Source: Kofleriaceae bacterium (GTDB lineage Bacteria > Myxococcota_A > Polyangia > Haliangiales > Haliangiaceae). Taken from it: a DNA stretch of 64,000 nucleotides. Shown here one piece after another: positions 1 to 64,000 of this stretch. The notes under the pieces are model-generated. The model worked only from the letters and a program-made list of their open reading frames with translations. It searched no databases and was not told the DNA's origin. Location of the stretch: positions 160,001 to 224,000 of the forward strand of contig CBDCCZ010000006.1 of NCBI GenBank assembly GCA_965215005.1, written 5' to 3'. The translations under genes were made by a program, and so were the position numbers. How positions within the stretch are numbered: the first letter of the stretch is position 1; the number at the start of each line of letters is the position of its first letter.

Positions 1-754
1 GCTGCGCGTCGTTGCCGAGATAGAAGATGCTGCCACCAAACAAGCCCCACTGAACCCCAGCCTTGACGACCACGCTGAGATCGCCAAACGCGAGCGTCTC
101 GAACGCCGCGATAAATGTTCCCGTATCGCCAGAATCGGAGGTTTCACCTGGAAATGCCAGGGCACCGATCCCGCGCTCCGCGAGCTCGCTGAGTCGCTCG
201 CGCACCCACGCACGATGAGCATCCTTGTCGAGCCTATACGGAGGCCGCCATCGTTCTTCGGCCAGTAGCTCGCGAACTTGGTCGCGCACGGCGACGTAGC
301 GGCCGTCGAGAACGCGCCGCAGCGCCGCGATGTCGAACAGCGCCGCCGGGGCGGGAGCAACAGGACGCGGCCGCGCACCCGCAAGCAGTGAAGCCGCCGC
401 GTCAGATCCAAGCACTCCAAGCTCGTCCTCGAGCTCACGGAGCGCGCGCCGCACGCTCTCTTCCTCCACGCCTAGGCGGGCCATCGCAACCGCTAAGTCG
501 ACGAGCGAGCGGCGGTCAGTCTCCGGCAACTCGGCCGCCGCTTCGCGAATCGCCCCGAGCATCGACAACAACTCCCCAGGCGTCGGCGGCTGCCGCGGGT
601 CGAGCCAGCGTGCGAGGAAAGCTTTAGTCTTGCCATCGCCGTGCGCTGCGGCTCGCGCTCGCAACGCATCGAGCTCCGATGGATCGAGGTTGCCGTCGGC
701 CCACGCAACGTAGATGAGAGGTAACCAAGGAAGAACAGCTGGATCGATTTGCAT
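1..754 (-). CDS. Acyl-CoA dehydrogenase/oxidase family protein with N-terminal TerB-like helical domain (3' end runs off the window)
   Basis: Manual translation from ATG at 754: MQIDPAVLPWLPLIYVAWADGNLDPSE...FETLAFGDLSVVVKAGVQWGLFGGSIFYLG. The latter segment is typical of bacterial acyl-CoA oxidase/ACAD N-domains. Absent from the ORF track because it is truncated. Confidence 0.75.
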   Translation of the reverse strand, partial: MQIDPAVLPWLPLIYVAWADGNLDPSELDALRARAAAHGDGKTKAFLARWLDPRQPPTPGELLSMLGAIREAAAELPETDRRSLVDLAVAMARLGVEEESVRRALRELEDELGVLGSDAAASLLAGARPRPVAPAPAALFDIAALRRVLDGRYVAVRDQVRELLAEERWRPPYRLDKDAHRAWVRERLSELAERGIGALAFPGETSDSGDTGTFIAAFETLAFGDLSVVVKAGVQWGLFGGSIFYLGNDAQ

Positions 755-795
755 GATGGAGTTGCTCGGCGAGCTATGAGCGCGCTGAGCGGACC

Positions 796-3786
796 TCAGA
801 ACTCGCCAACGAGGAGCTTTGGCTTCTGCAACGCAATGTGCAGGACCTCAGCGAGATGGAAAGGACGAATGTCGGTGGCCTGCATAATCTGCTCACGGCA
901 GCTGAAGCCATCAGCCATGATCAACGTGTCTGGCGACGAGCTGCGCACCGCTGGCAAGATCCGCCGCTCTCCTGCCGCCATTGAAACGTCATACTTGGTA
1001 CCGCGCTCGAAGCCGAAAGCTCCTGCCATGCCGCAGCAACCGGAATCGGGCACCGATGCCTGAAGGTCCATCGCCCGATACACCTTCTCGTCTGCCTCCA
1101 TGCCCATGATGGACTTATGGTGACAGTGTCCTTGCACCAGCGCATCGATGGGTACCTTGGGGAAGGCGTAGTCGTCGACGACTTCGGTGAGAAACTCAGC
1201 CAGGGTATGGGTTTGCTTCGATAGCCGAATAGCGCGCTCGTCTGCGGGAAACAAGTTGGGCAGCTCGTCGCGGAACGCGGCCACACAAGAGGGCTCCATG
1301 CCCACCACGGGGGTGCCGCGGTCGATCTCAGAGCCGAGCGCGGCAAAGGTCTTGCCCCACAACTGTTTGGCCAAATCGATCATGCCGTAGTCATAGAGGG
1401 CACGTCCACAGCACAGTCGCTGCTCGGGCACCACCACCTGATAGCCGGCGTGCTCGAGCACCGACACCGCCGACTCCAGGGTGCTGGGAAAAAAGTGATT
1501 GTTGAAGGTATCTGGCCACAGCACCACGCGACGGTCGCGATTCACGACGCCAGGCTTGCGCCGGCGAAACCGACTCTTGAACGTGCGGCTCGCGAACTTG
1601 GGGATCGAGCGCTGCGGCGCGACGCCGGCGATGAGCTTGGCAAGGTCTCTCAGGCCGGGCGTCTGCGACACGAAGTTGACGAGCTCGGGGATACAGCCGC
1701 CAATTGCCGCCCAGCGATGGATCCAGCCAAAAGCGTAGGCCTGGCGGGGTCGCGGATGATGCTCATAGTAGTGAGCCAGAAACTCGGCCTTATAGGTGGC
1801 CATGTCGACGCTCACCGGACAGTCAGACTTGCACCCTTTACACGACAAGCACAAATCGAGTGAGTCCTTGACCGCTTCGCTCGCCCAGCCATCTGCCACC
1901 ACGTCGCCCTGCAGCATCTCGTAAAGGAGCCGCGCGCGCCCTCGCGTCGAATGCTCCTCTTCCAGCGTCACCATGTAGCTGGGGCACATGGTGCCACTCT
2001 CGGTCGCGCGACACTTGCCCACGCCCACGCAGCGAATGGCGGCGTGAGAAAATTGGCCGTTGTCTTCTGGATAGGAGAAGTAGGTCTGCAGCGCCGGCGG
2101 CTGGTACTCCCTGAGGCGCAAATCCTCGGTGCGAGAGAACGCGTCGATGACTTTGCCCGGGTTCATCTTCCAGCTGGGATCCCAGATTTCCTTAAACTCG
2201 TGAAACGCCTTCATCAGGTCGGGGCCAAACATCCGCGACAACAGCTCGCCGCGCGCTTGGCCGTCGCCGTGCTCGCCCGACAACGAGCCGCCGTACCGCC
2301 CAATGAGGTCGGCAGCGTCACGGGTGAAGCGCTCGTAGATGCCGCGTCCTTCTTGGGTGTGCAGCGCGAAGTCGATACGGGTGTGGATGCAGCCCTGGCC
2401 GAAGTGACCGTACAGCGAGCATTCGTAGCCATACTCGTTCAAGAGCTGGCGAAAGTCGCGCAAGTACGGACCCACTTGGTCGGGTGCAACCGCCGCGTCT
2501 TCCCAGCCAGGCCAGGTATCTGGCTCACCAGGAGCAAACGCGGTAGCCCCCAGCCCGGACTCGCGGATCTCCCAGATGGCATCGCCATCGTCACCGACGA
2601 ACCGCTTCATCGACGGCGGATGCGCTTGCGCGGCAAGCATCTCGCACATGGCATCCGCTTGCCCCTCTGCCTCGTCTCGACTGTCACCGCCAAACTCTAC
2701 GAGCAGCCAGCCGCCGCCCTCCGGCAAATACTCGAGGTACTCCTCGTGCATGCCTTTGGCGCGCATGCAAGCGAGCAAACGCGAGTCGATGCCTTCTAAG
2801 CCAGTCGGGCGAAACTGCCGGATCTCCGTTACGTGATCGCCCGCTTCGTAGACGCTGGGATAGCCAAGAACTACCAGCGTCCGCTCCGGCTTTGCTGGAA
2901 TCAGATGAACAGTCGCTTCGAGCACCGTCACACAGGTGGCCTCGGTGCCGACCAGAGCGCGCGCCAAGTTAAATGAGTTGTCCCGCAGTAGCGCCGGCAG
3001 GTTATAGCCGCTTACTTGCCGTTGAATATCGGGAAACTGCTCGCGGATCGGCCGCTCGTAACGGTCTCGCAGCGTGCGCAGCTGCTGATAGATCTCGGCT
3101 TTGCGCCCGCCCTCGGCCACCGCCGCGGCAAATGCCTCGTCGCTGGTCTCGCCGACTCGCATGCGCACGCCGTCGTAAGTGAGAACCTCTAGCTCGGCAA
3201 CGTTGTGCTCGGTACGCGGGCCAGGACCGTAAAACTCGGCCATGATAGCGTGCGATCCGCAGGCGTTGTTGCCAATCATTCCGCCGATGGTGCAGCGGTC
3301 ATGAGTCGAGGTGTCTGGTCCGAAGGTGAGGCCGTAGCGACTTGCCGCCTCACGAAGGTCGTCGAGCACAACACCTGGCTGGACGCGCGCGAGGCGCCGC
3401 TCGGGGTCGATCTCGATGATCTGCCGCATGTACTTCGAGTAATCGATGACGACCCCGACGTTGACGCACTGGCCGGCCAAGCTGGTCCCTCCCCCGCGCG
3501 ACAATACCGGCACCTCGAAGCGCCGACACACCGCCATCGCCCGCTCCACGTCATCGGCAGACCTTGGCACCACGACCCCTAATGGGGTCATGTGATAGTT
3601 GCTCGCGTCGGAAGCATAGGCGCCACGGCTGCCGCGATCGAAGCGTATTTCGCCTTCTACCACCGCCTCCAGCGCCGCGACCAGCTGCCGGGTCAGCCCA
3701 TCCTGCACCTCGAGAGTGTGGCCGTCGCGGGTTCGGCGGATCGCCACTAACTCGTCGCGCTGCAATGGGCTCGAATCAAGCTGCAT
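796..3786 (-). CDS. FAD-linked oxidase / 4Fe-4S / CCG-domain oxidoreductase (GlcD-GlcF fusion, YdiJ-like)
   Basis: RGGGTSLAGQ FAD motif, GEHGDG, CVGVGKC and CLSCKGC Fe-S motifs, CCG motifs. ATG at 3786 overlaps the end of the upstream gene. Confidence 0.9.
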   Translation of the reverse strand: MQLDSSPLQRDELVAIRRTRDGHTLEVQDGLTRQLVAALEAVVEGEIRFDRGSRGAYASDASNYHMTPLGVVVPRSADDVERAMAVCRRFEVPVLSRGGGTSLAGQCVNVGVVIDYSKYMRQIIEIDPERRLARVQPGVVLDDLREAASRYGLTFGPDTSTHDRCTIGGMIGNNACGSHAIMAEFYGPGPRTEHNVAELEVLTYDGVRMRVGETSDEAFAAAVAEGGRKAEIYQQLRTLRDRYERPIREQFPDIQRQVSGYNLPALLRDNSFNLARALVGTEATCVTVLEATVHLIPAKPERTLVVLGYPSVYEAGDHVTEIRQFRPTGLEGIDSRLLACMRAKGMHEEYLEYLPEGGGWLLVEFGGDSRDEAEGQADAMCEMLAAQAHPPSMKRFVGDDGDAIWEIRESGLGATAFAPGEPDTWPGWEDAAVAPDQVGPYLRDFRQLLNEYGYECSLYGHFGQGCIHTRIDFALHTQEGRGIYERFTRDAADLIGRYGGSLSGEHGDGQARGELLSRMFGPDLMKAFHEFKEIWDPSWKMNPGKVIDAFSRTEDLRLREYQPPALQTYFSYPEDNGQFSHAAIRCVGVGKCRATESGTMCPSYMVTLEEEHSTRGRARLLYEMLQGDVVADGWASEAVKDSLDLCLSCKGCKSDCPVSVDMATYKAEFLAHYYEHHPRPRQAYAFGWIHRWAAIGGCIPELVNFVSQTPGLRDLAKLIAGVAPQRSIPKFASRTFKSRFRRRKPGVVNRDRRVVLWPDTFNNHFFPSTLESAVSVLEHAGYQVVVPEQRLCCGRALYDYGMIDLAKQLWGKTFAALGSEIDRGTPVVGMEPSCVAAFRDELPNLFPADERAIRLSKQTHTLAEFLTEVVDDYAFPKVPIDALVQGHCHHKSIMGMEADEKVYRAMDLQASVPDSGCCGMAGAFGFERGTKYDVSMAAGERRILPAVRSSSPDTLIMADGFSCREQIMQATDIRPFHLAEVLHIALQKPKLLVGEF

Positions 3787-4891
3787 AGCGTTTTGCCTCT
3801 TGCCGGTTGAGCTCGATTCCAAGCCCTGGCTTGGTTCGATCGGGAACGAGCGCACCACTCTCGAGCTCGGGCAGCCCGTCGAGAAGAAGGCGCTCGATGC
3901 GCTCGTGGTCGTGGAAATACTCCAAATGCACCAGACTCTGCATCGCAGCAGCCGGGTGCAGATGCGCCGCGGGTGCAGTGTGCAGCGACAGCGGCATCGA
4001 GTAAGCCTGACACAAAGCGTCTACGTTCATGAGCCCAGTGACGCCCAGACAGCGCGTGATATCGGCCTGCAGCACGTCCACAGCTTCCGCGTCGAGCATG
4101 CGACGGAAATACATCGTGTCGTAACCATACTCGCCAGCAGTAACCGCCACGGCCGGCGGCGTATGGTCGCGGATATAGCGAAGACCTACGAGATCATCCG
4201 AGGAGACCGGCTCTTCGAACCAACGAACATCATACGCGGCAAACGCAGCGGCAAAGCCAATCGCTTGCTTGCGCGTATAGGCGCCATTGGCGTCGACGAA
4301 AAGCTCGACGTCATCCCCAATCGCCTCGCGCGCCGCGGCGACCCGCTCGACGTCGCCACCAGGATCGGCGCCGACCTTCATCTTGACCCGCGGGATGCCG
4401 ACGTCGACCCAGCCACGCAGTTGGCACTGAAGCTCGTCGATGGACAGCGAGCAGAAACCACCGCTGCCGTAGAGAGGCACCTGGTCCCGCCGTCCACCCA
4501 GCAGATCGACGAGCGGCAGGCCGAGCAGCTTGGCCTTGAGGTCCCAGAGCGCGACGTCGACTGCAGCGATGGCGCTCGACGTTATCCCCGTGCGGCCGAT
4601 ATTACGCACGGCGCGTATCATCGCCTGCCATGCGCGCGGAACCTCAAATGCGCCAAGCCCGCATATAGCCACGGCCAGCGTGTCGCGAATCAGCGAGGCG
4701 GCCGCGGGGTGGCTATACGTGTAGCCAATCCCGCGGAGCCCCGCCGCGCGAACCTCTACCCAGACCATCGTCGTCGAATCCCATTCCAGCGTGCCATCGG
4801 ACTCCGGCTGCTTGCTGGTCGGGATCGTGAAGACCTCAACGTCGAGAGCTTCGATGGCTGGGCTTCTCTGCACTAGCGAATGCTGCTCCAC
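3776..4891 (-). CDS. Mandelate racemase/muconate-lactonising enzyme (enolase superfamily)
   Basis: AIAAVDVALWDLKAK capping domain, KMK, and metal ligands in VDAN/FEEP/AGE. Confidence 0.9.
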   Translation of the reverse strand: MEQHSLVQRSPAIEALDVEVFTIPTSKQPESDGTLEWDSTTMVWVEVRAAGLRGIGYTYSHPAAASLIRDTLAVAICGLGAFEVPRAWQAMIRAVRNIGRTGITSSAIAAVDVALWDLKAKLLGLPLVDLLGGRRDQVPLYGSGGFCSLSIDELQCQLRGWVDVGIPRVKMKVGADPGGDVERVAAAREAIGDDVELFVDANGAYTRKQAIGFAAAFAAYDVRWFEEPVSSDDLVGLRYIRDHTPPAVAVTAGEYGYDTMYFRRMLDAEAVDVLQADITRCLGVTGLMNVDALCQAYSMPLSLHTAPAAHLHPAAAMQSLVHLEYFHDHERIERLLLDGLPELESGALVPDRTKPGLGIELNRQEAKRYAA

Positions 4892-6651
4892 ATGTCCTTG
4901 GCAGATAGCTTGATCATCTGCCAGCGGTTGGGATCGCCGCGCACGACCGACTCGAGGAACTTCTTAGCTTGCTCGAACTTGATGTGCGGCGGCAGCGGCG
5001 GAACTTCGGGATCGACATACGCCTCGACCAGCACCGGTCGACGCGCATCCCACGCCCGCTCCCAACCCGACGCGATATCGTCCGGACTCGTCATCAAGAT
5101 GCCCTCGAAACCGAGCATCTGCGCGTACTGCGCATAGCCAAAATCGGGGACTTGTTGCGAGGCATTGAACTTGGGGTCACCTTCCATCACCCGCTGCTCC
5201 CAAGTCACCTGATTGAGATCGCGATTATTTAGAACCAAGCAGATGAAGCGCGGGTCCTTCCACTCGCGCCAGTACTTCGAGACCGTGATGAGAACATTAT
5301 TGCCATTCATCTGCATCGCGCCATCGCCGACACACGCGATCACCGGCCGGTCGGGATGCACGAACTTTGCAGCGACTGCATAAGGAAGCCCTGGCCCCAT
5401 CGTCGCCAAGTTACCCGACAACGACGCTTTCATCCCCGGGCGCATTTTCAGGTCACGCGCGAACCAGTTGGCGGAAGAGCCCGAGTCCGCTGTAATGATG
5501 CACTTGTCGGGAAGGCGCGGCGAGAGCTCCCAGAACACCCGCTGGGGGTTGATCGGCGAGGCATCATTCATGGCCCGGTCCTCGAGAGTCTTCCACCACT
5601 TGCTAACGCGTTTTTCGATCTCTTCGCGGAAGCCACGAGACTGTTTTCGCTTGAGCAGCGGAGCGAGCAGGCGCAGCGTATCGCGAGCGTCGCCTTGCAG
5701 ATTCACTTCCATGGGATATCGCAGGCTCAGCCGGCGCGGCTTGATATCGATTTGCACGCCCCGCGCACTGCCTTCTTTGGGCAGCCACTCCGAGTATGGA
5801 AAGCTGGTGCCCACCATGAGCAGCGTGTCGCAGTTCTTCATCATCCAGTCGGTCGGCTCGGTGCCGAGCAGGCCGATCGACCCGGTCACGTAGGGCAGAT
5901 CATCGGGCACCGCCGCCTTGCCGAGTAGCGCCTTGGCAACGCCGGCTCCAAGCATGTCTGCGATGGTGAGCACCTCTTCGGCGGCGCCAAGAGCGCCTGC
6001 TCCGATGAGCATGGCGACGCGCTCGCCCTCGTTGAGGACTTGGGCCGCTCGTTTCAGCTCGTCGTCAGCAGGAACGATCCGCGGCCGCGGATGGCCGATG
6101 CCTGAGAACGTGTTGCCGTGCGACCGCGGTGGGCTTTCGACCGCATCCTGCTCTTGAATGTCCTGTGGGAAGATGACGCACGTGACGGTGCGGTTGGCCT
6201 TAGCGATGCGCATCGCCTGGTCGATGAGGTGGCGCGCCTGCGCCGGCGTCGCGCACATCTGCACGTACTCATGTGCTACGTCTTTAAAGAGGCTGATCAA
6301 GTCGACCTCTTGCTGATAGTCGCTGCCGAGCGCGCTCAGCGCTTGCTGTCCGACCAGAGCGACGACGGGCTGATTGTCCATCGCGGCGTCGTAGAGGCCA
6401 TTGAGCAAATGAATCGCTCCTGGACCAGAGGTTGCCAGGCAGACGCCAACCTCTCCTGAGAATTTGGCGTGCGCGCACGCCATGAAGGCCGCCAGCTCTT
6501 CATGCCGGGTTTGGATGAAGCGCACGTGCTCGCTGGCGCGGTCGAGAGCACCCATGAGGCCGTTGATGCCGTCGCCTGGATATCCATAGATTCGGCGAGT
6601 GCCCCATTGATAGAGCCGATGAATCACGTAATCCGCTACGTTGGTGCTCAC
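4873..6651 (-). CDS. Thiamine pyrophosphate-dependent enzyme (pyruvate oxidase/ALS family)
   Basis: GYPGDGIN, RHEE, TSGPG and GDGAMQM TPP motifs. GTG at 6651 follows an AGGAG SD. Confidence 0.9.
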   Translation of the reverse strand: MSTNVADYVIHRLYQWGTRRIYGYPGDGINGLMGALDRASEHVRFIQTRHEELAAFMACAHAKFSGEVGVCLATSGPGAIHLLNGLYDAAMDNQPVVALVGQQALSALGSDYQQEVDLISLFKDVAHEYVQMCATPAQARHLIDQAMRIAKANRTVTCVIFPQDIQEQDAVESPPRSHGNTFSGIGHPRPRIVPADDELKRAAQVLNEGERVAMLIGAGALGAAEEVLTIADMLGAGVAKALLGKAAVPDDLPYVTGSIGLLGTEPTDWMMKNCDTLLMVGTSFPYSEWLPKEGSARGVQIDIKPRRLSLRYPMEVNLQGDARDTLRLLAPLLKRKQSRGFREEIEKRVSKWWKTLEDRAMNDASPINPQRVFWELSPRLPDKCIITADSGSSANWFARDLKMRPGMKASLSGNLATMGPGLPYAVAAKFVHPDRPVIACVGDGAMQMNGNNVLITVSKYWREWKDPRFICLVLNNRDLNQVTWEQRVMEGDPKFNASQQVPDFGYAQYAQMLGFEGILMTSPDDIASGWERAWDARRPVLVEAYVDPEVPPLPPHIKFEQAKKFLESVVRGDPNRWQMIKLSAKDMWSSIR

Positions 6652-6700
6652 GCTGTGCTCCTCTTTCTTCAGACGTCTCGTAGAAAACCGACACGGGTCG

Positions 6701-6716
6701 TGCAGCATCCATGCCC
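6701..6716 (-). promoter_or_regulatory. Putative sigma54 -24/-12 promoter of the TPP operon
   Basis: GGGCATG-GATG-CTGCA (GG-N10-GC), about 50 nt upstream of the start. Confidence 0.45.
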
Positions 6717-6866
6717 CGGGGTGTAATGACCTGTGCGCGGTGCTCCCGCGGGCAATGCGGCGCGATCTCGCCACGTCGTGTCATGCACGCACGTTGGGAA
6801 TTACGAAGATTTGGCGAAAAACCCTTGGGAACAGCCCTTCTAGCCGTGGTAACAGCACTGGAAAGC

Positions 6867-6882
6867 TGGAACGCGACTTGCG
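6867..6882 (+). promoter_or_regulatory. Putative sigma54 promoter of the ElaB-like gene
   Basis: TGGAACG-CGAC-TTGCG. Confidence 0.55.
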
Positions 6883-6942
6883 TAGCAGCTCAGGAAGCTC
6901 GGCACTTGTTCATCCGAGCCACTCGCACAAGGAGGAAGCGAC

Positions 6943-7185
6943 GTGCAATACCGTGAATCAATCGAGACTCAGACCCAGAATCTAAATGCCGGCATGAAGC
7001 AGAAGGCAGATGCCCTCGCGGATGCGAGCCGCCGTCGCTTTCAGGATGCGAGCCGGTACTTCCGCGAGAACGACGCCCGCACGATGGCGACTGATCTCGG
7101 CGGCGTCATCAAGACGCACCCGATGCAGTCGTTCCTACTCGGCGTCGGAGTTGGCTATCTGCTGCTCCGCCTGTTCCGCGACTAG
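6943..7185 (+). CDS. ElaB/YqjD (DUF883)-like tail-anchored small protein
   Basis: 80 aa: amphipathic helix then IKTHPMQSFLLGVGVGYLL C-terminal TM. AGGAGG SD. Confidence 0.75.
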   Translation: MQYRESIETQTQNLNAGMKQKADALADASRRRFQDASRYFRENDARTMATDLGGVIKTHPMQSFLLGVGVGYLLLRLFRD

Positions 7186-7208
7186 TACGCTGCCGCGGGA
7201 TTGATGGC

Positions 7209-7255
7209 GCAGAAATCCGCCGCCCCGATGCGGGGCAAGGGCGGCAGATTTCTGC
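7209..7255 (+). terminator. Stem-loop downstream of the ElaB-like gene (possible terminator)
   Basis: GCAGAAATC...GATTTCTGC outer stem and GCCCCG-ATG-CGGGGC inner stem; no U-tract. Confidence 0.45.
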
Positions 7256-7507
7256 TGCTCAGGCGCCCCCTTTGGCGTCTCCCCAAGCGACTGTTGTTTT
7301 CCTAGCGGTTCACGACTTCCGCCCTGAACCAGACTTCCGCCGTGAACCAATAGTACGCCGGCGCATGCGTCGTGACGCGATTGTCGGGCGGCCCCGTGCG
7401 GGCGAGGGCCAACAACCGCTACTCACGGCGCGTATCGCCGTCCTCCCACATTTTCCCCACCTCTACCATGTCGAGCGGCTCACGCAGCTCGCCGTGAAGC
7501 CCGCCAA

Positions 7508-9184
7508 TCAGCTCGAGTTACGTACGTCTCTGCGCTGCGGCGCGGCTAGAATCGCGCGAAGCTGCCGTGCCTCCGCCGGCTTGGCGATATGCACGTCGAA
7601 CCCCGCATCCAGCGCCCGCGTTCTTTGGTCTAGCGCACTGTAGCCGCTCAGAGCGACCAAGATCATCCCACCGCACCCCGGGTCGAGGCGAACCCGGCGC
7701 GCGAGCTCGTAGCCTTCGATTCCGGGAAGGCCAAGGTCGACGAACGCCACCTCGGGCTTCCACTCTGTCAGGAGCAATAGCCCCTCAGTTCCGTCTGGGG
7801 CCGCACGCACCTCATGGCCCCACTGCTCGAGCATCATCGTGACGAGCTCGCGGGTATCGGCGTTGTCCTCGACCACGGCGACTCGCCTCGCAACCGTGTC
7901 GCCGATCTCCGGCGCCGCACTTTGCCGGCGCAGCCGCGCGCGTTCGGTCTCGAGCGGCAACTCGACAGCAAACACGCTGCCGTGACCGACTCCGTCGCTG
8001 TGCACGGATATATGGCCGCCATGGAGCTCCACCAATCGACGCGCCAGAGTCAGCCCAATTCCCAGCCCACCCGCACTTCGATCGATCGTCGCCTCGGCTT
8101 GCGTGAAGAGCTCGAAGATGTACGGCAGGACCTCTGCCGCGATGCCGACGCCATCATCGGTCACCGTTACGCGAGCCCGAGGAAGTGCACCATCCTCGCT
8201 GGTCACCACCGCCACTTCCACGACGATCGTTCCTTCAGCGCCGCTGTACTTGATCGCGTTGTCGAGCAAGTTGGTGAACACCTGTTCGAGTCGCGTCACG
8301 TCGCCGTCGATGACGAGGGGACCTTCAGGCCTCATAAGCTCGATGCAGCGACTACCATCACCGCCCACCACGCCGCTGCGGAAGTCCTGGCGTGGTTGGT
8401 TCGACGTCTCCTCCATCGCGCGTTGCTCTGCGAGCGCTTCAGGGTTTCTGCCGTGAGCCGTGAGCCGCTCACGCAAATTTACGATCAGGCGACTGAGCAG
8501 CTCACCGAGCTCGATGGGCTCTCGGCGCAGGACGATGCGGCCGCGGCTCACCCGCGACACGTCGAGCAAATCCTCAATGAGGCGCCCCAGTTGCCGGCTC
8601 TGCCGCTCGAGCGCATCGAGGCTCCGCTCTTCGATAGCGTCGCGGGCCGGGTGACGACGCAACAGCGGCACCGCCGCCGTAATGCTGGCAAGCGGGTTGC
8701 GGAGCTCGTGCGCTAGCATCGCGAGAAACTCGTCCTTGAGCCTATCTGCGTCGGCGAGTCGCCGCGCGCGATCGCGCAGCTCGCCTTCAGCGTCCTGCAA
8801 GCGAGCGAGCGAGCGCACAGTCGCGATGAGCTCCTCCGGCTCGAACGGCTGCGCCAAATAGCCATCGGCGCCAGCCTCGAGCCCTTCGACGCGCTTGTCT
8901 GCGGTGACGTAGGTGGCGGAGCTGTGCAGCACCTTGATGCGCTCGGTGTGCGAGTCGCTCTTGATCCGCCGGCACACCTCGAATCCGTCGATCTTAGGCA
9001 TGCGCACATCGAGCACCACGATGTCCGGTTGCGGCTCTTCATAGATCCGCACCAGCGCCTCGTCCCCCCCCACCGCTTCGACGACGCGAAAGCCGGCATT
9101 GCGAAGCATCTTCGAGACGAGGTAGCGGCTCGCGGGGTTGTCGTTGACGTTGAGGATGAGAAAGCGGCTGGTGTCGAGACTCAT
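7508..9184 (-). CDS. Hybrid histidine kinase REC-HisKA-HATPase-REC
   Basis: N-terminal REC (VLDVRMP), H-box AHELRNPL, N-box NLLDNAIKY, DDGVG, GLGIGL, C-terminal REC (FVDLGLP). ATG at 9184 overlaps the upstream stop (ATGA). Confidence 0.92.
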   Translation of the reverse strand: MSLDTSRFLILNVNDNPASRYLVSKMLRNAGFRVVEAVGGDEALVRIYEEPQPDIVVLDVRMPKIDGFEVCRRIKSDSHTERIKVLHSSATYVTADKRVEGLEAGADGYLAQPFEPEELIATVRSLARLQDAEGELRDRARRLADADRLKDEFLAMLAHELRNPLASITAAVPLLRRHPARDAIEERSLDALERQSRQLGRLIEDLLDVSRVSRGRIVLRREPIELGELLSRLIVNLRERLTAHGRNPEALAEQRAMEETSNQPRQDFRSGVVGGDGSRCIELMRPEGPLVIDGDVTRLEQVFTNLLDNAIKYSGAEGTIVVEVAVVTSEDGALPRARVTVTDDGVGIAAEVLPYIFELFTQAEATIDRSAGGLGIGLTLARRLVELHGGHISVHSDGVGHGSVFAVELPLETERARLRRQSAAPEIGDTVARRVAVVEDNADTRELVTMMLEQWGHEVRAAPDGTEGLLLLTEWKPEVAFVDLGLPGIEGYELARRVRLDPGCGGMILVALSGYSALDQRTRALDAGFDVHIAKPAEARQLRAILAAPQRRDVRNSS

Positions 9185-11211
9185 CCAGCCTCCTCTTCGA
9201 CCATTCCCGGCAATAGCCCCGCCTTGCCCAGCGCATCGCGAATTCGGTGTATCGCCAGCTCGCGTGACAGCGCTTCTTTGGACAACACGCCTTCGGTGCT
9301 CAGCTCGAGCTGTGCTCGTTGTGCCGGTTCCAATTCTTGGGCTGTGCAAATGATGACGGGTGTCGAGCGAGTGATGGGATCGGCTTTGAGCTCATCGAGC
9401 ACGTCGAAGGCAGTCACGTCCTCCAAAAGAAAATCCAGGAAGATGACCCCCGGCCGCTCATCTCGCGCGAGCCGCACGCCGAGCTCGCCATCGCCGGCTT
9501 CGATGACGTCGTAGCTGGTGCCCTCCAGGTGCTTGCGAAACAAGTAGCGCGCCGTGGGATCATCATCGATATAGAGGACCTTCGCGCGATGGCCCTTGTG
9601 GACCAACGCTGCGAGCTTGCGGATCAAGTGGTCCTGATCGAATGGCTTGAGCCAGAATTCGTCGGCGCCGAGCGCGCGCGCGCGACGCTCGCGATTGGTC
9701 ACCGTCACCACCAACACCGGGATGTCACGGGTGGAGACATCGGCCTTGAGCTGCGACAAGAATCGCCACGACGTGTCCTGCTCGAGCATGATGTCGAGTA
9801 CCACCGCGGCAGGACGGCGGCGGCGCAAGAGCCCCTCGGCTTCAGCAACGGTTCGGGCCGGCAGCACCTGAAAGCCCGCCATCCGCAAGAATCGCTCGTA
9901 CACCAGCATTGTCTTGCGATTGTCCTCGAGCACCAGCACCGGCGCTCTTCCCGGCTCTGGAAACTGCCCGCGCTCTTGCAGCTCATCGACGGCGCGCACC
10001 TCGGGATGTACCGCAGGAACAGTGACAGTAAACGTAGAGCCTCGCCCAAGCTCGCTCTGGACCGTGATGTCACCCCCGAGCAAATGGGCCAACTGTCGCG
10101 ACAACGACAACCCTAGCCCTGTCCCCGGCACCTCGCGGTGACGAGCGGTATCGAGCTGCACGAACTCCTCGAAGATTCGCTGCTGGTCCGCAATGCCGAT
10201 ACCGATGCCGCTGTCGCGAACCCAAACCGTGAGCTCACCATCCGCCGAGCCGCGAGCACCAACGCGCACCTCTCCTTTGCTGGTGAACTTGAGCGCGTTG
10301 GAGATGAGGTTGCGGAGGATCTGCGCGAGCTTGCCGCGATCGGTGCGCAGCTCGAGAACCGTCTCGGGTTCCTCGAACACCATCTCGACCGCGGAATCGG
10401 CCACTAGCGGGCGCATCATGCCACGCAGGGACAACAGGAAGTCCGCCAGATCGAGCTGCTCGACCTGAAGCCGCACCGTGCCGGAGTCGATCTTCGAGAG
10501 GTCGAGCAAGTCGCTTACCAGCTGCGAGAGCTCCGCTGCCGCCGATCGAATCAGCCCGACTTGCAGGAGCTGTTCGCTGTTGAGCGCGCCATCCGAGCCA
10601 TCGAGCAGCAGGCGCGAGAGCCCCAGGATCGAGTGGATCGGCGTGCGTAGCTCGTGGCTGACGTTGGCGACCATCCGCGTCTTGATCTCCGAGCTCTCCG
10701 CGAGCGACTCGTTCTTGTCCTCGATCTCCGCGTGCAGAGCGACCACGCCGCGGTGGGACTCATCGAGCTCTGCGTGCAAGCGAATGAGCTCCGCATTGCG
10801 CTGCTCGAGCTCGCGATTCTGCCGCGCAATCTCGCGATTGAGCTCGACGACCTCATCCATCGTTTGTCCAACGCGCGCCAACGCAGCGCCGTGGTCGTCG
10901 GGGATCAGGCTGCCGAGAATATCGATGCCGGTGGCGCTCGGAACGGCGGAGCACGAGACCACCGCAGGCCGGCCTTCGACGCAGAGAGGCAATTCCCAGC
11001 CAGTGACTTCGCCGACTCGAGCGCGCGCCAAGAACTCAGCAACCTTGCCTTCGCTGCCGCTTGGCGCCAACTTGCGCAGCGCCGTGCCGATATCGCTGCG
11101 CAAGTAACGACGCGCCCGCGGATCGAGCGCGGTGAGGGCGCCATCGGTATCGACCGAGAAGCGCATCTCACGGCTGAATCTATGCAACTGACGTTGCAGC
11201 GCATCGCTCAT
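9181..11211 (-). CDS. Hybrid histidine kinase (PAS-like?)-coiled coil-HisKA-HATPase-REC-REC
   Basis: SHELRTPI, NLISNALKF, DSGIG, GTGLGL; two REC domains (VLDIML, FLDFLL); no TM segment. Confidence 0.92.
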   Translation of the reverse strand: MSDALQRQLHRFSREMRFSVDTDGALTALDPRARRYLRSDIGTALRKLAPSGSEGKVAEFLARARVGEVTGWELPLCVEGRPAVVSCSAVPSATGIDILGSLIPDDHGAALARVGQTMDEVVELNREIARQNRELEQRNAELIRLHAELDESHRGVVALHAEIEDKNESLAESSEIKTRMVANVSHELRTPIHSILGLSRLLLDGSDGALNSEQLLQVGLIRSAAAELSQLVSDLLDLSKIDSGTVRLQVEQLDLADFLLSLRGMMRPLVADSAVEMVFEEPETVLELRTDRGKLAQILRNLISNALKFTSKGEVRVGARGSADGELTVWVRDSGIGIGIADQQRIFEEFVQLDTARHREVPGTGLGLSLSRQLAHLLGGDITVQSELGRGSTFTVTVPAVHPEVRAVDELQERGQFPEPGRAPVLVLEDNRKTMLVYERFLRMAGFQVLPARTVAEAEGLLRRRRPAAVVLDIMLEQDTSWRFLSQLKADVSTRDIPVLVVTVTNRERRARALGADEFWLKPFDQDHLIRKLAALVHKGHRAKVLYIDDDPTARYLFRKHLEGTSYDVIEAGDGELGVRLARDERPGVIFLDFLLEDVTAFDVLDELKADPITRSTPVIICTAQELEPAQRAQLELSTEGVLSKEALSRELAIHRIRDALGKAGLLPGMVEEEAG

Positions 11212-11288
11212 GTGACTGCCCCTCGCCTGCGTCGGCCATTCCAGAGGCCTATGATAAGGGACATGCCGGGACGGATCGGAAGAGCGTA

Positions 11289-11957
11289 TCAGCGATTATT
11301 TTTGATACGATCGGCCGCCACAGATAGCAGACGACAAGCCTGCGCCACGATGTCCTCTGCAGATCGGCCGATACCGTCCGCGCCGTAGTCTGCGGCCACC
11401 GCGCCAACGGGGAACGCTTGCCCCCCCACGAGGATCGGGCACGGATGCGCCAATGCCTCGCGTACGCATCGTGTCGCTTCGCGAACTCTACTGAGATGAA
11501 ACCCCATCGTCGCCGACAGCGCCAATAGGTCCGGCGGACGGCTGCGACACATGTCCGCGAGACTGCGACTCGGCACGTTCTCGCCCAGATAGGTCACCGC
11601 GAAACCGGCGAGATCGAGCGCGTCCGCGGCAAGCCGAGCCGGAAAACCGTGCAGCTCGCCCTCGACGCACGCCACTAGCACCGAACGCTGCAGCGCCGGA
11701 GCGGGCGTAGCGTGGCGATATAGGTAGCTAAGAGCCAGCTGCGAGATGGCGGTGGCCATGTGCTCATCAGCAACGCTGATGCGGTTCAGTTCCCAGAGTC
11801 GACCGATCTCCCGCTGCGCCTCGCCGATCACACCGGTCGCCACAGAGCTCACCGCGAGTCCCGCTTCGACACCTTCTTCAATGACGAGTCGCAGTGCCTC
11901 TTGGCGATCGCCAGCGAGCTGCGCGGCCACGAAACGCTCCCTAAGCTGGTCGATCAC
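11289..11957 (-). CDS. Stand-alone CarH-type cobalamin (B12)-binding domain protein
   Basis: W-x9-EH (WELNRISVADEH) and E-x-H-x2-P-x41-SAT-x27-GG; no HTH. GTG at 11957 lies 6 nt after TACAAT. Confidence 0.9.
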   Translation of the reverse strand: MIDQLRERFVAAQLAGDRQEALRLVIEEGVEAGLAVSSVATGVIGEAQREIGRLWELNRISVADEHMATAISQLALSYLYRHATPAPALQRSVLVACVEGELHGFPARLAADALDLAGFAVTYLGENVPSRSLADMCRSRPPDLLALSATMGFHLSRVREATRCVREALAHPCPILVGGQAFPVGAVAADYGADGIGRSAEDIVAQACRLLSVAADRIKNNR

Positions 11958-12202
11958 TGCTCTATTGTAGTGTGCGGTGGGCGTTGTGCAGCGGCGGCGT
12001 CGACCGCGACGACGGCGTCGCGCTTCTACGCATCGGCCGGCAGTGCAGAATTTGGGACGCCGATGGGTTTGGGGGCGAAGTCTCCAGCGCACCGATATCG
12101 AGACCACCCGCCGGGTGATCTCGGGGCCAGAACCTACGAAATTCGCGGCCTATGGCGGCGAAATCGAAGCTGGTGTCGAACGCTTACAGCGCCCGTGCCA
12201 TC

Positions 12203-12218
12203 CGGCATGGAGGCTGCA
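12203..12218 (+). promoter_or_regulatory. Putative sigma54 promoter of the NHL lipoprotein gene
   Basis: CGGCATG-GAGG-CTGCA. Confidence 0.45.
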
Positions 12219-12261
12219 TTTGTCGCGGCACAGGAGCTCTGACGGGCTCGCGGAGGCAGCC

Positions 12262-13383
12262 GTGCAGTATCTAAAATCATTGACAATTCTCTTCCTTTCG
12301 CTCATCGCGGCCTGTGGCAGCGACGGTGGGGGCTCTGACCCGGGAATCGACGCCGGCGGCACCGGTGGCACCGATGGTGGCGACGGTCCGGTGCAGGAGC
12401 CGCCGGGACCTTTGGCCGAGGGCGCGGCGACGCTCGCTGGAGGCCCGATTTCCGGCCGCGTCGATGGCGACCGCAACAGCGCCAGCTTCAACAACCCGGT
12501 CAATGTCGAGGTCGGCCCCGACGGCAACATCTACGTCGCCGATTTTGATAACGGGCTGCTGCGGGTGATCACGCCGCAAGGGACCGTTTCGACGCTAGCA
12601 CCGGCCGAAGCCGATTTCTCGCGGCCCTTCGGGCTAGCCTTCACACCCGACGGCTCGCTCTACGTGCAAACCGACCGAGACACCGGAGGGCAACTGAGTG
12701 GTGCGCTCTGGCGCGTCGATACCCAAACCGGCGAGGCAACGCTCGTGGAGGATACGGTCGGCCGTATGCGTGGCCTGGCCGCATTGCCCGATGGTCGACT
12801 CGTCATGGCGGAGTATCAGAAGCACGTCATCGTGGTGATCGACCCGGCAACCGGCGTGGTCAACACCATCGCTGGCGCCTACGACCAAATCGGCAACACC
12901 GACGGCGTCGGCGAAGCCGCTCGCTTCAACATTCCCTACGACCTCGTGCTGCACCCCGATGGCTATCTCGTCGTCGCCGACTACGGCAACAATCAACTGC
13001 GCCGCATCGACTTGAACGGCAATGGCCCGGCCGAGGTCACCACCTTGGCCGGCACTGGCATGGCCGGCGTGGTCGACGACACCTTGGCCGCGGCTGAGTT
13101 CAATCAGCCGCAAGGACTTGCCGTGGACGATGCTGGGATGCTCTACGTCACCGACAGCGCGGGGTTCGTGATTCGTCGCGTCGACCTCGCGGCGGACTCG
13201 GTGACGACGATCGCCGGGACCGGCGAAGCCGGATTTCGCGATGATGAGAATCCGCTTGCAGCACAGTTCTACGGGCTAGAAGGCATCGCTGTCGACGATG
13301 CCGGTACCTACCTCTATGTCGCCGACGGCAGCCGCGGCGAAGACGCCCGCTACCACCGCGTGCGTCGCGTGTCGCTCCCGTAG
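12262..13383 (+). CDS. NHL-repeat beta-propeller lipoprotein
   Basis: GGAGG SD and GTG at 12262; lipobox LIAAC; Gly/Asp linker; repeats FNNP/FSRP/FNIP/FNQP..G.LYVAD. Confidence 0.85.
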   Translation: MQYLKSLTILFLSLIAACGSDGGGSDPGIDAGGTGGTDGGDGPVQEPPGPLAEGAATLAGGPISGRVDGDRNSASFNNPVNVEVGPDGNIYVADFDNGLLRVITPQGTVSTLAPAEADFSRPFGLAFTPDGSLYVQTDRDTGGQLSGALWRVDTQTGEATLVEDTVGRMRGLAALPDGRLVMAEYQKHVIVVIDPATGVVNTIAGAYDQIGNTDGVGEAARFNIPYDLVLHPDGYLVVADYGNNQLRRIDLNGNGPAEVTTLAGTGMAGVVDDTLAAAEFNQPQGLAVDDAGMLYVTDSAGFVIRRVDLAADSVTTIAGTGEAGFRDDENPLAAQFYGLEGIAVDDAGTYLYVADGSRGEDARYHRVRRVSLP

Positions 13384-13441
13384 TGTTGCCGTTTCCCAGG
13401 CCGCTCAGCAGGTTTTCTACGGCTGCTGAGCGCGCCCGGCC

Positions 13442-13783
13442 TCAACGGCTTTTGCGCCATGACGGCGGCGGCTGCAGAGCCTCCGTCGGCATGATCGCAA
13501 ACATCAGGAGCAGCAAGCCCAGCACGATGTGGTTCTGGTGGTAAGCCGGAATCGGGTATTCGTTGATTCGGCCGTAGGCGATTAGCCACAGAGAAACCGC
13601 CAGAGTCCCGAAGCGGGTCCAGCGCAGCGGCTGGTAAAACGTCGCAAGCGAGAAGACCACGATCAACGTCGCGCAAATGAAATCGTTGGCCCAAACGCTC
13701 GGCTGCGCGGCTGGCAGTGAAAAGATGAACGGGCTGAGGGCGAGCCAGATCCCCAGCATGGCTTCTACGACGCGGGGCCACAT
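13442..13783 (-). CDS. SPW-repeat-like membrane protein
   Basis: LGIWLALSPF motif and four hydrophobic segments; TGATG coupling to the upstream VKOR gene. Confidence 0.7.
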   Translation of the reverse strand: MWPRVVEAMLGIWLALSPFIFSLPAAQPSVWANDFICATLIVVFSLATFYQPLRWTRFGTLAVSLWLIAYGRINEYPIPAYHQNHIVLGLLLLMFAIMPTEALQPPPSWRKSR

Positions 13784-14397
13784 CAGGCACCTGCCTGTAG
13801 CGCCAACGCATCGGCGCGCTCGTCTCGCTGGCCCCAGAACACTCGCCAAACCAGTCGCGCGTCCCGGTGCTCTTTCCAAACTCGACGCAAATAGGCAAGG
13901 GTTGCCCATACCTCATCAGCAGCGAGCGGGATCAACACGGTCGAGATCGCTGCAGTGATCAGGCACAGAAAACACCACGACCCCACCACCAGCCCCTGCA
14001 CGAACACCAGCACAATGCTCACGATCCCAAGCGGGATGACGTCGATGCCAAAGATGATCACCATCCACGGCCGGTACTGCCAGCGCCTCGTTGAGCCGGC
14101 GAGACCAAAGATCGCATCGCCGAGATACGCGAGGGCTCCCAGCGCGGCGTCGGGTACGCCAATCCAACGATGCATCGTGCCGCTGGCGTCAGACTCGAGC
14201 ACGGTTCGCGTTCCGTCGCCAAACACCGGATCCCACACCGTCTCGATGAGCCCCCACTGAAAAAGGGCCAAGTACGTCGAAATGATCGCCCCCACCGCGG
14301 CCAGCACGCAGATCGGGATCCGCTGACTCCACGCGGAGGGATTGCGCGAAAACGGCGGGGCGTGGGCATCTAAACGAGAGTCGTCTGCGCGAGCCAT
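13783..14397 (-). CDS. Vitamin K epoxide reductase (VKOR) family protein
   Basis: [15 protein letters not shown] and the WCFLC CXXC in a TM helix; AAGGAG SD before ATG 14397. Confidence 0.85.
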
Positions 14398-14483
14398 CGA
14401 GGCGAGCTCCTTCATATTCGAACGGTTGTACGGCGACGCGAACGCCGTTGCAGCGTTGCATGATGGCTGGCAGCTCCCGCCAC

Positions 14484-14499
14484 TGGCACATGGTTCGCA
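14484..14499 (+). promoter_or_regulatory. Putative sigma54 promoter upstream of the glgE cluster
   Basis: TGGCACA-TGGT-TCGCA, about 330 nt upstream of glgE. Confidence 0.4.
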
Positions 14500-14828
14500 C
14501 GGCGATGCGCCCGTCACACCGGGAAGCGCTCGACCGGTGAGCGGTCGGTCAACCGCCGACCGCGAGCGGATCGGTTGCGATGGACAGCGAATGCGCGTGA
14601 CACGATGCTCGACCGGCGCTCCGGATGCTGACGCGATCAATATGAACGAGACGATCTGCCACGACCGAGTCAACACGACACGGACAACGCGCGTGCGAAA
14701 CGCGTATCAGACGTTCCATCACGCGAGCTCGCGGCTCGACGATGGCCGAGACATTTCATGGTCACGCGAGTGCGTCGTGCGCGACGCCAAGCTTGGCCAA
14801 GACTTTTGCTATAAGAGGACACACAGGC

Positions 14829-16838
14829 ATGCGGGGTGAAGGCAAAGCTATCGCTCTCGTCGCGGCTGAGCAGCAGGACTGGGATCCGGTGTTCATCGCG
14901 CGGCGCAGAATCGAGATTCTCGGACTCCATCCGGAGGTCGACGGCGGTCGCTATGCGGCCAAGGCCATCGCCGGTGCTGTCACCTATGTCGAAGCCGACT
15001 TGGTCGCCGACGGTCACGATCAAATGGCCGGCGTGGTGATGTATCGCCACGAGAACGAGCGCGAGTGGCGCGAGGCGTCGCTTTCGTCGCTCGGCAACGA
15101 TCGTTGGCGTGCCGAGCTGACGCTGCACGAGCTCGGCCGCTGGCGGTATGCCGTGGAAGGTTGGATCGATGCTTTCGCGACCTGGCGGCGCGGCTTTCAC
15201 CTCAAGGTAGAAGCGGGCATCGACGTGAGCGTCGAGCTGCTCATCGGCAGTGAGCTCGTCGCGGCAGCGGCCGCTCGCGCGAGTGGACCCGCTCGGCAAC
15301 GCCTGGACGTGATCGCCCGCGACCTGCAAAGCAACGCTCCCACGCACGCGCGCATCGACGCGGCGCTCGACCCCGAGCTCGCCCGTCTGATGATGCTATG
15401 GCCCGACCGCAGCCTCTCGACTCGATCCCCCGATCGCGTGATTTTCGTCGAGCGCCCGAAGGCGCGGTTCTCGGCCTGGTATGAGTTCTTCCCGCGCTCG
15501 TTTGGGCCCAATGGCAAACACGGCAGCTTCCGAGATGCCGAGAGCCACCTGCGCTACGTCGCGGGGCTCGGTTTCGATGTGGTGTACTTGCCGCCGATTC
15601 ATCCTATAGGCCGTCTGCACCGCAAAGGGCGCAACAACACGCTCGACGCTCAGCCCGACGATCCCGGCAGCCCGTGGGCCATCGGCTCCAGCGAAGGCGG
15701 CCACACAGCGATCCATCCGCAGCTCGGCACTCTCGCCGATTTTCACCACTTTCTCGCCGCCGCCAAAGACCTCGGGCTAGAGGTCGCTATCGATGTCGCC
15801 TTTCAGGCAGCGCCCGATCACCCATGGGTAAAAGAGCACCCGGAGTGGTTCATCCAGCGCCCGGATGGTTCTATTCAGTATGCGGAGAATCCGCCAAAGA
15901 AGTATCAGGATATCTATCCTATCAACTTCAACAGCGAGGACTGGCGCGGCCTCTGGAACGAGCTGCTCGGAGTGTTCCTGTATTGGCTCGAGCAGGGTGT
16001 TCGCATCTTCCGCGTCGACAACCCGCATACGAAGTCCCTGCGTTTTTGGGAGTGGTGCATTGCGCAGGTAAAGCAGCGTGATCCGGGCGCCATCTTCCTT
16101 TCTGAGGCCTTCACCCGGCCCAAGCTAATGTACGCCCTCGCCAAGCTGGGCTTCACCCAGTCGTATACGTATTTCACTTGGCGACACACCAAGGCAGAGT
16201 TCGTCGAGTATCTCACCGAGCTAACGAAGCCAGAAATCGCCGCATTCTTTCAGCCCAATTTCTGGCCTAACACTCCAGACATCTTGCCAGAAGACTTGCA
16301 AAGCGGCGGTCGGGCCGCGTTCCTTGGCAGGTTCGCCATGGCAGCCACGTTGTCGCCGAGCTACGGAGTCTACGGCCCTGCGTACGAGCTGCTCGACAGT
16401 ATTCCGCGGCCCGGCTCCGAAGAGTACATCGACAACGAGAAGTATCAGCTGAAGCAGTGGGACCTGGAGCGGGGCGACAGCCTGCGCCACTTCATGGCCC
16501 GCATCAATCGCATTCGCAAGAACAACCCCGCCCTACACGACAATCTCTCTCTGCGCTTCCACAAAACCGACAGCGATCAGCTGCTTTGCTACAGCAAGCA
16601 GACACGCAACCGCGATAACACGATTGTCATCGCGATCAATCTAGATTGGCATCATCGACACGGCAGCCGCGTCTGGCTGGATCTCGAGCAGCTGGGCCTG
16701 GACTGGAACGCAACCTACGACCTTAACGACTTGATCGATGGCAGCCGCTACACGTGGCATGGCACGGAGGGATACGTGGAGCTCGATCCGCATATCATGC
16801 CGGTGCACGTGTTTCGGCTCGAGCCTCGAGGAGGTTAG
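14829..16838 (+). CDS. glgE: Alpha-1,4-glucan:maltose-1-phosphate maltosyltransferase (GH13_3)
   Basis: WYEFFPRS, YLPPIHPIG, YAENPPKKYQDIYP, FRVDNPHTK, EAFTRP, NTPDIL. Confidence 0.96.
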   Translation: MRGEGKAIALVAAEQQDWDPVFIARRRIEILGLHPEVDGGRYAAKAIAGAVTYVEADLVADGHDQMAGVVMYRHENEREWREASLSSLGNDRWRAELTLHELGRWRYAVEGWIDAFATWRRGFHLKVEAGIDVSVELLIGSELVAAAAARASGPARQRLDVIARDLQSNAPTHARIDAALDPELARLMMLWPDRSLSTRSPDRVIFVERPKARFSAWYEFFPRSFGPNGKHGSFRDAESHLRYVAGLGFDVVYLPPIHPIGRLHRKGRNNTLDAQPDDPGSPWAIGSSEGGHTAIHPQLGTLADFHHFLAAAKDLGLEVAIDVAFQAAPDHPWVKEHPEWFIQRPDGSIQYAENPPKKYQDIYPINFNSEDWRGLWNELLGVFLYWLEQGVRIFRVDNPHTKSLRFWEWCIAQVKQRDPGAIFLSEAFTRPKLMYALAKLGFTQSYTYFTWRHTKAEFVEYLTELTKPEIAAFFQPNFWPNTPDILPEDLQSGGRAAFLGRFAMAATLSPSYGVYGPAYELLDSIPRPGSEEYIDNEKYQLKQWDLERGDSLRHFMARINRIRKNNPALHDNLSLRFHKTDSDQLLCYSKQTRNRDNTIVIAINLDWHHRHGSRVWLDLEQLGLDWNATYDLNDLIDGSRYTWHGTEGYVELDPHIMPVHVFRLEPRGG

Positions 16839-16847
16839 CGACGACTC

Positions 16848-19800
16848 ATGGTCAGGCACTCAAAGGACCCTCAGGTTCTGCTCGCGGACGATCCGCTCTG
16901 GTACAAAGACGCTCTCATCTATGAGATTCACGTTCGAGCATTCTCGGACTCCAACGGCGATGGCATCGGCGACTTCAACGGATTGGTCAGCAAGCTCGAC
17001 TATCTGCAAGATCTCGGCGTCACAGCACTATGGCTGCTGCCGTTCTATCCGTCGCCGGGACGCGACGATGGCTACGACATCGCCGATTACACCGACGTAA
17101 ACCCCTCGTACGGAACGCTGGCCGACTTTCGGCGTTTCTTGAACGAAGCGCATCGTCGCGGCTTGCGGGTCATCACCGAGCTCGCCATCAATCATACGTC
17201 CTCGGAGCACCCGTGGTTCCAGCGCGCTCGCCGCGCGCCTGCGGGGAGCCGGTGGCGCAACTTCTACGTGTGGAGCGAATCGCCAGAGCTGTACCGCGAT
17301 GCCCGCATCATCTTTCCCGACTTCGAAACGTCCAACTGGACGTGGGACCCGATCGCCAAGTCCTACTACTGGCACCGCTTCTACTCGCATCAACCCGACC
17401 TCAACTTCGAAAACGAAGAGGTTCACGATGCGGTCATCTCGGTGCTCGACTTTTGGATGGATCTGGGCGTGGATGGGATGCGGCTCGACGCCATTCCCTA
17501 CCTATACGAACGGGAAGGTACGAACTGCGAGAACCTGCCCGAGACGCATCAGTTTCTCAAAAAGCTGCGCGCGCACAACGACGAGAAGTACCGCAACCGG
17601 ATGTTCCTGGCCGAAGCCAATCAGTGGCCGGAGGACGCCGCTTCGTACTTTGGTGATGGCGACGAATGCCACATGAACTTTCATTTTCCGCTGATGCCGC
17701 GGATGTTCATGGCAGTAAATCTGGAGTCGAGTTACCCGATTCTCGATATCCTCGAGCAGACGCCGGAGATCCCCGAAAACTGCCAGTGGGCACTATTTCT
17801 CCGCAACCACGACGAGCTCACGCTGGAGATGGTCACGGATGAGGACCGCGACTATATGTGGCGCGTCTATGCCGAGGACCCGCAGGCGCGCATCAACCTG
17901 GGAATCCGTCGGCGGCTCGCGCCGCTCCTCAAGCTACGGCGCAAGATCGAGCTCATGCACGGTCTCTTGTTCTCACTGCCGGGGACCCCGGTTCTCTATT
18001 ACGGCGACGAGATCGGGATGGGCGACAACATCTATCTCGGCGACCGCGACGGCGTGCGCACGCCGATGCAGTGGAGCTACGACCGCAACGCCGGCTTCTC
18101 GCGGGCCAACCCGCAGAAGCTGTTTTTACCCGCGGTCATCGACCCCGAGTACCACTACGAAGCGATTAATGTCGAGGCGCAGCAGAACAACGCCCAGTCG
18201 CTCTTGTGGTGGGTCAAACGTCTCATCTCGTTGCGCAAGCAGCACCAGGTGTTTGGCCGCGGGAGCATGCGCTTCTTGCGACCGGACAACCCCAAGATCT
18301 TGGCATTCGTGCGCGAGCTCGACGACGACCGGGTTCTGGTGGTGGCGAATCTGTCACGTTTTGCCCAGGCCGGTAAGCTCGACTTGAGCGGCTACGAAGG
18401 CCTTATTCCAATGGAGATGTTCGGGCACTCGCCATTTCCGCGCATCAACGAACAAGAGCCTTACTTCTTAGCGCTCGGTCCACACGAGTTCTACTGGTTC
18501 GAGCTCACGGAAGAAGACACCGCCAGCCAGACGCCACACGCCGAGCTGCCGCGCCTAGACGCACCTCAAGGTTGGGAGACGCTGCTCAGCGGCCAAGGAG
18601 ACCTCGAGCGAGTGCTAGCGACGTACCTGCCGACCTGTCGCTGGTTCCGCGGCAAAGCGCGACGTATCTCGAAAGTAAGGCTCACGGAGGCGGTGCCGCT
18701 AGAAGGCGCCAGTGGTGCTCAGCTGGCGTTTGTGCGGGTTGATTACGTGCAGGAAGACCCGGAGACGTATCTCCTGCCGCTGGCGCTCGCGGACCTCGAG
18801 ATGGGGCAGAAGCTGATTGAAGATCAGTATCAAGCAACCATCGCTCGGGTCGCAATGGGTGATGAGAGTGGTGTCCTCTACGATGCGAGCTACTCCGATA
18901 CGTTTGCGCGCGACCTGCTGGCTCTCTTTAGCAACAAGAACCATCCGCGCGGCAGCGACGGGGAGATCAGCGCCACTGGGTTTGCTGCGCTCCAGGCGCT
19001 AACCAGCGAAGGTCTAGCAGCCCTTTCGCCTAAGCGCTCCACGGCTGAGCAATCCAATACCAGCATCATCTTTGGCGACGAGCTCATCCTCAAGCTCACG
19101 CGCGTCGTCGAATTTGGCTCGCAACCCGAGATTGAGATTGGCCGCTTCTTGACCGAGAAGGTCGAGTTCGAGCACGTCCCACCGCTCGCCGGCGCTATGC
19201 ATTACGAGCGCGGCAGCGAGCAGGCCGTTATCGGAGTGGTCCAGGGTTTCGTCGACAATCAGGGCGATGCGTGGGCCTTCACCCTCGACTCGCTGAGTCG
19301 CTTCTTCGAGCGTGCGCTCAGCTATCAAGAGCACCCAACCGAGCTGCCCATTGGCGCCGACTCGCTCATGGCGCGTGCTCGTCTAGACGTTCCCGACGTT
19401 GCCAAGGATACCATCGGCGGCTATCTCCCCTTGGCGCGCATCTTAGGAGAACGCACCGCGCAGATGCATCTCGCCCTTGCCCGCGGCGATCTCGACTCAA
19501 CGTTCGCGCCGGTCGCGCTGTCCACGCTGCACCAGCGTTCGCTATATCAGGCGGCGCGCACCACGTTGAATCGCGGCTTCGAGCTCCTCGAGTCGCGCCG
19601 GCGCAAGGTGCCCGAGCGCTGGCAGTCACTGGTCAAGGAAGTGCTGAGCAACAAGGATCGTCTTGATGAACAGCTGAGGTCGATCACGGGGACCAAGATC
19701 GAAGCGGCTCGGATCCGCACCCATGGCGACTTCCATCTCGGTCAGGTGCTGTACACCGGTGGCGACTTCGTCATCATCGACTTCGAAGGAGAACCAGCGC

Positions 19801-20171
19801 GTCCACTGGGTGAGCGCCGCATCAAGCGGTCGCCGCTTCGCGACGTGGCTGGCATGCTGCGATCGTTTCATTACGCGGCGATGCTGGCCTCCCACGATCC
19901 GCACTGGCCAGCCGACAAGCAAGACGCCGTCGAGCGATGGTCCACCTTCTGGCACTCCTGGGTGACAGCGCAGTACCTACGCGCCTATCTCGAAGTGACA
20001 GGCGGCAGTGGCTTGGTGCCAGCGTCCGATGAGCAGCTGGCCGCATTGCTCGACTTCTATCTCGTGGACAAGTGCGTCTACGAGCTTTCCTACGAGCTAG
20101 GTAGTCGGCCGGAGTGGGTGTGGATTCCGCTCATGGGGCTCCTGGACATCTTGAAAGCCAAGGGACAATGA
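16848..20171 (+). CDS. treS: Trehalose synthase fused to maltokinase (TreS-Mak/Pep2)
   Basis: GH13 motifs [21 protein letters not shown]-terminal kinase motifs [20 protein letters not shown]. Confidence 0.95.
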
Positions 20172-22177
20172 CAACCCATACGAATCAACGAACCCACACG
20201 AGTGCAGCCGATCGCTCACGCGAGCGAAGCAACTCGAATGGGGCAGCCAAGGTAGTGCACGGGCCGACCCTTCTCGGCGACCAAGACCTTCATTACTTCA
20301 ATGAAGGCACTCATGCGCGCATGTATGAGCACCTGGGCGCGCATCTTCGCAGTGAGAAAGGCAAGAGCGGCTGTCAGTTCGGCGTCTGGGCTCCTTCGGC
20401 CGAATCAGTGAGCGTGATCGGCGACTTCAATGGGTGGGATGCCGCCGCTACGCCGCTTGCCGTGAAGGGCTCCTCGGGCATCTGGGAAGGCTTCGTACCC
20501 GGAGTGGAGCGCGGCGCCACTTACAAATATCACGTGGTATCCCGCAACGGCGGCTACACCGTCGACAAGATGGACCCCTATGGACTGTTCCATGAGCATC
20601 CACCACGCACCGCGTCCGTGGTCTGGGATCTAGATTACGAATGGGAAGATAAGACTTGGATGCAGGGCCGTGGTGAGCGCCACAAGCTCGACGCGCCCAT
20701 GTCGATTTATGAGGTCCACCTCGGTTCTTGGCGCCGCGATCCCGACGACCCCGAGCGGTTCCTCACGTATCGCGAGCTCGCTCCCCTGCTCGCCGATTAC
20801 GTCTCCTATCTAGGATTCACTCACGTCGAGCTGCTACCGGTGATGGAGCATCCGTTCTACGGCTCGTGGGGCTATCAAGTCACCGGCTATTTCGCCCCCA
20901 CCAGCCGCTACGGCAATCCTCAAGACCTGATGTACCTGATTGACTATCTGCATCGCGCCGGCATTGGCGTGCTGCTCGATTGGGTACCCGCGCACTTCCC
21001 CTCGGATGAGCACGCTCTTGGCTACTTCGATGGTACTCACGTCTACGAGCACGCCGATCCGCGCCAAGGCTTTCATCCTGACTGGAACTCGCTCATCTAC
21101 AACTATGGCCGCAATGAAGTGCGCAGCTTCTTGCTCTCGAGCGCCATCTTCTGGCTCGACAAGTACCATATCGATGGTCTGCGGGTGGACGGCGTGGCGT
21201 CCATGCTCTACCTCGACTATTCGCGGGCCGCGGGAGAATGGATACCCAATGAATTCGGCGGTCGGGAGAACATTCCCGCCATCGACTTCCTACGCCAGAT
21301 GAACACCACGGTGTTCAAAGAGTTTCCCGACACCCAAACCATCGCGGAGGAGTCGACAGCTTGGCCAATGGTATCGCGGCCAACGTACACCGGCGGGCTC
21401 GGCTTTGGCATGAAATGGGACATGGGGTGGATGCACGACACACTCCAGTACTTGAGCAAAGACCCCATCTACCGCCGCTATCACCACGGTGACGTCACGT
21501 TTCGCGGCGTGTATGCCTTTCACGAGAACTTCGTCTTGCCGCTGTCGCATGACGAGGTGGTGCACGGCAAGGGCTCTTTGATCAACAAGATGCCGGGGGA
21601 TGAATGGCAGAAGCTTGCCAACCTTCGGCTGCTCTACGCCTATATGTGGGCGATCTCGGGCAAGAAGCTGCTCTTCATGGGCGGTGAGTTCGGTCAGTGG
21701 CGCGAGTGGCAGCACGACAACAGCCTCGATTGGCACCTCACTCATTCGGAGGGCCACCGCGGGCTGCAGAGCTTGGTGTCGCAGATAAATCGCCTCTATC
21801 GCGAGAAGCCGGCCCTGCACCGCGACGTCGAGCCGGAAGGGTTTCGATGGATCGATGCCTCCGACTTCGAGCGCAGCATCTATATCTTCGAGCGTAGCGG
21901 TCGTCGCGGCGAGAAGCTCCTCTGCGCGCTCAATGCCACTCCAACGCCGCAGTACAACTACCGCGTCGGAGTGGATCGCATGGGTTACTGGCACGAGCTT
22001 CTCAACACCGATGCCCGCGAGTTCGGTGGCTCCGGCCTCGGCAATTACGGCCGCGTCGAGGCGCATCCTGTTTCATGGCAGGGGCAGCCGTTCTCGATCA
22101 CGCTCACGCTGCCGCCACTGGCCGCGATCTGGCTGGAAGCGCCAACGGCCGAAGGAGATGGCGCGAGCGAAGCGTAA
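20168..22177 (+). CDS. glgB: 1,4-alpha-glucan branching enzyme (GH13)
   Basis: [41 protein letters not shown] overlap with treS; short N-terminus. Confidence 0.96.
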
Positions 22178-22223
22178 TCCCGGCGCAGCCGCTCTTGTGT
22201 CACCACCCGGCTTACCAAGAGCC

Positions 22224-24665
22224 ATGAACCGCTACGTCTGCATTCACGCTCACTGCTATCAGCCGCCGCGCGAGAATCCGTGGCTCGAGGAAATCGAGCA
22301 GCAGGACTCGGCGTATCCCCATCACGATTGGAATGAGCGGGTCAACGCCGAGTGCTACGCGCAGAACGTCGCGTCGCGGATTCTCGATGCGCGCGGGCGG
22401 ATCGCTCGCATCCTCAACAACTTCTCCCGCATCAGCTTCAACATCGGGCCAACGCTGCTGTCGTGGATGGAGCACCACGACCCGGACACCTATCGCGGAA
22501 TCTTGCGCGCCGACCACGAGAGCCGTGAGCGCTTCGGTGGTCACGGCAGCGCAATTGCTCAAGCGTACAACCACATGATTCTGCCGCTCGCGAACGAGCG
22601 CGACAGACACACGCAAGTGCGCTGGGGTATCGAAGACTTCATCCACCGGTTCGGTCGCCGCCCGGAGGGGATGTGGCTTCCCGAGACCGCGGTGGATCTG
22701 GCGACGCTCGAGGTGTTGGCCGAGAACGAGCTGGCTTTCACGATACTCTCGCCGTATCAGGCCAAACGGGTCCGAAGGCGCGGCGAGACCGACTGGCTCG
22801 ACGTGGCAGGAGGCCGGATCGATCCATCGCAGGCGTATCTCCATTCGTTACCCTCGGGACGAAGCATCGCGGTGTTCTTCTACGATGGTCCGGTGGCACA
22901 AGCGGTGGCGTTCGAGCGTTTGCTCGATAGCGGCGAGCGTTTCGCCCAGCGTCTCGAGGGCGGGTTCTCCGAGCGCCGCAAGTGGCCCCAGCTCATGCAC
23001 ATCGCCACGGATGGCGAGAGCTACGGCCATCACCACCGCAGCGGCGAAATGGCCCTCTCCTATGCCCTCGACCTCATCGACCGCGAGAAGCGCGCCGAGA
23101 TGACCATCTATGGCGAATATCTCGAACGGCATCCGCCGACCCACGAGGTCGAGATTCTCGAAGACACCGCGTGGAGCTGCTCGCACGGCGTCGGGCGCTG
23201 GCGAGAGAGCTGCGGCTGCAACACCGGCGGTCAGCCTGACTGGTCGCAAGAGTGGCGTGGCCCGCTGCGAAAGGCGCTCGATTGGCTGCGAGATGAGCTT
23301 GCCACTGCCTATGAACGAGCCGCCGCCGACCTCTTCATCGATCCGTGGGCGGCACGGGACGCGCTGATATCGGTGCTGCTAGATCGTCGCCGTCAAGCCG
23401 TGGAAGCGTTTCTCGCAACCCACCAACGCCGACCGTTGACCGGCGAGCAGCAGCGTCGAGCTCTGATGCTGCTAGAGATGCAGCGCCACCTCATGCTCAT
23501 GTACACGAGCTGCGGCTGGTTCTTCGACGATCTCTCCGGCATCGAGACGGTCCAGGTTATTCAATACGCCGGTCGCGCCGTTCAGCTCGCCGAGTCGCTG
23601 TTTGGCAGCCAGCTCGAGGAGAGCTTCGTCGGCAGACTGGCGCGCGCTCGCAGCAACCTCCCAGCGTGGCGAGACGGGCGAGCCATCTATGAGAAGAACG
23701 TCAAGCCGGCGATGGTCAATCTCACCAAGGTGGGTGCTCACTACGCCATTAGCTCGCTGTTTCAGGACTATCCCCAGCGCGCCCGAATCTACTGCTACGA
23801 CGTCGAACGGCAAGCGGAGGAGAGTTACACGCTTGGGCGGATGAAGATGTTGGTTGGGCGCGCGCACATCGCTTCGACCATCACCTGGAACGACACCGAT
23901 CTCGCCTATGCGGTGCTCCACTTTGGCGACACCCACGTTCTTGGTGGTGTTAGCGAGGGACTTGACGACGCCGCGTGGGAAACGATCACGTCCACGTTGA
24001 TCAACGCCTTCATGCGCTCCGACGTGACGCAAATGGTCCGCATCTTCGATCGCCATTTCACCGAGCAGTTCGCCTTGCCTTCGCTGTTCCGCGACGAGCA
24101 ACGCAAGGTGCTTCGGCAGCTCATCGACAGCACGGTCGACGAGGTCGATGCCGCCTATCAGGCCATCTACCGCAACAACGCCCCGCTGATAGCCTTCCTA
24201 ACTGCGAGCAACATGCCGGTGCCACGCCCGCTGCGGACCGCTGCGGAGCATGCGCTCACCGCGCAGCTCGAGCGCGCCTTCGACGACGATGACCTCAATC
24301 GCGACGATATCGAATCCATACTCACCGACGCTGCCGAGCGCTGCGTGCAGCTCGATGAGCCGACGCTGCGATTCACGCTTCAGCAGCGTATCGAGCGCGA
24401 AGCCCAGAGGCTAGCAGAAGACCCGCTCGAGATGCGGCTGCTGGCGCGACTCCGCGCGGCGGTGGATATAGCCGGCCTCACCTCGTTTGGTGTGGAGCTC
24501 TGGAAAGTTCAGAACATCTATTGGGAGCTTCTCAGACAACGGTTTACGGACCAGCGTGCGCGCGCTCAGGCAGGCGACGATGACGCTACCGCGTGGTGCC
24601 AAGACTTCCTAACGCTCGGCGATCAGCTTCGTGTGAGCTTCGCCTGCGAGGACCATCATGAGTGA
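22224..24665 (+). CDS. GH57 family glycoside hydrolase with DUF3536
   Basis: HAHCYQPPRENPW, WLPETAVD, ATDGESYGHH, MYTSCGWFF. Confidence 0.9.
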   Translation: MNRYVCIHAHCYQPPRENPWLEEIEQQDSAYPHHDWNERVNAECYAQNVASRILDARGRIARILNNFSRISFNIGPTLLSWMEHHDPDTYRGILRADHESRERFGGHGSAIAQAYNHMILPLANERDRHTQVRWGIEDFIHRFGRRPEGMWLPETAVDLATLEVLAENELAFTILSPYQAKRVRRRGETDWLDVAGGRIDPSQAYLHSLPSGRSIAVFFYDGPVAQAVAFERLLDSGERFAQRLEGGFSERRKWPQLMHIATDGESYGHHHRSGEMALSYALDLIDREKRAEMTIYGEYLERHPPTHEVEILEDTAWSCSHGVGRWRESCGCNTGGQPDWSQEWRGPLRKALDWLRDELATAYERAAADLFIDPWAARDALISVLLDRRRQAVEAFLATHQRRPLTGEQQRRALMLLEMQRHLMLMYTSCGWFFDDLSGIETVQVIQYAGRAVQLAESLFGSQLEESFVGRLARARSNLPAWRDGRAIYEKNVKPAMVNLTKVGAHYAISSLFQDYPQRARIYCYDVERQAEESYTLGRMKMLVGRAHIASTITWNDTDLAYAVLHFGDTHVLGGVSEGLDDAAWETITSTLINAFMRSDVTQMVRIFDRHFTEQFALPSLFRDEQRKVLRQLIDSTVDEVDAAYQAIYRNNAPLIAFLTASNMPVPRPLRTAAEHALTAQLERAFDDDDLNRDDIESILTDAAERCVQLDEPTLRFTLQQRIEREAQRLAEDPLEMRLLARLRAAVDIAGLTSFGVELWKVQNIYWELLRQRFTDQRARAQAGDDDATAWCQDFLTLGDQLRVSFACEDHHE

Positions 24666-27246
24666 CAGCAAGATTCCCATCGCGACCTATCGTTTTCAGC
24701 TCACCGGGACGCTGGGATTCGCACGCGCTCGCGAGCTCGTGCCTTATCTCGCGGCGCTGGGAATCGATACCCTCTATGCGTCACCTATTCTGGTAGCTCG
24801 CCGAGACAGCACCGCCAACTACGACGTTTGCGACCCGCGGTTCCTCGACCCCAGACTCGGCAGCGACGAGGACTTCGACGCGCTTGCCGCAGCGCTGCGT
24901 GAGCGCGAGATGGGAATGGTCGTCGACATCGTTCCCAATCACATGGCGGCCTCCACAGAGAATCCATGGTGGCGCGAAGTGCTCGCCCACGGCCCCGACT
25001 CGGCCGCCGCCCGTATCTTCGATATCGACTGGGATGCGTGGCCAGCCGCTGCCGGCGCAGCCCCAAAACTCCTCTTGCCGATACTCGGCGGCCCGTATGC
25101 CGAGGTTCTCGCCCGCGGTGAGCTAACGATCGCCGACAGTGAGGGCGGACTCGCCGCGCGCTATTTCGACACTTTCTTGCCGCTCGCGCCTGGTTCGTGT
25201 CCGGCTGAGCACGGCGATGATCCTGCCGCCATTCATGAAATTCTCGAAGCGCAGCACTATCGGCTCGGGTTTTGGCGCAGCGGCGCTCGCCGTATCAACT
25301 ATCGCCGATTCTTCGATATCTCCGAGTTGGCCGGCACACGCGTGGAGGATGGCGATGTGTTCGCGGCACTGCACGAAAAGACCCTGGCGCTGGTGAGCCG
25401 CGGCGCAATCACTGGGTTGCGGGTCGATCACATCGATGGATTACGCGATCCAACCCAATATCTGCAGCGACTGGAGCGTGCCGCAAGCGATGCGGCAGAC
25501 GGCCGCAAGCCCTATATCGTCGTCGAGAAGATTCTTTCGCACGACGAGACGATGCCAGCCGACTGGCCCATTCAAGGCACCACTGGCTACGAATTCGTTC
25601 GAGCCCTTAATGGCGTGTTCGTCGATGCCGATGGTCTTGCCGAGCTCGAGCGCATCTATGAGAAGTTTCTCGGCTTTGCCCAGCCTTTCGAAGATCGCCT
25701 GTATCAGCAAAAGAAGCGCGTCATTCGGGACTTATTCCCCAACGAGATTCATCGCCGCAGCGCGGAGCTCCGGCGATTGGCGTTGGCCGACTTGCACGCC
25801 CGCGATCTCTACGACTACGACCTCGACGCCGCGCTCGTGGAAGTTGCCGCATGTTTCCCAGTGTATCGCAGCTACGCCGGCACGACCGCGAGCGAGCAGG
25901 ACCGGAGATGGAACGACAGCGCGGTTGCCGCGGCGCAAGAGCGTGCGCCGCACGTAGCCGCGGGTGCATTCGATTTCTTGCGCCGGGTGCTGTCGATGGA
26001 AGGCTTCGAGCAGGCTCCCGCCGACATGCGCCAACCGTGGGCCGACTTCGTATGCCGCTGGCAGCAGCTAACGGGTCCCATCGTCGCCAAGGGACTCGAA
26101 GACACCGCTCTCTATCAAGACTTTCGTCTGCTGTCGCTCAACTCGGTTGGCGGCGAGCCCGACGCAGGCCGCGAGCTGATGCAGGTGGAGGCCTTCCATC
26201 GCCACAACCAGTACTACTGCCAGCACTGGCCGCACTCGATGATTTCCACCAGCACTCACGACTCAAAGCGCAGCGAGGATGTACGAGCCCGTTTGCACGT
26301 ACTTTCCGACATGCCGGTAGCATGGTCACGCGCGCTGTCGCGATGGGCGGGTCAAAACGGCCGGCACAAGCAAATGGTGGCCGGTCGCGCGGTGCCATCC
26401 CGCAACGTCGAGGTTCTCATCTATCAGACGATGCTCGGTGCCTGGCCTCTGGACCAGAGTGAGGTAGGCGCCTTCATCGAACGGCTCGAGGCGTACTTGA
26501 TCAAAGCCAGCCGAGAAGCGAAGCTCGAAACCAGTTGGCTCGACACCAACGAAGAGTACGAAGGGGCGTTGATAGGCTTCGTTCGCGCCATCACGGATGA
26601 CGCGGAGCTGATGCGCGACTTCGCCAGCTTACAGCAGCGCATCGCCTTTTATGGCGCCATCAATGGACTGTCTCAGGTCATCCTCAAAGCTACCAGCCCA
26701 GGCGTGCCGGACTTCTATCAAGGAACCGAGCTTTGGACCTTTACCCTGGTCGATCCCGACAACCGTCGTGCAGTCGATTTCGATCGCCGCCAGCGACTGC
26801 TGCAAGAGCTAAACGGCCTCGCTGAGCGCGACCCGGTGACCACGTGTCGTGAGCTCTTGCGCACCTGGCAAGACGGCCGCATCAAGCTCTTCGTCACGCA
26901 ACGTGCACTTGCCGCCCGCGGCCGCCACAGCGCGTTGTTCACCAAAGGGGACTACCTACCGCTGCGCGCGACGGGCGAACGCGCCGACGATGTCTGCGTG
27001 TTCGCGCGCCGTCACGAAGCATCCTGGACGATCACCGCCGTACCTATGCGCGTAGGCAAGCTCGGCGCTGCTGGCGCGTGGCCTACCGGCAAGCGCTGCT
27101 GGAAGAACACGATTCTCGAAATCCCCGCCGAGGCTCCCAAACGCTGGCGCAACGCGTTCACCGGCGAGCTCATCGATGCAAGCGGCGAGCTGCGCGCTGC
27201 CGAGGTGTTCAAGACGCTGCCGATCGCACTCTTGGAGCCGGCGTGA
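24658..27246 (+). CDS. treY: Malto-oligosyltrehalose synthase
   Basis: ATYRFQ, DIVPNHM, NYRRFFDI, RVDHIDGL, VEKIL, STHDSKRSED, SPGVPDFYQG. Confidence 0.95.
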   Translation: MSDSKIPIATYRFQLTGTLGFARARELVPYLAALGIDTLYASPILVARRDSTANYDVCDPRFLDPRLGSDEDFDALAAALREREMGMVVDIVPNHMAASTENPWWREVLAHGPDSAAARIFDIDWDAWPAAAGAAPKLLLPILGGPYAEVLARGELTIADSEGGLAARYFDTFLPLAPGSCPAEHGDDPAAIHEILEAQHYRLGFWRSGARRINYRRFFDISELAGTRVEDGDVFAALHEKTLALVSRGAITGLRVDHIDGLRDPTQYLQRLERAASDAADGRKPYIVVEKILSHDETMPADWPIQGTTGYEFVRALNGVFVDADGLAELERIYEKFLGFAQPFEDRLYQQKKRVIRDLFPNEIHRRSAELRRLALADLHARDLYDYDLDAALVEVAACFPVYRSYAGTTASEQDRRWNDSAVAAAQERAPHVAAGAFDFLRRVLSMEGFEQAPADMRQPWADFVCRWQQLTGPIVAKGLEDTALYQDFRLLSLNSVGGEPDAGRELMQVEAFHRHNQYYCQHWPHSMISTSTHDSKRSEDVRARLHVLSDMPVAWSRALSRWAGQNGRHKQMVAGRAVPSRNVEVLIYQTMLGAWPLDQSEVGAFIERLEAYLIKASREAKLETSWLDTNEEYEGALIGFVRAITDDAELMRDFASLQQRIAFYGAINGLSQVILKATSPGVPDFYQGTELWTFTLVDPDNRRAVDFDRRQRLLQELNGLAERDPVTTCRELLRTWQDGRIKLFVTQRALAARGRHSALFTKGDYLPLRATGERADDVCVFARRHEASWTITAVPMRVGKLGAAGAWPTGKRCWKNTILEIPAEAPKRWRNAFTGELIDASGELRAAEVFKTLPIALLEPA

Positions 27247-27280
27247 CCGCCCGCTCCTGCAACTCGGGACGGTGTCTTCG

Positions 27281-29149
27281 ATGAAGCCCGGCGGCCTAGA
27301 CATAGCCGACCACGGCGTCATCGGCGATCGGCGGTCGATTGCGCTGGTCGGCACGGATGGCACGATCGACTTTCTCTGTTACCCGAGCTTTGACTCCCCA
27401 AGCGTCTTCGCTAGCCTTCTCGACGACGAACGCGGCGGCAGCTTTGCCGTTTATCCAGAGCTTCCCGACGCCCGCCGGCAACAGTTCTATCTGCCCAACA
27501 CCAACGTGCTGCTCACCCGCTTTCTCGCCGAGGAAGCCGTTGCTGAGCTGTCGGACTTCATGCCAGTGGGGGACCGCTGGGCTCCCCGCGATTCAGTGAT
27601 CGTCCGCCAGGCGCGCGCTGTTCGCGGCGAGATCACGTTTCGGTTGCGGCTCCAACCAGCCTTCGACTATGGCCGTGCTCAACACCGCGTGCACCGCGAT
27701 GGCAAGCATCTCATCTTCGAATCCCGCGCCGGTGATGGCTTAGCCTTGCGGCTGCGCTCCTCTCATCCGTTGAAGATCGATGGTGCTGCTGGCATCGCCG
27801 AGCTCGATCTCGCCGCCGGTGAGACGGCGACCTTCGTGCTCGAGCGCGCGAGCGAGGAGAACGATTCCCCCTTCGACTCCGCCAGCGCCGTCGAAGAAGC
27901 CTTCGCAGACACTGTGCACTTCTGGCGCCGCTGGATTTCGCGCTCGACCTATCAGGGACGCTGGCGCGACCGCGTGCATCGGTCCGCGCTCCTGCTCAAG
28001 CTCCTGCAGCACCACGATAGCGGCTCGCTCATTGCGGCCCCGACCTTCGGTTTGCCCGAAGAAATTGGTGGGATGCGCAACTGGGACTATCGCTATACCT
28101 GGCTCCGCGATGCATCATTCACGGTGCAGGCGCTCAGTCAGCTTGGCATCGTCGAGGAGTCGCATCGCTTCATGGAGTGGCTTGAGCAGCGATGTCTGGA
28201 GGTCGATCCTGGCCAGCCACTGGCGGTGCTCTACACCACCGCGGGTGGGACGTGCGTGAAAGAAGAGACGCTCGACCACTTTCGCGGCTATCGCGGCTCG
28301 ACTCCGGTGCGAATTGGCAATGCCGCGGCTGGACAGCTGCAGCTCGACATCTATGGCGAGCTCTTCGACGCGCTGTGGCAGTACAGCGCCCAGGGCTTTT
28401 GTCAATATCATCAGGTGTGGTCGCGGCTCGAAGAGATCATCAACTGGGTTTGCGACAATTGGCGTCGTGAAGATGAAGGCGTATGGGAGACCCGCGGCGG
28501 GCGTCATGAGTTCGTGCAGTCGCGATTGATGTGCTGGGTCGCTCTCGACCGCGCGCTCAAGCTCGCTGATCGCGAATCAAAGCCCGCTCCTCGACAACGC
28601 TGGTTAGAGACCCGCGACGCGATCTACCATGACCTCCACGCCCGCTTCTGGAACGAGCAACTCGGCGCCTTCATGCAGTATCCCGGGGCTAACCGCCTCG
28701 ACGCCGGATGCTTGCTCATGCCGCTCGTCGGTTTCATCAGCCCGACGGATCCTCGCTGGCTATCGACCCTGCGTCGAGTCGAGGACGAGCTTGCGGTCGA
28801 TGAGCTCGTCTACCGCTATCGCGCCCACGACCGTGAAGAGTGGTCCGATGGACTCGAAGGCCAAGAAGGCACCTTTTCCATCTGCACCTTTTGGCTCGTG
28901 CAGTGCCTGGCGAGAGCCGGCGAGCTCGATAGAGCGCAGTTGGCATTCGAGAAGATGCTCGCCTACGGCAATCACGTCGGCCTCTACGCAGAGCAGCTCG
29001 GCCGCCGCGCCGAGCACCTCGGCAACTTTCCCCAAGCGCTCACCCACCTCGGGCTCATCAACGCGGCTATCGATCTCGACGCTCGCCTGAATGCCTCGAG
29101 GTCGCCCATGGAAGAGGCTCATCGTCGCCCGAGCGTCGAGATGCGATAG
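27281..29149 (+). CDS. GH15 glucoamylase/trehalase-like glycoside hydrolase
   Basis: AAPTFGLPE, RNWDYRYTWLRD, QLDIYGE, EGVWE, GNFPQALTH. Confidence 0.92.
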   Translation: MKPGGLDIADHGVIGDRRSIALVGTDGTIDFLCYPSFDSPSVFASLLDDERGGSFAVYPELPDARRQQFYLPNTNVLLTRFLAEEAVAELSDFMPVGDRWAPRDSVIVRQARAVRGEITFRLRLQPAFDYGRAQHRVHRDGKHLIFESRAGDGLALRLRSSHPLKIDGAAGIAELDLAAGETATFVLERASEENDSPFDSASAVEEAFADTVHFWRRWISRSTYQGRWRDRVHRSALLLKLLQHHDSGSLIAAPTFGLPEEIGGMRNWDYRYTWLRDASFTVQALSQLGIVEESHRFMEWLEQRCLEVDPGQPLAVLYTTAGGTCVKEETLDHFRGYRGSTPVRIGNAAAGQLQLDIYGELFDALWQYSAQGFCQYHQVWSRLEEIINWVCDNWRREDEGVWETRGGRHEFVQSRLMCWVALDRALKLADRESKPAPRQRWLETRDAIYHDLHARFWNEQLGAFMQYPGANRLDAGCLLMPLVGFISPTDPRWLSTLRRVEDELAVDELVYRYRAHDREEWSDGLEGQEGTFSICTFWLVQCLARAGELDRAQLAFEKMLAYGNHVGLYAEQLGRRAEHLGNFPQALTHLGLINAAIDLDARLNASRSPMEEAHRRPSVEMR

Positions 29150-29187
29150 AGTCGAAGGTGGTCGCTCGAACGCGACTCCCTCGACTC
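29149..29187. terminator. Hairpin between the convergent GH15 and SDR genes
   Basis: GAGTCGA...TCGACTC outer stem and GTCGC/GCGAC inner stem. Confidence 0.5.
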
Positions 29188-29203
29188 GTTTACCCCGCCG
29201 ACG

Positions 29204-30067
29204 TCACCCGGCGCGCGTCTGCCCGCCCAAGAGCGTAAGCACTTCCCCCGTCACGTAGCTCGAGTCGATATCCGAGGCGAAGTAGACATAGGCTGGAGCG
29301 ATCTCCTCGGGCTGCGCTGGCCGTTCCATCGGCTGCCCCTCACCGAAGTGCGCCACGTCTTCTGCGTCGCGGTCCGACGGATTGAGAGGCGTCCAAACCG
29401 GGCCCGGCGCGACGCAGTTGACGCGAATGCCCTCCTCGACCAAATTTTGCGCCAACGACTTCGTAAACGCGTGGATCGCGCCTTTCGTCGCCGAGTAATC
29501 CAGTAACTTGCCTGAGCCGTTGAGGCCAGTAATCGAGCCTGTATTGATGATTGACCCACCTTTCGGAAGGTGCGGCAACGCCGCCTTCGCCATATGAAAG
29601 TAGCCGTAGATGTTGGTCTTGAAGGTTCGATCCCACTGCTCTTCATCGAGCTCATCGAGTCCTTCGCGATGCTGCTGATAGGCGGCGTTATTGACCAACA
29701 CGTCGAGGCGGCCGAGCTGCTCGACCGTTTGCTTTACAGCATCGCGGCAGAACCCGGCGTCTTTGACGTCACCCGGAACCAGCAGCGCCGAACGCCCCTC
29801 TGCCTCGATTGCCGCGCGAGTCTCCTCTGCATCGGCCTGCTCCTCGCTCAAGTACACCAACGCGACATCGGCGCCTTCACGGGCAAACAGAACGGCCACT
29901 GAACGGCCGATTCCCGAGTCTCCTCCGGTGATGAGAGCTACTTTGCCGGCAAGTTTGCCGGCTCCGCGGTAGCGTGGCGCCGCATAGCGTGGACGTGGAT
30001 CGAGCTCTTGCTCAGAACCGGGCTTGTCTTGGTGCTGCGCAGGAAATGGCGGGCTGGGTTGCTGCAT
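29204..30067 (-). CDS. SDR oxidoreductase of the YghA/YdaD general-stress type
   Basis: Q..PG.E..LDPRP N-terminus, TGGDSGIG, NNAA, YSATK. Confidence 0.9.
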   Translation of the reverse strand: MQQPSPPFPAQHQDKPGSEQELDPRPRYAAPRYRGAGKLAGKVALITGGDSGIGRSVAVLFAREGADVALVYLSEEQADAEETRAAIEAEGRSALLVPGDVKDAGFCRDAVKQTVEQLGRLDVLVNNAAYQQHREGLDELDEEQWDRTFKTNIYGYFHMAKAALPHLPKGGSIINTGSITGLNGSGKLLDYSATKGAIHAFTKSLAQNLVEEGIRVNCVAPGPVWTPLNPSDRDAEDVAHFGEGQPMERPAQPEEIAPAYVYFASDIDSSYVTGEVLTLLGGQTRAG

Positions 30068-30080
30068 GGGCAATTGCGGC

Positions 30081-30096
30081 AGCAGGGAGTGTGCCA
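30081..30096 (-). promoter_or_regulatory. Putative sigma54 promoter (near-leaderless) of the SDR gene
   Basis: TGGCACA-CTCC-CTGCT, ending 13 nt before the ATG. Confidence 0.6.
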
Positions 30097-30243
30097 GCAC
30101 GACATTTTTGGGCAGGACCGAGGGCGCGAGCGGCGCGAGCCGATGCGTCACGACGAGGCGTGATGGTACGCGTCACGACGTCGGTGTTCTTCAATAGGCA
30201 AACAGCATGCTCCTACGTCCGCGACAGCGTCCGCTCCGCCGTG

Positions 30244-30259
30244 TGGCACGGCGTCTGCT
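30244..30259 (+). promoter_or_regulatory. Putative sigma54 promoter of the ASRT-like gene
   Basis: TGGCACG-GCGT-CTGCT. Confidence 0.6.
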
Positions 30260-30303
30260 CTCGCTGAGTCGCGCGAGCACCTCGCTCGTGTTAGGAGGAT
30301 TCG

Positions 30304-30674
30304 GTGAAACAAGCACTCGGCCGCACTCGTTGGGCAATCGCGGAGGGCTATATCCCGGAGGGGAGCAACGGCCCCAAGCCAGAGATGGAGAGTCATGAAA
30401 CCGCCTGCCTTCTCAATACCGGCGAGGTCGACGCCAACGTCACGATTACCGCCTATTTTGCAGGTCGCCGGCGGGTCCCTTCCGCTTGGTGGTCGCCGCG
30501 GAGCGAACCCGCCATGTGCGCTTCAATCAGCTAGACGACCCGGAACCGATTCCCCGAGGAACCGATTTTGCCACGGTTATCGAGTCCGATGTGCCCATCG
30601 TGGTTCAGCACACGCGACTCGACTCGCGCCAAGCCGAAAACGCGCTGATGACCACAATTGCGTTCTCGGAATAG
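30304..30674 (+). pseudogene. Sensory rhodopsin transducer (ASRT family), frameshifted near 30465-30475
   Basis: N-half GRTRWAIAEGYIP...SHETACLLN and C-half RTRHVRFNQL.DPEPIP...SDVPIVVQHTRLDSRQAENAL lie in different frames; AGGAGG SD. Confidence 0.85.
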
Positions 30675-30702
30675 CGAGCCCGCGGTCGCACAGTCTCGTC
30701 GT

Positions 30703-30718
30703 TGGACCGTACCGTGCA
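30703..30718 (+). promoter_or_regulatory. Putative sigma54 promoter (near-leaderless) of the small membrane protein-YihY operon
   Basis: TGGACCG-TACC-GTGCA, 12 nt before ATG 30731. Confidence 0.45.
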
Positions 30719-30730
30719 TTTCTGATACCT

Positions 30731-30898
30731 ATGCGATCATTCCTTCTTGCCGTCATCGTCGTCGCTGGCGGCGGGATCCTTCTGTCGATGCTCGCCGCAC
30801 CGTTTGGGCTGCATCTCGATCTCACCAAAACCATCATCCTGAGCGTAGGCTTGACCATTCTCCTCAACTTCGTCCTCGCCATGTTCCGCGCCGGATGA
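30731..30898 (+). CDS. Small two-TM membrane protein (55 aa)
   Basis: MRSFLLAVIVVAGGGILLSML...IILSVGLTILLNFVLAMF; 4 nt upstream of the YihY-like gene. Confidence 0.6.
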   Translation: MRSFLLAVIVVAGGGILLSMLAAPFGLHLDLTKTIILSVGLTILLNFVLAMFRAG

Positions 30899-30902
30899 GT
30901 CG

Positions 30903-31862
30903 ATGAAGCGCCGCGCCAAGCGCATCGGCGGCCTGCTTTGGGACGCGGGCAACCGCTTTCAGGAAGATCGCGCCAACCTCCTGAGCGGCGCGATCGCCTT
31001 TTACACGATGCTGTCGCTGGCGCCGGTGCTAGTCATTGCGGTTTCGGTGGCCGGAGTGGTGTTCGGCGACCGGGCGGTTCAGCGCGAAGTTCTACAGCTG
31101 GTTCGCAGCTCCCTAGGCAAGGACGCCGCCGAGCTAGTCGCGATGGCCATGGACCACGCCGCAGTCGATGCCTCCGGTTGGGCGCTTCTACTCGGCATCG
31201 GTCTCACGTTCTTCGGCGCCTCGCGGATGTTCATCAAGCTTCAGGAAGCACTCAATTCCCTGTGGGGCATCCGCGATACGGTAGAGAGCTTCAGCGTGCG
31301 CGGGTTTCTCGGTCCGCTGTTTCGCAAGCGACTCCTGGCCTTCGGCACCATCCTCATCGTTGGTGTGCTTATCGCGGCGTTACTTCTCGCCAAGCTCATC
31401 ATCGCGGGGCTCGATCAAGTGGCGAGCCAGCAACTGCCTTCACTCACCATCCTCTGGCGACTTCTAGAGCTCGCAGTCTCGATTGCCCTCACCACAGTGA
31501 TGTTCGGGATCGTGTTCAAGTTCTTCCCCGACGTCGAAATACCGTGGAACGCGGTGTGGGTTGGAGCAGGAACCACGGCTGTTCTATTCAATCTCGGGTT
31601 GGTAATCGTTTCCGCCTACTTCGGCTACGGCACCACCAGCAGTCTCCCCGGCGCAGCGGGAACGCTCATGGCGATGCTGTTATGGATCTACTACTCCGCC
31701 AATGTCTTCTTCTTTGGTGTCGAGCTGAGCCGAGCGTGGCTCGAGAGGCGCGGCGAGCACGCGGTACCCGAAGACCACGTGGCGGTGCAACAGCACGGTC
31801 CTATTCTCCGCAGTGAAGAACCCGAGGCAGCCTCAATCGAGTCCGACGAGGCCGCCAGCTGA
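30903..31862 (+). CDS. YihY/BrkB family membrane protein
   Basis: AIAFYTMLSLAP, LQEALNSLWG, MLLWIYYSA..FFFGVE. Confidence 0.9.
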   Translation: MKRRAKRIGGLLWDAGNRFQEDRANLLSGAIAFYTMLSLAPVLVIAVSVAGVVFGDRAVQREVLQLVRSSLGKDAAELVAMAMDHAAVDASGWALLLGIGLTFFGASRMFIKLQEALNSLWGIRDTVESFSVRGFLGPLFRKRLLAFGTILIVGVLIAALLLAKLIIAGLDQVASQQLPSLTILWRLLELAVSIALTTVMFGIVFKFFPDVEIPWNAVWVGAGTTAVLFNLGLVIVSAYFGYGTTSSLPGAAGTLMAMLLWIYYSANVFFFGVELSRAWLERRGEHAVPEDHVAVQQHGPILRSEEPEAASIESDEAAS

Positions 31863-31897
31863 TCCATCGAGGCGCTTCGCATCCTCCCACGCAAGCC

Positions 31898-32467
31898 TCA
31901 GCTTGCGCGTGCTGCGCTGCTCGCCTCGCCTTCGGCCAGCATTTGTACGAGTGCCAAGGTGAAGGCGCCGAGGTCATCAGGCTTCCGACTGGTGATGAAG
32001 TTCTTATCCACCACCACCTTCTCATCCACCCACGAGGCGCCCGCGTTCTCGAGATCTGTTTTGATGGAGGGAAAGGAGGTCATGCGCCGACCGCGAACCG
32101 CGTCCGCTTCCACCAGCGTCCAGGGGCCGTGACAAATCGCCGCAATGGGCTTTTCCGCGTCCACGAAACCACCGATGAAGCGAATGGCCGCTTCGTCGAT
32201 TCTGAGGTTGTCGGGGTTCATCTGGCCGCCAGGTAGCACCAGCGCATCGAAATCGTCTGCACGCGCCTCAGACAGCGGCAGGTCTACGGGGAACGCATCC
32301 CCCCAATCCGTGTGCTGCCAGCCCTTCACGGCGCCTTCCACAGGCGAGACAATCGTAGCTGTCGCGCCTTCGGCCTCGAGCTTCTTCTTCGGCTCCTCTA
32401 GCTCGCTTTGTTCAAAACCGTTGGCGACTAGGATGGCGACCTTTTTTCCTTCGAGTCGTTTACTCAT
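31898..32467 (-). CDS. pfpI: PfpI/YhbO (DJ-1 family) glyoxalase/protease
   Basis: GFEQSEL, LVLPGG..NPD.LR, AICHGPW, TSRKPDD; AGGAGG SD. Confidence 0.92.
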   Translation of the reverse strand: MSKRLEGKKVAILVANGFEQSELEEPKKKLEAEGATATIVSPVEGAVKGWQHTDWGDAFPVDLPLSEARADDFDALVLPGGQMNPDNLRIDEAAIRFIGGFVDAEKPIAAICHGPWTLVEADAVRGRRMTSFPSIKTDLENAGASWVDEKVVVDKNFITSRKPDDLGAFTLALVQMLAEGEASSAARAS

Positions 32468-32493
32468 GGGATACCTCCTTCTCCGCATGCGGA

Positions 32494-32509
32494 TGCACCC
32501 CACGTGCCG
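32494..32509 (-). promoter_or_regulatory. Putative sigma54 promoter of pfpI
   Basis: CGGCACG-TGGG-GTGCA. Confidence 0.5.
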
Positions 32510-32609
32510 GCTCCTGGGCCGAACCTAGCCGCCAGCGGCGTAGACATCGAATCGAGTTAGGCGCTAATCCCCTTCGATATGAGCCTCACGCGCTGCCGCC
32601 GAGCGCAGA

Positions 32610-32640
32610 AAAGGCGTACCGCGGCAGACGGTACGCCTTT
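32610..32640. repeat. Perfect 12-bp inverted repeat with 7-nt spacer
   Basis: AAAGGCGTACCG-N7-CGGTACGCCTTT. Confidence 0.85.
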
Positions 32641-32662
32641 GTGCTCGCGTGGCACGGGCGCG

Positions 32663-32678
32663 TGGCACGGGAGATGCT
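32663..32678 (+). promoter_or_regulatory. Putative sigma54 promoter (near-leaderless) of a small ORF
   Basis: TGGCACG-GGAG-ATGCT, 13 nt before ATG 32692. Confidence 0.5.
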
Positions 32679-32691
32679 CAGCAGCCTACGA

Positions 32692-32823
32692 ATGCACGAG
32701 GACCAAAATCATCTCAGCGCGAGGCCCCAGTCCCGTAGCACCCTGCATCTCGCTATACGAGTCGGTGCAGTTCTGATCCTCGCGCTGCTGGTTCTGAGCG
32801 TGGTGGCCGGGCAGCTTCTTTAG
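32692..32823 (+). CDS. Putative 43-aa single-TM small protein
   Basis: MHEDQN...VGAVLILALLVLSVVAGQLL; supported only by promoter position and the hydrophobic tail. Confidence 0.4.
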   Translation: MHEDQNHLSARPQSRSTLHLAIRVGAVLILALLVLSVVAGQLL

Positions 32824-32846
32824 CGTCGGGCTCGCCCGGAGAGGCG

Positions 32847-33854
32847 CTAGCTAGCGCCTCGAGCCATCGCTGCCTTGTTCGCCTTGACCTCATCTAGGGT
32901 CTTCTCTGCGGCCGGGCGAAGCGTTAGCCACATGAAGTCATAGATATCGAGGAAGTCGCGCGGCTCGTAGCCCTTCTCGCGCAGCTGGTCTCGCAGGTCA
33001 GCCGCAACAGAGCACAGCTTCTCGTAACGCGGCGCACTTGGCGCGCTCGACCAGCGAAGCCGCGGAGCCAGTGCTTCAGCCTGGCGGCGAAAGCAGGATG
33101 GCCGCACGCAGACATAGCGCTCAGGCTCCATCAGCGCGGGCAACACCGTCACGAGCTGCCAGGTCGGCTTGACCTCTGCGGCGAGGAGCGCCGCGATGAA
33201 ACGCTCGAGTCGAAGCTCGAAGGCAGCCTCGTCGTGCAGTAGCTCGAAAATCGCGCTGCCAAGCGGGTCTCGACGACTCGTGGGTAGCTCGCTCAGCTCT
33301 TGGCACTGCTTCGACGTCACCAAGTCCGTAGCGGACAGAATTCGCAGCGCCAACTCAACGATGTCGCCGGGCCGTTCGGCATCGATGAGCTCGCGCAGCG
33401 CATCCGCCGCGAGAAGCTCGCGGGTCCGGGCAGCAGCAGGCTCGCGATGCCGCTTTAACGTCTTGGAGGAACCAAGACCTCGGCGTCGCCGCGACCACCG
33501 CGGGCCCTCGAAACCCTTCTCGAAGAGATGATCGAAGATGAGACGCTGATCGGCCAAGCTCATGCTGCGCGCGCGGCGCTCGGCAGCTTCTTCACCGCCC
33601 ACGCTTGCTGCGCTGTGGGTCTCGATCGCTGCACGTCGCTGTAGCCCTTGCACCACGGTGTCCGCGTTGCCAGGCGCGGCATCGACCTCATCCATCAAGT
33701 GATAGAAGCCCTGCGCGAAAATCCGCAGCTTGCCGTCTTCGAACTGAAACGCGCGTCGGCCCTCGCCTTCCCAAGCCAGCACCGCGAACCCCCATTCCGG
33801 CCGCTTGGCATGTTGAAAAAGCTGACTGTCATCTTGTGTCGTCGTAGTGTCCAT
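32847..33854 (-). CDS. Hypothetical protein (335 aa)
   Basis: Long ORF with GAGGAGG SD; beta-rich N-terminal domain (HAKRPEWG) and helical C-terminal domain ending PRDFLDIYDFMW. Confidence 0.8.
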   Translation of the reverse strand: MDTTTTQDDSQLFQHAKRPEWGFAVLAWEGEGRRAFQFEDGKLRIFAQGFYHLMDEVDAAPGNADTVVQGLQRRAAIETHSAASVGGEEAAERRARSMSLADQRLIFDHLFEKGFEGPRWSRRRRGLGSSKTLKRHREPAAARTRELLAADALRELIDAERPGDIVELALRILSATDLVTSKQCQELSELPTSRRDPLGSAIFELLHDEAAFELRLERFIAALLAAEVKPTWQLVTVLPALMEPERYVCVRPSCFRRQAEALAPRLRWSSAPSAPRYEKLCSVAADLRDQLREKGYEPRDFLDIYDFMWLTLRPAAEKTLDEVKANKAAMARGAS

Positions 33855-33975
33855 CGGACCTCCTCATCGTTGGGCCAACGCGCAAGCCAACGCTCACACG
33901 CGCCGCAGCAACAGCAGCTAGTGCTCGCCCTCGCATCGCTGCTGAGCAAGCCGCCACCATCACGGCAACCAGAAC

Positions 33976-34003
33976 ATTGTAATACAGAAAACGACTGTGT
34001 CAA
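33976..34003 (-). promoter_or_regulatory. Near-consensus sigma70 promoter with an overlapping palindrome
   Basis: TTGACA-N16-TACAAT; CTGTGTC-N6-GACACAG (33995-34014) overlaps the -35 box. Confidence 0.65.
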
Positions 34004-34096
34004 GGTAGACACAGCCTGGGCGAGTCAGCGCCTTCTGTTGCGGGCGCTAAATCGACGCAATACGCACGGACCTGCTACGCAGGAATCGTTCCGCAG

Positions 34097-35101
34097 CTAG
34101 GAAGGAACCATTCCGCGCGCACGAAAGTAATCAACAGCGTCGGAAATGGTGTCTTCGATCGGCCGAAACGTCGCTCCAAGCTGCTGCACCGCCTTGCGAT
34201 TGCTGTAGAAGCTCGGCTTCAGGCTGTATTCGAAGAAGCTGCGCGAGAGCATCGGCGGCGTGCCACTGCGCGCGGCGCGGGCCTCCATGGCAATAGAGAT
34301 TCCGCGCGCCACCGTGACCGGCAACTTGACCAGACGCCGAGGCCGTCGCCCCGGCTGTGCAACCACTGCTTCGATGCGGGTGATTAGCTCGCGATTGCTG
34401 AGATTGTGCGCGGTGGCGAGGTATCGCTCTTTGGCGCGCCCCGAGGTGGCGGCGAGCACGTGGACCGCTGCGGCGTCGCGAACGTCGACGTAGCTCGCGC
34501 CGCCGTCGAAATAGACGCCAGGACCGCCGCTCAGCGCATTGATGATCAACTTACCTGACGGAGTCGGACGCAGATCGCCGGGGCCGAACACGATACCCGG
34601 ACAGACGATGCGGACGTCGAGATCCCACGTCGCGAAATATTCAGCGAGCTCGCGGCTGAAAAACTTTGAGCGGCTGTACGGGAAATCCAACGCCCATGAC
34701 TCGTAGGCAGTGGTCTCATCGCCGAGCTCCCCTGGCTCGGGGCGCCCCAGCGATACGATGCTGGCGGTGTAGACCACCCGCTCGACCTTGGCGCGTCGAG
34801 CTGCTTCGAGCACGTTGAACGTACCCCGCAGATTGACGTCGTACATCTTGCTCGGGTCGGGAGCCCAATCGGCATAGATTGCCGCGGCGTGAAAGACGGT
34901 ATCCACGCCGGCCGTGGCGCCCTCAACGGCCTCACGCGACAGAATATCGCCTTCTAAGATTTCGACTTCTAAGCCGCTGAGATTCTCTCGGGACTCGCCA
35001 GGCTGCGCCAGAACCCGGACTCTCGTACCGCGGGTGCGCAGCTCCTTGACGATCGAGCTGCCGAGAAATCCACAACCGCCAGTGACCAATGCGTGTTCCA
35101 C
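34097..35101 (-). CDS. NAD-dependent epimerase/dehydratase (DFR/HpnA-like extended SDR)
   Basis: TGGCGFLG, FHAAA, YSRSK, PTPSG, VDVRD. Confidence 0.88.
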   Translation of the reverse strand: MEHALVTGGCGFLGSSIVKELRTRGTRVRVLAQPGESRENLSGLEVEILEGDILSREAVEGATAGVDTVFHAAAIYADWAPDPSKMYDVNLRGTFNVLEAARRAKVERVVYTASIVSLGRPEPGELGDETTAYESWALDFPYSRSKFFSRELAEYFATWDLDVRIVCPGIVFGPGDLRPTPSGKLIINALSGGPGVYFDGGASYVDVRDAAAVHVLAATSGRAKERYLATAHNLSNRELITRIEAVVAQPGRRPRRLVKLPVTVARGISIAMEARAARSGTPPMLSRSFFEYSLKPSFYSNRKAVQQLGATFRPIEDTISDAVDYFRARGMVPS

Positions 35102-35201
35102 CCCCGGAGCCTACACGAGATAGCTACGCCCGTTGTTCGTTAGACGCGCGAAGAGCGGCGCCGCGGGGCGCCGCTAAGCGCCCACAGCGCCCCCGAAGCG
35201 A

Positions 35202-36257
35202 TCAAACGCGAAAAATGGCAGAGCCCCAGGTGAAGCCGGCGCCAAACACGGTGGACAAGATGCGGTCGCCTTTCTTCACTTTGCCCTGCTTGCGCCAGTA
35301 ATCGATGGTGAGCGGAACGGTGGCTGCCGTGGTGTTCCCGTAGAACTCGATGGTGTTTAACACCTTCTTTTCGGGGATTTCCGCGACCTCTGCGACCTTC
35401 TGGTTGATGCGCAGGTTGGCCTGATGCGGCACGAACCAGTCGATGTCGTCCCACGTGAGCCCTGTCTGCGCGAGGGCCTTGTTGGTAGAGATGACCATGT
35501 TGCGCACTGCCTGCAAAAACACCCGCTTGCCGTCCATTTGCGGGTACTTGATGATGTTCTCGTCTTTGTTGCGAGCGTCGTAGCCGATGTACGGCAGCTT
35601 GTGAATTTCGAATGCCTTCAGATACAGATACATCGCGCCCTGACCATCTGCTTTGCAGTCGGTGTAGAGCACTCCATCGTGCGGATCTTCGGTGTCTTTG
35701 CCCCCGAGAATCATGGCACCTGCACCGTCACCGAACAGCACCGTCACGTCGCGACCGCGGGTAGCGAACTCGAGCGAGTGGCTATGCAGCTCGGCACCCA
35801 CCAACAAGATGCGCTGATACAGACCGGTGCGGATGAAGGCATCGGCCATTTGCAAGCCATATACGAATCCCGAACACTGCTGACGAATATCGTAACAAGC
35901 GCAGTTGAGGTCTGCGATCCCTAACTTGGTCTGTAGGAAGACGCCTGAGCCTGGAAAATGAATATCCGGCGAGAGGGTGGCGAAAATAATGCAGTCCACG
36001 TCTTTGGCTGCGACGCCGGCATCGTCGAGAGCAGCGCGAGCCGCCGCCAGACCGAGGTCACTACAGGCCAGAGACTCGTCGTTGGGAACGTAGCGACGCT
36101 CGCGGATGCCACTGCGGGCTTGAATCCACTCGTCGCTGGTGTCGGTTTGCTGCTCCGCGCAACGCTCGTGGCGGTCGTTGAGAAACCGAATTTCATCATT
36201 GGTTACGACCCGCTCGGGTACGTAGGAGCCAATACCGAGGACCTGAGTGCGAATCAT
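35202..36257 (-). CDS. fabH: 3-oxoacyl-ACP synthase III family protein
   Basis: Cys-His-Asn triad (QCSGF, PHQAN, YGNT), LFGDGAGA, FGAGFTWG. Confidence 0.9.
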   Translation of the reverse strand: MIRTQVLGIGSYVPERVVTNDEIRFLNDRHERCAEQQTDTSDEWIQARSGIRERRYVPNDESLACSDLGLAAARAALDDAGVAAKDVDCIIFATLSPDIHFPGSGVFLQTKLGIADLNCACYDIRQQCSGFVYGLQMADAFIRTGLYQRILLVGAELHSHSLEFATRGRDVTVLFGDGAGAMILGGKDTEDPHDGVLYTDCKADGQGAMYLYLKAFEIHKLPYIGYDARNKDENIIKYPQMDGKRVFLQAVRNMVISTNKALAQTGLTWDDIDWFVPHQANLRINQKVAEVAEIPEKKVLNTIEFYGNTTAATVPLTIDYWRKQGKVKKGDRILSTVFGAGFTWGSAIFRV

Positions 36258-36487
36258 GCGTGTCTCCTTCGCGGCGGTGACGCCTGGCGGCTACCTTTAC
36301 CGCGCTCCGCCGCGAAACCCAAGCGCCTTGCAGGCGGAGGTGGGCAACGGCGGGCGCAGCCGACCCACCGAGCTCGGAAAGTCGCCACGCCCACCGTTGC
36401 GGCACCCAAGCCGACGCCCTATGAAGAAGAGATGGGCCGTGTCGCGAAGCCTCGCCTCGCTTTCGCTGATGAAGGACGCCGTGCTAC

Positions 36488-37180
36488 GTGAGCCGCGGTG
36501 CAGGTAAACCAACGTTGGCCGCTACCTGTAGCCGCGGCGTTTGCGCCTCGACGAGCACGGGGCAAACCGCCGCCTTGGCCGACGCGATGCGTCTAGCAAC
36601 CGCCGCACATCACGCGCGCGCCGAACGAGCCGGCTTAATGCATCGCATCCTGCATCGGTCGTTCTCCGCGGCCGAATACGCGCGCCTGCTCGCTTCGCTG
36701 CTGCCCGTGTATCAGTCGCTCGAGGTCGGCCTGGCGACACATCACGCGCTATTCCCTGCGCTGCCGCTATCGCGGCTCGCGCGTAGCGCCGGTCTCGCTG
36801 CCGACTTGGCGTTCTTTGCGCGCCGCGTCGGCCGGCCCGCGCTCCCAGCAGCTACGGCCAAAGGCTATGCGGCATGCATCGACGATATCGCCGCCACTGA
36901 GCCAGCGCTGCTGCTCGCCCACGCGTACGTGCGGTTTCTCGGCGACGTCTCTGGCGGCCAAATCCTTGGCAGTGTCGTCGCGGATCATCTCGAGCTACCC
37001 GACCGTCAAGGCCTGCAATTCTATCGGTTCGATGATCCCGCCGGGTTGCGCGTCGAGCTGCGCGACGCGGTGCAGCACGCGCCTGTAGACGCTTCGCTGC
37101 ACGCCGCGCTATGCGCGGAGGCCGAGCGGGCGTTCGAGCTCAACATCGCGATGTTCGTCGAGCTCGATACCCACACGTGA
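36488..37180 (+). CDS. Biliverdin-producing heme oxygenase (start uncertain)
   Basis: T...H..AE proximal His helix, AHAYVRFLGDVSGGQIL, EA..AF.LN. Confidence 0.85.
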   Translation: MSRGAGKPTLAATCSRGVCASTSTGQTAALADAMRLATAAHHARAERAGLMHRILHRSFSAAEYARLLASLLPVYQSLEVGLATHHALFPALPLSRLARSAGLAADLAFFARRVGRPALPAATAKGYAACIDDIAATEPALLLAHAYVRFLGDVSGGQILGSVVADHLELPDRQGLQFYRFDDPAGLRVELRDAVQHAPVDASLHAALCAEAERAFELNIAMFVELDTHT

Positions 37181-37225
37181 CGGCGCAGCTGCGGCCACAG
37201 CCGTTGGCGCCGCGCAATGCGCTGC

Positions 37226-38191
37226 TCAGCTTTGGGGCAACGGCATGAACTGCAGCTCGTTGCCGTTGAACGAAGGGATCAGCAGATGATTGCGCTTGTC
37301 GTCGAAGCCGATATCGGCTGGCGACTCGATATTCTCGGCAATGGGAGTGAATTCTTCCCCTGGCCGCCCCGCATATACCGCCTTGCCCTCCCAGCTCGAG
37401 ATCGCGATCCGACCATCCGGCAGCGCCACGATCCCGTCGAGACTGCCGGCCGGAAGCGTGGTGACGTTCGTTGGCTTGCCGTCAACCAACTGGTAAAGCT
37501 CATTTGCGCCCATGGTGACGACCCAGACCTGATCGTCCACGACCAAGATGCCGTTTGGGCCTTTTAGCTGTTTGCCCTGCGCTAGGGTGGTGAGCTTTCC
37601 GTCTTGGATCTTATAGATCCCCTGATGCCCCGTAGGCTTTAGTCCGCCTTCGGATGGCTCGAGGCCGCTATCGGTGACATAGACCGTATCTCCGGCGGCG
37701 AATACGTCATTGACGAACGTCGCTTTGGGAATCTTGACCTCTCCCTTGGCCGCGCCGGTCTTCGTATCGAACATTCGCACTCGATCGAGGTCGCCGACGT
37801 AGAGAGTATCGCCTGCCACCGCTAGCCCCTTGGGTGCGTTGAGCGTGACGCCAGCCTTGCCACTCTCGATCCATCCACGTTCGATGACCTTGCCCTCAGG
37901 TGACACTTTCGCGATGAAGCCCTTGCCGTCTGCCTCATACGGCACGCCGTCTATGTTGCTCACGTAATACACATCGGCAGCGGCGTCGTAGGTGACCGAC
38001 TCCGGCGTCGCGAGCTGCGCGTCCGCACCAACGACGATGGGTCCGGCAGGCTCTTCGGCAACCGCCTCGGGCGGTAGCTCCGCCGGCTCGGGCGCGACCG
38101 GCTCCCTCGGCGCTTCGACCATGGGCTCATCCTTCTTGCACCCGAGGAGACTCACCAACACGCACGGCACGATCCATCGCGGTTTGTTCAT
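37226..38191 (-). CDS. SMP-30/gluconolactonase-like beta-propeller lipoprotein
   Basis: Lipobox LLGC; TPES, NAPKG, FVND, PNG, LDG, PADIG. Confidence 0.8.
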   Translation of the reverse strand: MNKPRWIVPCVLVSLLGCKKDEPMVEAPREPVAPEPAELPPEAVAEEPAGPIVVGADAQLATPESVTYDAAADVYYVSNIDGVPYEADGKGFIAKVSPEGKVIERGWIESGKAGVTLNAPKGLAVAGDTLYVGDLDRVRMFDTKTGAAKGEVKIPKATFVNDVFAAGDTVYVTDSGLEPSEGGLKPTGHQGIYKIQDGKLTTLAQGKQLKGPNGILVVDDQVWVVTMGANELYQLVDGKPTNVTTLPAGSLDGIVALPDGRIAISSWEGKAVYAGRPGEEFTPIAENIESPADIGFDDKRNHLLIPSFNGNELQFMPLPQS

Positions 38192-38425
38192 GAACGCGAA
38201 CGTACGCCGCTGTGTGACCCCGTTCAACCGTGTGGGACGAGCTTCCCTAGCGCTTGAGCCACAGGCAATGGCTCGGCGATGGTTTTCAGCGCCGCGGCGC
38301 GAAAGTCGACGTGACACGTCCAAAAGCAGAACGCGTTGCTTTGACCAAAATCGTTCAGCTTACAGCAACTTCGCGCAACCCGATAGGGGCTTGCAAAGCC
38401 GACAATTTCCGGTCATCGAGTGGCT

Positions 38426-39340
38426 ATGTCCCGCGAGGTCGTCGCCGCTTACCTAACTGCCGTGGTCGCCATTGGCGGCCTATCACTCCTGCTCAGTTTG
38501 CGCTGGCTAGGACGGGCAACCCGTGTGCGTTTGCTGCGGTTCGGCGCCCGCCGCCGCATTGAGTCGGTGAGCCCATCCGAGACCCATCCGGGAGGCATCG
38601 CCCTCGAGCGACGACGGGGCGTCCAGAACATCCAACGCACCGCCACCGTGGCGCGGCGGCTGCTGATCCCGGTGATCATCGCTATCACCGCAATATTTGC
38701 TGCAGTGCCGTTTCTCACGCAGGTACCCGCAGCGCTGCTGTCGCTGCTCGTCGCCATGGGAGCCGTGCTGCTGGGCATCGCCGCGCGCCCGGCGGTAGAA
38801 AACGCCGTCGCTGGGCTGGTCATCGCGCTATCGCGACACATCAACATCGGCGACACCGTTCGCATCGATGACTGGTACGGCACCATCGAAGATATCTCGC
38901 TCACTCACACCACGGTCAAGGTGTGGGATTGTCGGCGCTATCTGCTACCGAATACGCAAGTGCTGCAAACACGCATTCTCAAGTACACCCATCCAGATAG
39001 TCAGCTCTGGGCGACCATCGAGTTTTGGGTTTCCTACGATGCCGACATCGATCAAGTGACCTCCCTGGCGCAAGCTGCGGCGAAGAAGAGTCTGCACTGC
39101 AACGTTCGCGAGGAAATTGGCTGTTGGGTGATGGAAATGGCGCGCGAAGGCGTCAAGCTGTGGCTTGCAGCGTGGGCCGACTCGCCTTCAGCGGCTTGGA
39201 CGCTGCAAGTGGAGATGCGCACTGAGTTGGTTCGTTCTCTCAAAGCTGCGGGTATCGCCACCCACGCCTACCACCATGACCTCGCGGACCCTCCTGCCGG
39301 ACTTCGACTCGCGGCGAAGATGGGCATGCCGCAGGCGTAG
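38426..39340 (+). CDS. Small-conductance mechanosensitive channel (MscS family)
   Basis: TM helices, LGIAARPAVENAVAGL, IGDTVRI..YGTIEDI, LPN. Confidence 0.88.
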   Translation: MSREVVAAYLTAVVAIGGLSLLLSLRWLGRATRVRLLRFGARRRIESVSPSETHPGGIALERRRGVQNIQRTATVARRLLIPVIIAITAIFAAVPFLTQVPAALLSLLVAMGAVLLGIAARPAVENAVAGLVIALSRHINIGDTVRIDDWYGTIEDISLTHTTVKVWDCRRYLLPNTQVLQTRILKYTHPDSQLWATIEFWVSYDADIDQVTSLAQAAAKKSLHCNVREEIGCWVMEMAREGVKLWLAAWADSPSAAWTLQVEMRTELVRSLKAAGIATHAYHHDLADPPAGLRLAAKMGMPQA

Positions 39341-39347
39341 CGAGCTC

Positions 39348-40055
39348 CTACGCGCGGTCGCTACGGAAGCGCCGCAAGCCCGCGATGAGCGCTTCTAGCG
39401 CGGCGCGACGGAGCGTCGCTTCGCCGCCGAGCATTGCCTGGTTGAGCTCGAGCTCGATGCCCGCATAGCCCAGGTGATCGAGCTCTCGCCGAAGGTGCGT
39501 GGCAAGGCCGTCGGAGGTGCCGCGGTAGGGATAGTTGCGGCGCACCTGCAGCGCGGGGTGCAGCTCGCGCAATGCGCGTTGCCAGCCGAGACACAAGCGG
39601 CGCTCTAGCTCGCGATCGGGATCGTAGAGCAGGCCGACGTCGGCACGACGAACCCGACCGTGGAGCTCAGGCGTAAAGCTGTGGACCGCGAGGTGCGCCA
39701 CCCGCTGACCGCGATCGAGACCACGACGAATGGCCGCGGCCACCGATTGCCGGTGCGGCAGGTAATGCGTGCGCACCAGCGTCTCACGTTCTGCCGGCGA
39801 TAACGCGTCGGTAAACTCGGAGAACACCCGGCGATGGTGAAGCGAGCGGTTGAGGTCGACGAGCAGCCGCGTCGTGGTGGCGGCGATCAGCGGCGCGTCA
39901 AAGGCATCGGCGAAGCGCCGCGCGACCTTGAGAGCGCCGAGGTCGGACGCTCGATGAGTGGTCAGCAATGCCTCGGCACCGGCGAAAAGATGCTCGTAGG
40001 CCCTGGGGACGTGATTTCCGCCGTGCTCACAGCTCACCACCAGCAGCTCAAACAT
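39348..40055 (-). CDS. N-formylglutamate amidohydrolase family protein
   Basis: SCEHGGN.VP, RLLVDLNR, HSFTP, NYPY, ELELNQ. Confidence 0.88.
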   Translation of the reverse strand: MFELLVVSCEHGGNHVPRAYEHLFAGAEALLTTHRASDLGALKVARRFADAFDAPLIAATTTRLLVDLNRSLHHRRVFSEFTDALSPAERETLVRTHYLPHRQSVAAAIRRGLDRGQRVAHLAVHSFTPELHGRVRRADVGLLYDPDRELERRLCLGWQRALRELHPALQVRRNYPYRGTSDGLATHLRRELDHLGYAGIELELNQAMLGGEATLRRAALEALIAGLRRFRSDRA

Positions 40056-41289
40056 TGCCGTCGAAGAACTCCCCAGTGGCCAGAGAATCGGCCAAGGCTC
40101 GCCACACCCGACGCAGATTTTGCTCGGATGCGTCGGCTCCCAGCGCTGTTAGAATCCGCCGAGCCAAGCAACCATGACGGCCGTACATGGCAATCCACTC
40201 GCTGAAGCAAGCCACCTCGTCGTGGCACTGCGCAGCAATATGCTGCCACAGCTCCCCTAGGGTCACCCGCGAGCGGTCGCCGAGCCCCCACGCCGCCAAG
40301 ACAGTAGGCTCCCATAGCTCGGCGCGTTCACCCTCGCGCGTTGCCCGCCAGAGAATCGCCGCCAGCTCTTCGGCAGTGAAAACGCGCTGCTCGCGGTGGC
40401 CGATGAATCGCTCATCGACCTGCGCCCGCACCGCGGCCACCGCCAGCGCCGCCACCGCCAAATCGGCTCGCGGGCACTCTTGCAGATCAATCACGCGAAT
40501 CTCGATGGCGCTGCGATCGAAGCGAGCGATGGCTCCCCGTGAGTTGATCCACTCATGGCGCAAGGTACCTTCCGGATCGAGCGCAGCCATGTCCCGATAG
40601 ATGCGCCCGAGAATGGCTTCTTGATATTCCGCTGGCGAAAACACCGCCTCGGGCACCACGTGCCCCGCCACCGAGCCGACTCGGCGCTGATTGCCGCGAT
40701 ACACCTCGAGGCGCGAATCGCAGAGGCCGGTGGCTTTGCCGTCCATGACCGGTGAGGAAGCAGCCAACGCGGGAAGCAGCGGAAGGACCAACCGTACGGC
40801 CGCGTGCAGACGAGCAAACTCCTCGTCATCGGCAAACGGCAGATTCACGTGCATGCTCTGCAGATTCGTCCAGCCGTGCCCACGGCAGTCGAAGATGCGA
40901 TGATAGGTATCGTAGATAGTGCGATCGTCGTGCGGCCACAGCCGACTATCGTGGTGCGGATCCATCCACGGATGCATCGCCGTGGGCAACAGCCGCGCCT
41001 CGTGCGCCGCCAGCGCCTCATTGATCACGTTGATCTCGCGCTGAAACGCCGCCGCCAGCGGCTCTAGCTCGCGAGCTGGTCCATTGGTCTTGAGCTCGAC
41101 CACGTGCAGCGCCAATTCATTCGACCAGGCGATATCGCCATGCTCGAGCTCCATGACGTATTCCTCGCCACCTGCCGCCTGGCGCAACAGCTCATCGCAC
41201 ACCGGCGCAACGCCTAAGGTAGAGGAGCTCACGATCATGTACTCGAGCTCGATGCCAAACCCTTCGAACAAGCGCAATGGGCGGTTCAT
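40048..41289 (-). CDS. Glutamate-cysteine ligase family 2 (GCS2) carboxylate-amine ligase
   Basis: GIELEYMIV, NEL..HVVELK, MHPW, QSMHVN, AASSP, IEIR. Confidence 0.88.
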   Translation of the reverse strand: MNRPLRLFEGFGIELEYMIVSSSTLGVAPVCDELLRQAAGGEEYVMELEHGDIAWSNELALHVVELKTNGPARELEPLAAAFQREINVINEALAAHEARLLPTAMHPWMDPHHDSRLWPHDDRTIYDTYHRIFDCRGHGWTNLQSMHVNLPFADDEEFARLHAAVRLVLPLLPALAASSPVMDGKATGLCDSRLEVYRGNQRRVGSVAGHVVPEAVFSPAEYQEAILGRIYRDMAALDPEGTLRHEWINSRGAIARFDRSAIEIRVIDLQECPRADLAVAALAVAAVRAQVDERFIGHREQRVFTAEELAAILWRATREGERAELWEPTVLAAWGLGDRSRVTLGELWQHIAAQCHDEVACFSEWIAMYGRHGCLARRILTALGADASEQNLRRVWRALADSLATGEFFDGNV

Positions 41290-42758
41290 CGGCTTTCCGG
41301 CGCGCGGCCGCGCTGCTCGAGGCGATCCAGGAAGTAGCGCATGATGGTCACGTAGAGCTCATCACGCAGGATGGTGTCTTCTACGCCACCATCGATGCTC
41401 GGGTTGTCGTTGACCTCCATGACGTAGAGCCGGCCATCAACTTGCTTGATATCGACGCCGTAGAGGCCATCACCGATGAGTGAAGCCGCCCGCACGCCAA
41501 CGTCGACGACCTGCGCCGGCGCCTCACCAACCGCCATGGTCTCGACCTTACCGACGCGCTTCTTGCCTCCAGCCTCGTTTTTCTGAATCTGCCAGTGCCC
41601 GCGCGCCATGTAGTACTTGCACACGTAAAGCGGCCTGCCGTCGATGACGCCGACGCGCCAATCGAAGTCAGAAGGCGTGTACTCCTGCGCGACCACTAGC
41701 TCCGAACGCGCCAGCAGCTCATCGAGCCGCTGCACGAGCTCGCTCTCGTCGCGCGCCTTGGTAACACCCAGGGAGAACGAGCTATCGGGGCGCTTGAGAA
41801 CACACGGAAACCCCAGCAGACGACCAACCTCGGCGGCGTTGCCACGATGAACGATGACGGTGCGCGGATGGGGAATGCCGCGCCGCGCGAATAAGTCGGC
41901 AAGGAACACTTTGTTGGTACAACGCAAGATCGATGACGAGGAGTCGACGACGACCAAACCTTCTGCTTCGGCGCGGCGCGCAAAGCGGTACGTATAGTGA
42001 TTGACCGCGGTCGTCTCGCGAATGAACAACGCGTCATACTCAGCGAGCCGGCCATAGTCCTCACGACCGATGATCTCCGCATCGATGCCCACCGCGCGAG
42101 CAGCGCGCACGAAACGGCCGATCGCCTGCGAGTCCGATGGCGAGTCAGCGGCCTGCGGATCGTAAAGAATGGCCATATCGTAGCGGAAGCTCTGTCCGCG
42201 AGCTTCTGGCGTGCGTGGTCGAGCAAAGTACTTCTGCGCCCGATCGCGAACGAATGCCACGTGACTATCGGGAATCTCTCGGGTCGCGATGGGCCCAAGA
42301 TTGGACAATCGCCACGACCCTTCGCTGCGAACCAGCTCAGCCCGCAAGAGCGGCGCCGGGAACATGCTCCAAAGCGCCTGACAGAGCCTATCGTAGCGAC
42401 CATCAGCGCTGCGACCAAAGTACGCATGCAAGAGCAGCCGGTCGCCGTCGTGGCCGTCGAGAATCTTTTTCATCAGCTCGGCGAGCTCGTCCGAGGCGAT
42501 GCGCAAGATGGGCTGTAGCCCCAGATCTTGCAGCGTCGACACCGGCGGCATCACCCGATGGCCACGCGCTTCCGCCAGCAGCGAGACATAATAGCCGGTG
42601 GTTTGATACCCGTAGGTATGGCAGAGGTTGAAAACGCGCGCGCGGCGCATCTCAGAGAACCGCGGCCCGGTTAGATATTCGCGTGCGCGAATAACCTCGG
42701 CGCCAGGCACCTCGAGGGGCCAGCGCCCAGGATCTTCGATCACCACTAGAACAGACAT
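41286..42758 (-). CDS. RimK-family ATP-grasp ligase with N-terminal RLAN-like domain
   Basis: FNLC..Y.YQTTGYYVSLLAEARGH, LFIRETT, VLKRPDSSFS.GV, QEY, DWRVGV, YGVDIK, MEVNDNP. Confidence 0.92.
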   Translation of the reverse strand: MSVLVVIEDPGRWPLEVPGAEVIRAREYLTGPRFSEMRRARVFNLCHTYGYQTTGYYVSLLAEARGHRVMPPVSTLQDLGLQPILRIASDELAELMKKILDGHDGDRLLLHAYFGRSADGRYDRLCQALWSMFPAPLLRAELVRSEGSWRLSNLGPIATREIPDSHVAFVRDRAQKYFARPRTPEARGQSFRYDMAILYDPQAADSPSDSQAIGRFVRAARAVGIDAEIIGREDYGRLAEYDALFIRETTAVNHYTYRFARRAEAEGLVVVDSSSSILRCTNKVFLADLFARRGIPHPRTVIVHRGNAAEVGRLLGFPCVLKRPDSSFSLGVTKARDESELVQRLDELLARSELVVAQEYTPSDFDWRVGVIDGRPLYVCKYYMARGHWQIQKNEAGGKKRVGKVETMAVGEAPAQVVDVGVRAASLIGDGLYGVDIKQVDGRLYVMEVNDNPSIDGGVEDTILRDELYVTIMRYFLDRLEQRGRAPESR

Positions 42759-42762
42759 TCGT

Positions 42763-43488
42763 TCATAGCCTCACGATTCGATCGACAGGCGCTGCATCGG
42801 GCGGCTGCACGATCACGAGGTTGGCATCGTAGGTAACGATGCCGAGGCAGACGGCCGCCATCACTCGGCTCGCACTCACCCAATAGTACTGCGATCCAAA
42901 GCGAGGGTTGTCGCGCTGCGGATCGGCGACGCGAACCAGATTGCGCTCTTTGTCGTAGCCGCACACGACGACGAAGTGGCCAGTTGGCTCGCCGCGAACG
43001 TCATCATAGACGTTGTCGTAGCGCTCGCGCGAGCAGCCGTAGAGATAGGTGGCCGAGAGGCCGGTGAGGATCGGTATCTTCTTGGTGAGAAAGCCGCGCA
43101 ACAGCCGCGGCGTGAGCTCCTCAAAGATGAGCCGACCACCGCGGGTCAAGAAATCGAGATATGCATCGGTGGCGACGTGCAGCTTCGGGTCGTTCTTAGC
43201 AGCGCGCTGGTCTCGCAGCCGCTGCGCAATCACATCTGGATCTGCAAACCAGGTGGGATCAAAGACATGAAGATTGTAGGTGTAGATGGTGGCGCGATAG
43301 CCGCGGCGGAGCGCATCGTTTGCCAAGATGACGCCCAGGGTGCCGCCGGCGGCCAGCATCATGACCTCGTCGATCAGCTGGTCGAGCGGGATGTCAAACC
43401 CGTAGTAGCGATAGACCGAGTGCAGACACGTGGGACCGCAAGTCTCGTCGGTCGGTTGCACCAACATTTCGAGCTCGAGCTCGCTCAC
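42763..43488 (-). CDS. C39-like papain-fold peptidase
   Basis: Q.....CGP (catalytic Cys), GHFVV, VADP; no signal peptide; GTG at 43488. Confidence 0.82.
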   Translation of the reverse strand: MSELELEMLVQPTDETCGPTCLHSVYRYYGFDIPLDQLIDEVMMLAAGGTLGVILANDALRRGYRATIYTYNLHVFDPTWFADPDVIAQRLRDQRAAKNDPKLHVATDAYLDFLTRGGRLIFEELTPRLLRGFLTKKIPILTGLSATYLYGCSRERYDNVYDDVRGEPTGHFVVVCGYDKERNLVRVADPQRDNPRFGSQYYWVSASRVMAAVCLGIVTYDANLVIVQPPDAAPVDRIVRL

Positions 43489-43655
43489 GTCATCACCTGC
43501 TTCTGCATAGGCTGCGCCAGCCTCAGCATACCGCCACGAATAGCCCGAGACGAAATCGCTACCGCCATAACGACAGCGAATATCTCGCAAAACGGAGTCA
43601 TTGGCACGTTCGGTCCCGCCACCGCAGGTGCGAGAGCGTGTGCCATGCTAGCCGA

Positions 43656-46600
43656 ATGGATGTCTTCGGCCCGGCCACCAAAGCGTGGTTCGAAGCGGCA
43701 TTTGCAAGCCCGACGCCGGTTCAACAGCGCGGCTGGGCGGCGATCGCAGCGGGCGAGCACGCGTTGCTCATCGCGCCAACGGGCAGCGGTAAGACGCTAG
43801 CGGCGTTTCTATGGGCCATCGATCAGTTGCTCGACTCGGGCAACGACGGTGAGTTGGGCGTACGAACGCTGTACGTCTCGCCGCTCAAGGCTCTGGTCTA
43901 CGACGTCGAGCGCAACCTGCGCGCGCCGCTCATCGGCATCGGACGCGCGGCGGAGCGACTCGAGGCGCGTATAAGGCTGCCGCGCGTGGCGGTGCGCACT
44001 GGCGATACCTCGAGCAAGGAACGGCGGCAGCAGCTCAAAGAGCCCGGCGAGATTTTGGTGACGACGCCGGAATCGCTGTATCTGCTGCTCGGGTCGCAGG
44101 CGCGCGAAACCCTGCGGACCGTGCAAACCGTCATCATCGACGAAGTGCACGCGCTGGCGCCAACCAAACGCGGGGCGCATCTGGCGGTTTCGCTCGAGCG
44201 GTTGACGGCGCTGGTCACCGAGCGCGCTCCGGCGCGTGAGCCGCAGCGCATCGGACTGTCGGCCACGGCGCAGCCGCTAACAGAGGTGGCCCGCTACTTG
44301 GGCGGAGACCGGCAAGTCACGGTGGTGGATGCCAGCGCGCCGCCGGCGCTGGAGCTGCAAATCGTCGTGCCCGTGGCGGACATGACGCGTCCTGAAGAAT
44401 CGTATCAGGCGCCGCGAGGAGCGGACGCAGCGGCAAGCGAAGCGGTCGACGATGGGTCCGACAGCTCGCTCGAAGGCGGCCGCTCGCTGCTGCTCGCGAG
44501 CGGCGAGCGCGGCATGTGGCCAGCGATTCACCCACGCCTGTTGGCGCTCGTGCGCGAGCACCGCACCACCATCATCTTCGTCAACAGTCGCGGGCTGTGC
44601 GAGCGGCTCACGCAGCGACTCAACGAGCTGGCGGAGCAAGAGTTGGTTCGTTCGCATCACGGCAGCCTGGCGCACGGCGAACGGCGACAAATCGAAGAAG
44701 CGCTCAAGAGCGGGCAGATCCGCGCCATCGTCGCCACCAGCTCTCTCGAGCTCGGCATCGACATGGGCACCGTCGATCTGGTGGTGCTCGTCGAGTCGCC
44801 GGGCTCCGTGGCCAGCGGCCTACAGCGCGTAGGTCGCGCTGGCCATGGCGTCGGCCAAGTCTCGAAAGGACGATTGTTTCCCAAACACCGCGGCGATTTG
44901 CTCGAAGCCGCCGTGGTCAGCAAGCGCATGCGGGCGGGGCTGATCGAGCCGCTGCGAGTCCCGCAAAATCCCCTCGATGTTTTGGCCCAGCAGCTGGTCG
45001 CAACGGTGGCGGTGGAGCCGTGGCCGGTAGAGCGACTGCGGCGCATGGTGATGCGCGCCGCCAACTTCGCCCAGCTTCCCGACAGCGCGTTCGTCGGTGT
45101 CCTCGACATGCTCGCGGGAAGGTATCCATCGAATGCGTTTGCCGAGCTGCGTCCACGGCTCAATTGGGATCGGCAAACCGACGTCGTCACCGGCCGGCAA
45201 GGCGCCAAGATGGTCGCGCTCACCAGCGGCGGCACGATTCCCGACCGCGGCACCTACAGCGTGCATCTGGGCGACGAGCATGGCTCGCGCGTGGGCGAGC
45301 TCGATGAAGAGATGGTGCACGAGACGACGCCGGGCCAGACGTTCACGCTGGGGGCGAGCACGTGGCGAGTCGAGCGCATCACCCGCGACCGAGTGATCGT
45401 ATCTCCGGCTCCGGGCGAGGTCGGCAAGCTGCCTTTCTGGCGCGGAGATGGCCCAGGGCGGCCGATCGAGCTCGGTCGAGCCATGGGTGCATTTCTCCGC
45501 GCGCTCGACGAAAAAGACGATAGCGAGGCGCTTGCCGAGCTCGAAGCTGACTACGGTCTCGATGCCATGGCCGCCGACAACTTGCTTGGCTACGTGCGCG
45601 AGCAACGCGACGCTGCCGGCGTGCTGCCAACGGATCGCACGATCGTCATCGAGCGGTTTCGCGATGAGCTTGGCGACTGGCGGGTCTGCATTCTCACGCC
45701 GTTTGGCGCCCGGATTCACGCGCCGTGGGCATTGGCTCTCGAAGCACGGCTATCGGCGCAAACCGGCTTTTACGTGCAGACGCTGTGGAGCGATGACGGC
45801 ATCGTGCTGCGCTTCGTGGATGCCGATGAGCTTCCCGAGCTCGACGTGCTACTGCCCGACCCCGACGAGGTCGAAGAGCTGGTCGTCGAGCATCTCGCAA
45901 GCTCGGCGCTGTTTGCCGGGCAGTTCCGCGAAAACGCCGCGCGCGCGCTGCTCATGCCGCGCCGTCGACCGGGTGAGCGGACGCCGCTTTGGGTGCAGCG
46001 CCTCAAGTCCCAGCAGCTGTTGGCGATCGCTCGCGAGTACCCCGCGTTTCCGATCATCATGGAAAGCTACCGCTCGTGCCTGCAGGACGTATTCGACTTG
46101 CCGGCGTTGACTGCTTTGCTAAACGACGTGCGCAGCCGCGCCGTTCGCGTCGAATCGGTGCAAACCACGGCCGCCTCGCCGTTTGCCCGCTCGCTGGTGT
46201 TTGCCTATGTGTCGGCGTATCTCTACGAAGGCGATCAGCCGCTCGCTGAACGCAAGGCGCAAGCGTTGTCGCTCGACCGCGCGCTACTACGCGAGCTCCT
46301 AGGGCAAGAAGAGCTGCGTGAGCTCCTAGACGCCAGCGTGATCGAGGAGCTGGAAAATCAGCTACAACACCGCGCAGAGGATCGCCAGGCGCGCCATGAA
46401 GACGGCCTCCACGACGTGTTGCGACGCGTCGGCGACCTAACCGCTGAAGAGGTCACCATGCGAGTTGCCGCCGATGTCGGCGCAATCGACCTACTCGAGC
46501 GACTGCAGCGAGAGCGGCGCGCGGTGCGCATGCGCATCGGCGGGCAAGAGCGCTGGATCGCCATCGAAGACGCTGGGATCTATCGCGATGCGCTCGGCGC

Positions 46601-48104
46601 TTCGCCTCCAGCCGGCGTCGCCGAAGCGTTCCTACAACCGCATCCAACACCATTTGAGGAGCTACTTCTGCGCTGGGCCCGAACCCATGGACCTTTCGCC
46701 ACCGCCGCCGTCGCCGAGCGCTATCAGTTGCCACCAGCGCAGCTCACCGCGCTGTTCACCGCGCTCGAGCAACGCGGTGCGCTGGTCCGTGGCGCCTTTC
46801 GCCCCGGTCACAGTGGCGAAGAGTGGTGTGAACCAGAGGTTCTGCGCCGAATCAAACGTCGCACGTTGGCACGACTGCGCAGCGAGGTGGCGCCCGTCGA
46901 TAAAGCGATCCTCGGGCGATTCCTCCCCGAGTGGCACGGCCTCGACTCTCCCGGTCGCGGGATGCGTCGGCTGCAAGAAGTCCTGGTGCAGCTCGAGGGC
47001 TTGCCACTCTCCTACCGGGAGCTCGAGACCATCCTACTTCCGGCACGAGTGAGCGATTTCGCGCCCCGCATGCTCGACGAGCTCGGCGCGATGGGTTGGC
47101 TGGTATGGATTGGGCACGGGGCACTTGGCGCGCGCGACGGCAAGGTTGCGCTGTATCGGCGGGAACAGGTGGCGAGTCTGCTCGCACCGCCCGCCGTGCC
47201 CGAGGGCCTCGAGCCGCTGCACGAGCGCTTGCTCGAGCACTTGCAGACCCGTGGCGCATCATTTTTCGTCGCGCTGCAAAGCGCCGCCGATGCGCGCACC
47301 GAGGAGGTGCTCGCCGCGCTGTGGGATCTGGTTTGGGCGGGCCTGGTCACCAACGACACCTTCGGGCCACTGCGCGTGCAGGGCCGCACGCAGAAGGCAA
47401 CCGGACGAGCCCGAGCACGGCAAACCTCGCATCTAGCTTCGGGTCGCTGGTCGCTGGTCGCGGAGCTGCTCCTGGCTGCACCAAACCCCACCGCAATAGC
47501 GCACGCGCGAGCCATCAAGCTTCTCGAGCGCCACGGCGTGGTGAGCCGCGAGGTCGCCAGCCTGGAGTCGTTGCCGGGCGGATTCTCTGCGGTCTATGCG
47601 GTGCTCAAAGCCATGGAGGAGGCCGGCAAGGTGCGTCGCGGCTACTTCGTCGACGGCCTCGGCGGCGCGCAGTTCGCGTTTCCTGGGGCGGTCGATCGGC
47701 TGCGCGCCGTGCGCACCAGCCCCGATGCACCGCCCACCATGAGGCTCTCCGCGGTCGATCCAGCCAATCCGTACGGCTGGCTGATTTCCTGGCCCGACAA
47801 CGCCGCCAGCGATAGCGCACTGCGACGCGCGGCGGGCGCAACCGTGGTGCTGGTGGGGGGCGAGCCGGTGCTCTATGTAGACACCAGCGGTCGCAAGCTC
47901 GTCACGTTTGCCGGCGCACGCAATCGCGACTGGCTGGTCGCCGCGGCCAGCGCGTTGAGACCGGTGGCGCTGCGCAAGCGCGGCAAGATGCTGCGCATCG
48001 ACACCATCGACGGCGAGCCGGCGCTCGCCTCGCCCCACGCCGAGGCCTTGCGCGCTGCCGCCTTCTTCTCCGACCACCGCGGGCTCGTCCTCGAAGCGCG
48101 CTGA
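43656..48104 (+). CDS. lhr: Large ATP-dependent helicase Lhr (full length, with C-terminal domain)
   Basis: APTGSGKT, SPLKAL, DEVH, LSAT, SLELGID, QRVGRAGH, SGGTIPDRG, C-terminal GYFVDGLGGAQF. Confidence 0.95.
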   Translation: MDVFGPATKAWFEAAFASPTPVQQRGWAAIAAGEHALLIAPTGSGKTLAAFLWAIDQLLDSGNDGELGVRTLYVSPLKALVYDVERNLRAPLIGIGRAAERLEARIRLPRVAVRTGDTSSKERRQQLKEPGEILVTTPESLYLLLGSQARETLRTVQTVIIDEVHALAPTKRGAHLAVSLERLTALVTERAPAREPQRIGLSATAQPLTEVARYLGGDRQVTVVDASAPPALELQIVVPVADMTRPEESYQAPRGADAAASEAVDDGSDSSLEGGRSLLLASGERGMWPAIHPRLLALVREHRTTIIFVNSRGLCERLTQRLNELAEQELVRSHHGSLAHGERRQIEEALKSGQIRAIVATSSLELGIDMGTVDLVVLVESPGSVASGLQRVGRAGHGVGQVSKGRLFPKHRGDLLEAAVVSKRMRAGLIEPLRVPQNPLDVLAQQLVATVAVEPWPVERLRRMVMRAANFAQLPDSAFVGVLDMLAGRYPSNAFAELRPRLNWDRQTDVVTGRQGAKMVALTSGGTIPDRGTYSVHLGDEHGSRVGELDEEMVHETTPGQTFTLGASTWRVERITRDRVIVSPAPGEVGKLPFWRGDGPGRPIELGRAMGAFLRALDEKDDSEALAELEADYGLDAMAADNLLGYVREQRDAAGVLPTDRTIVIERFRDELGDWRVCILTPFGARIHAPWALALEARLSAQTGFYVQTLWSDDGIVLRFVDADELPELDVLLPDPDEVEELVVEHLASSALFAGQFRENAARALLMPRRRPGERTPLWVQRLKSQQLLAIAREYPAFPIIMESYRSCLQDVFDLPALTALLNDVRSRAVRVESVQTTAASPFARSLVFAYVSAYLYEGDQPLAERKAQALSLDRALLRELLGQEELRELLDASVIEELENQLQHRAEDRQARHEDGLHDVLRRVGDLTAEEVTMRVAADVGAIDLLERLQRERRAVRMRIGGQERWIAIEDAGIYRDALGASPPAGVAEAFLQPHPTPFEELLLRWARTHGPFATAAVAERYQLPPAQLTALFTALEQRGALVRGAFRPGHSGEEWCEPEVLRRIKRRTLARLRSEVAPVDKAILGRFLPEWHGLDSPGRGMRRLQEVLVQLEGLPLSYRELETILLPARVSDFAPRMLDELGAMGWLVWIGHGALGARDGKVALYRREQVASLLAPPAVPEGLEPLHERLLEHLQTRGASFFVALQSAADARTEEVLAALWDLVWAGLVTNDTFGPLRVQGRTQKATGRARARQTSHLASGRWSLVAELLLAAPNPTAIAHARAIKLLERHGVVSREVASLESLPGGFSAVYAVLKAMEEAGKVRRGYFVDGLGGAQFAFPGAVDRLRAVRTSPDAPPTMRLSAVDPANPYGWLISWPDNAASDSALRRAAGATVVLVGGEPVLYVDTSGRKLVTFAGARNRDWLVAAASALRPVALRKRGKMLRIDTIDGEPALASPHAEALRAAAFFSDHRGLVLEAR

Positions 48105-48145
48105 GGACGTGGCCGCGGGGCCCCGCCGATGCTACGCCGTAGGCC

Positions 48146-48964
48146 GTGCCCGAGGGCGATACCATTCACAAGGTCGCAGCGCGCATGCGGCCCACGCTGC
48201 TCGGTCAGCCAGTCGCTCAGCTTCGGCTACGCGAGCGCGGCGTGATCGACGCAGTCGCCGGCCAAAACATCACCGCGATCGACGCCATCGGCAAACACCT
48301 GGTGATTCGCTTTGGCGAGGCGTGGGGATTGCGAGTGCATCTGGGCATGAAAGGCCGATGGCGGCAGTTTCGTCGCGGCGCGCCTTGGGATTGGAGTCCG
48401 GCGCAGGCGGTGGTGGTTCTGGTGAGTGGCGAGCACGAGTTCGTCTGTTTTCGCGCCAGCCAAGCAGAGCTGATGCATGGCGTGAGCTTGACGCGCAACC
48501 GCCACCTGCTTCGTCTCGGCCCCGACCTGCTCGCCCCCGAGGTCGACTTCGCTGCAATCCTAGAGCGGGCGCGAGCCCGACAGACCACGGCCATCGGCGA
48601 GCTGCTTCTCGCCCAGTCGGTGGCCTGCGGCATTGGCAATGTCTATAAGAGCGAGGTGATGTTTCTGCACCGCGTGCACCCGTGGACTGCGACCAGTGCG
48701 CTCGGAGACGAAGCGCTCGAAGCGATGTATCGCGACGCGCGCAGGCTCATGCAGGCCAACCTCGGCGAAACCGGTCGACGAATCACCGTAGACGAGCCCC
48801 AGCGCCGGCCAGCGCGCCGCGAGATGCTGCCGCGTCTGTACGTGTACGGACGGCACCGCAAGCCATGCCTGCGGTGCAATACGTTCATTTCGGTGCGGCG
48901 CCAGGGCGACGAGGCGCGGACCACCTATTGGTGCGCACGCTGTCAACCACGCCGCGACCCCTGA
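48146..48964 (+). CDS. nei: Fpg/Nei family DNA glycosylase (Nei2-like)
   Basis: N-terminal PEG, GKHL, HLGMKG, H2TH GIGNVYKSE, zinc finger CLRC/CARCQ. Confidence 0.9.
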   Translation: MPEGDTIHKVAARMRPTLLGQPVAQLRLRERGVIDAVAGQNITAIDAIGKHLVIRFGEAWGLRVHLGMKGRWRQFRRGAPWDWSPAQAVVVLVSGEHEFVCFRASQAELMHGVSLTRNRHLLRLGPDLLAPEVDFAAILERARARQTTAIGELLLAQSVACGIGNVYKSEVMFLHRVHPWTATSALGDEALEAMYRDARRLMQANLGETGRRITVDEPQRRPARREMLPRLYVYGRHRKPCLRCNTFISVRRQGDEARTTYWCARCQPRRDP

Positions 48965-49010
48965 TGCGCTGTCACCCAATGAGCTGCACCAGCCGTGTTA
49001 GATACGTTTG

Positions 49011-49934
49011 ATGGTTCGATGGGATCCGCGAGTCGCGCTGTGCGTCGTCACCATGGCGGCGAGCGTTCTCGGCTGCAATCGAGGCGAGCCGCCGGTCTCG
49101 GCACCCAACACCGCGGAGCTCGAACGTGTACCCGGTGGGCGGCGTTTGCCACTGCGCCTCACCGACACCAATGGAATTTCCGGGCTCACCGCCATCGACG
49201 GCACCCTTTGGGCGGTTCCTGAGCGGGTCCACGTTCTGCTCGAGCTCGATGACAGCGGCGGAGCGCGCGCGGTGCCGCTCGCCGGCGTGAGTGCCGACGT
49301 CGATCTCGAGGCGATAGCCGCCATCGCGCCGCATCGCTTTGCCCTCGGCACCGAAGACAAGCAGGGCGAGAGCGGCAGCGCCTATGGCGGCAACGCGCTC
49401 ATTTATCTGGCCGAGGTCGAGGGCAACGCGGCGCGCGTCACCGAATCCATCGCCATGAGTTACGAGCTGTGGAAACAGCACGGCGTGCACAACGAGGGCA
49501 TTGAGGGCTTATGTGCCGCAGGCGGGCGCCTGGTGATTGGTATCGAGGCGACGGGCCTGATCAACGGACGTCGCTTTGCGCCGGTAGCGTCCTATGATCT
49601 CGCCACCAAGAAGTTCACCGCCTATTGGCTGCTGCTGAGCAGCGAAACCGGCAAGATTTCGGCGATGACCTGCCGCGAGCATGGCGGCCGCATCGAGGTC
49701 CTGGCGGTCGAACGCAACTTCGGCGTTGCCCGGCTATTGCGCTTCGAGCTGCCCGATACATCGAGCGTCATCACGCCGCGCGTCGAGCGCGATCTCGAAT
49801 CACTGGTGAATCTCACCAAGCTCAACTTCGAAGGCATCGCCTGGCGTGCCGACGGCGCTGTGGTGCTGGCCGTGGACAATCAATGGAAGGAGGTCACCGG
49901 GCCAAACGAGCTGATCATCCTCGATGGCCCCTAG
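49011..49934 (+). CDS. Putative lipoprotein, beta-propeller (phytase-like/SdiA-regulated-like)
   Basis: Lipobox VLGC; acidic motifs ISGL, DLEAI, NEGIEGL, NFEGI, VDN. Confidence 0.65.
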   Translation: MVRWDPRVALCVVTMAASVLGCNRGEPPVSAPNTAELERVPGGRRLPLRLTDTNGISGLTAIDGTLWAVPERVHVLLELDDSGGARAVPLAGVSADVDLEAIAAIAPHRFALGTEDKQGESGSAYGGNALIYLAEVEGNAARVTESIAMSYELWKQHGVHNEGIEGLCAAGGRLVIGIEATGLINGRRFAPVASYDLATKKFTAYWLLLSSETGKISAMTCREHGGRIEVLAVERNFGVARLLRFELPDTSSVITPRVERDLESLVNLTKLNFEGIAWRADGAVVLAVDNQWKEVTGPNELIILDGP

Positions 49935-49945
49935 ACGCGAGCTGC

Positions 49946-50767
49946 TTAGCGGCCCTGCGCCTTTCGCAGCCAATTCTCGACCGCGCCGCTGCCGAGCAGC
50001 TCGTAAAAACGCTGCGGCACCGCCCGTTTGAGCCGCCAAAGCACCCGCCCATCGCGCATCGGCAACACGTAGAGATGTCCGCGCTCGACCCCATCTAGCG
50101 CCGCCGCGGCCACGGCAGGCGCCTGAATCTTCGAGCGACGCATCATCTTCTCCACCGTTGCCTGAATGCGTTCGTCGATCGCCCCGCGCCCCGACTTATG
50201 GATCGCGGTCAAGAAGAAGGTCGGGCACAGAGCGGTGACGTGCACGCCGCTGGGCCGCAGCTCGCCATGCAATGTCTCGGATAAAGCTACCACCGCTGCT
50301 TTGGTGACGTTGTAGGGCGCCATCTGCGGCGTCGCGAGGAGTCCAGCCGCCGAGGCCACGTTGATGATGTAGCCACTGCCACGCGCTCGCATTGCCGGCA
50401 CGAAACTGTGGCAGCCGTGGATGACGCCCCAAAGATTGATGTCGACACAAAAGCGCCAGTCTTCGAGGCTCACCTCGCCCATCGGCCCTCCCACTGCCAC
50501 GCCGGCGTTGTTGACGAGCAGGTCGACCTCCCCCATCCGCTCACGCGCGTCGGCCGCCAACGCCTCGACCGCCGCTGGATCACGTACGTCGCACTCGCGC
50601 GCCCAGCCGCGCCCGCCTGCTTCCTCGACGAGCTTGACCGTCTCGGCAACCCCCTCGAGGTTGATGTCGCTAGCCAAGACGCAGCCGCCGCGGCGAGCAA
50701 TCTCGAGACAAAACGCGCGACCCAGTCCAGTCGCCGCACCGGTAACCACGGAACGAGGCTGTTGCAT
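49946..50767 (-). CDS. Short-chain dehydrogenase/reductase
   Basis: TGAATGLG, NNAG, YNVTK. Confidence 0.9.
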   Translation of the reverse strand: MQQPRSVVTGAATGLGRAFCLEIARRGGCVLASDINLEGVAETVKLVEEAGGRGWARECDVRDPAAVEALAADARERMGEVDLLVNNAGVAVGGPMGEVSLEDWRFCVDINLWGVIHGCHSFVPAMRARGSGYIINVASAAGLLATPQMAPYNVTKAAVVALSETLHGELRPSGVHVTALCPTFFLTAIHKSGRGAIDERIQATVEKMMRRSKIQAPAVAAAALDGVERGHLYVLPMRDGRVLWRLKRAVPQRFYELLGSGAVENWLRKAQGR

Positions 50768-50846
50768 GGACGCAGCCTACTGCAAAGCCTGCCGTCAGCG
50801 ACGAGCGCAGCGGTATAGTCGAGTTCTTTTCTGCGAGAGGGGCCAC

Positions 50847-52331
50847 GTGTTCGAGACTGCCGAGCTGGGGAGAAAGCTAGCAAAAGACGACTATCACGAG
50901 CGATTGCCGTCGCTGCGCACCGAGCTCTTGACCATGCAACAAGCGCTGCGCGACGCCCCCTTCTCGGTGGTCGTACTTCTGCACGGAATCGAGGGCGCCG
51001 GCAAAGGAGACACGCTCAATCGCCTGCACGAGTGGATGGACGCGCGCTTCCTCATCACCCATGCGCTGAGCCCCGCCACCGACCTGGAGCGCGAGCGGCC
51101 CGAATACTATCGCTATTGGATGCGGCTACCACCGGCAGGCCGCATCGGCATCTTCTTGGGCTCTTGGTACACAGAGCCCTTTCAACAGCGGGTTGGTGGC
51201 GAGCTCGACGACGCTGGTCTCGACGCCGCGCTCGCACGCATCAATCGATTCGAGAAAGCGCTCATCGATGATGGCGCCCTCCTCATCAAGCTGTGGCTCC
51301 ACCTGGGCAAGAAAGACCAGAAGAAGCGCTTCAAGAAGCTCGCCAGCGCAAAAGAGACCTCCTGGCGCGTCACCGACGAGGACTGGAAGCAGCATCGCCA
51401 GTACGAGGCAATGCGCATGATCGCCGGGCGCGTCATCCGCAAGACCTCAACCGGTGAAGCGCCGTGGCTCGTCATCGAAGGCACCGACGCCCGCTATCGC
51501 TCGGTGACGGTGGCCGAACATCTGGCCTCACGGGTGCGCATCCGCACCAGCGAGGCCGGTGAAGGCAACCGCGCACACGACGAGCAGGAGTTTCTCTCCG
51601 CCCATGCCGTCGCTCAATCGATGACCATCCTCGACAAGCTCCATCTGTCGCGTTGCCTGGACAAGGGCGACTACGAGCGCGAGCTCAGTCATTGGCAAGG
51701 AGAGCTCAATCGACTCAGCCGCAAAGCGCAGCAGCGCAAACGCGCCGCGGTCTTGGTTTTCGAAGGATGGGATGCGGCGGGCAAGGGCGGCGCCGTGCGC
51801 CGAATGACGCAGGCGCTCGATGCGCGTTATTACCAGGTCATTCCGGTTTCAGCACCGTCGGACGAGGAGAAGGCGCATCACTATCTGTGGCGCTTCTGGC
51901 GGCAGATACCGCGCGCTGGGCGCATGACAATCTACGATCGCAGCTGGTACGGCCGGGTGCTCGTAGAGCGCGTGGAAGGGCTGGCGACGGTGAGCGAGTG
52001 GATGCGCGCCTACAACGAGATCAACGACTTCGAGGAGCAACTCGTCAATCATGGAATCGTGCTGGCGAAGTTCTGGCTGCACATCGATGCCGATGAGCAG
52101 CTGCAACGCTTTCACGAGCGCGAGCGCACGCCGTGGAAACAGCACAAGATCACCGCGGAGGACTATCGCAATCGCGAGAAGCGGGAAGAGTATCGCGCCG
52201 CCGCGGATGAGATGATCGGCCGCACCAGCACCGAGGTGGCGCCATGGACGCTGGTGGAGGGTAACGACAAACGCTTTGCTCGCGTCAAAGTGATTCAGAC
52301 TGTGTGCAAGCAACTGAAAGAAGCGCTGTGA
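50847..52331 (+). CDS. pap: Polyphosphate:AMP phosphotransferase (two-domain PPK2)
   Basis: Tandem PPK2 domains: degenerate HGIEGAGKG and canonical FEGWDAAGKGG, DRSWYGRVLVERVEG. Confidence 0.92.
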   Translation: MFETAELGRKLAKDDYHERLPSLRTELLTMQQALRDAPFSVVVLLHGIEGAGKGDTLNRLHEWMDARFLITHALSPATDLERERPEYYRYWMRLPPAGRIGIFLGSWYTEPFQQRVGGELDDAGLDAALARINRFEKALIDDGALLIKLWLHLGKKDQKKRFKKLASAKETSWRVTDEDWKQHRQYEAMRMIAGRVIRKTSTGEAPWLVIEGTDARYRSVTVAEHLASRVRIRTSEAGEGNRAHDEQEFLSAHAVAQSMTILDKLHLSRCLDKGDYERELSHWQGELNRLSRKAQQRKRAAVLVFEGWDAAGKGGAVRRMTQALDARYYQVIPVSAPSDEEKAHHYLWRFWRQIPRAGRMTIYDRSWYGRVLVERVEGLATVSEWMRAYNEINDFEEQLVNHGIVLAKFWLHIDADEQLQRFHERERTPWKQHKITAEDYRNREKREEYRAAADEMIGRTSTEVAPWTLVEGNDKRFARVKVIQTVCKQLKEAL

Positions 52332-53044
52332 CCGAAGCGGGGGGCAAATCTTCAGTCCTCTGGCGAGTCGGACTCTTCGTGCTGGCGGTAATCGCCGTGG
52401 TGCTTCTGGTGCGGCTTCTGCCGGTCGACGAAGCAGTGGCGGCGCTGCAGCGCACAGTCGCCGAGCTCGGCTGGATCGGCCCCATCGTGTTTGGTCTCGC
52501 CTACGTCGCCGCCTCGCTGGCGTTCGTTCCCGGCTCAGTACTCACCCTCGCCGCCGGCGCGGTGTTTGGCCTGTGGCTTGGAATCATCACGGTCAGCCTC
52601 GCAGCTACGCTGGCCGCTGCGGCTGCATTCTTGATTTCGCGCTACCTGGCGCGCGAGCGGATCGGGGCGATGGCTGAGAACAATTCGCGATTTGGCGCCA
52701 TCGACCAAGCGGTTGGCGAAGGCGGCTGGAAAATCGTCGGTCTGCTTCGGTTGTCGCCCGCGGTGCCGTTTAGCGTGAGCAACTACTTGTTTGGCCTCAC
52801 CTCGATCCAGTTTTGGCCGTATGTGGGCGTCAGCCTGGTGGCGATGCTGCCTGGCACGTTCTTATACGTGTATCTCGGCTACGCCGGGCGCGCCGGGGTG
52901 AGCGCTGCAGAGGATGGTGGATCACGCGGGCCGCTCGAGTGGGTACTGCTCGCGGTCGGGCTGCTCGCGACGCTCGCCGTTACCATCTACGTGACCCGGC
53001 TAGCGCGGCGCGCACTACGCCAGCGGACAGACGTGACCGAGTAG
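52328..53044 (+). CDS. TVP38/TMEM64 (DedA/VTT) membrane protein
   Basis: VPGSVLTLAAGAVFG, LLRLSPAVPF..SNY.FG; GTGA overlap with pap. Confidence 0.88.
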   Translation: MTEAGGKSSVLWRVGLFVLAVIAVVLLVRLLPVDEAVAALQRTVAELGWIGPIVFGLAYVAASLAFVPGSVLTLAAGAVFGLWLGIITVSLAATLAAAAAFLISRYLARERIGAMAENNSRFGAIDQAVGEGGWKIVGLLRLSPAVPFSVSNYLFGLTSIQFWPYVGVSLVAMLPGTFLYVYLGYAGRAGVSAAEDGGSRGPLEWVLLAVGLLATLAVTIYVTRLARRALRQRTDVTE

Positions 53045-53164
53045 CAATACCGCGCGCAATTCTGCGCAGCAGCGCCACGACGTGGCAGTTAAGCGCCGCT
53101 ACCCCGCACAAGGCTCCCCGACCACAATCGTCTCGTGCCACTGCCTCTCGCCTTTTGCGGGTAA

Positions 53165-53180
53165 TGGCCCTCTCCTTGCA
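53165..53180 (+). promoter_or_regulatory. Putative sigma54 promoter (near-leaderless) of the LysR gene
   Basis: TGGCCCT-CTCC-TTGCA, 12 nt before ATG 53193. Confidence 0.55.
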
Positions 53181-53192
53181 GTCGCTCGGCTG

Positions 53193-54107
53193 ATGATGAC
53201 GCAAAGCGTCCAACAGCTCAACTTCAACCACCTCTACTACTTCCATATGGTGGCCACCGAGGGATCGCTCTCCGCAGCCGCCCGACGCATGGGCGTGACT
53301 CAGCCAACCGTGAGTGAGCAGATCAAACAGCTCGAGCGCTCACTTGGCACCTCGCTCTTCGAGCGCAAACGAGGTGGCGGACTGTCGCTAAACGAGGAAG
53401 GCAGGCGCGTTCTCGAGCACACGCAGGTGATGTTTCGCGCCAGCGAGCGGCTGCTCTGCGAGCTTGACGGTCACGCCGATTCGAGTCGGCGTGCCCTGCA
53501 GGTGGGCATCTCATCGACCATCACTCGCACGTTTGCCGCGCAGTTTTTTCTACCACTGTTCGAAATGCCGGCGATCGCCCCACGTATTCGCAGCGGCAGC
53601 CACGAAGTTCTGTTTGAACGTCTAGTAGCGCTCGAGCTCGATATTCTGCTCACCGACACGTTGCCGCACGAGCCCGAAGAGCTGGGGCTCAAGACCCGCG
53701 TCGTCCACACGCCGCGGCTGGTGGCGGTGGCATCTCCAGAGATGGCCGCGCGCATTCACGCCTTTCCAGAAGATCTCGCGTCGGTGCCGCTGCTTCGCTT
53801 CACCCAAGGAGCGCGAGTTCGCTACGAAACTGATCGCTACCTGCGCGAGCGTGGGGTGGTTCCGCAGATCGCTGGCGAAACTGACGACGTATCGCTGATG
53901 GCGCACGCCGCCGCAGTGGGAATCGGAGTCGCGTTCGTTCCATCCACCGTGATTCGCGACCAGACCGAGAAGGGAACACTGGTGGAAATCGCTCCGGTTG
54001 CGGAAATCGAGCAGCGAGTCTACGCGGTCTTTGCGCATCGAGAGACCCCAGCGCAGGTGCTCGACGCCGTGGAGAGTCTCGTCCAACCCGGCGTCGGCGC
54101 GACGTGA
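53193..54107 (+). CDS. LysR family regulator (NhaR-like)
   Basis: LNFNHLYYF..VA.EGS...AA..MGVTQPTVSEQIKQLE HTH. Confidence 0.9.
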   Translation: MMTQSVQQLNFNHLYYFHMVATEGSLSAAARRMGVTQPTVSEQIKQLERSLGTSLFERKRGGGLSLNEEGRRVLEHTQVMFRASERLLCELDGHADSSRRALQVGISSTITRTFAAQFFLPLFEMPAIAPRIRSGSHEVLFERLVALELDILLTDTLPHEPEELGLKTRVVHTPRLVAVASPEMAARIHAFPEDLASVPLLRFTQGARVRYETDRYLRERGVVPQIAGETDDVSLMAHAAAVGIGVAFVPSTVIRDQTEKGTLVEIAPVAEIEQRVYAVFAHRETPAQVLDAVESLVQPGVGAT

Positions 54108-54334
54108 GCACAACGCAGGTATCGCCGCGCGCGGGCCCTGCTGCTGATAGGCGACGCCACGACTGCGGCAAGGGATTGCCGCAGTCGTGAGCCGTCAGAA
54201 ACGCAACAACATGGGCGGAGCCGTTCAGAAGAGGCTCTTGCAGAGGCAGCCTGCCCCGCCTCCGCGGCCGACAATCGCGTCACGAATTGCGCGACGTTGT
54301 ACTTGCTGGCGCCATCGCGCCTACAATGCGCGCC

Positions 54335-54715
54335 ATGCCGAGCGCGCCGCTCACGATCCTACTCGTCGAAGATCAAGAAGACAGCCGCGACTTGATGGCA
54401 TTCGCGCTCACGCGCCGTGGATACCGAGTCGAAACCGCGGCGTCGGGCCAGGAAGCGCTCGATCGACTGTGCGCAGGAGCCGTTGACGTCGCGCTGATCG
54501 ACCTCGGACTGCCCGACATGCCTGGAGACGAGGTGGCGCGACAGGCTACCGCGCGGCTCGGTGCGGCAACGCCGGTGCTGATCGCGCTCACCGGTCGCTC
54601 CTTGGAAGCGGATCTTCAGCGCACCCGCAGCGCAGGATTTCGCGATCACTTAGTCAAACCGGCGTCGGTGGCGCACATAGCGCGCGTCATCGATGATGCC
54701 CTCGCTGCCGAGTGA
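54335..54715 (+). CDS. Single-domain response regulator
   Basis: LVEDQ, LIDLGLP, ALTG, VKP. Confidence 0.88.
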   Translation: MPSAPLTILLVEDQEDSRDLMAFALTRRGYRVETAASGQEALDRLCAGAVDVALIDLGLPDMPGDEVARQATARLGAATPVLIALTGRSLEADLQRTRSAGFRDHLVKPASVAHIARVIDDALAAE

Positions 54716-55188
54716 CCACTCATCCCGTAACGCTCGCGGTCCGGCAGCTGCGGGAGGGTGGGGTGAAGTTTTCGCCACTGCTCTACCGCTACCGTGGCGC
54801 ACGCGCCGAGGTTCACGCCGCGGAGCTCGGCATCGACCCTATGCGGCTCGGCAAAACCATCATTTTGCGAGACGCCGACGATCAGGCTCTCGTGGTGGTG
54901 ATGTGCTCGCCGTGGGAGATCGCGACCAAAGCGCTAGCGCGGCACATCGGTAGCAAGCGAGTCGAGCCGGTGGCGCCAGCGCGGGCCGAGTCGCTTTCGG
55001 GCTATCGAATCGGCGGCATCAGCCCATTTGGGCAACGCACCCCACTGGCGACCTACGCGCAGCTCGAGCTGTTTGGCTTCGAGACGATCTTCGTCAATGG
55101 CGGCCAGCGCGGATTCTTGGTCGAGCTCGCGCCCGACGCATTGGCCCGTCTGCTTGCCGCCGAGCTCATTGACTGCGCCACTCGCTAG
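54712..55188 (+). CDS. ybaK: YbaK/EbsC aminoacyl-tRNA deacylase
   Basis: KT motif, GYRIGGISPFGQ, NGGQRG; GTGA overlap with the upstream response regulator. Confidence 0.85.
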   Translation: MTTHPVTLAVRQLREGGVKFSPLLYRYRGARAEVHAAELGIDPMRLGKTIILRDADDQALVVVMCSPWEIATKALARHIGSKRVEPVAPARAESLSGYRIGGISPFGQRTPLATYAQLELFGFETIFVNGGQRGFLVELAPDALARLLAAELIDCATR

Positions 55189-55200
55189 CGGTTTGCGCAG

Positions 55201-55216
55201 TGGCCACGCATTTGCC
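55201..55216 (+). promoter_or_regulatory. Putative sigma54 promoter of the PAS kinase gene
   Basis: TGGCCAC-GCAT-TTGCC. Confidence 0.4.
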
Positions 55217-55303
55217 GCGAACGATCTCACGCCTCGAGCGGGAGGCTGATATGCTGGCCTCCATTCGTTCACGCACGTGCATCCATGCAACGCAATGGAA
55301 GCG

Positions 55304-57331
55304 ATGTCTAGCCGCGCTGACCGCCTAGAGCAGACTGCGCTACGGGCGCAGATTGCCGACCTCGAACGCGAGCTCGAGCGCGCCCGCCGCGTCATCCACG
55401 CGCTGGTGGGCGAGAAGATCGACGCCATCGTGTCTCCCGCCGCCACCGAACCCTTGCTGCTGCAGCAGGCCCGGGAGGAGCTGCGCCGCAGCGAGCTGCT
55501 ATTGCGCGCCATCTTCGAGGGCTCGGTGGATGCGCTGCTGTTCACCGACCACGTCGGTGCCATTCTCGAGGCCAATCCGGCCGCGTGCGCGCTGTTTGGC
55601 CGCGACCGCGATGGCCTGCTCGGTACCACCACAGCGGAGTTGGCTGCGCCAGCTCCCGGGCTCGACGCTGCCGGCGAGCGGGGTACGATGCGGCTTACCC
55701 GGCCCAGTGGCGAAGAGCGTCTCATCGAGTACACGATCCGCCGCGTGCTCGAAGGGTGCAGCGTCTCGGTGCTGCGCGACGTCACCGATCGCGTCCGCGC
55801 CGATCGCGAGAAACGCAGCGCCGCCGAGGAGCTGCAGCGGACCTCGCAGCTCCTCGAGAGCATCGTGGCCGCGGCGCCGCACGGCATTGCGGTGCTCGAC
55901 ACCGATGGGCAGCTGCGGCTATGGAATCCCGCGGCCGAGCGCATCACTGGCTGGTCGCGTGAGGAGCTCAATCCGCCGGTGCCGCATGCAGCAACGGACG
56001 CGGAGTGGCGGGCGCTGCTAGCATCGGTGTGCGCCGCCAAACGCCGCGACTACGTCGCCCTGCGCCGGCTCGGTAAGAACGGCCAAGTGGTCGACCTTTT
56101 GCTCTCGCAGGCGCCGCTGCTCGAATCGGGTGCCGCGGTCGGCGCGGTGCTCGTGTTCGCCGACTTGACAGAAACCCGCCATCTCGAGGCGCAGCTGCGA
56201 GAAGCGCAAAAGATGGAAGCGGTGGGTCTGTTGGCAGGCGGCGTAGCCCACGACTTCAACAACATGTTGGCGGCGATACGCGGCTTTGCAGGTCTCTTGC
56301 GCTCCGACCTCGCAGAGCACGATCCACTGCGCAGCGATGTCGATGAGATTCTGGCCGCGTCGGAACGCGCCGCAAGCCTCACTGGCCAGCTGCTCGCAGT
56401 GAGCCGTCGCCAGCCGATCAAGCTCGCGCCGATGGATCTATGCAGCATCGTCGCCGGCATGGAGCGGATGCTCGAGCGGGTGATGGGTGAGGACATCGAG
56501 GTCTGCACCTTCTTTACGAGCTGCCCTGCAACGGTGCGCGGCGCGCGCACTCAGCTCGAGCAAATTCTGCTAAATCTGGCGGTCAATGCGCGCGATGCCA
56601 TGCCCCGCGGCGGCAGCTTGATGATCGAGCTCGAGCCGATCATCGTGCGCACCCAAGCAAAGGAAGCGCCGGCAAAACGCTACGTCGGCCTCACGGTAAT
56701 CGACACCGGCGTGGGCATGGATGAAGAGACCCGCAGTCGCGTGTTCGAGCCATTCTTCACCACCAAAGATCTTGGCCGCGGCACTGGACTCGGGCTCGCC
56801 ACCGTCTACGGCATCGTCAAGCAGCTCGGCGGCACCATCGACATCGACAGCGAGCTCGGCCGCGGGACCTCGGTGCGGATCCTGTTTCCGCGCACCGACG
56901 ATGAGCCCGCGCCCATGGAAGCGCCGCGGCCCAAGGTGCTTCGGCCGCGAGGCACCGAGTGCGTCTTGGTCGTGGAAGACGAGCCGGCGGTGCGGCGCAT
57001 GCTCGTGCACTTGCTATCGCGCCACGGCTATCGGGTGCTGCATGCTGCCAATGCCGGTGAGGCGCTGCTCATCGCCGAAGAGTTTGGCGCCAGCATCGAT
57101 TTGCTGCTCACGGATGTGGTGTTGCCGCGCCGCAGCGGTCTGGAGCTCGCCGAGCGCCTGCAGAGCGACCATCCGCGGCTGCGAGTCATCTATGTTACCG
57201 GCTACATGGTGACGTCCGAAGCGATCCTCAGCGGCGAAGTGGTCACGAAACCATTCGACCCCGCGGTTCTCCTCGAGCGTATCCGCGCGGTCCTCGACGC
57301 TCCGGGGGTGCCCGCGCCCGGCGCCCGGTGA
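55304..57331 (+). CDS. PAS-PAS hybrid histidine kinase (CckA-like) with C-terminal REC
   Basis: ANPAAC and WNPAAE PAS motifs, AQKMEAVG..AGGVAHDFNN, NARDAM, FEPFFTTK, LTDVVLP. Confidence 0.92.
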   Translation: MSSRADRLEQTALRAQIADLERELERARRVIHALVGEKIDAIVSPAATEPLLLQQAREELRRSELLLRAIFEGSVDALLFTDHVGAILEANPAACALFGRDRDGLLGTTTAELAAPAPGLDAAGERGTMRLTRPSGEERLIEYTIRRVLEGCSVSVLRDVTDRVRADREKRSAAEELQRTSQLLESIVAAAPHGIAVLDTDGQLRLWNPAAERITGWSREELNPPVPHAATDAEWRALLASVCAAKRRDYVALRRLGKNGQVVDLLLSQAPLLESGAAVGAVLVFADLTETRHLEAQLREAQKMEAVGLLAGGVAHDFNNMLAAIRGFAGLLRSDLAEHDPLRSDVDEILAASERAASLTGQLLAVSRRQPIKLAPMDLCSIVAGMERMLERVMGEDIEVCTFFTSCPATVRGARTQLEQILLNLAVNARDAMPRGGSLMIELEPIIVRTQAKEAPAKRYVGLTVIDTGVGMDEETRSRVFEPFFTTKDLGRGTGLGLATVYGIVKQLGGTIDIDSELGRGTSVRILFPRTDDEPAPMEAPRPKVLRPRGTECVLVVEDEPAVRRMLVHLLSRHGYRVLHAANAGEALLIAEEFGASIDLLLTDVVLPRRSGLELAERLQSDHPRLRVIYVTGYMVTSEAILSGEVVTKPFDPAVLLERIRAVLDAPGVPAPGAR

Positions 57332-57384
57332 TCAAAGAGCGCCGTTGAATTTGCTTCAATCAAGCGCGCGTCAGCAGCCCCGCC

Positions 57385-57414
57385 CTTGACTTACCCCCAC
57401 TTGAGGTTTAACCC
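57385..57414 (+). promoter_or_regulatory. sigma70-like promoter overlapped by a HAIR-like element
   Basis: TTGACT-N17-TAACCC; CTTGACT-N7-ACTTGAG versus HAIR consensus CTTGAGT-N7-ACTCAAG. Confidence 0.4.
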
Positions 57415-57424
57415 ACAGCCGACC

Positions 57425-58081
57425 ATGTCGCGTTTCATCCTCGCCTTTGTGTGCTTCTTTCGGCTGCTGTTCACCGGCAAGCTTCCCGCGAGCGCCGCAC
57501 CGCGGCTGCCAGCCGAGGCTCTACCCCGTCTCGGAGCACCGACGCCGGAGCCCGACGTTCCCGACGTAATCGAGCGCGAGCCGGGGAAGGCGTTCATGGT
57601 GGAGCCGGCAGCGACAAAGGCGGAGGCCCACTCGGCCACCAGCCCGGCTGCCGCCAAGCCGGCCGTCGCAAAGCCCGCCGTCGCGGTTGGTGAGGCGCAT
57701 CGCGAAGGCGCCCTAGCGCTCCTCGGGCTGCTGCAGCGCGAAGCGCGGCTCGTCGACTTCTTGCAGGAAGATCTGGATGAAGCCAGCGACGAGCAGATTG
57801 GCGCGGTGGTTCGCGACATCCACCGCAGCTGCAAGAAGGTGCTCGCCGATCACGTCAAACTAGAAGCTGTGATGCCCGGCGAGGAAGACGCTGCCGTCAC
57901 CGTTCCGCGCGGCTTCGACCCGATCGAGGTCAAGCTGGTGGGTGCGGTGGATGGCCAGCCGCCCTTTAAAGGAGTCATGCGACACCACGGCTGGCGCGCG
58001 GTGGACGTGCATTTCCCCGAGCTCAGCGAGGGCATCGATCGGCACGTGCTTGCGCCGGCGGAAGTCGAGATCAGCGGATGA
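57425..58081 (+). CDS. DUF2760 protein
   Basis: GALALLGLLQREARLVDFLQED, G.V.G.PPF.G...HHGW, APAEVE. Confidence 0.85.
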   Translation: MSRFILAFVCFFRLLFTGKLPASAAPRLPAEALPRLGAPTPEPDVPDVIEREPGKAFMVEPAATKAEAHSATSPAAAKPAVAKPAVAVGEAHREGALALLGLLQREARLVDFLQEDLDEASDEQIGAVVRDIHRSCKKVLADHVKLEAVMPGEEDAAVTVPRGFDPIEVKLVGAVDGQPPFKGVMRHHGWRAVDVHFPELSEGIDRHVLAPAEVEISG

Positions 58082-59862
58082 GCAGCGCGCGTTACGTCGT
58101 CGGCATTGACCTTGGCACCACCAACACGGCGGTCGCCTTCGTCGATACTCAGCGCGAAGAGCCGCGCATCGAGCACTTGGCGATCTTGCAGGTGGTGGCA
58201 GCGGGAGAGACCGCCGCGCGTCCCAGTCTGCCGTCGTTTTTGCTGCTGCCCAGCGAGCACGAGGTGGCGCCGAGGGCCATGGCATTGCCCTGGGCGGAGG
58301 CACCCGACTTCGCGGTCGGCAGCATGGCGCGCGATCGCGGGGCTGAGCTGCCGCATCGGCTGGTGGCGTCGGCCAAGTCGTGGCTGTCCAACACCGCGGT
58401 CGACCGCACCGCCGCTATTCTGCCGTGGCGCGGCGCCGATGCCGACGAAGACGCTCGTTTGGGCCGGCAGGTATCGCCGGTGGAGGCCTCAGCGAAGTAT
58501 CTGGCGCACCTGCGGGCCGCGTGGGATCAAACCATGGATGCGCCGCTGGCGGAGCAAGACCTGCTACTCACGGTCCCGGCGTCGTTCGATGCGGTGGCAC
58601 GCGAGCTCACGGTGGCGGCCGCCCGGCAAGCAGGCCTTCCGACCGCCACGCTGCTCGAAGAGCCTCAGGCAGCCTTCTACTCGTGGCTCGCGAGCACTGG
58701 CGACGATTGGCGAAGTGCGCTCGCACCCGGCGACGTGGTGCTGGTCTGCGACATCGGCGGCGGCACCACCGATTTTTCGCTCATCGAGGTCATCGACGAA
58801 GGCGGCACTCTGGCGCTCGAGCGCGTCGCGGTGGGCGATCATATCTTGCTCGGCGGCGACAACATGGACCTGGCGCTCGCGCACCTGGTGATGCAGCGCC
58901 TGGGCGATCGCGCAAAGAAGCTCGGCTCGATGCAGCAACGCGCGCTGGTGCACGCGTGTCGGCGCGCCAAAGAGACGCTGCTCGGCAGCGACGCGCCCGA
59001 AGCGGTTCCCATCACCATCATGGGCACCGGCTCGAAGCTAATCGGCGGCAGCATCAAGACCGAAGCGCTGCGCGCGGATCTCGAGCAGCTCATCACCGGC
59101 GGCTTTTTTCCCGAGGTCGACCGCGGGCAGCGGCCGCAAAAGCGCCGCGCTGTCGGGCTACGTGAGCTCGGCCTGCCGTACGCGCATGATCCCGCCGTCA
59201 CCCGTCACCTAGCCGAATTTCTGGCTCGTCACGAGCGCGTGCCCACCGCCATCTTGTGGAACGGCGGCGTCATGAAGGGCGAGCTGGTGCGCGATCGGGT
59301 GGCTAGCATCGTCGGCCGCTGGTACGAGCGCGATGCCCTGCCCTCGCTCGGCGGCACCGATTTGGATCTGGCGGTAGCGCATGGCGCGGCCTATTACGGC
59401 ATGGTCCGTCGCGGCAAGGGCATCCGCATCCGTGGCGGCACCGCCCGCTCCTATTATATTGGCGTCGAGAGCGCGATGCCTGCCATTCCCGGCTTCCCGC
59501 CGCCCATCAAGGCGCTGTGCGTGGCGCCCTTTGGAATGGAAGAAGGCACCGCGGTCGAGCTGCCCGGCGAAGAGCTCGGCTTGGTGGTGGGAGAGGCCGC
59601 AGAGTTTCGTTTCTTTGCTTCGACCACGCGGCCCGACGATGGTGTTGGCGCGGTGCTCGAGCCCGAGCGCGCCGAGCTCGCCGAGCTCGATCCGGTCGAA
59701 GCCGTGCTTCCTGTCGAGGGCGGAGCGGCCGCCGGCGAGGTGGTGCCGGTGCTCTTGGAAAGCCGGGTCACCGAGCTCGGAACGCTTGAGCTCTGGTGCG
59801 TCGCCAAAGACGGCGGCGGGCGGTGGAAGCTCGAGTATTCCATCCGCGAGAACGAGCGGTAA
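58078..59862 (+). CDS. Atypical Hsp70-family ATPase
   Basis: GIDLGTTN, TVPASF, EEPQAA, DIGGGTTD, GGDNMD; ATGA coupling to the upstream gene. Confidence 0.92.
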   Translation: MSSARYVVGIDLGTTNTAVAFVDTQREEPRIEHLAILQVVAAGETAARPSLPSFLLLPSEHEVAPRAMALPWAEAPDFAVGSMARDRGAELPHRLVASAKSWLSNTAVDRTAAILPWRGADADEDARLGRQVSPVEASAKYLAHLRAAWDQTMDAPLAEQDLLLTVPASFDAVARELTVAAARQAGLPTATLLEEPQAAFYSWLASTGDDWRSALAPGDVVLVCDIGGGTTDFSLIEVIDEGGTLALERVAVGDHILLGGDNMDLALAHLVMQRLGDRAKKLGSMQQRALVHACRRAKETLLGSDAPEAVPITIMGTGSKLIGGSIKTEALRADLEQLITGGFFPEVDRGQRPQKRRAVGLRELGLPYAHDPAVTRHLAEFLARHERVPTAILWNGGVMKGELVRDRVASIVGRWYERDALPSLGGTDLDLAVAHGAAYYGMVRRGKGIRIRGGTARSYYIGVESAMPAIPGFPPPIKALCVAPFGMEEGTAVELPGEELGLVVGEAAEFRFFASTTRPDDGVGAVLEPERAELAELDPVEAVLPVEGGAAAGEVVPVLLESRVTELGTLELWCVAKDGGGRWKLEYSIRENER

Positions 59863-62712
<2,850 letters not shown>

Positions 62713-62723
62713 GCGCGCGTGGC

Positions 62724-62739
62724 TGGTGCGCCGCTTGCT
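62724..62739 (+). promoter_or_regulatory. Putative sigma54 promoter of the Rho-N small protein gene
   Basis: TGGTGCG-CCGC-TTGCT. Confidence 0.55.
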
Positions 62740-62772
62740 TTGTTTCTCTGGACCCGAGATCAGGAGGAACGC

Positions 62773-63072
62773 ATGCCGAACGCATGGAGCAAGAAGGACG
62801 AACGCCAGTACGAGCACATCAAAGACAGCGAAAAGGACCGCGGCAAGTCCACTGACCGCGCCAAAGAGATCGCCGCGCGCACGGTCAACAAGACCCGCCG
62901 CAAGCAGGGTCGCACTCCCAACAAGAGCACCCAAGGCACCGGCAATCCAAGCAGCAGCTTGGACGATCGCTCCAAAGACGAGCTCTACAACCTCGCCAAG
63001 GACCTCGACATCGAGGGTCGCAGCAAGATGAACAAGGGCGAGCTCGCCAAGGCAATCCGCGCCAAGCGCTGA
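62773..63072 (+). CDS. Small basic protein with C-terminal Rho-N-like domain
   Basis: WSKKDERQYEHIK, AARTVNK, KDELYNLAKDLDIEGRSKMNK.EL; AGGAGG SD. Confidence 0.85.
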   Translation: MPNAWSKKDERQYEHIKDSEKDRGKSTDRAKEIAARTVNKTRRKQGRTPNKSTQGTGNPSSSLDDRSKDELYNLAKDLDIEGRSKMNKGELAKAIRAKR

Positions 63073-63151
63073 GGACTGCGCGCCGCCACTGCGCACCCGG
63101 CAGTGCCAGTAGCGGCTCCGAGCCAGCCGCCACCACGCTCGCGTGCGGTGG

Positions 63152-64000
63152 TCAATGGTCGGGGTCGCTCGCGCTTGCGGCCACCGCTCGGGCCAGAATT
63201 TCAGCCACCTTGCCGGCGATTGGCTGCTGGTCGAGCTCCTCGAGCCGCACCGGCAGCGGGATGCTCCAGTTGGCCCGCTCGGCATCCGCACCCGGAATGT
63301 TGGGCCGGCGCTCGAGGCCCAGTAGATCCTCCAAGGTCGCGCACAGCAGCACCGAGGGCGCGCGCGCCAGCGCTCGATGCGCCGCCAGCACCGCGTCGTC
63401 GGTCGAGGCTGCCTCGCCTGGCGGCAACTCTTTGGCGAGCCGCGCGCGAATCTCGTCGGTCCCTTCGACGTTAGGTTGTAGGCCCAGAGAGCGTTGCTCT
63501 TCGAGATCGGCCCCGCTCCACAGTCCCGCGACCGTCGGCAGATCGTGCGTGGTAATCGCCGCCATCGCGGCAGGCGGCCACTGCTTCGGATCCGAGTCTT
63601 CGAACCACAGTAGCCGATACGACAACAGCTTGCGGCGCAGCAGCTCCTCGCGAAATTCTTCGACCACGGTGCCCAAGTCTTCGCCGACCACGACCGCGCG
63701 CGCCCTGTGACTCTCGAGTGCGATGATCCGCAACAGGTCGGAAGCGGGGTAACGAACATAGGCGCCGCGAGCGGCTCCGGCGCCGCTGGGAATCCACCAC
63801 AGTCGATAAAGACCCATCACGTGGTCGATGCGCAGCCCGCCGCCATGAGCCAATGCGGCGCGAATACTGTCGACGAACGGCCGATATCCCGCGTGCGCCA
63901 GCTTCCAAGGCACCAGCGGCGGCAGCCCCCAGTTTTGGCCCTGGGTATTGAACATGTCCGGCGGCGCGCCGACGGCGACGTCTTCTGCGAGCACGTCTTG
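63152..64000 (-). CDS. malQ: 4-alpha-glucanotransferase (amylomaltase, GH77), 5' part outside the window
   Basis: GAPPD...GQNWGLPP, LRIDHVMG, GEDLG, THD, NIPG, NW. Confidence 0.93.
   Translation of the reverse strand, partial: QDVLAEDVAVGAPPDMFNTQGQNWGLPPLVPWKLAHAGYRPFVDSIRAALAHGGGLRIDHVMGLYRLWWIPSGAGAARGAYVRYPASDLLRIIALESHRARAVVVGEDLGTVVEEFREELLRRKLLSYRLLWFEDSDPKQWPPAAMAAITTHDLPTVAGLWSGADLEEQRSLGLQPNVEGTDEIRARLAKELPPGEAASTDDAVLAAHRALARAPSVLLCATLEDLLGLERRPNIPGADAERANWSIPLPVRLEELDQQPIAGKVAEILARAVAASASDPDH

Follow-up and report, generated by a model that had tools for sequence, protein, structure and literature searches.

In the window, by which we mean the whole 64,000-nt stretch of DNA analysed here, the gene for a stand-alone cobalamin-binding protein is located next to two hybrid histidine kinase genes. 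A somewhat better than even case can be made that this protein, the putative B12 half of a split photocobilin, likely binds adenosylcobalamin (AdoCbl), docks on the PAS–coiled coil region of the first kinase and switches this kinase upon photolysis of the cobalt–carbon bond. The locus is composed as follows:

11289..11957, minus strand: stand-alone photocobilin-type cobalamin-binding protein (B12 protein), 222 aa, GTG start, assigned by Pfam and motifs
9181..11211, minus strand: kinase 1 (K1), 676 aa, with PAS, coiled coil, HisKA (H186), HATPase_c, REC (D473) and REC (D593)
10897..11211, minus strand: K1 residues 1–105, a PAS fold missed by Pfam and the predicted docking site of the B12 protein
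10657..10896, minus strand: K1 residues 106–185, a long predicted helix/coiled coil that connects the PAS with the His box
7508..9184, minus strand: kinase 2 (K2), 558 aa, with atypical REC, HisKA (H159), HATPase_c and REC (D483)

All three genes are intact and lie on the minus strand. As the first-pass annotation had stated, the B12 gene is located 77 nt upstream of two co-directional, overlapping kinase genes (the gap from its stop codon to the K1 ATG covers 11212–11288), and the coordinates agree; the overlap is 4 nt, with the K2 ATG placed over the K1 stop codon. The absence of Hpt and output domains from both kinases was likewise confirmed with Pfam. The end of the locus at 11969 had to be corrected, being 12 nt upstream of the likely B12 start at 11957. 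The description of both as hybrid kinases was retained (HisKA, HATPase_c and REC by Pfam), with the addition of the N-terminal PAS fold of K1, which had not been mentioned, and the count of four receiver domains holds with the qualification that the N-terminal receiver of K2 is atypical and Lys-less. In the window, this receiver keeps D59, with N14 and with Gln at the Lys position; D59 and S89 were found in 64/64 K2 orthologues, 63 of which have Asn in the acidic pocket, and the catalytic Lys is replaced by Gln, Glu or His in all 64 aligned sequences. H159 of K2 is present in 64/64 orthologues and H186 of K1 in 78/78, while the receiver Asp and Lys of K1 are kept in 76–77 of the 78, both sets including close kin and some duplicates. 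Three Hpt domains scored over the cut-off elsewhere in the genome, in frames of 725–999 aa.

The B12 protein consists of a four-helix cap followed by a Rossmann domain (Pfam B12-binding_2, residues 5–79, and B12-binding, residues 92–202); neither a DNA-binding domain nor a globin was detected by Pfam in its 222 aa. It carries the motifs W55-x9-E65-H66 and E101-x-H103-x2-P-x41-S-x-T-x27-GG179, and the initial description of a stand-alone protein of about 222 aa with the CarH photoreceptor signature at exact spacing and no DNA-binding domain was borne out by motifs and Pfam alike. The SignatureFinder light-responsive cobalamin signature (GxxW, EH, GxxH, GxxxP) is present as G52–W55, E65–H66, G100–H103 and G125–P129, and the four signature-bearing proteins that were assayed in PMC11796333 all proved photoactive. 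The signature residues are kept in 41–42 of 42 homologues. The AdoCbl-capping residues are invariant in 42/42 aligned homologues, in which the residue following W55 is Gln (35), Glu (6) or Ser (1) and never His. The protein is predicted as likely to bind AdoCbl and is a probable light sensor. CarH as the frame of reference, apt for the W-x9-EH and E-x-H motifs, proved too narrow: the nearest relative is the B12 half of photocobilins, which normally occurs with a bilin-binding globin. SasPcob and AbPcob are the best PDB matches both by sequence and by model, and the more distant homologues are globin–B12 fusions. By homology, the system is a split photocobilin whose B12 half, the protein described here, remained with the kinases. 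CarH identity was rejected (49 bits against a family cut-off of 400, with no MerR-type DNA-binding domain), as was identity with a methyltransferase corrinoid protein of the MtbC-like type (39 bits against a cut-off of 350). A PduO-type adenosyltransferase is present in the host genome.

The linkage of the B12 gene with the kinases is genuine. A K1 orthologue was found in 41 of 80 homologous B12 loci, and K2 as well in 40, with the B12 gene placed upstream, downstream or divergently relative to the kinases. Note that 12 of these 41 loci come from Corallococcus species, and that the counts overstate independence because many of the 41 are close kin; among the other 39 loci, several are fusions of a different type or lie on short contigs. 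In the reverse direction, at least one module gene was present in 23 of 35 metagenome K1 loci and the B12 gene in 17. The B12 gene directly precedes K1 in eight metagenome loci from which the globin is absent, and eight metagenome loci were too short or ended just after K2. No module gene at all, the B12 gene included, was found in four long metagenome K1 loci (L143, L151, L156 and L161), and the three of these that were placed on the tree group as a single clade. In the 147 genomes analysed from the host's order, the B12 clade occurs in 15, the K1 PAS in 15 and both in 14, a count that omits three weaker B12 matches of other types, one of them from an unpublished genome. The exceptions are G427, with B12 and globin genes and no K1, and G448, with K1 and no B12 gene found. 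Genomes G424 and G449 carry the globin only, K1 being absent, and in G545 the kinase pair is unlinked from the B12–globin cluster. Eleven of 12 loci of the family, two of which repeat earlier loci, read heme oxygenase–B12–globin plus K1–K2, and a K1-type PAS occurs elsewhere in only 7 of 14 genomes with a K1-less B12 locus. Neighbourhood conservation, which the first-pass annotation had proposed to examine, is seen in 41/80 loci, in 14 of 15 carriers in the order and in several gene orders. Its suggestion that the B12 module acts on a kinase in trans is supported, apart from the CarH framing, because the linkage is conserved across gene orders, the genes co-occur in genomes and natural fusions exist.

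The PAS–coiled coil of K1 is most likely the docking site at which the AdoCbl sensor would gate the kinase, as predicted from its distribution among B12 modules and by analogy. Modelling of K1 residues 1–105 gave a PAS fold, with a helix of 80 residues continuing from it. R126 and Q131 in this helix are highly conserved, as is the fourth cap helix in the B12-protein clade of the window. A profile search with the K1 PAS among 1.84 billion representatives gave 216 matches, and the distant ones, which match the K1 PAS at 99.3%, begin other kinases, GGDEF, GGDEF-EAL and STAS proteins. The profile made from these distant members, picked regardless of their neighbours with the exception of one seed, matched 4 of 401 genomes of the host's phylum and 7 of 301 of a second phylum. 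The window and seed aside, all eight strong and independent matches, from two phyla, lie directly behind a globin–B12 gene; for the six of the second phylum, the upstream globin–B12 genes were checked and all carry GxxWx9EH. One weak match remains (E 1.6e-6, no other being present in that genome); it corresponds to the N-terminal PAS of PpsR and is located behind a B12-domain gene. Moreover, one protein (P0200, E 2.5e-15) fuses globin, B12, PAS and kinase domains in a single chain, and six others fuse B12 or globin–B12 ahead of a different kinase. No PAS of the K1 subfamily was found near 42 other B12 loci. The homology of the K1 PAS to PpsR would be transitive, running indirectly via the distant members: 5 of 14 of these match TIGR02040 (PpsR-CrtJ), the best at 3.5e-6 and P0358 over positions 5–101, and no other family was matched twice, while only 1 of 41 K1 PAS sequences matches it weakly (E 0.065). 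Profile comparison against one PpsR reached 36%, and the solved PpsR was not among the structures retrieved.

Two further genes of the host bear on a possible bilin partner:

36488..37180, plus strand: heme oxygenase, possible biliverdin source, located some 24.5 kb away from the B12 gene
contig C2, 3383–4096: RGMC-motif bilin-binding-type globin, homologous to the SasPcob globin

This heme oxygenase is the only one found in the host genome, and its link to the B12 system as a source of biliverdin is possible. The globin adjoins a ferredoxin-dependent bilin reductase on contig C2, and the B12 gene of the window is the sole close B12 homologue in the host. The globin family profile matches the bilin domain of photocobilins (E 3.7e-6), and the Asp and Trp positions that bind the bilin are kept. 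In most relatives, the globin accompanies the B12 gene in the same locus; the K1-linked loci contain it in 36/41 cases, together with a clear heme oxygenase in 17/41 and a bilin reductase in 4/41. A three-gene cluster of a B12 protein, a BBAG-2 globin and a pre-2 pre-PcyA has been described in Myxococcales, the BBAG-2 globins being photoinert on their own (PMC10151467, in excerpt). The host has the same components, but split across contigs. The excerpted text of that paper describes the cluster without mention of kinases, and Chondromyces apiculatus, which was studied there, has a K1 orthologue.

The kinase pair itself is traced by its sequence relationships to a pair encoded after RsbRSTX stressosomes, in which the RsbT-like N-terminus of K1 would have been replaced by the PAS. 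When the N-terminal 200 residues of K1 are compared, about 55 full-length orthologues come first, and next come kinases whose N-terminus is RsbT-like (PF13581). Three annotated plasmid records contain, right after rsbR-rsbS-rsbT-rsbX, two overlapping genes that match the K1 coil and the K2 receiver, the second genes likewise being without the receiver Lys; the second half of the K1 helix/coiled coil is common to stressosome-output kinases. A 98/93 branch in the 63-member tree of kinase cores separates 25 PAS-type plus 25 RsbT-type cores from 13 other host kinases; inside the PAS/RsbT group, the PAS-type cores form one side of an 87/94 branch, and a nested position of the PAS-type within the RsbT-type kinases is suggested. 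The rsbRSTX-linked pairs of Deinococcus MP1 and Variovorax resemble K1/K2 in tandem overlap, coiled coil and Lys-less N-terminal receiver, but start with an RsbT-like domain, whereas K1 starts with a PAS and the host genome (93% complete) gave no tblastn match to RsbR, S, T or X. The route from stressosomes to such downstream kinases is given as unresolved in PMC9237108 (in excerpt), which also discusses output modules.

According to the proposed mechanism, the B12 protein would form an AdoCbl-bound dimer in the dark, probably together with the globin encoded on contig C2, by which the system would also become sensitive to red light. The B12 protein would contact the K1 PAS and the following helix on the model of AppA and AerR with PpsR/CrtJ: the B12-like domain of AppA binds the long helix that follows the N-terminal PAS of PpsR, and AerR was modelled on the same helix via its fourth cap helix (PMC9144470, in excerpt). 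Breakage of the cobalt–carbon bond by light would change the autophosphorylation of K1 at H186, and phosphotransfer to the own receivers of K1 would follow, K2 being controlled through its atypical N-terminal receiver. The output regulator would be encoded elsewhere, unlinked to the locus, because the neighbourhood comparison gave no conserved output gene near it. As for the sign of the switch, a dark-inhibited, light-activated kinase is the better guess, by analogy with AbDPcob. Photolysis-driven dimer release, red-light coupling via biliverdin and in-trans enzyme control have been described for photocobilins, and the natural partners of the stand-alone ones are stated to be unclear (PMC10979010, in excerpt).

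The same wiring might instead carry another signal, namely cobalamin, bilin/heme or oxygen status, with photolysis being incidental. We consider this unlikely. It would suit the heme oxygenase and bilin reductase genes of the kinase-linked loci, the photoinert BBAG-2 holoproteins (PMC10151467, in excerpt), the binding of heme by the homologous domain of AppA (PMC9144470, in excerpt), oxygen as the ancestral stressosome input in Vibrio (PMC9237108, in excerpt) and the separate CarH already present in a carotenoid cluster on contig C42 of the host; the complete invariance of the AdoCbl-capping residues and the photoactivity of all four signature-bearing proteins of PMC11796333 argue for light. 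Direct contact of the B12 protein with the kinase, as preferred here, is favoured by the way the PAS subfamily trails B12 modules while the output changes between other kinases, GGDEF and STAS proteins, and also by the single globin–B12–PAS–kinase fusion. An improbable alternative is that the genes are merely co-regulated or serve one pathway without contact, the K1 PAS binding a small ligand of its own. Ligand-binding domains are indeed among the nearest PAS structures, and the kinase pair is kept in the four long loci despite the lack of a B12 gene there and is unlinked from the B12–globin cluster in G545, but in the orthologue alignment of the K1 PAS no Cys or His that could serve a flavin or heme cofactor is invariant, and the conserved PAS motif is degenerate in the B12-less locus L161, a single case.

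The frequency of the globin in kinase-linked loci (36/41) and its retention on contig C2 of the host raise the question of whether the globin, rather than the B12 protein, touches the kinase, or whether only a three-part complex works; the probability of this appears slight. The B12 gene stays beside K1 when the globin is gone (in the window, the eight metagenome loci and L016, L025, L049 and L053), a close globin was not found in 4 of 5 genomes whose B12–K1 locus is globin-less (weak or no matches), and K1 is absent from the globin-only genomes.

Several known systems come close to this one. The photocobilins SasPcob and AbDPcob (PMC10979010; PDB 8J2W, 8J2X, 8J2Y) resemble the B12 protein in fold, in the AdoCbl-capping motifs and in having no His after the Trp. 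Their globin is fused in the chain, whereas here the B12 protein and globin are separate genes on different contigs, and their output is a fused diguanylate cyclase, in contrast to the two-kinase pair predicted to be controlled in trans here. In AerR/PpaA–CrtJ/PpsR and AppA–PpsR (PMC9144470, in excerpt; PDB 4HH3), a module built of a cap and a Rossmann domain controls, in trans, a protein that starts with a PAS and a long helix, as proposed here, but the target is a repressor and not a kinase; the B12 protein resembles AerR (E 5e-4) far less than it does the photocobilins. CarH of Thermus and Myxococcales shares the W-x9-EH and E-x-H motifs and has, unlike the B12 protein, a DNA-binding domain and a His directly following the Trp, which belongs to the bis-His light state in TtCarH; a true CarH is encoded separately in the host genome. 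Stand-alone photoglobins were predicted beside B12 domains and two-component genes, including multi-kinase systems (PMC8717448, in excerpt), and the excerpted text does not name the partner domain or the kinase ancestry of these photoglobin–B12 operons. The occurrence of B12 domains and photoglobins beside kinases was already predicted there, while the stressosome graft and the partner PAS appear to be new: subscription papers aside, no report of the stressosome-derived pair, of the partner PAS subfamily or of kinases serving as output of the pre-2 cluster was found in the literature, and no characterised B12-gated histidine kinase was found in the literature searched.

A wider reading is offered tentatively, at less than an even chance. 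A dedicated PAS-plus-helix family, with the PpsR/CrtJ N-terminus as one member, may be a general docking plug for B12 photoreceptors acting in trans on kinases, cyclases and STAS proteins, which myxobacteria would have grafted onto stressosome output kinases; a three-protein complex of AdoCbl protein, bilin-bound globin and kinase would then replace the stressosome with a green/red-light input. If this is true, the orphan pre-2 pre-PcyA cluster would gain its signalling output. The locus offers a small soluble pair, made up of the sensor (222 aa) and the N-terminal part of the kinase (185 aa), with structural precedent for the contact site, and genetics is possible since carriers have been cultured (Corallococcus, Archangium, Nannocystis and Chondromyces). 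The system would constitute a two-part green-light switch for kinases and a myxobacterial B12 light pathway separate from CarH.

At the upstream edge of the B12 gene (11289-11957, minus strand), which encodes the stand-alone photocobilin-type cobalamin-binding protein, the hexamer TACAAT (within 11958-11969, minus strand) is located six bases 5' of the GTG start codon. This position suggests that the B12 gene is expressed from a leaderless transcript; conservation of TACAAT ahead of the gene was not seen among the relatives. Beyond it, the following genes are located:

11977-13383, plus strand: NHL-repeat protein gene, divergent from the B12 gene
13442-14676, minus strand: SPW-repeat and VKOR gene pair

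At locus L117 (genome G498), the B12 gene is split, being spread across two frames (7633-8255), and the heme oxygenase, globin and kinase genes appear intact. A second, divergent globin type was found in loci L183, L184 and L185 and in protein P0220, where it adjoins heme oxygenase or is fused to it; this type occurs in genomes without the close globin, the bilin-binding globin that usually accompanies the B12 gene.

In the Nannocystis loci L023, L024, L034 and L039, RsbR-like STAS genes are located a few kilobases past the kinase pair. Loci L143, L151, L156 and L161 carry the kinase pair with none of the module genes nearby; in both of these loci that were fully read, an additional PAS-like segment is inserted in kinase 2, and L161 carries a degenerate form of the conserved PAS motif.

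Other B12-domain regulators were encountered as well. The window's own genome (G000, contig C42) encodes a canonical CarH, with MerR and B12 domains, within a carotenoid cluster (L082, 5520-6443). In a genome of the same class (G210; L193, 5292-8426), a B12-domain gene is followed by ppsR, and these are regulators familiar from photosynthesis gene clusters.

Elsewhere in the window, a small conserved gene is followed by two tandem genes (57386-62712, plus strand), which we take from their motifs to be Hsp70-like. The gene run at 14742-32503, identified by eye, presumably encodes GlgE, TreS, GlgB, a glycoside hydrolase, TreY, a short-chain dehydrogenase and a PfpI-like protein. General stress regulons typically contain genes of these kinds, and this would suit a stressosome-derived pathway; the recurring neighbours of kinase loci, however, included none of them.
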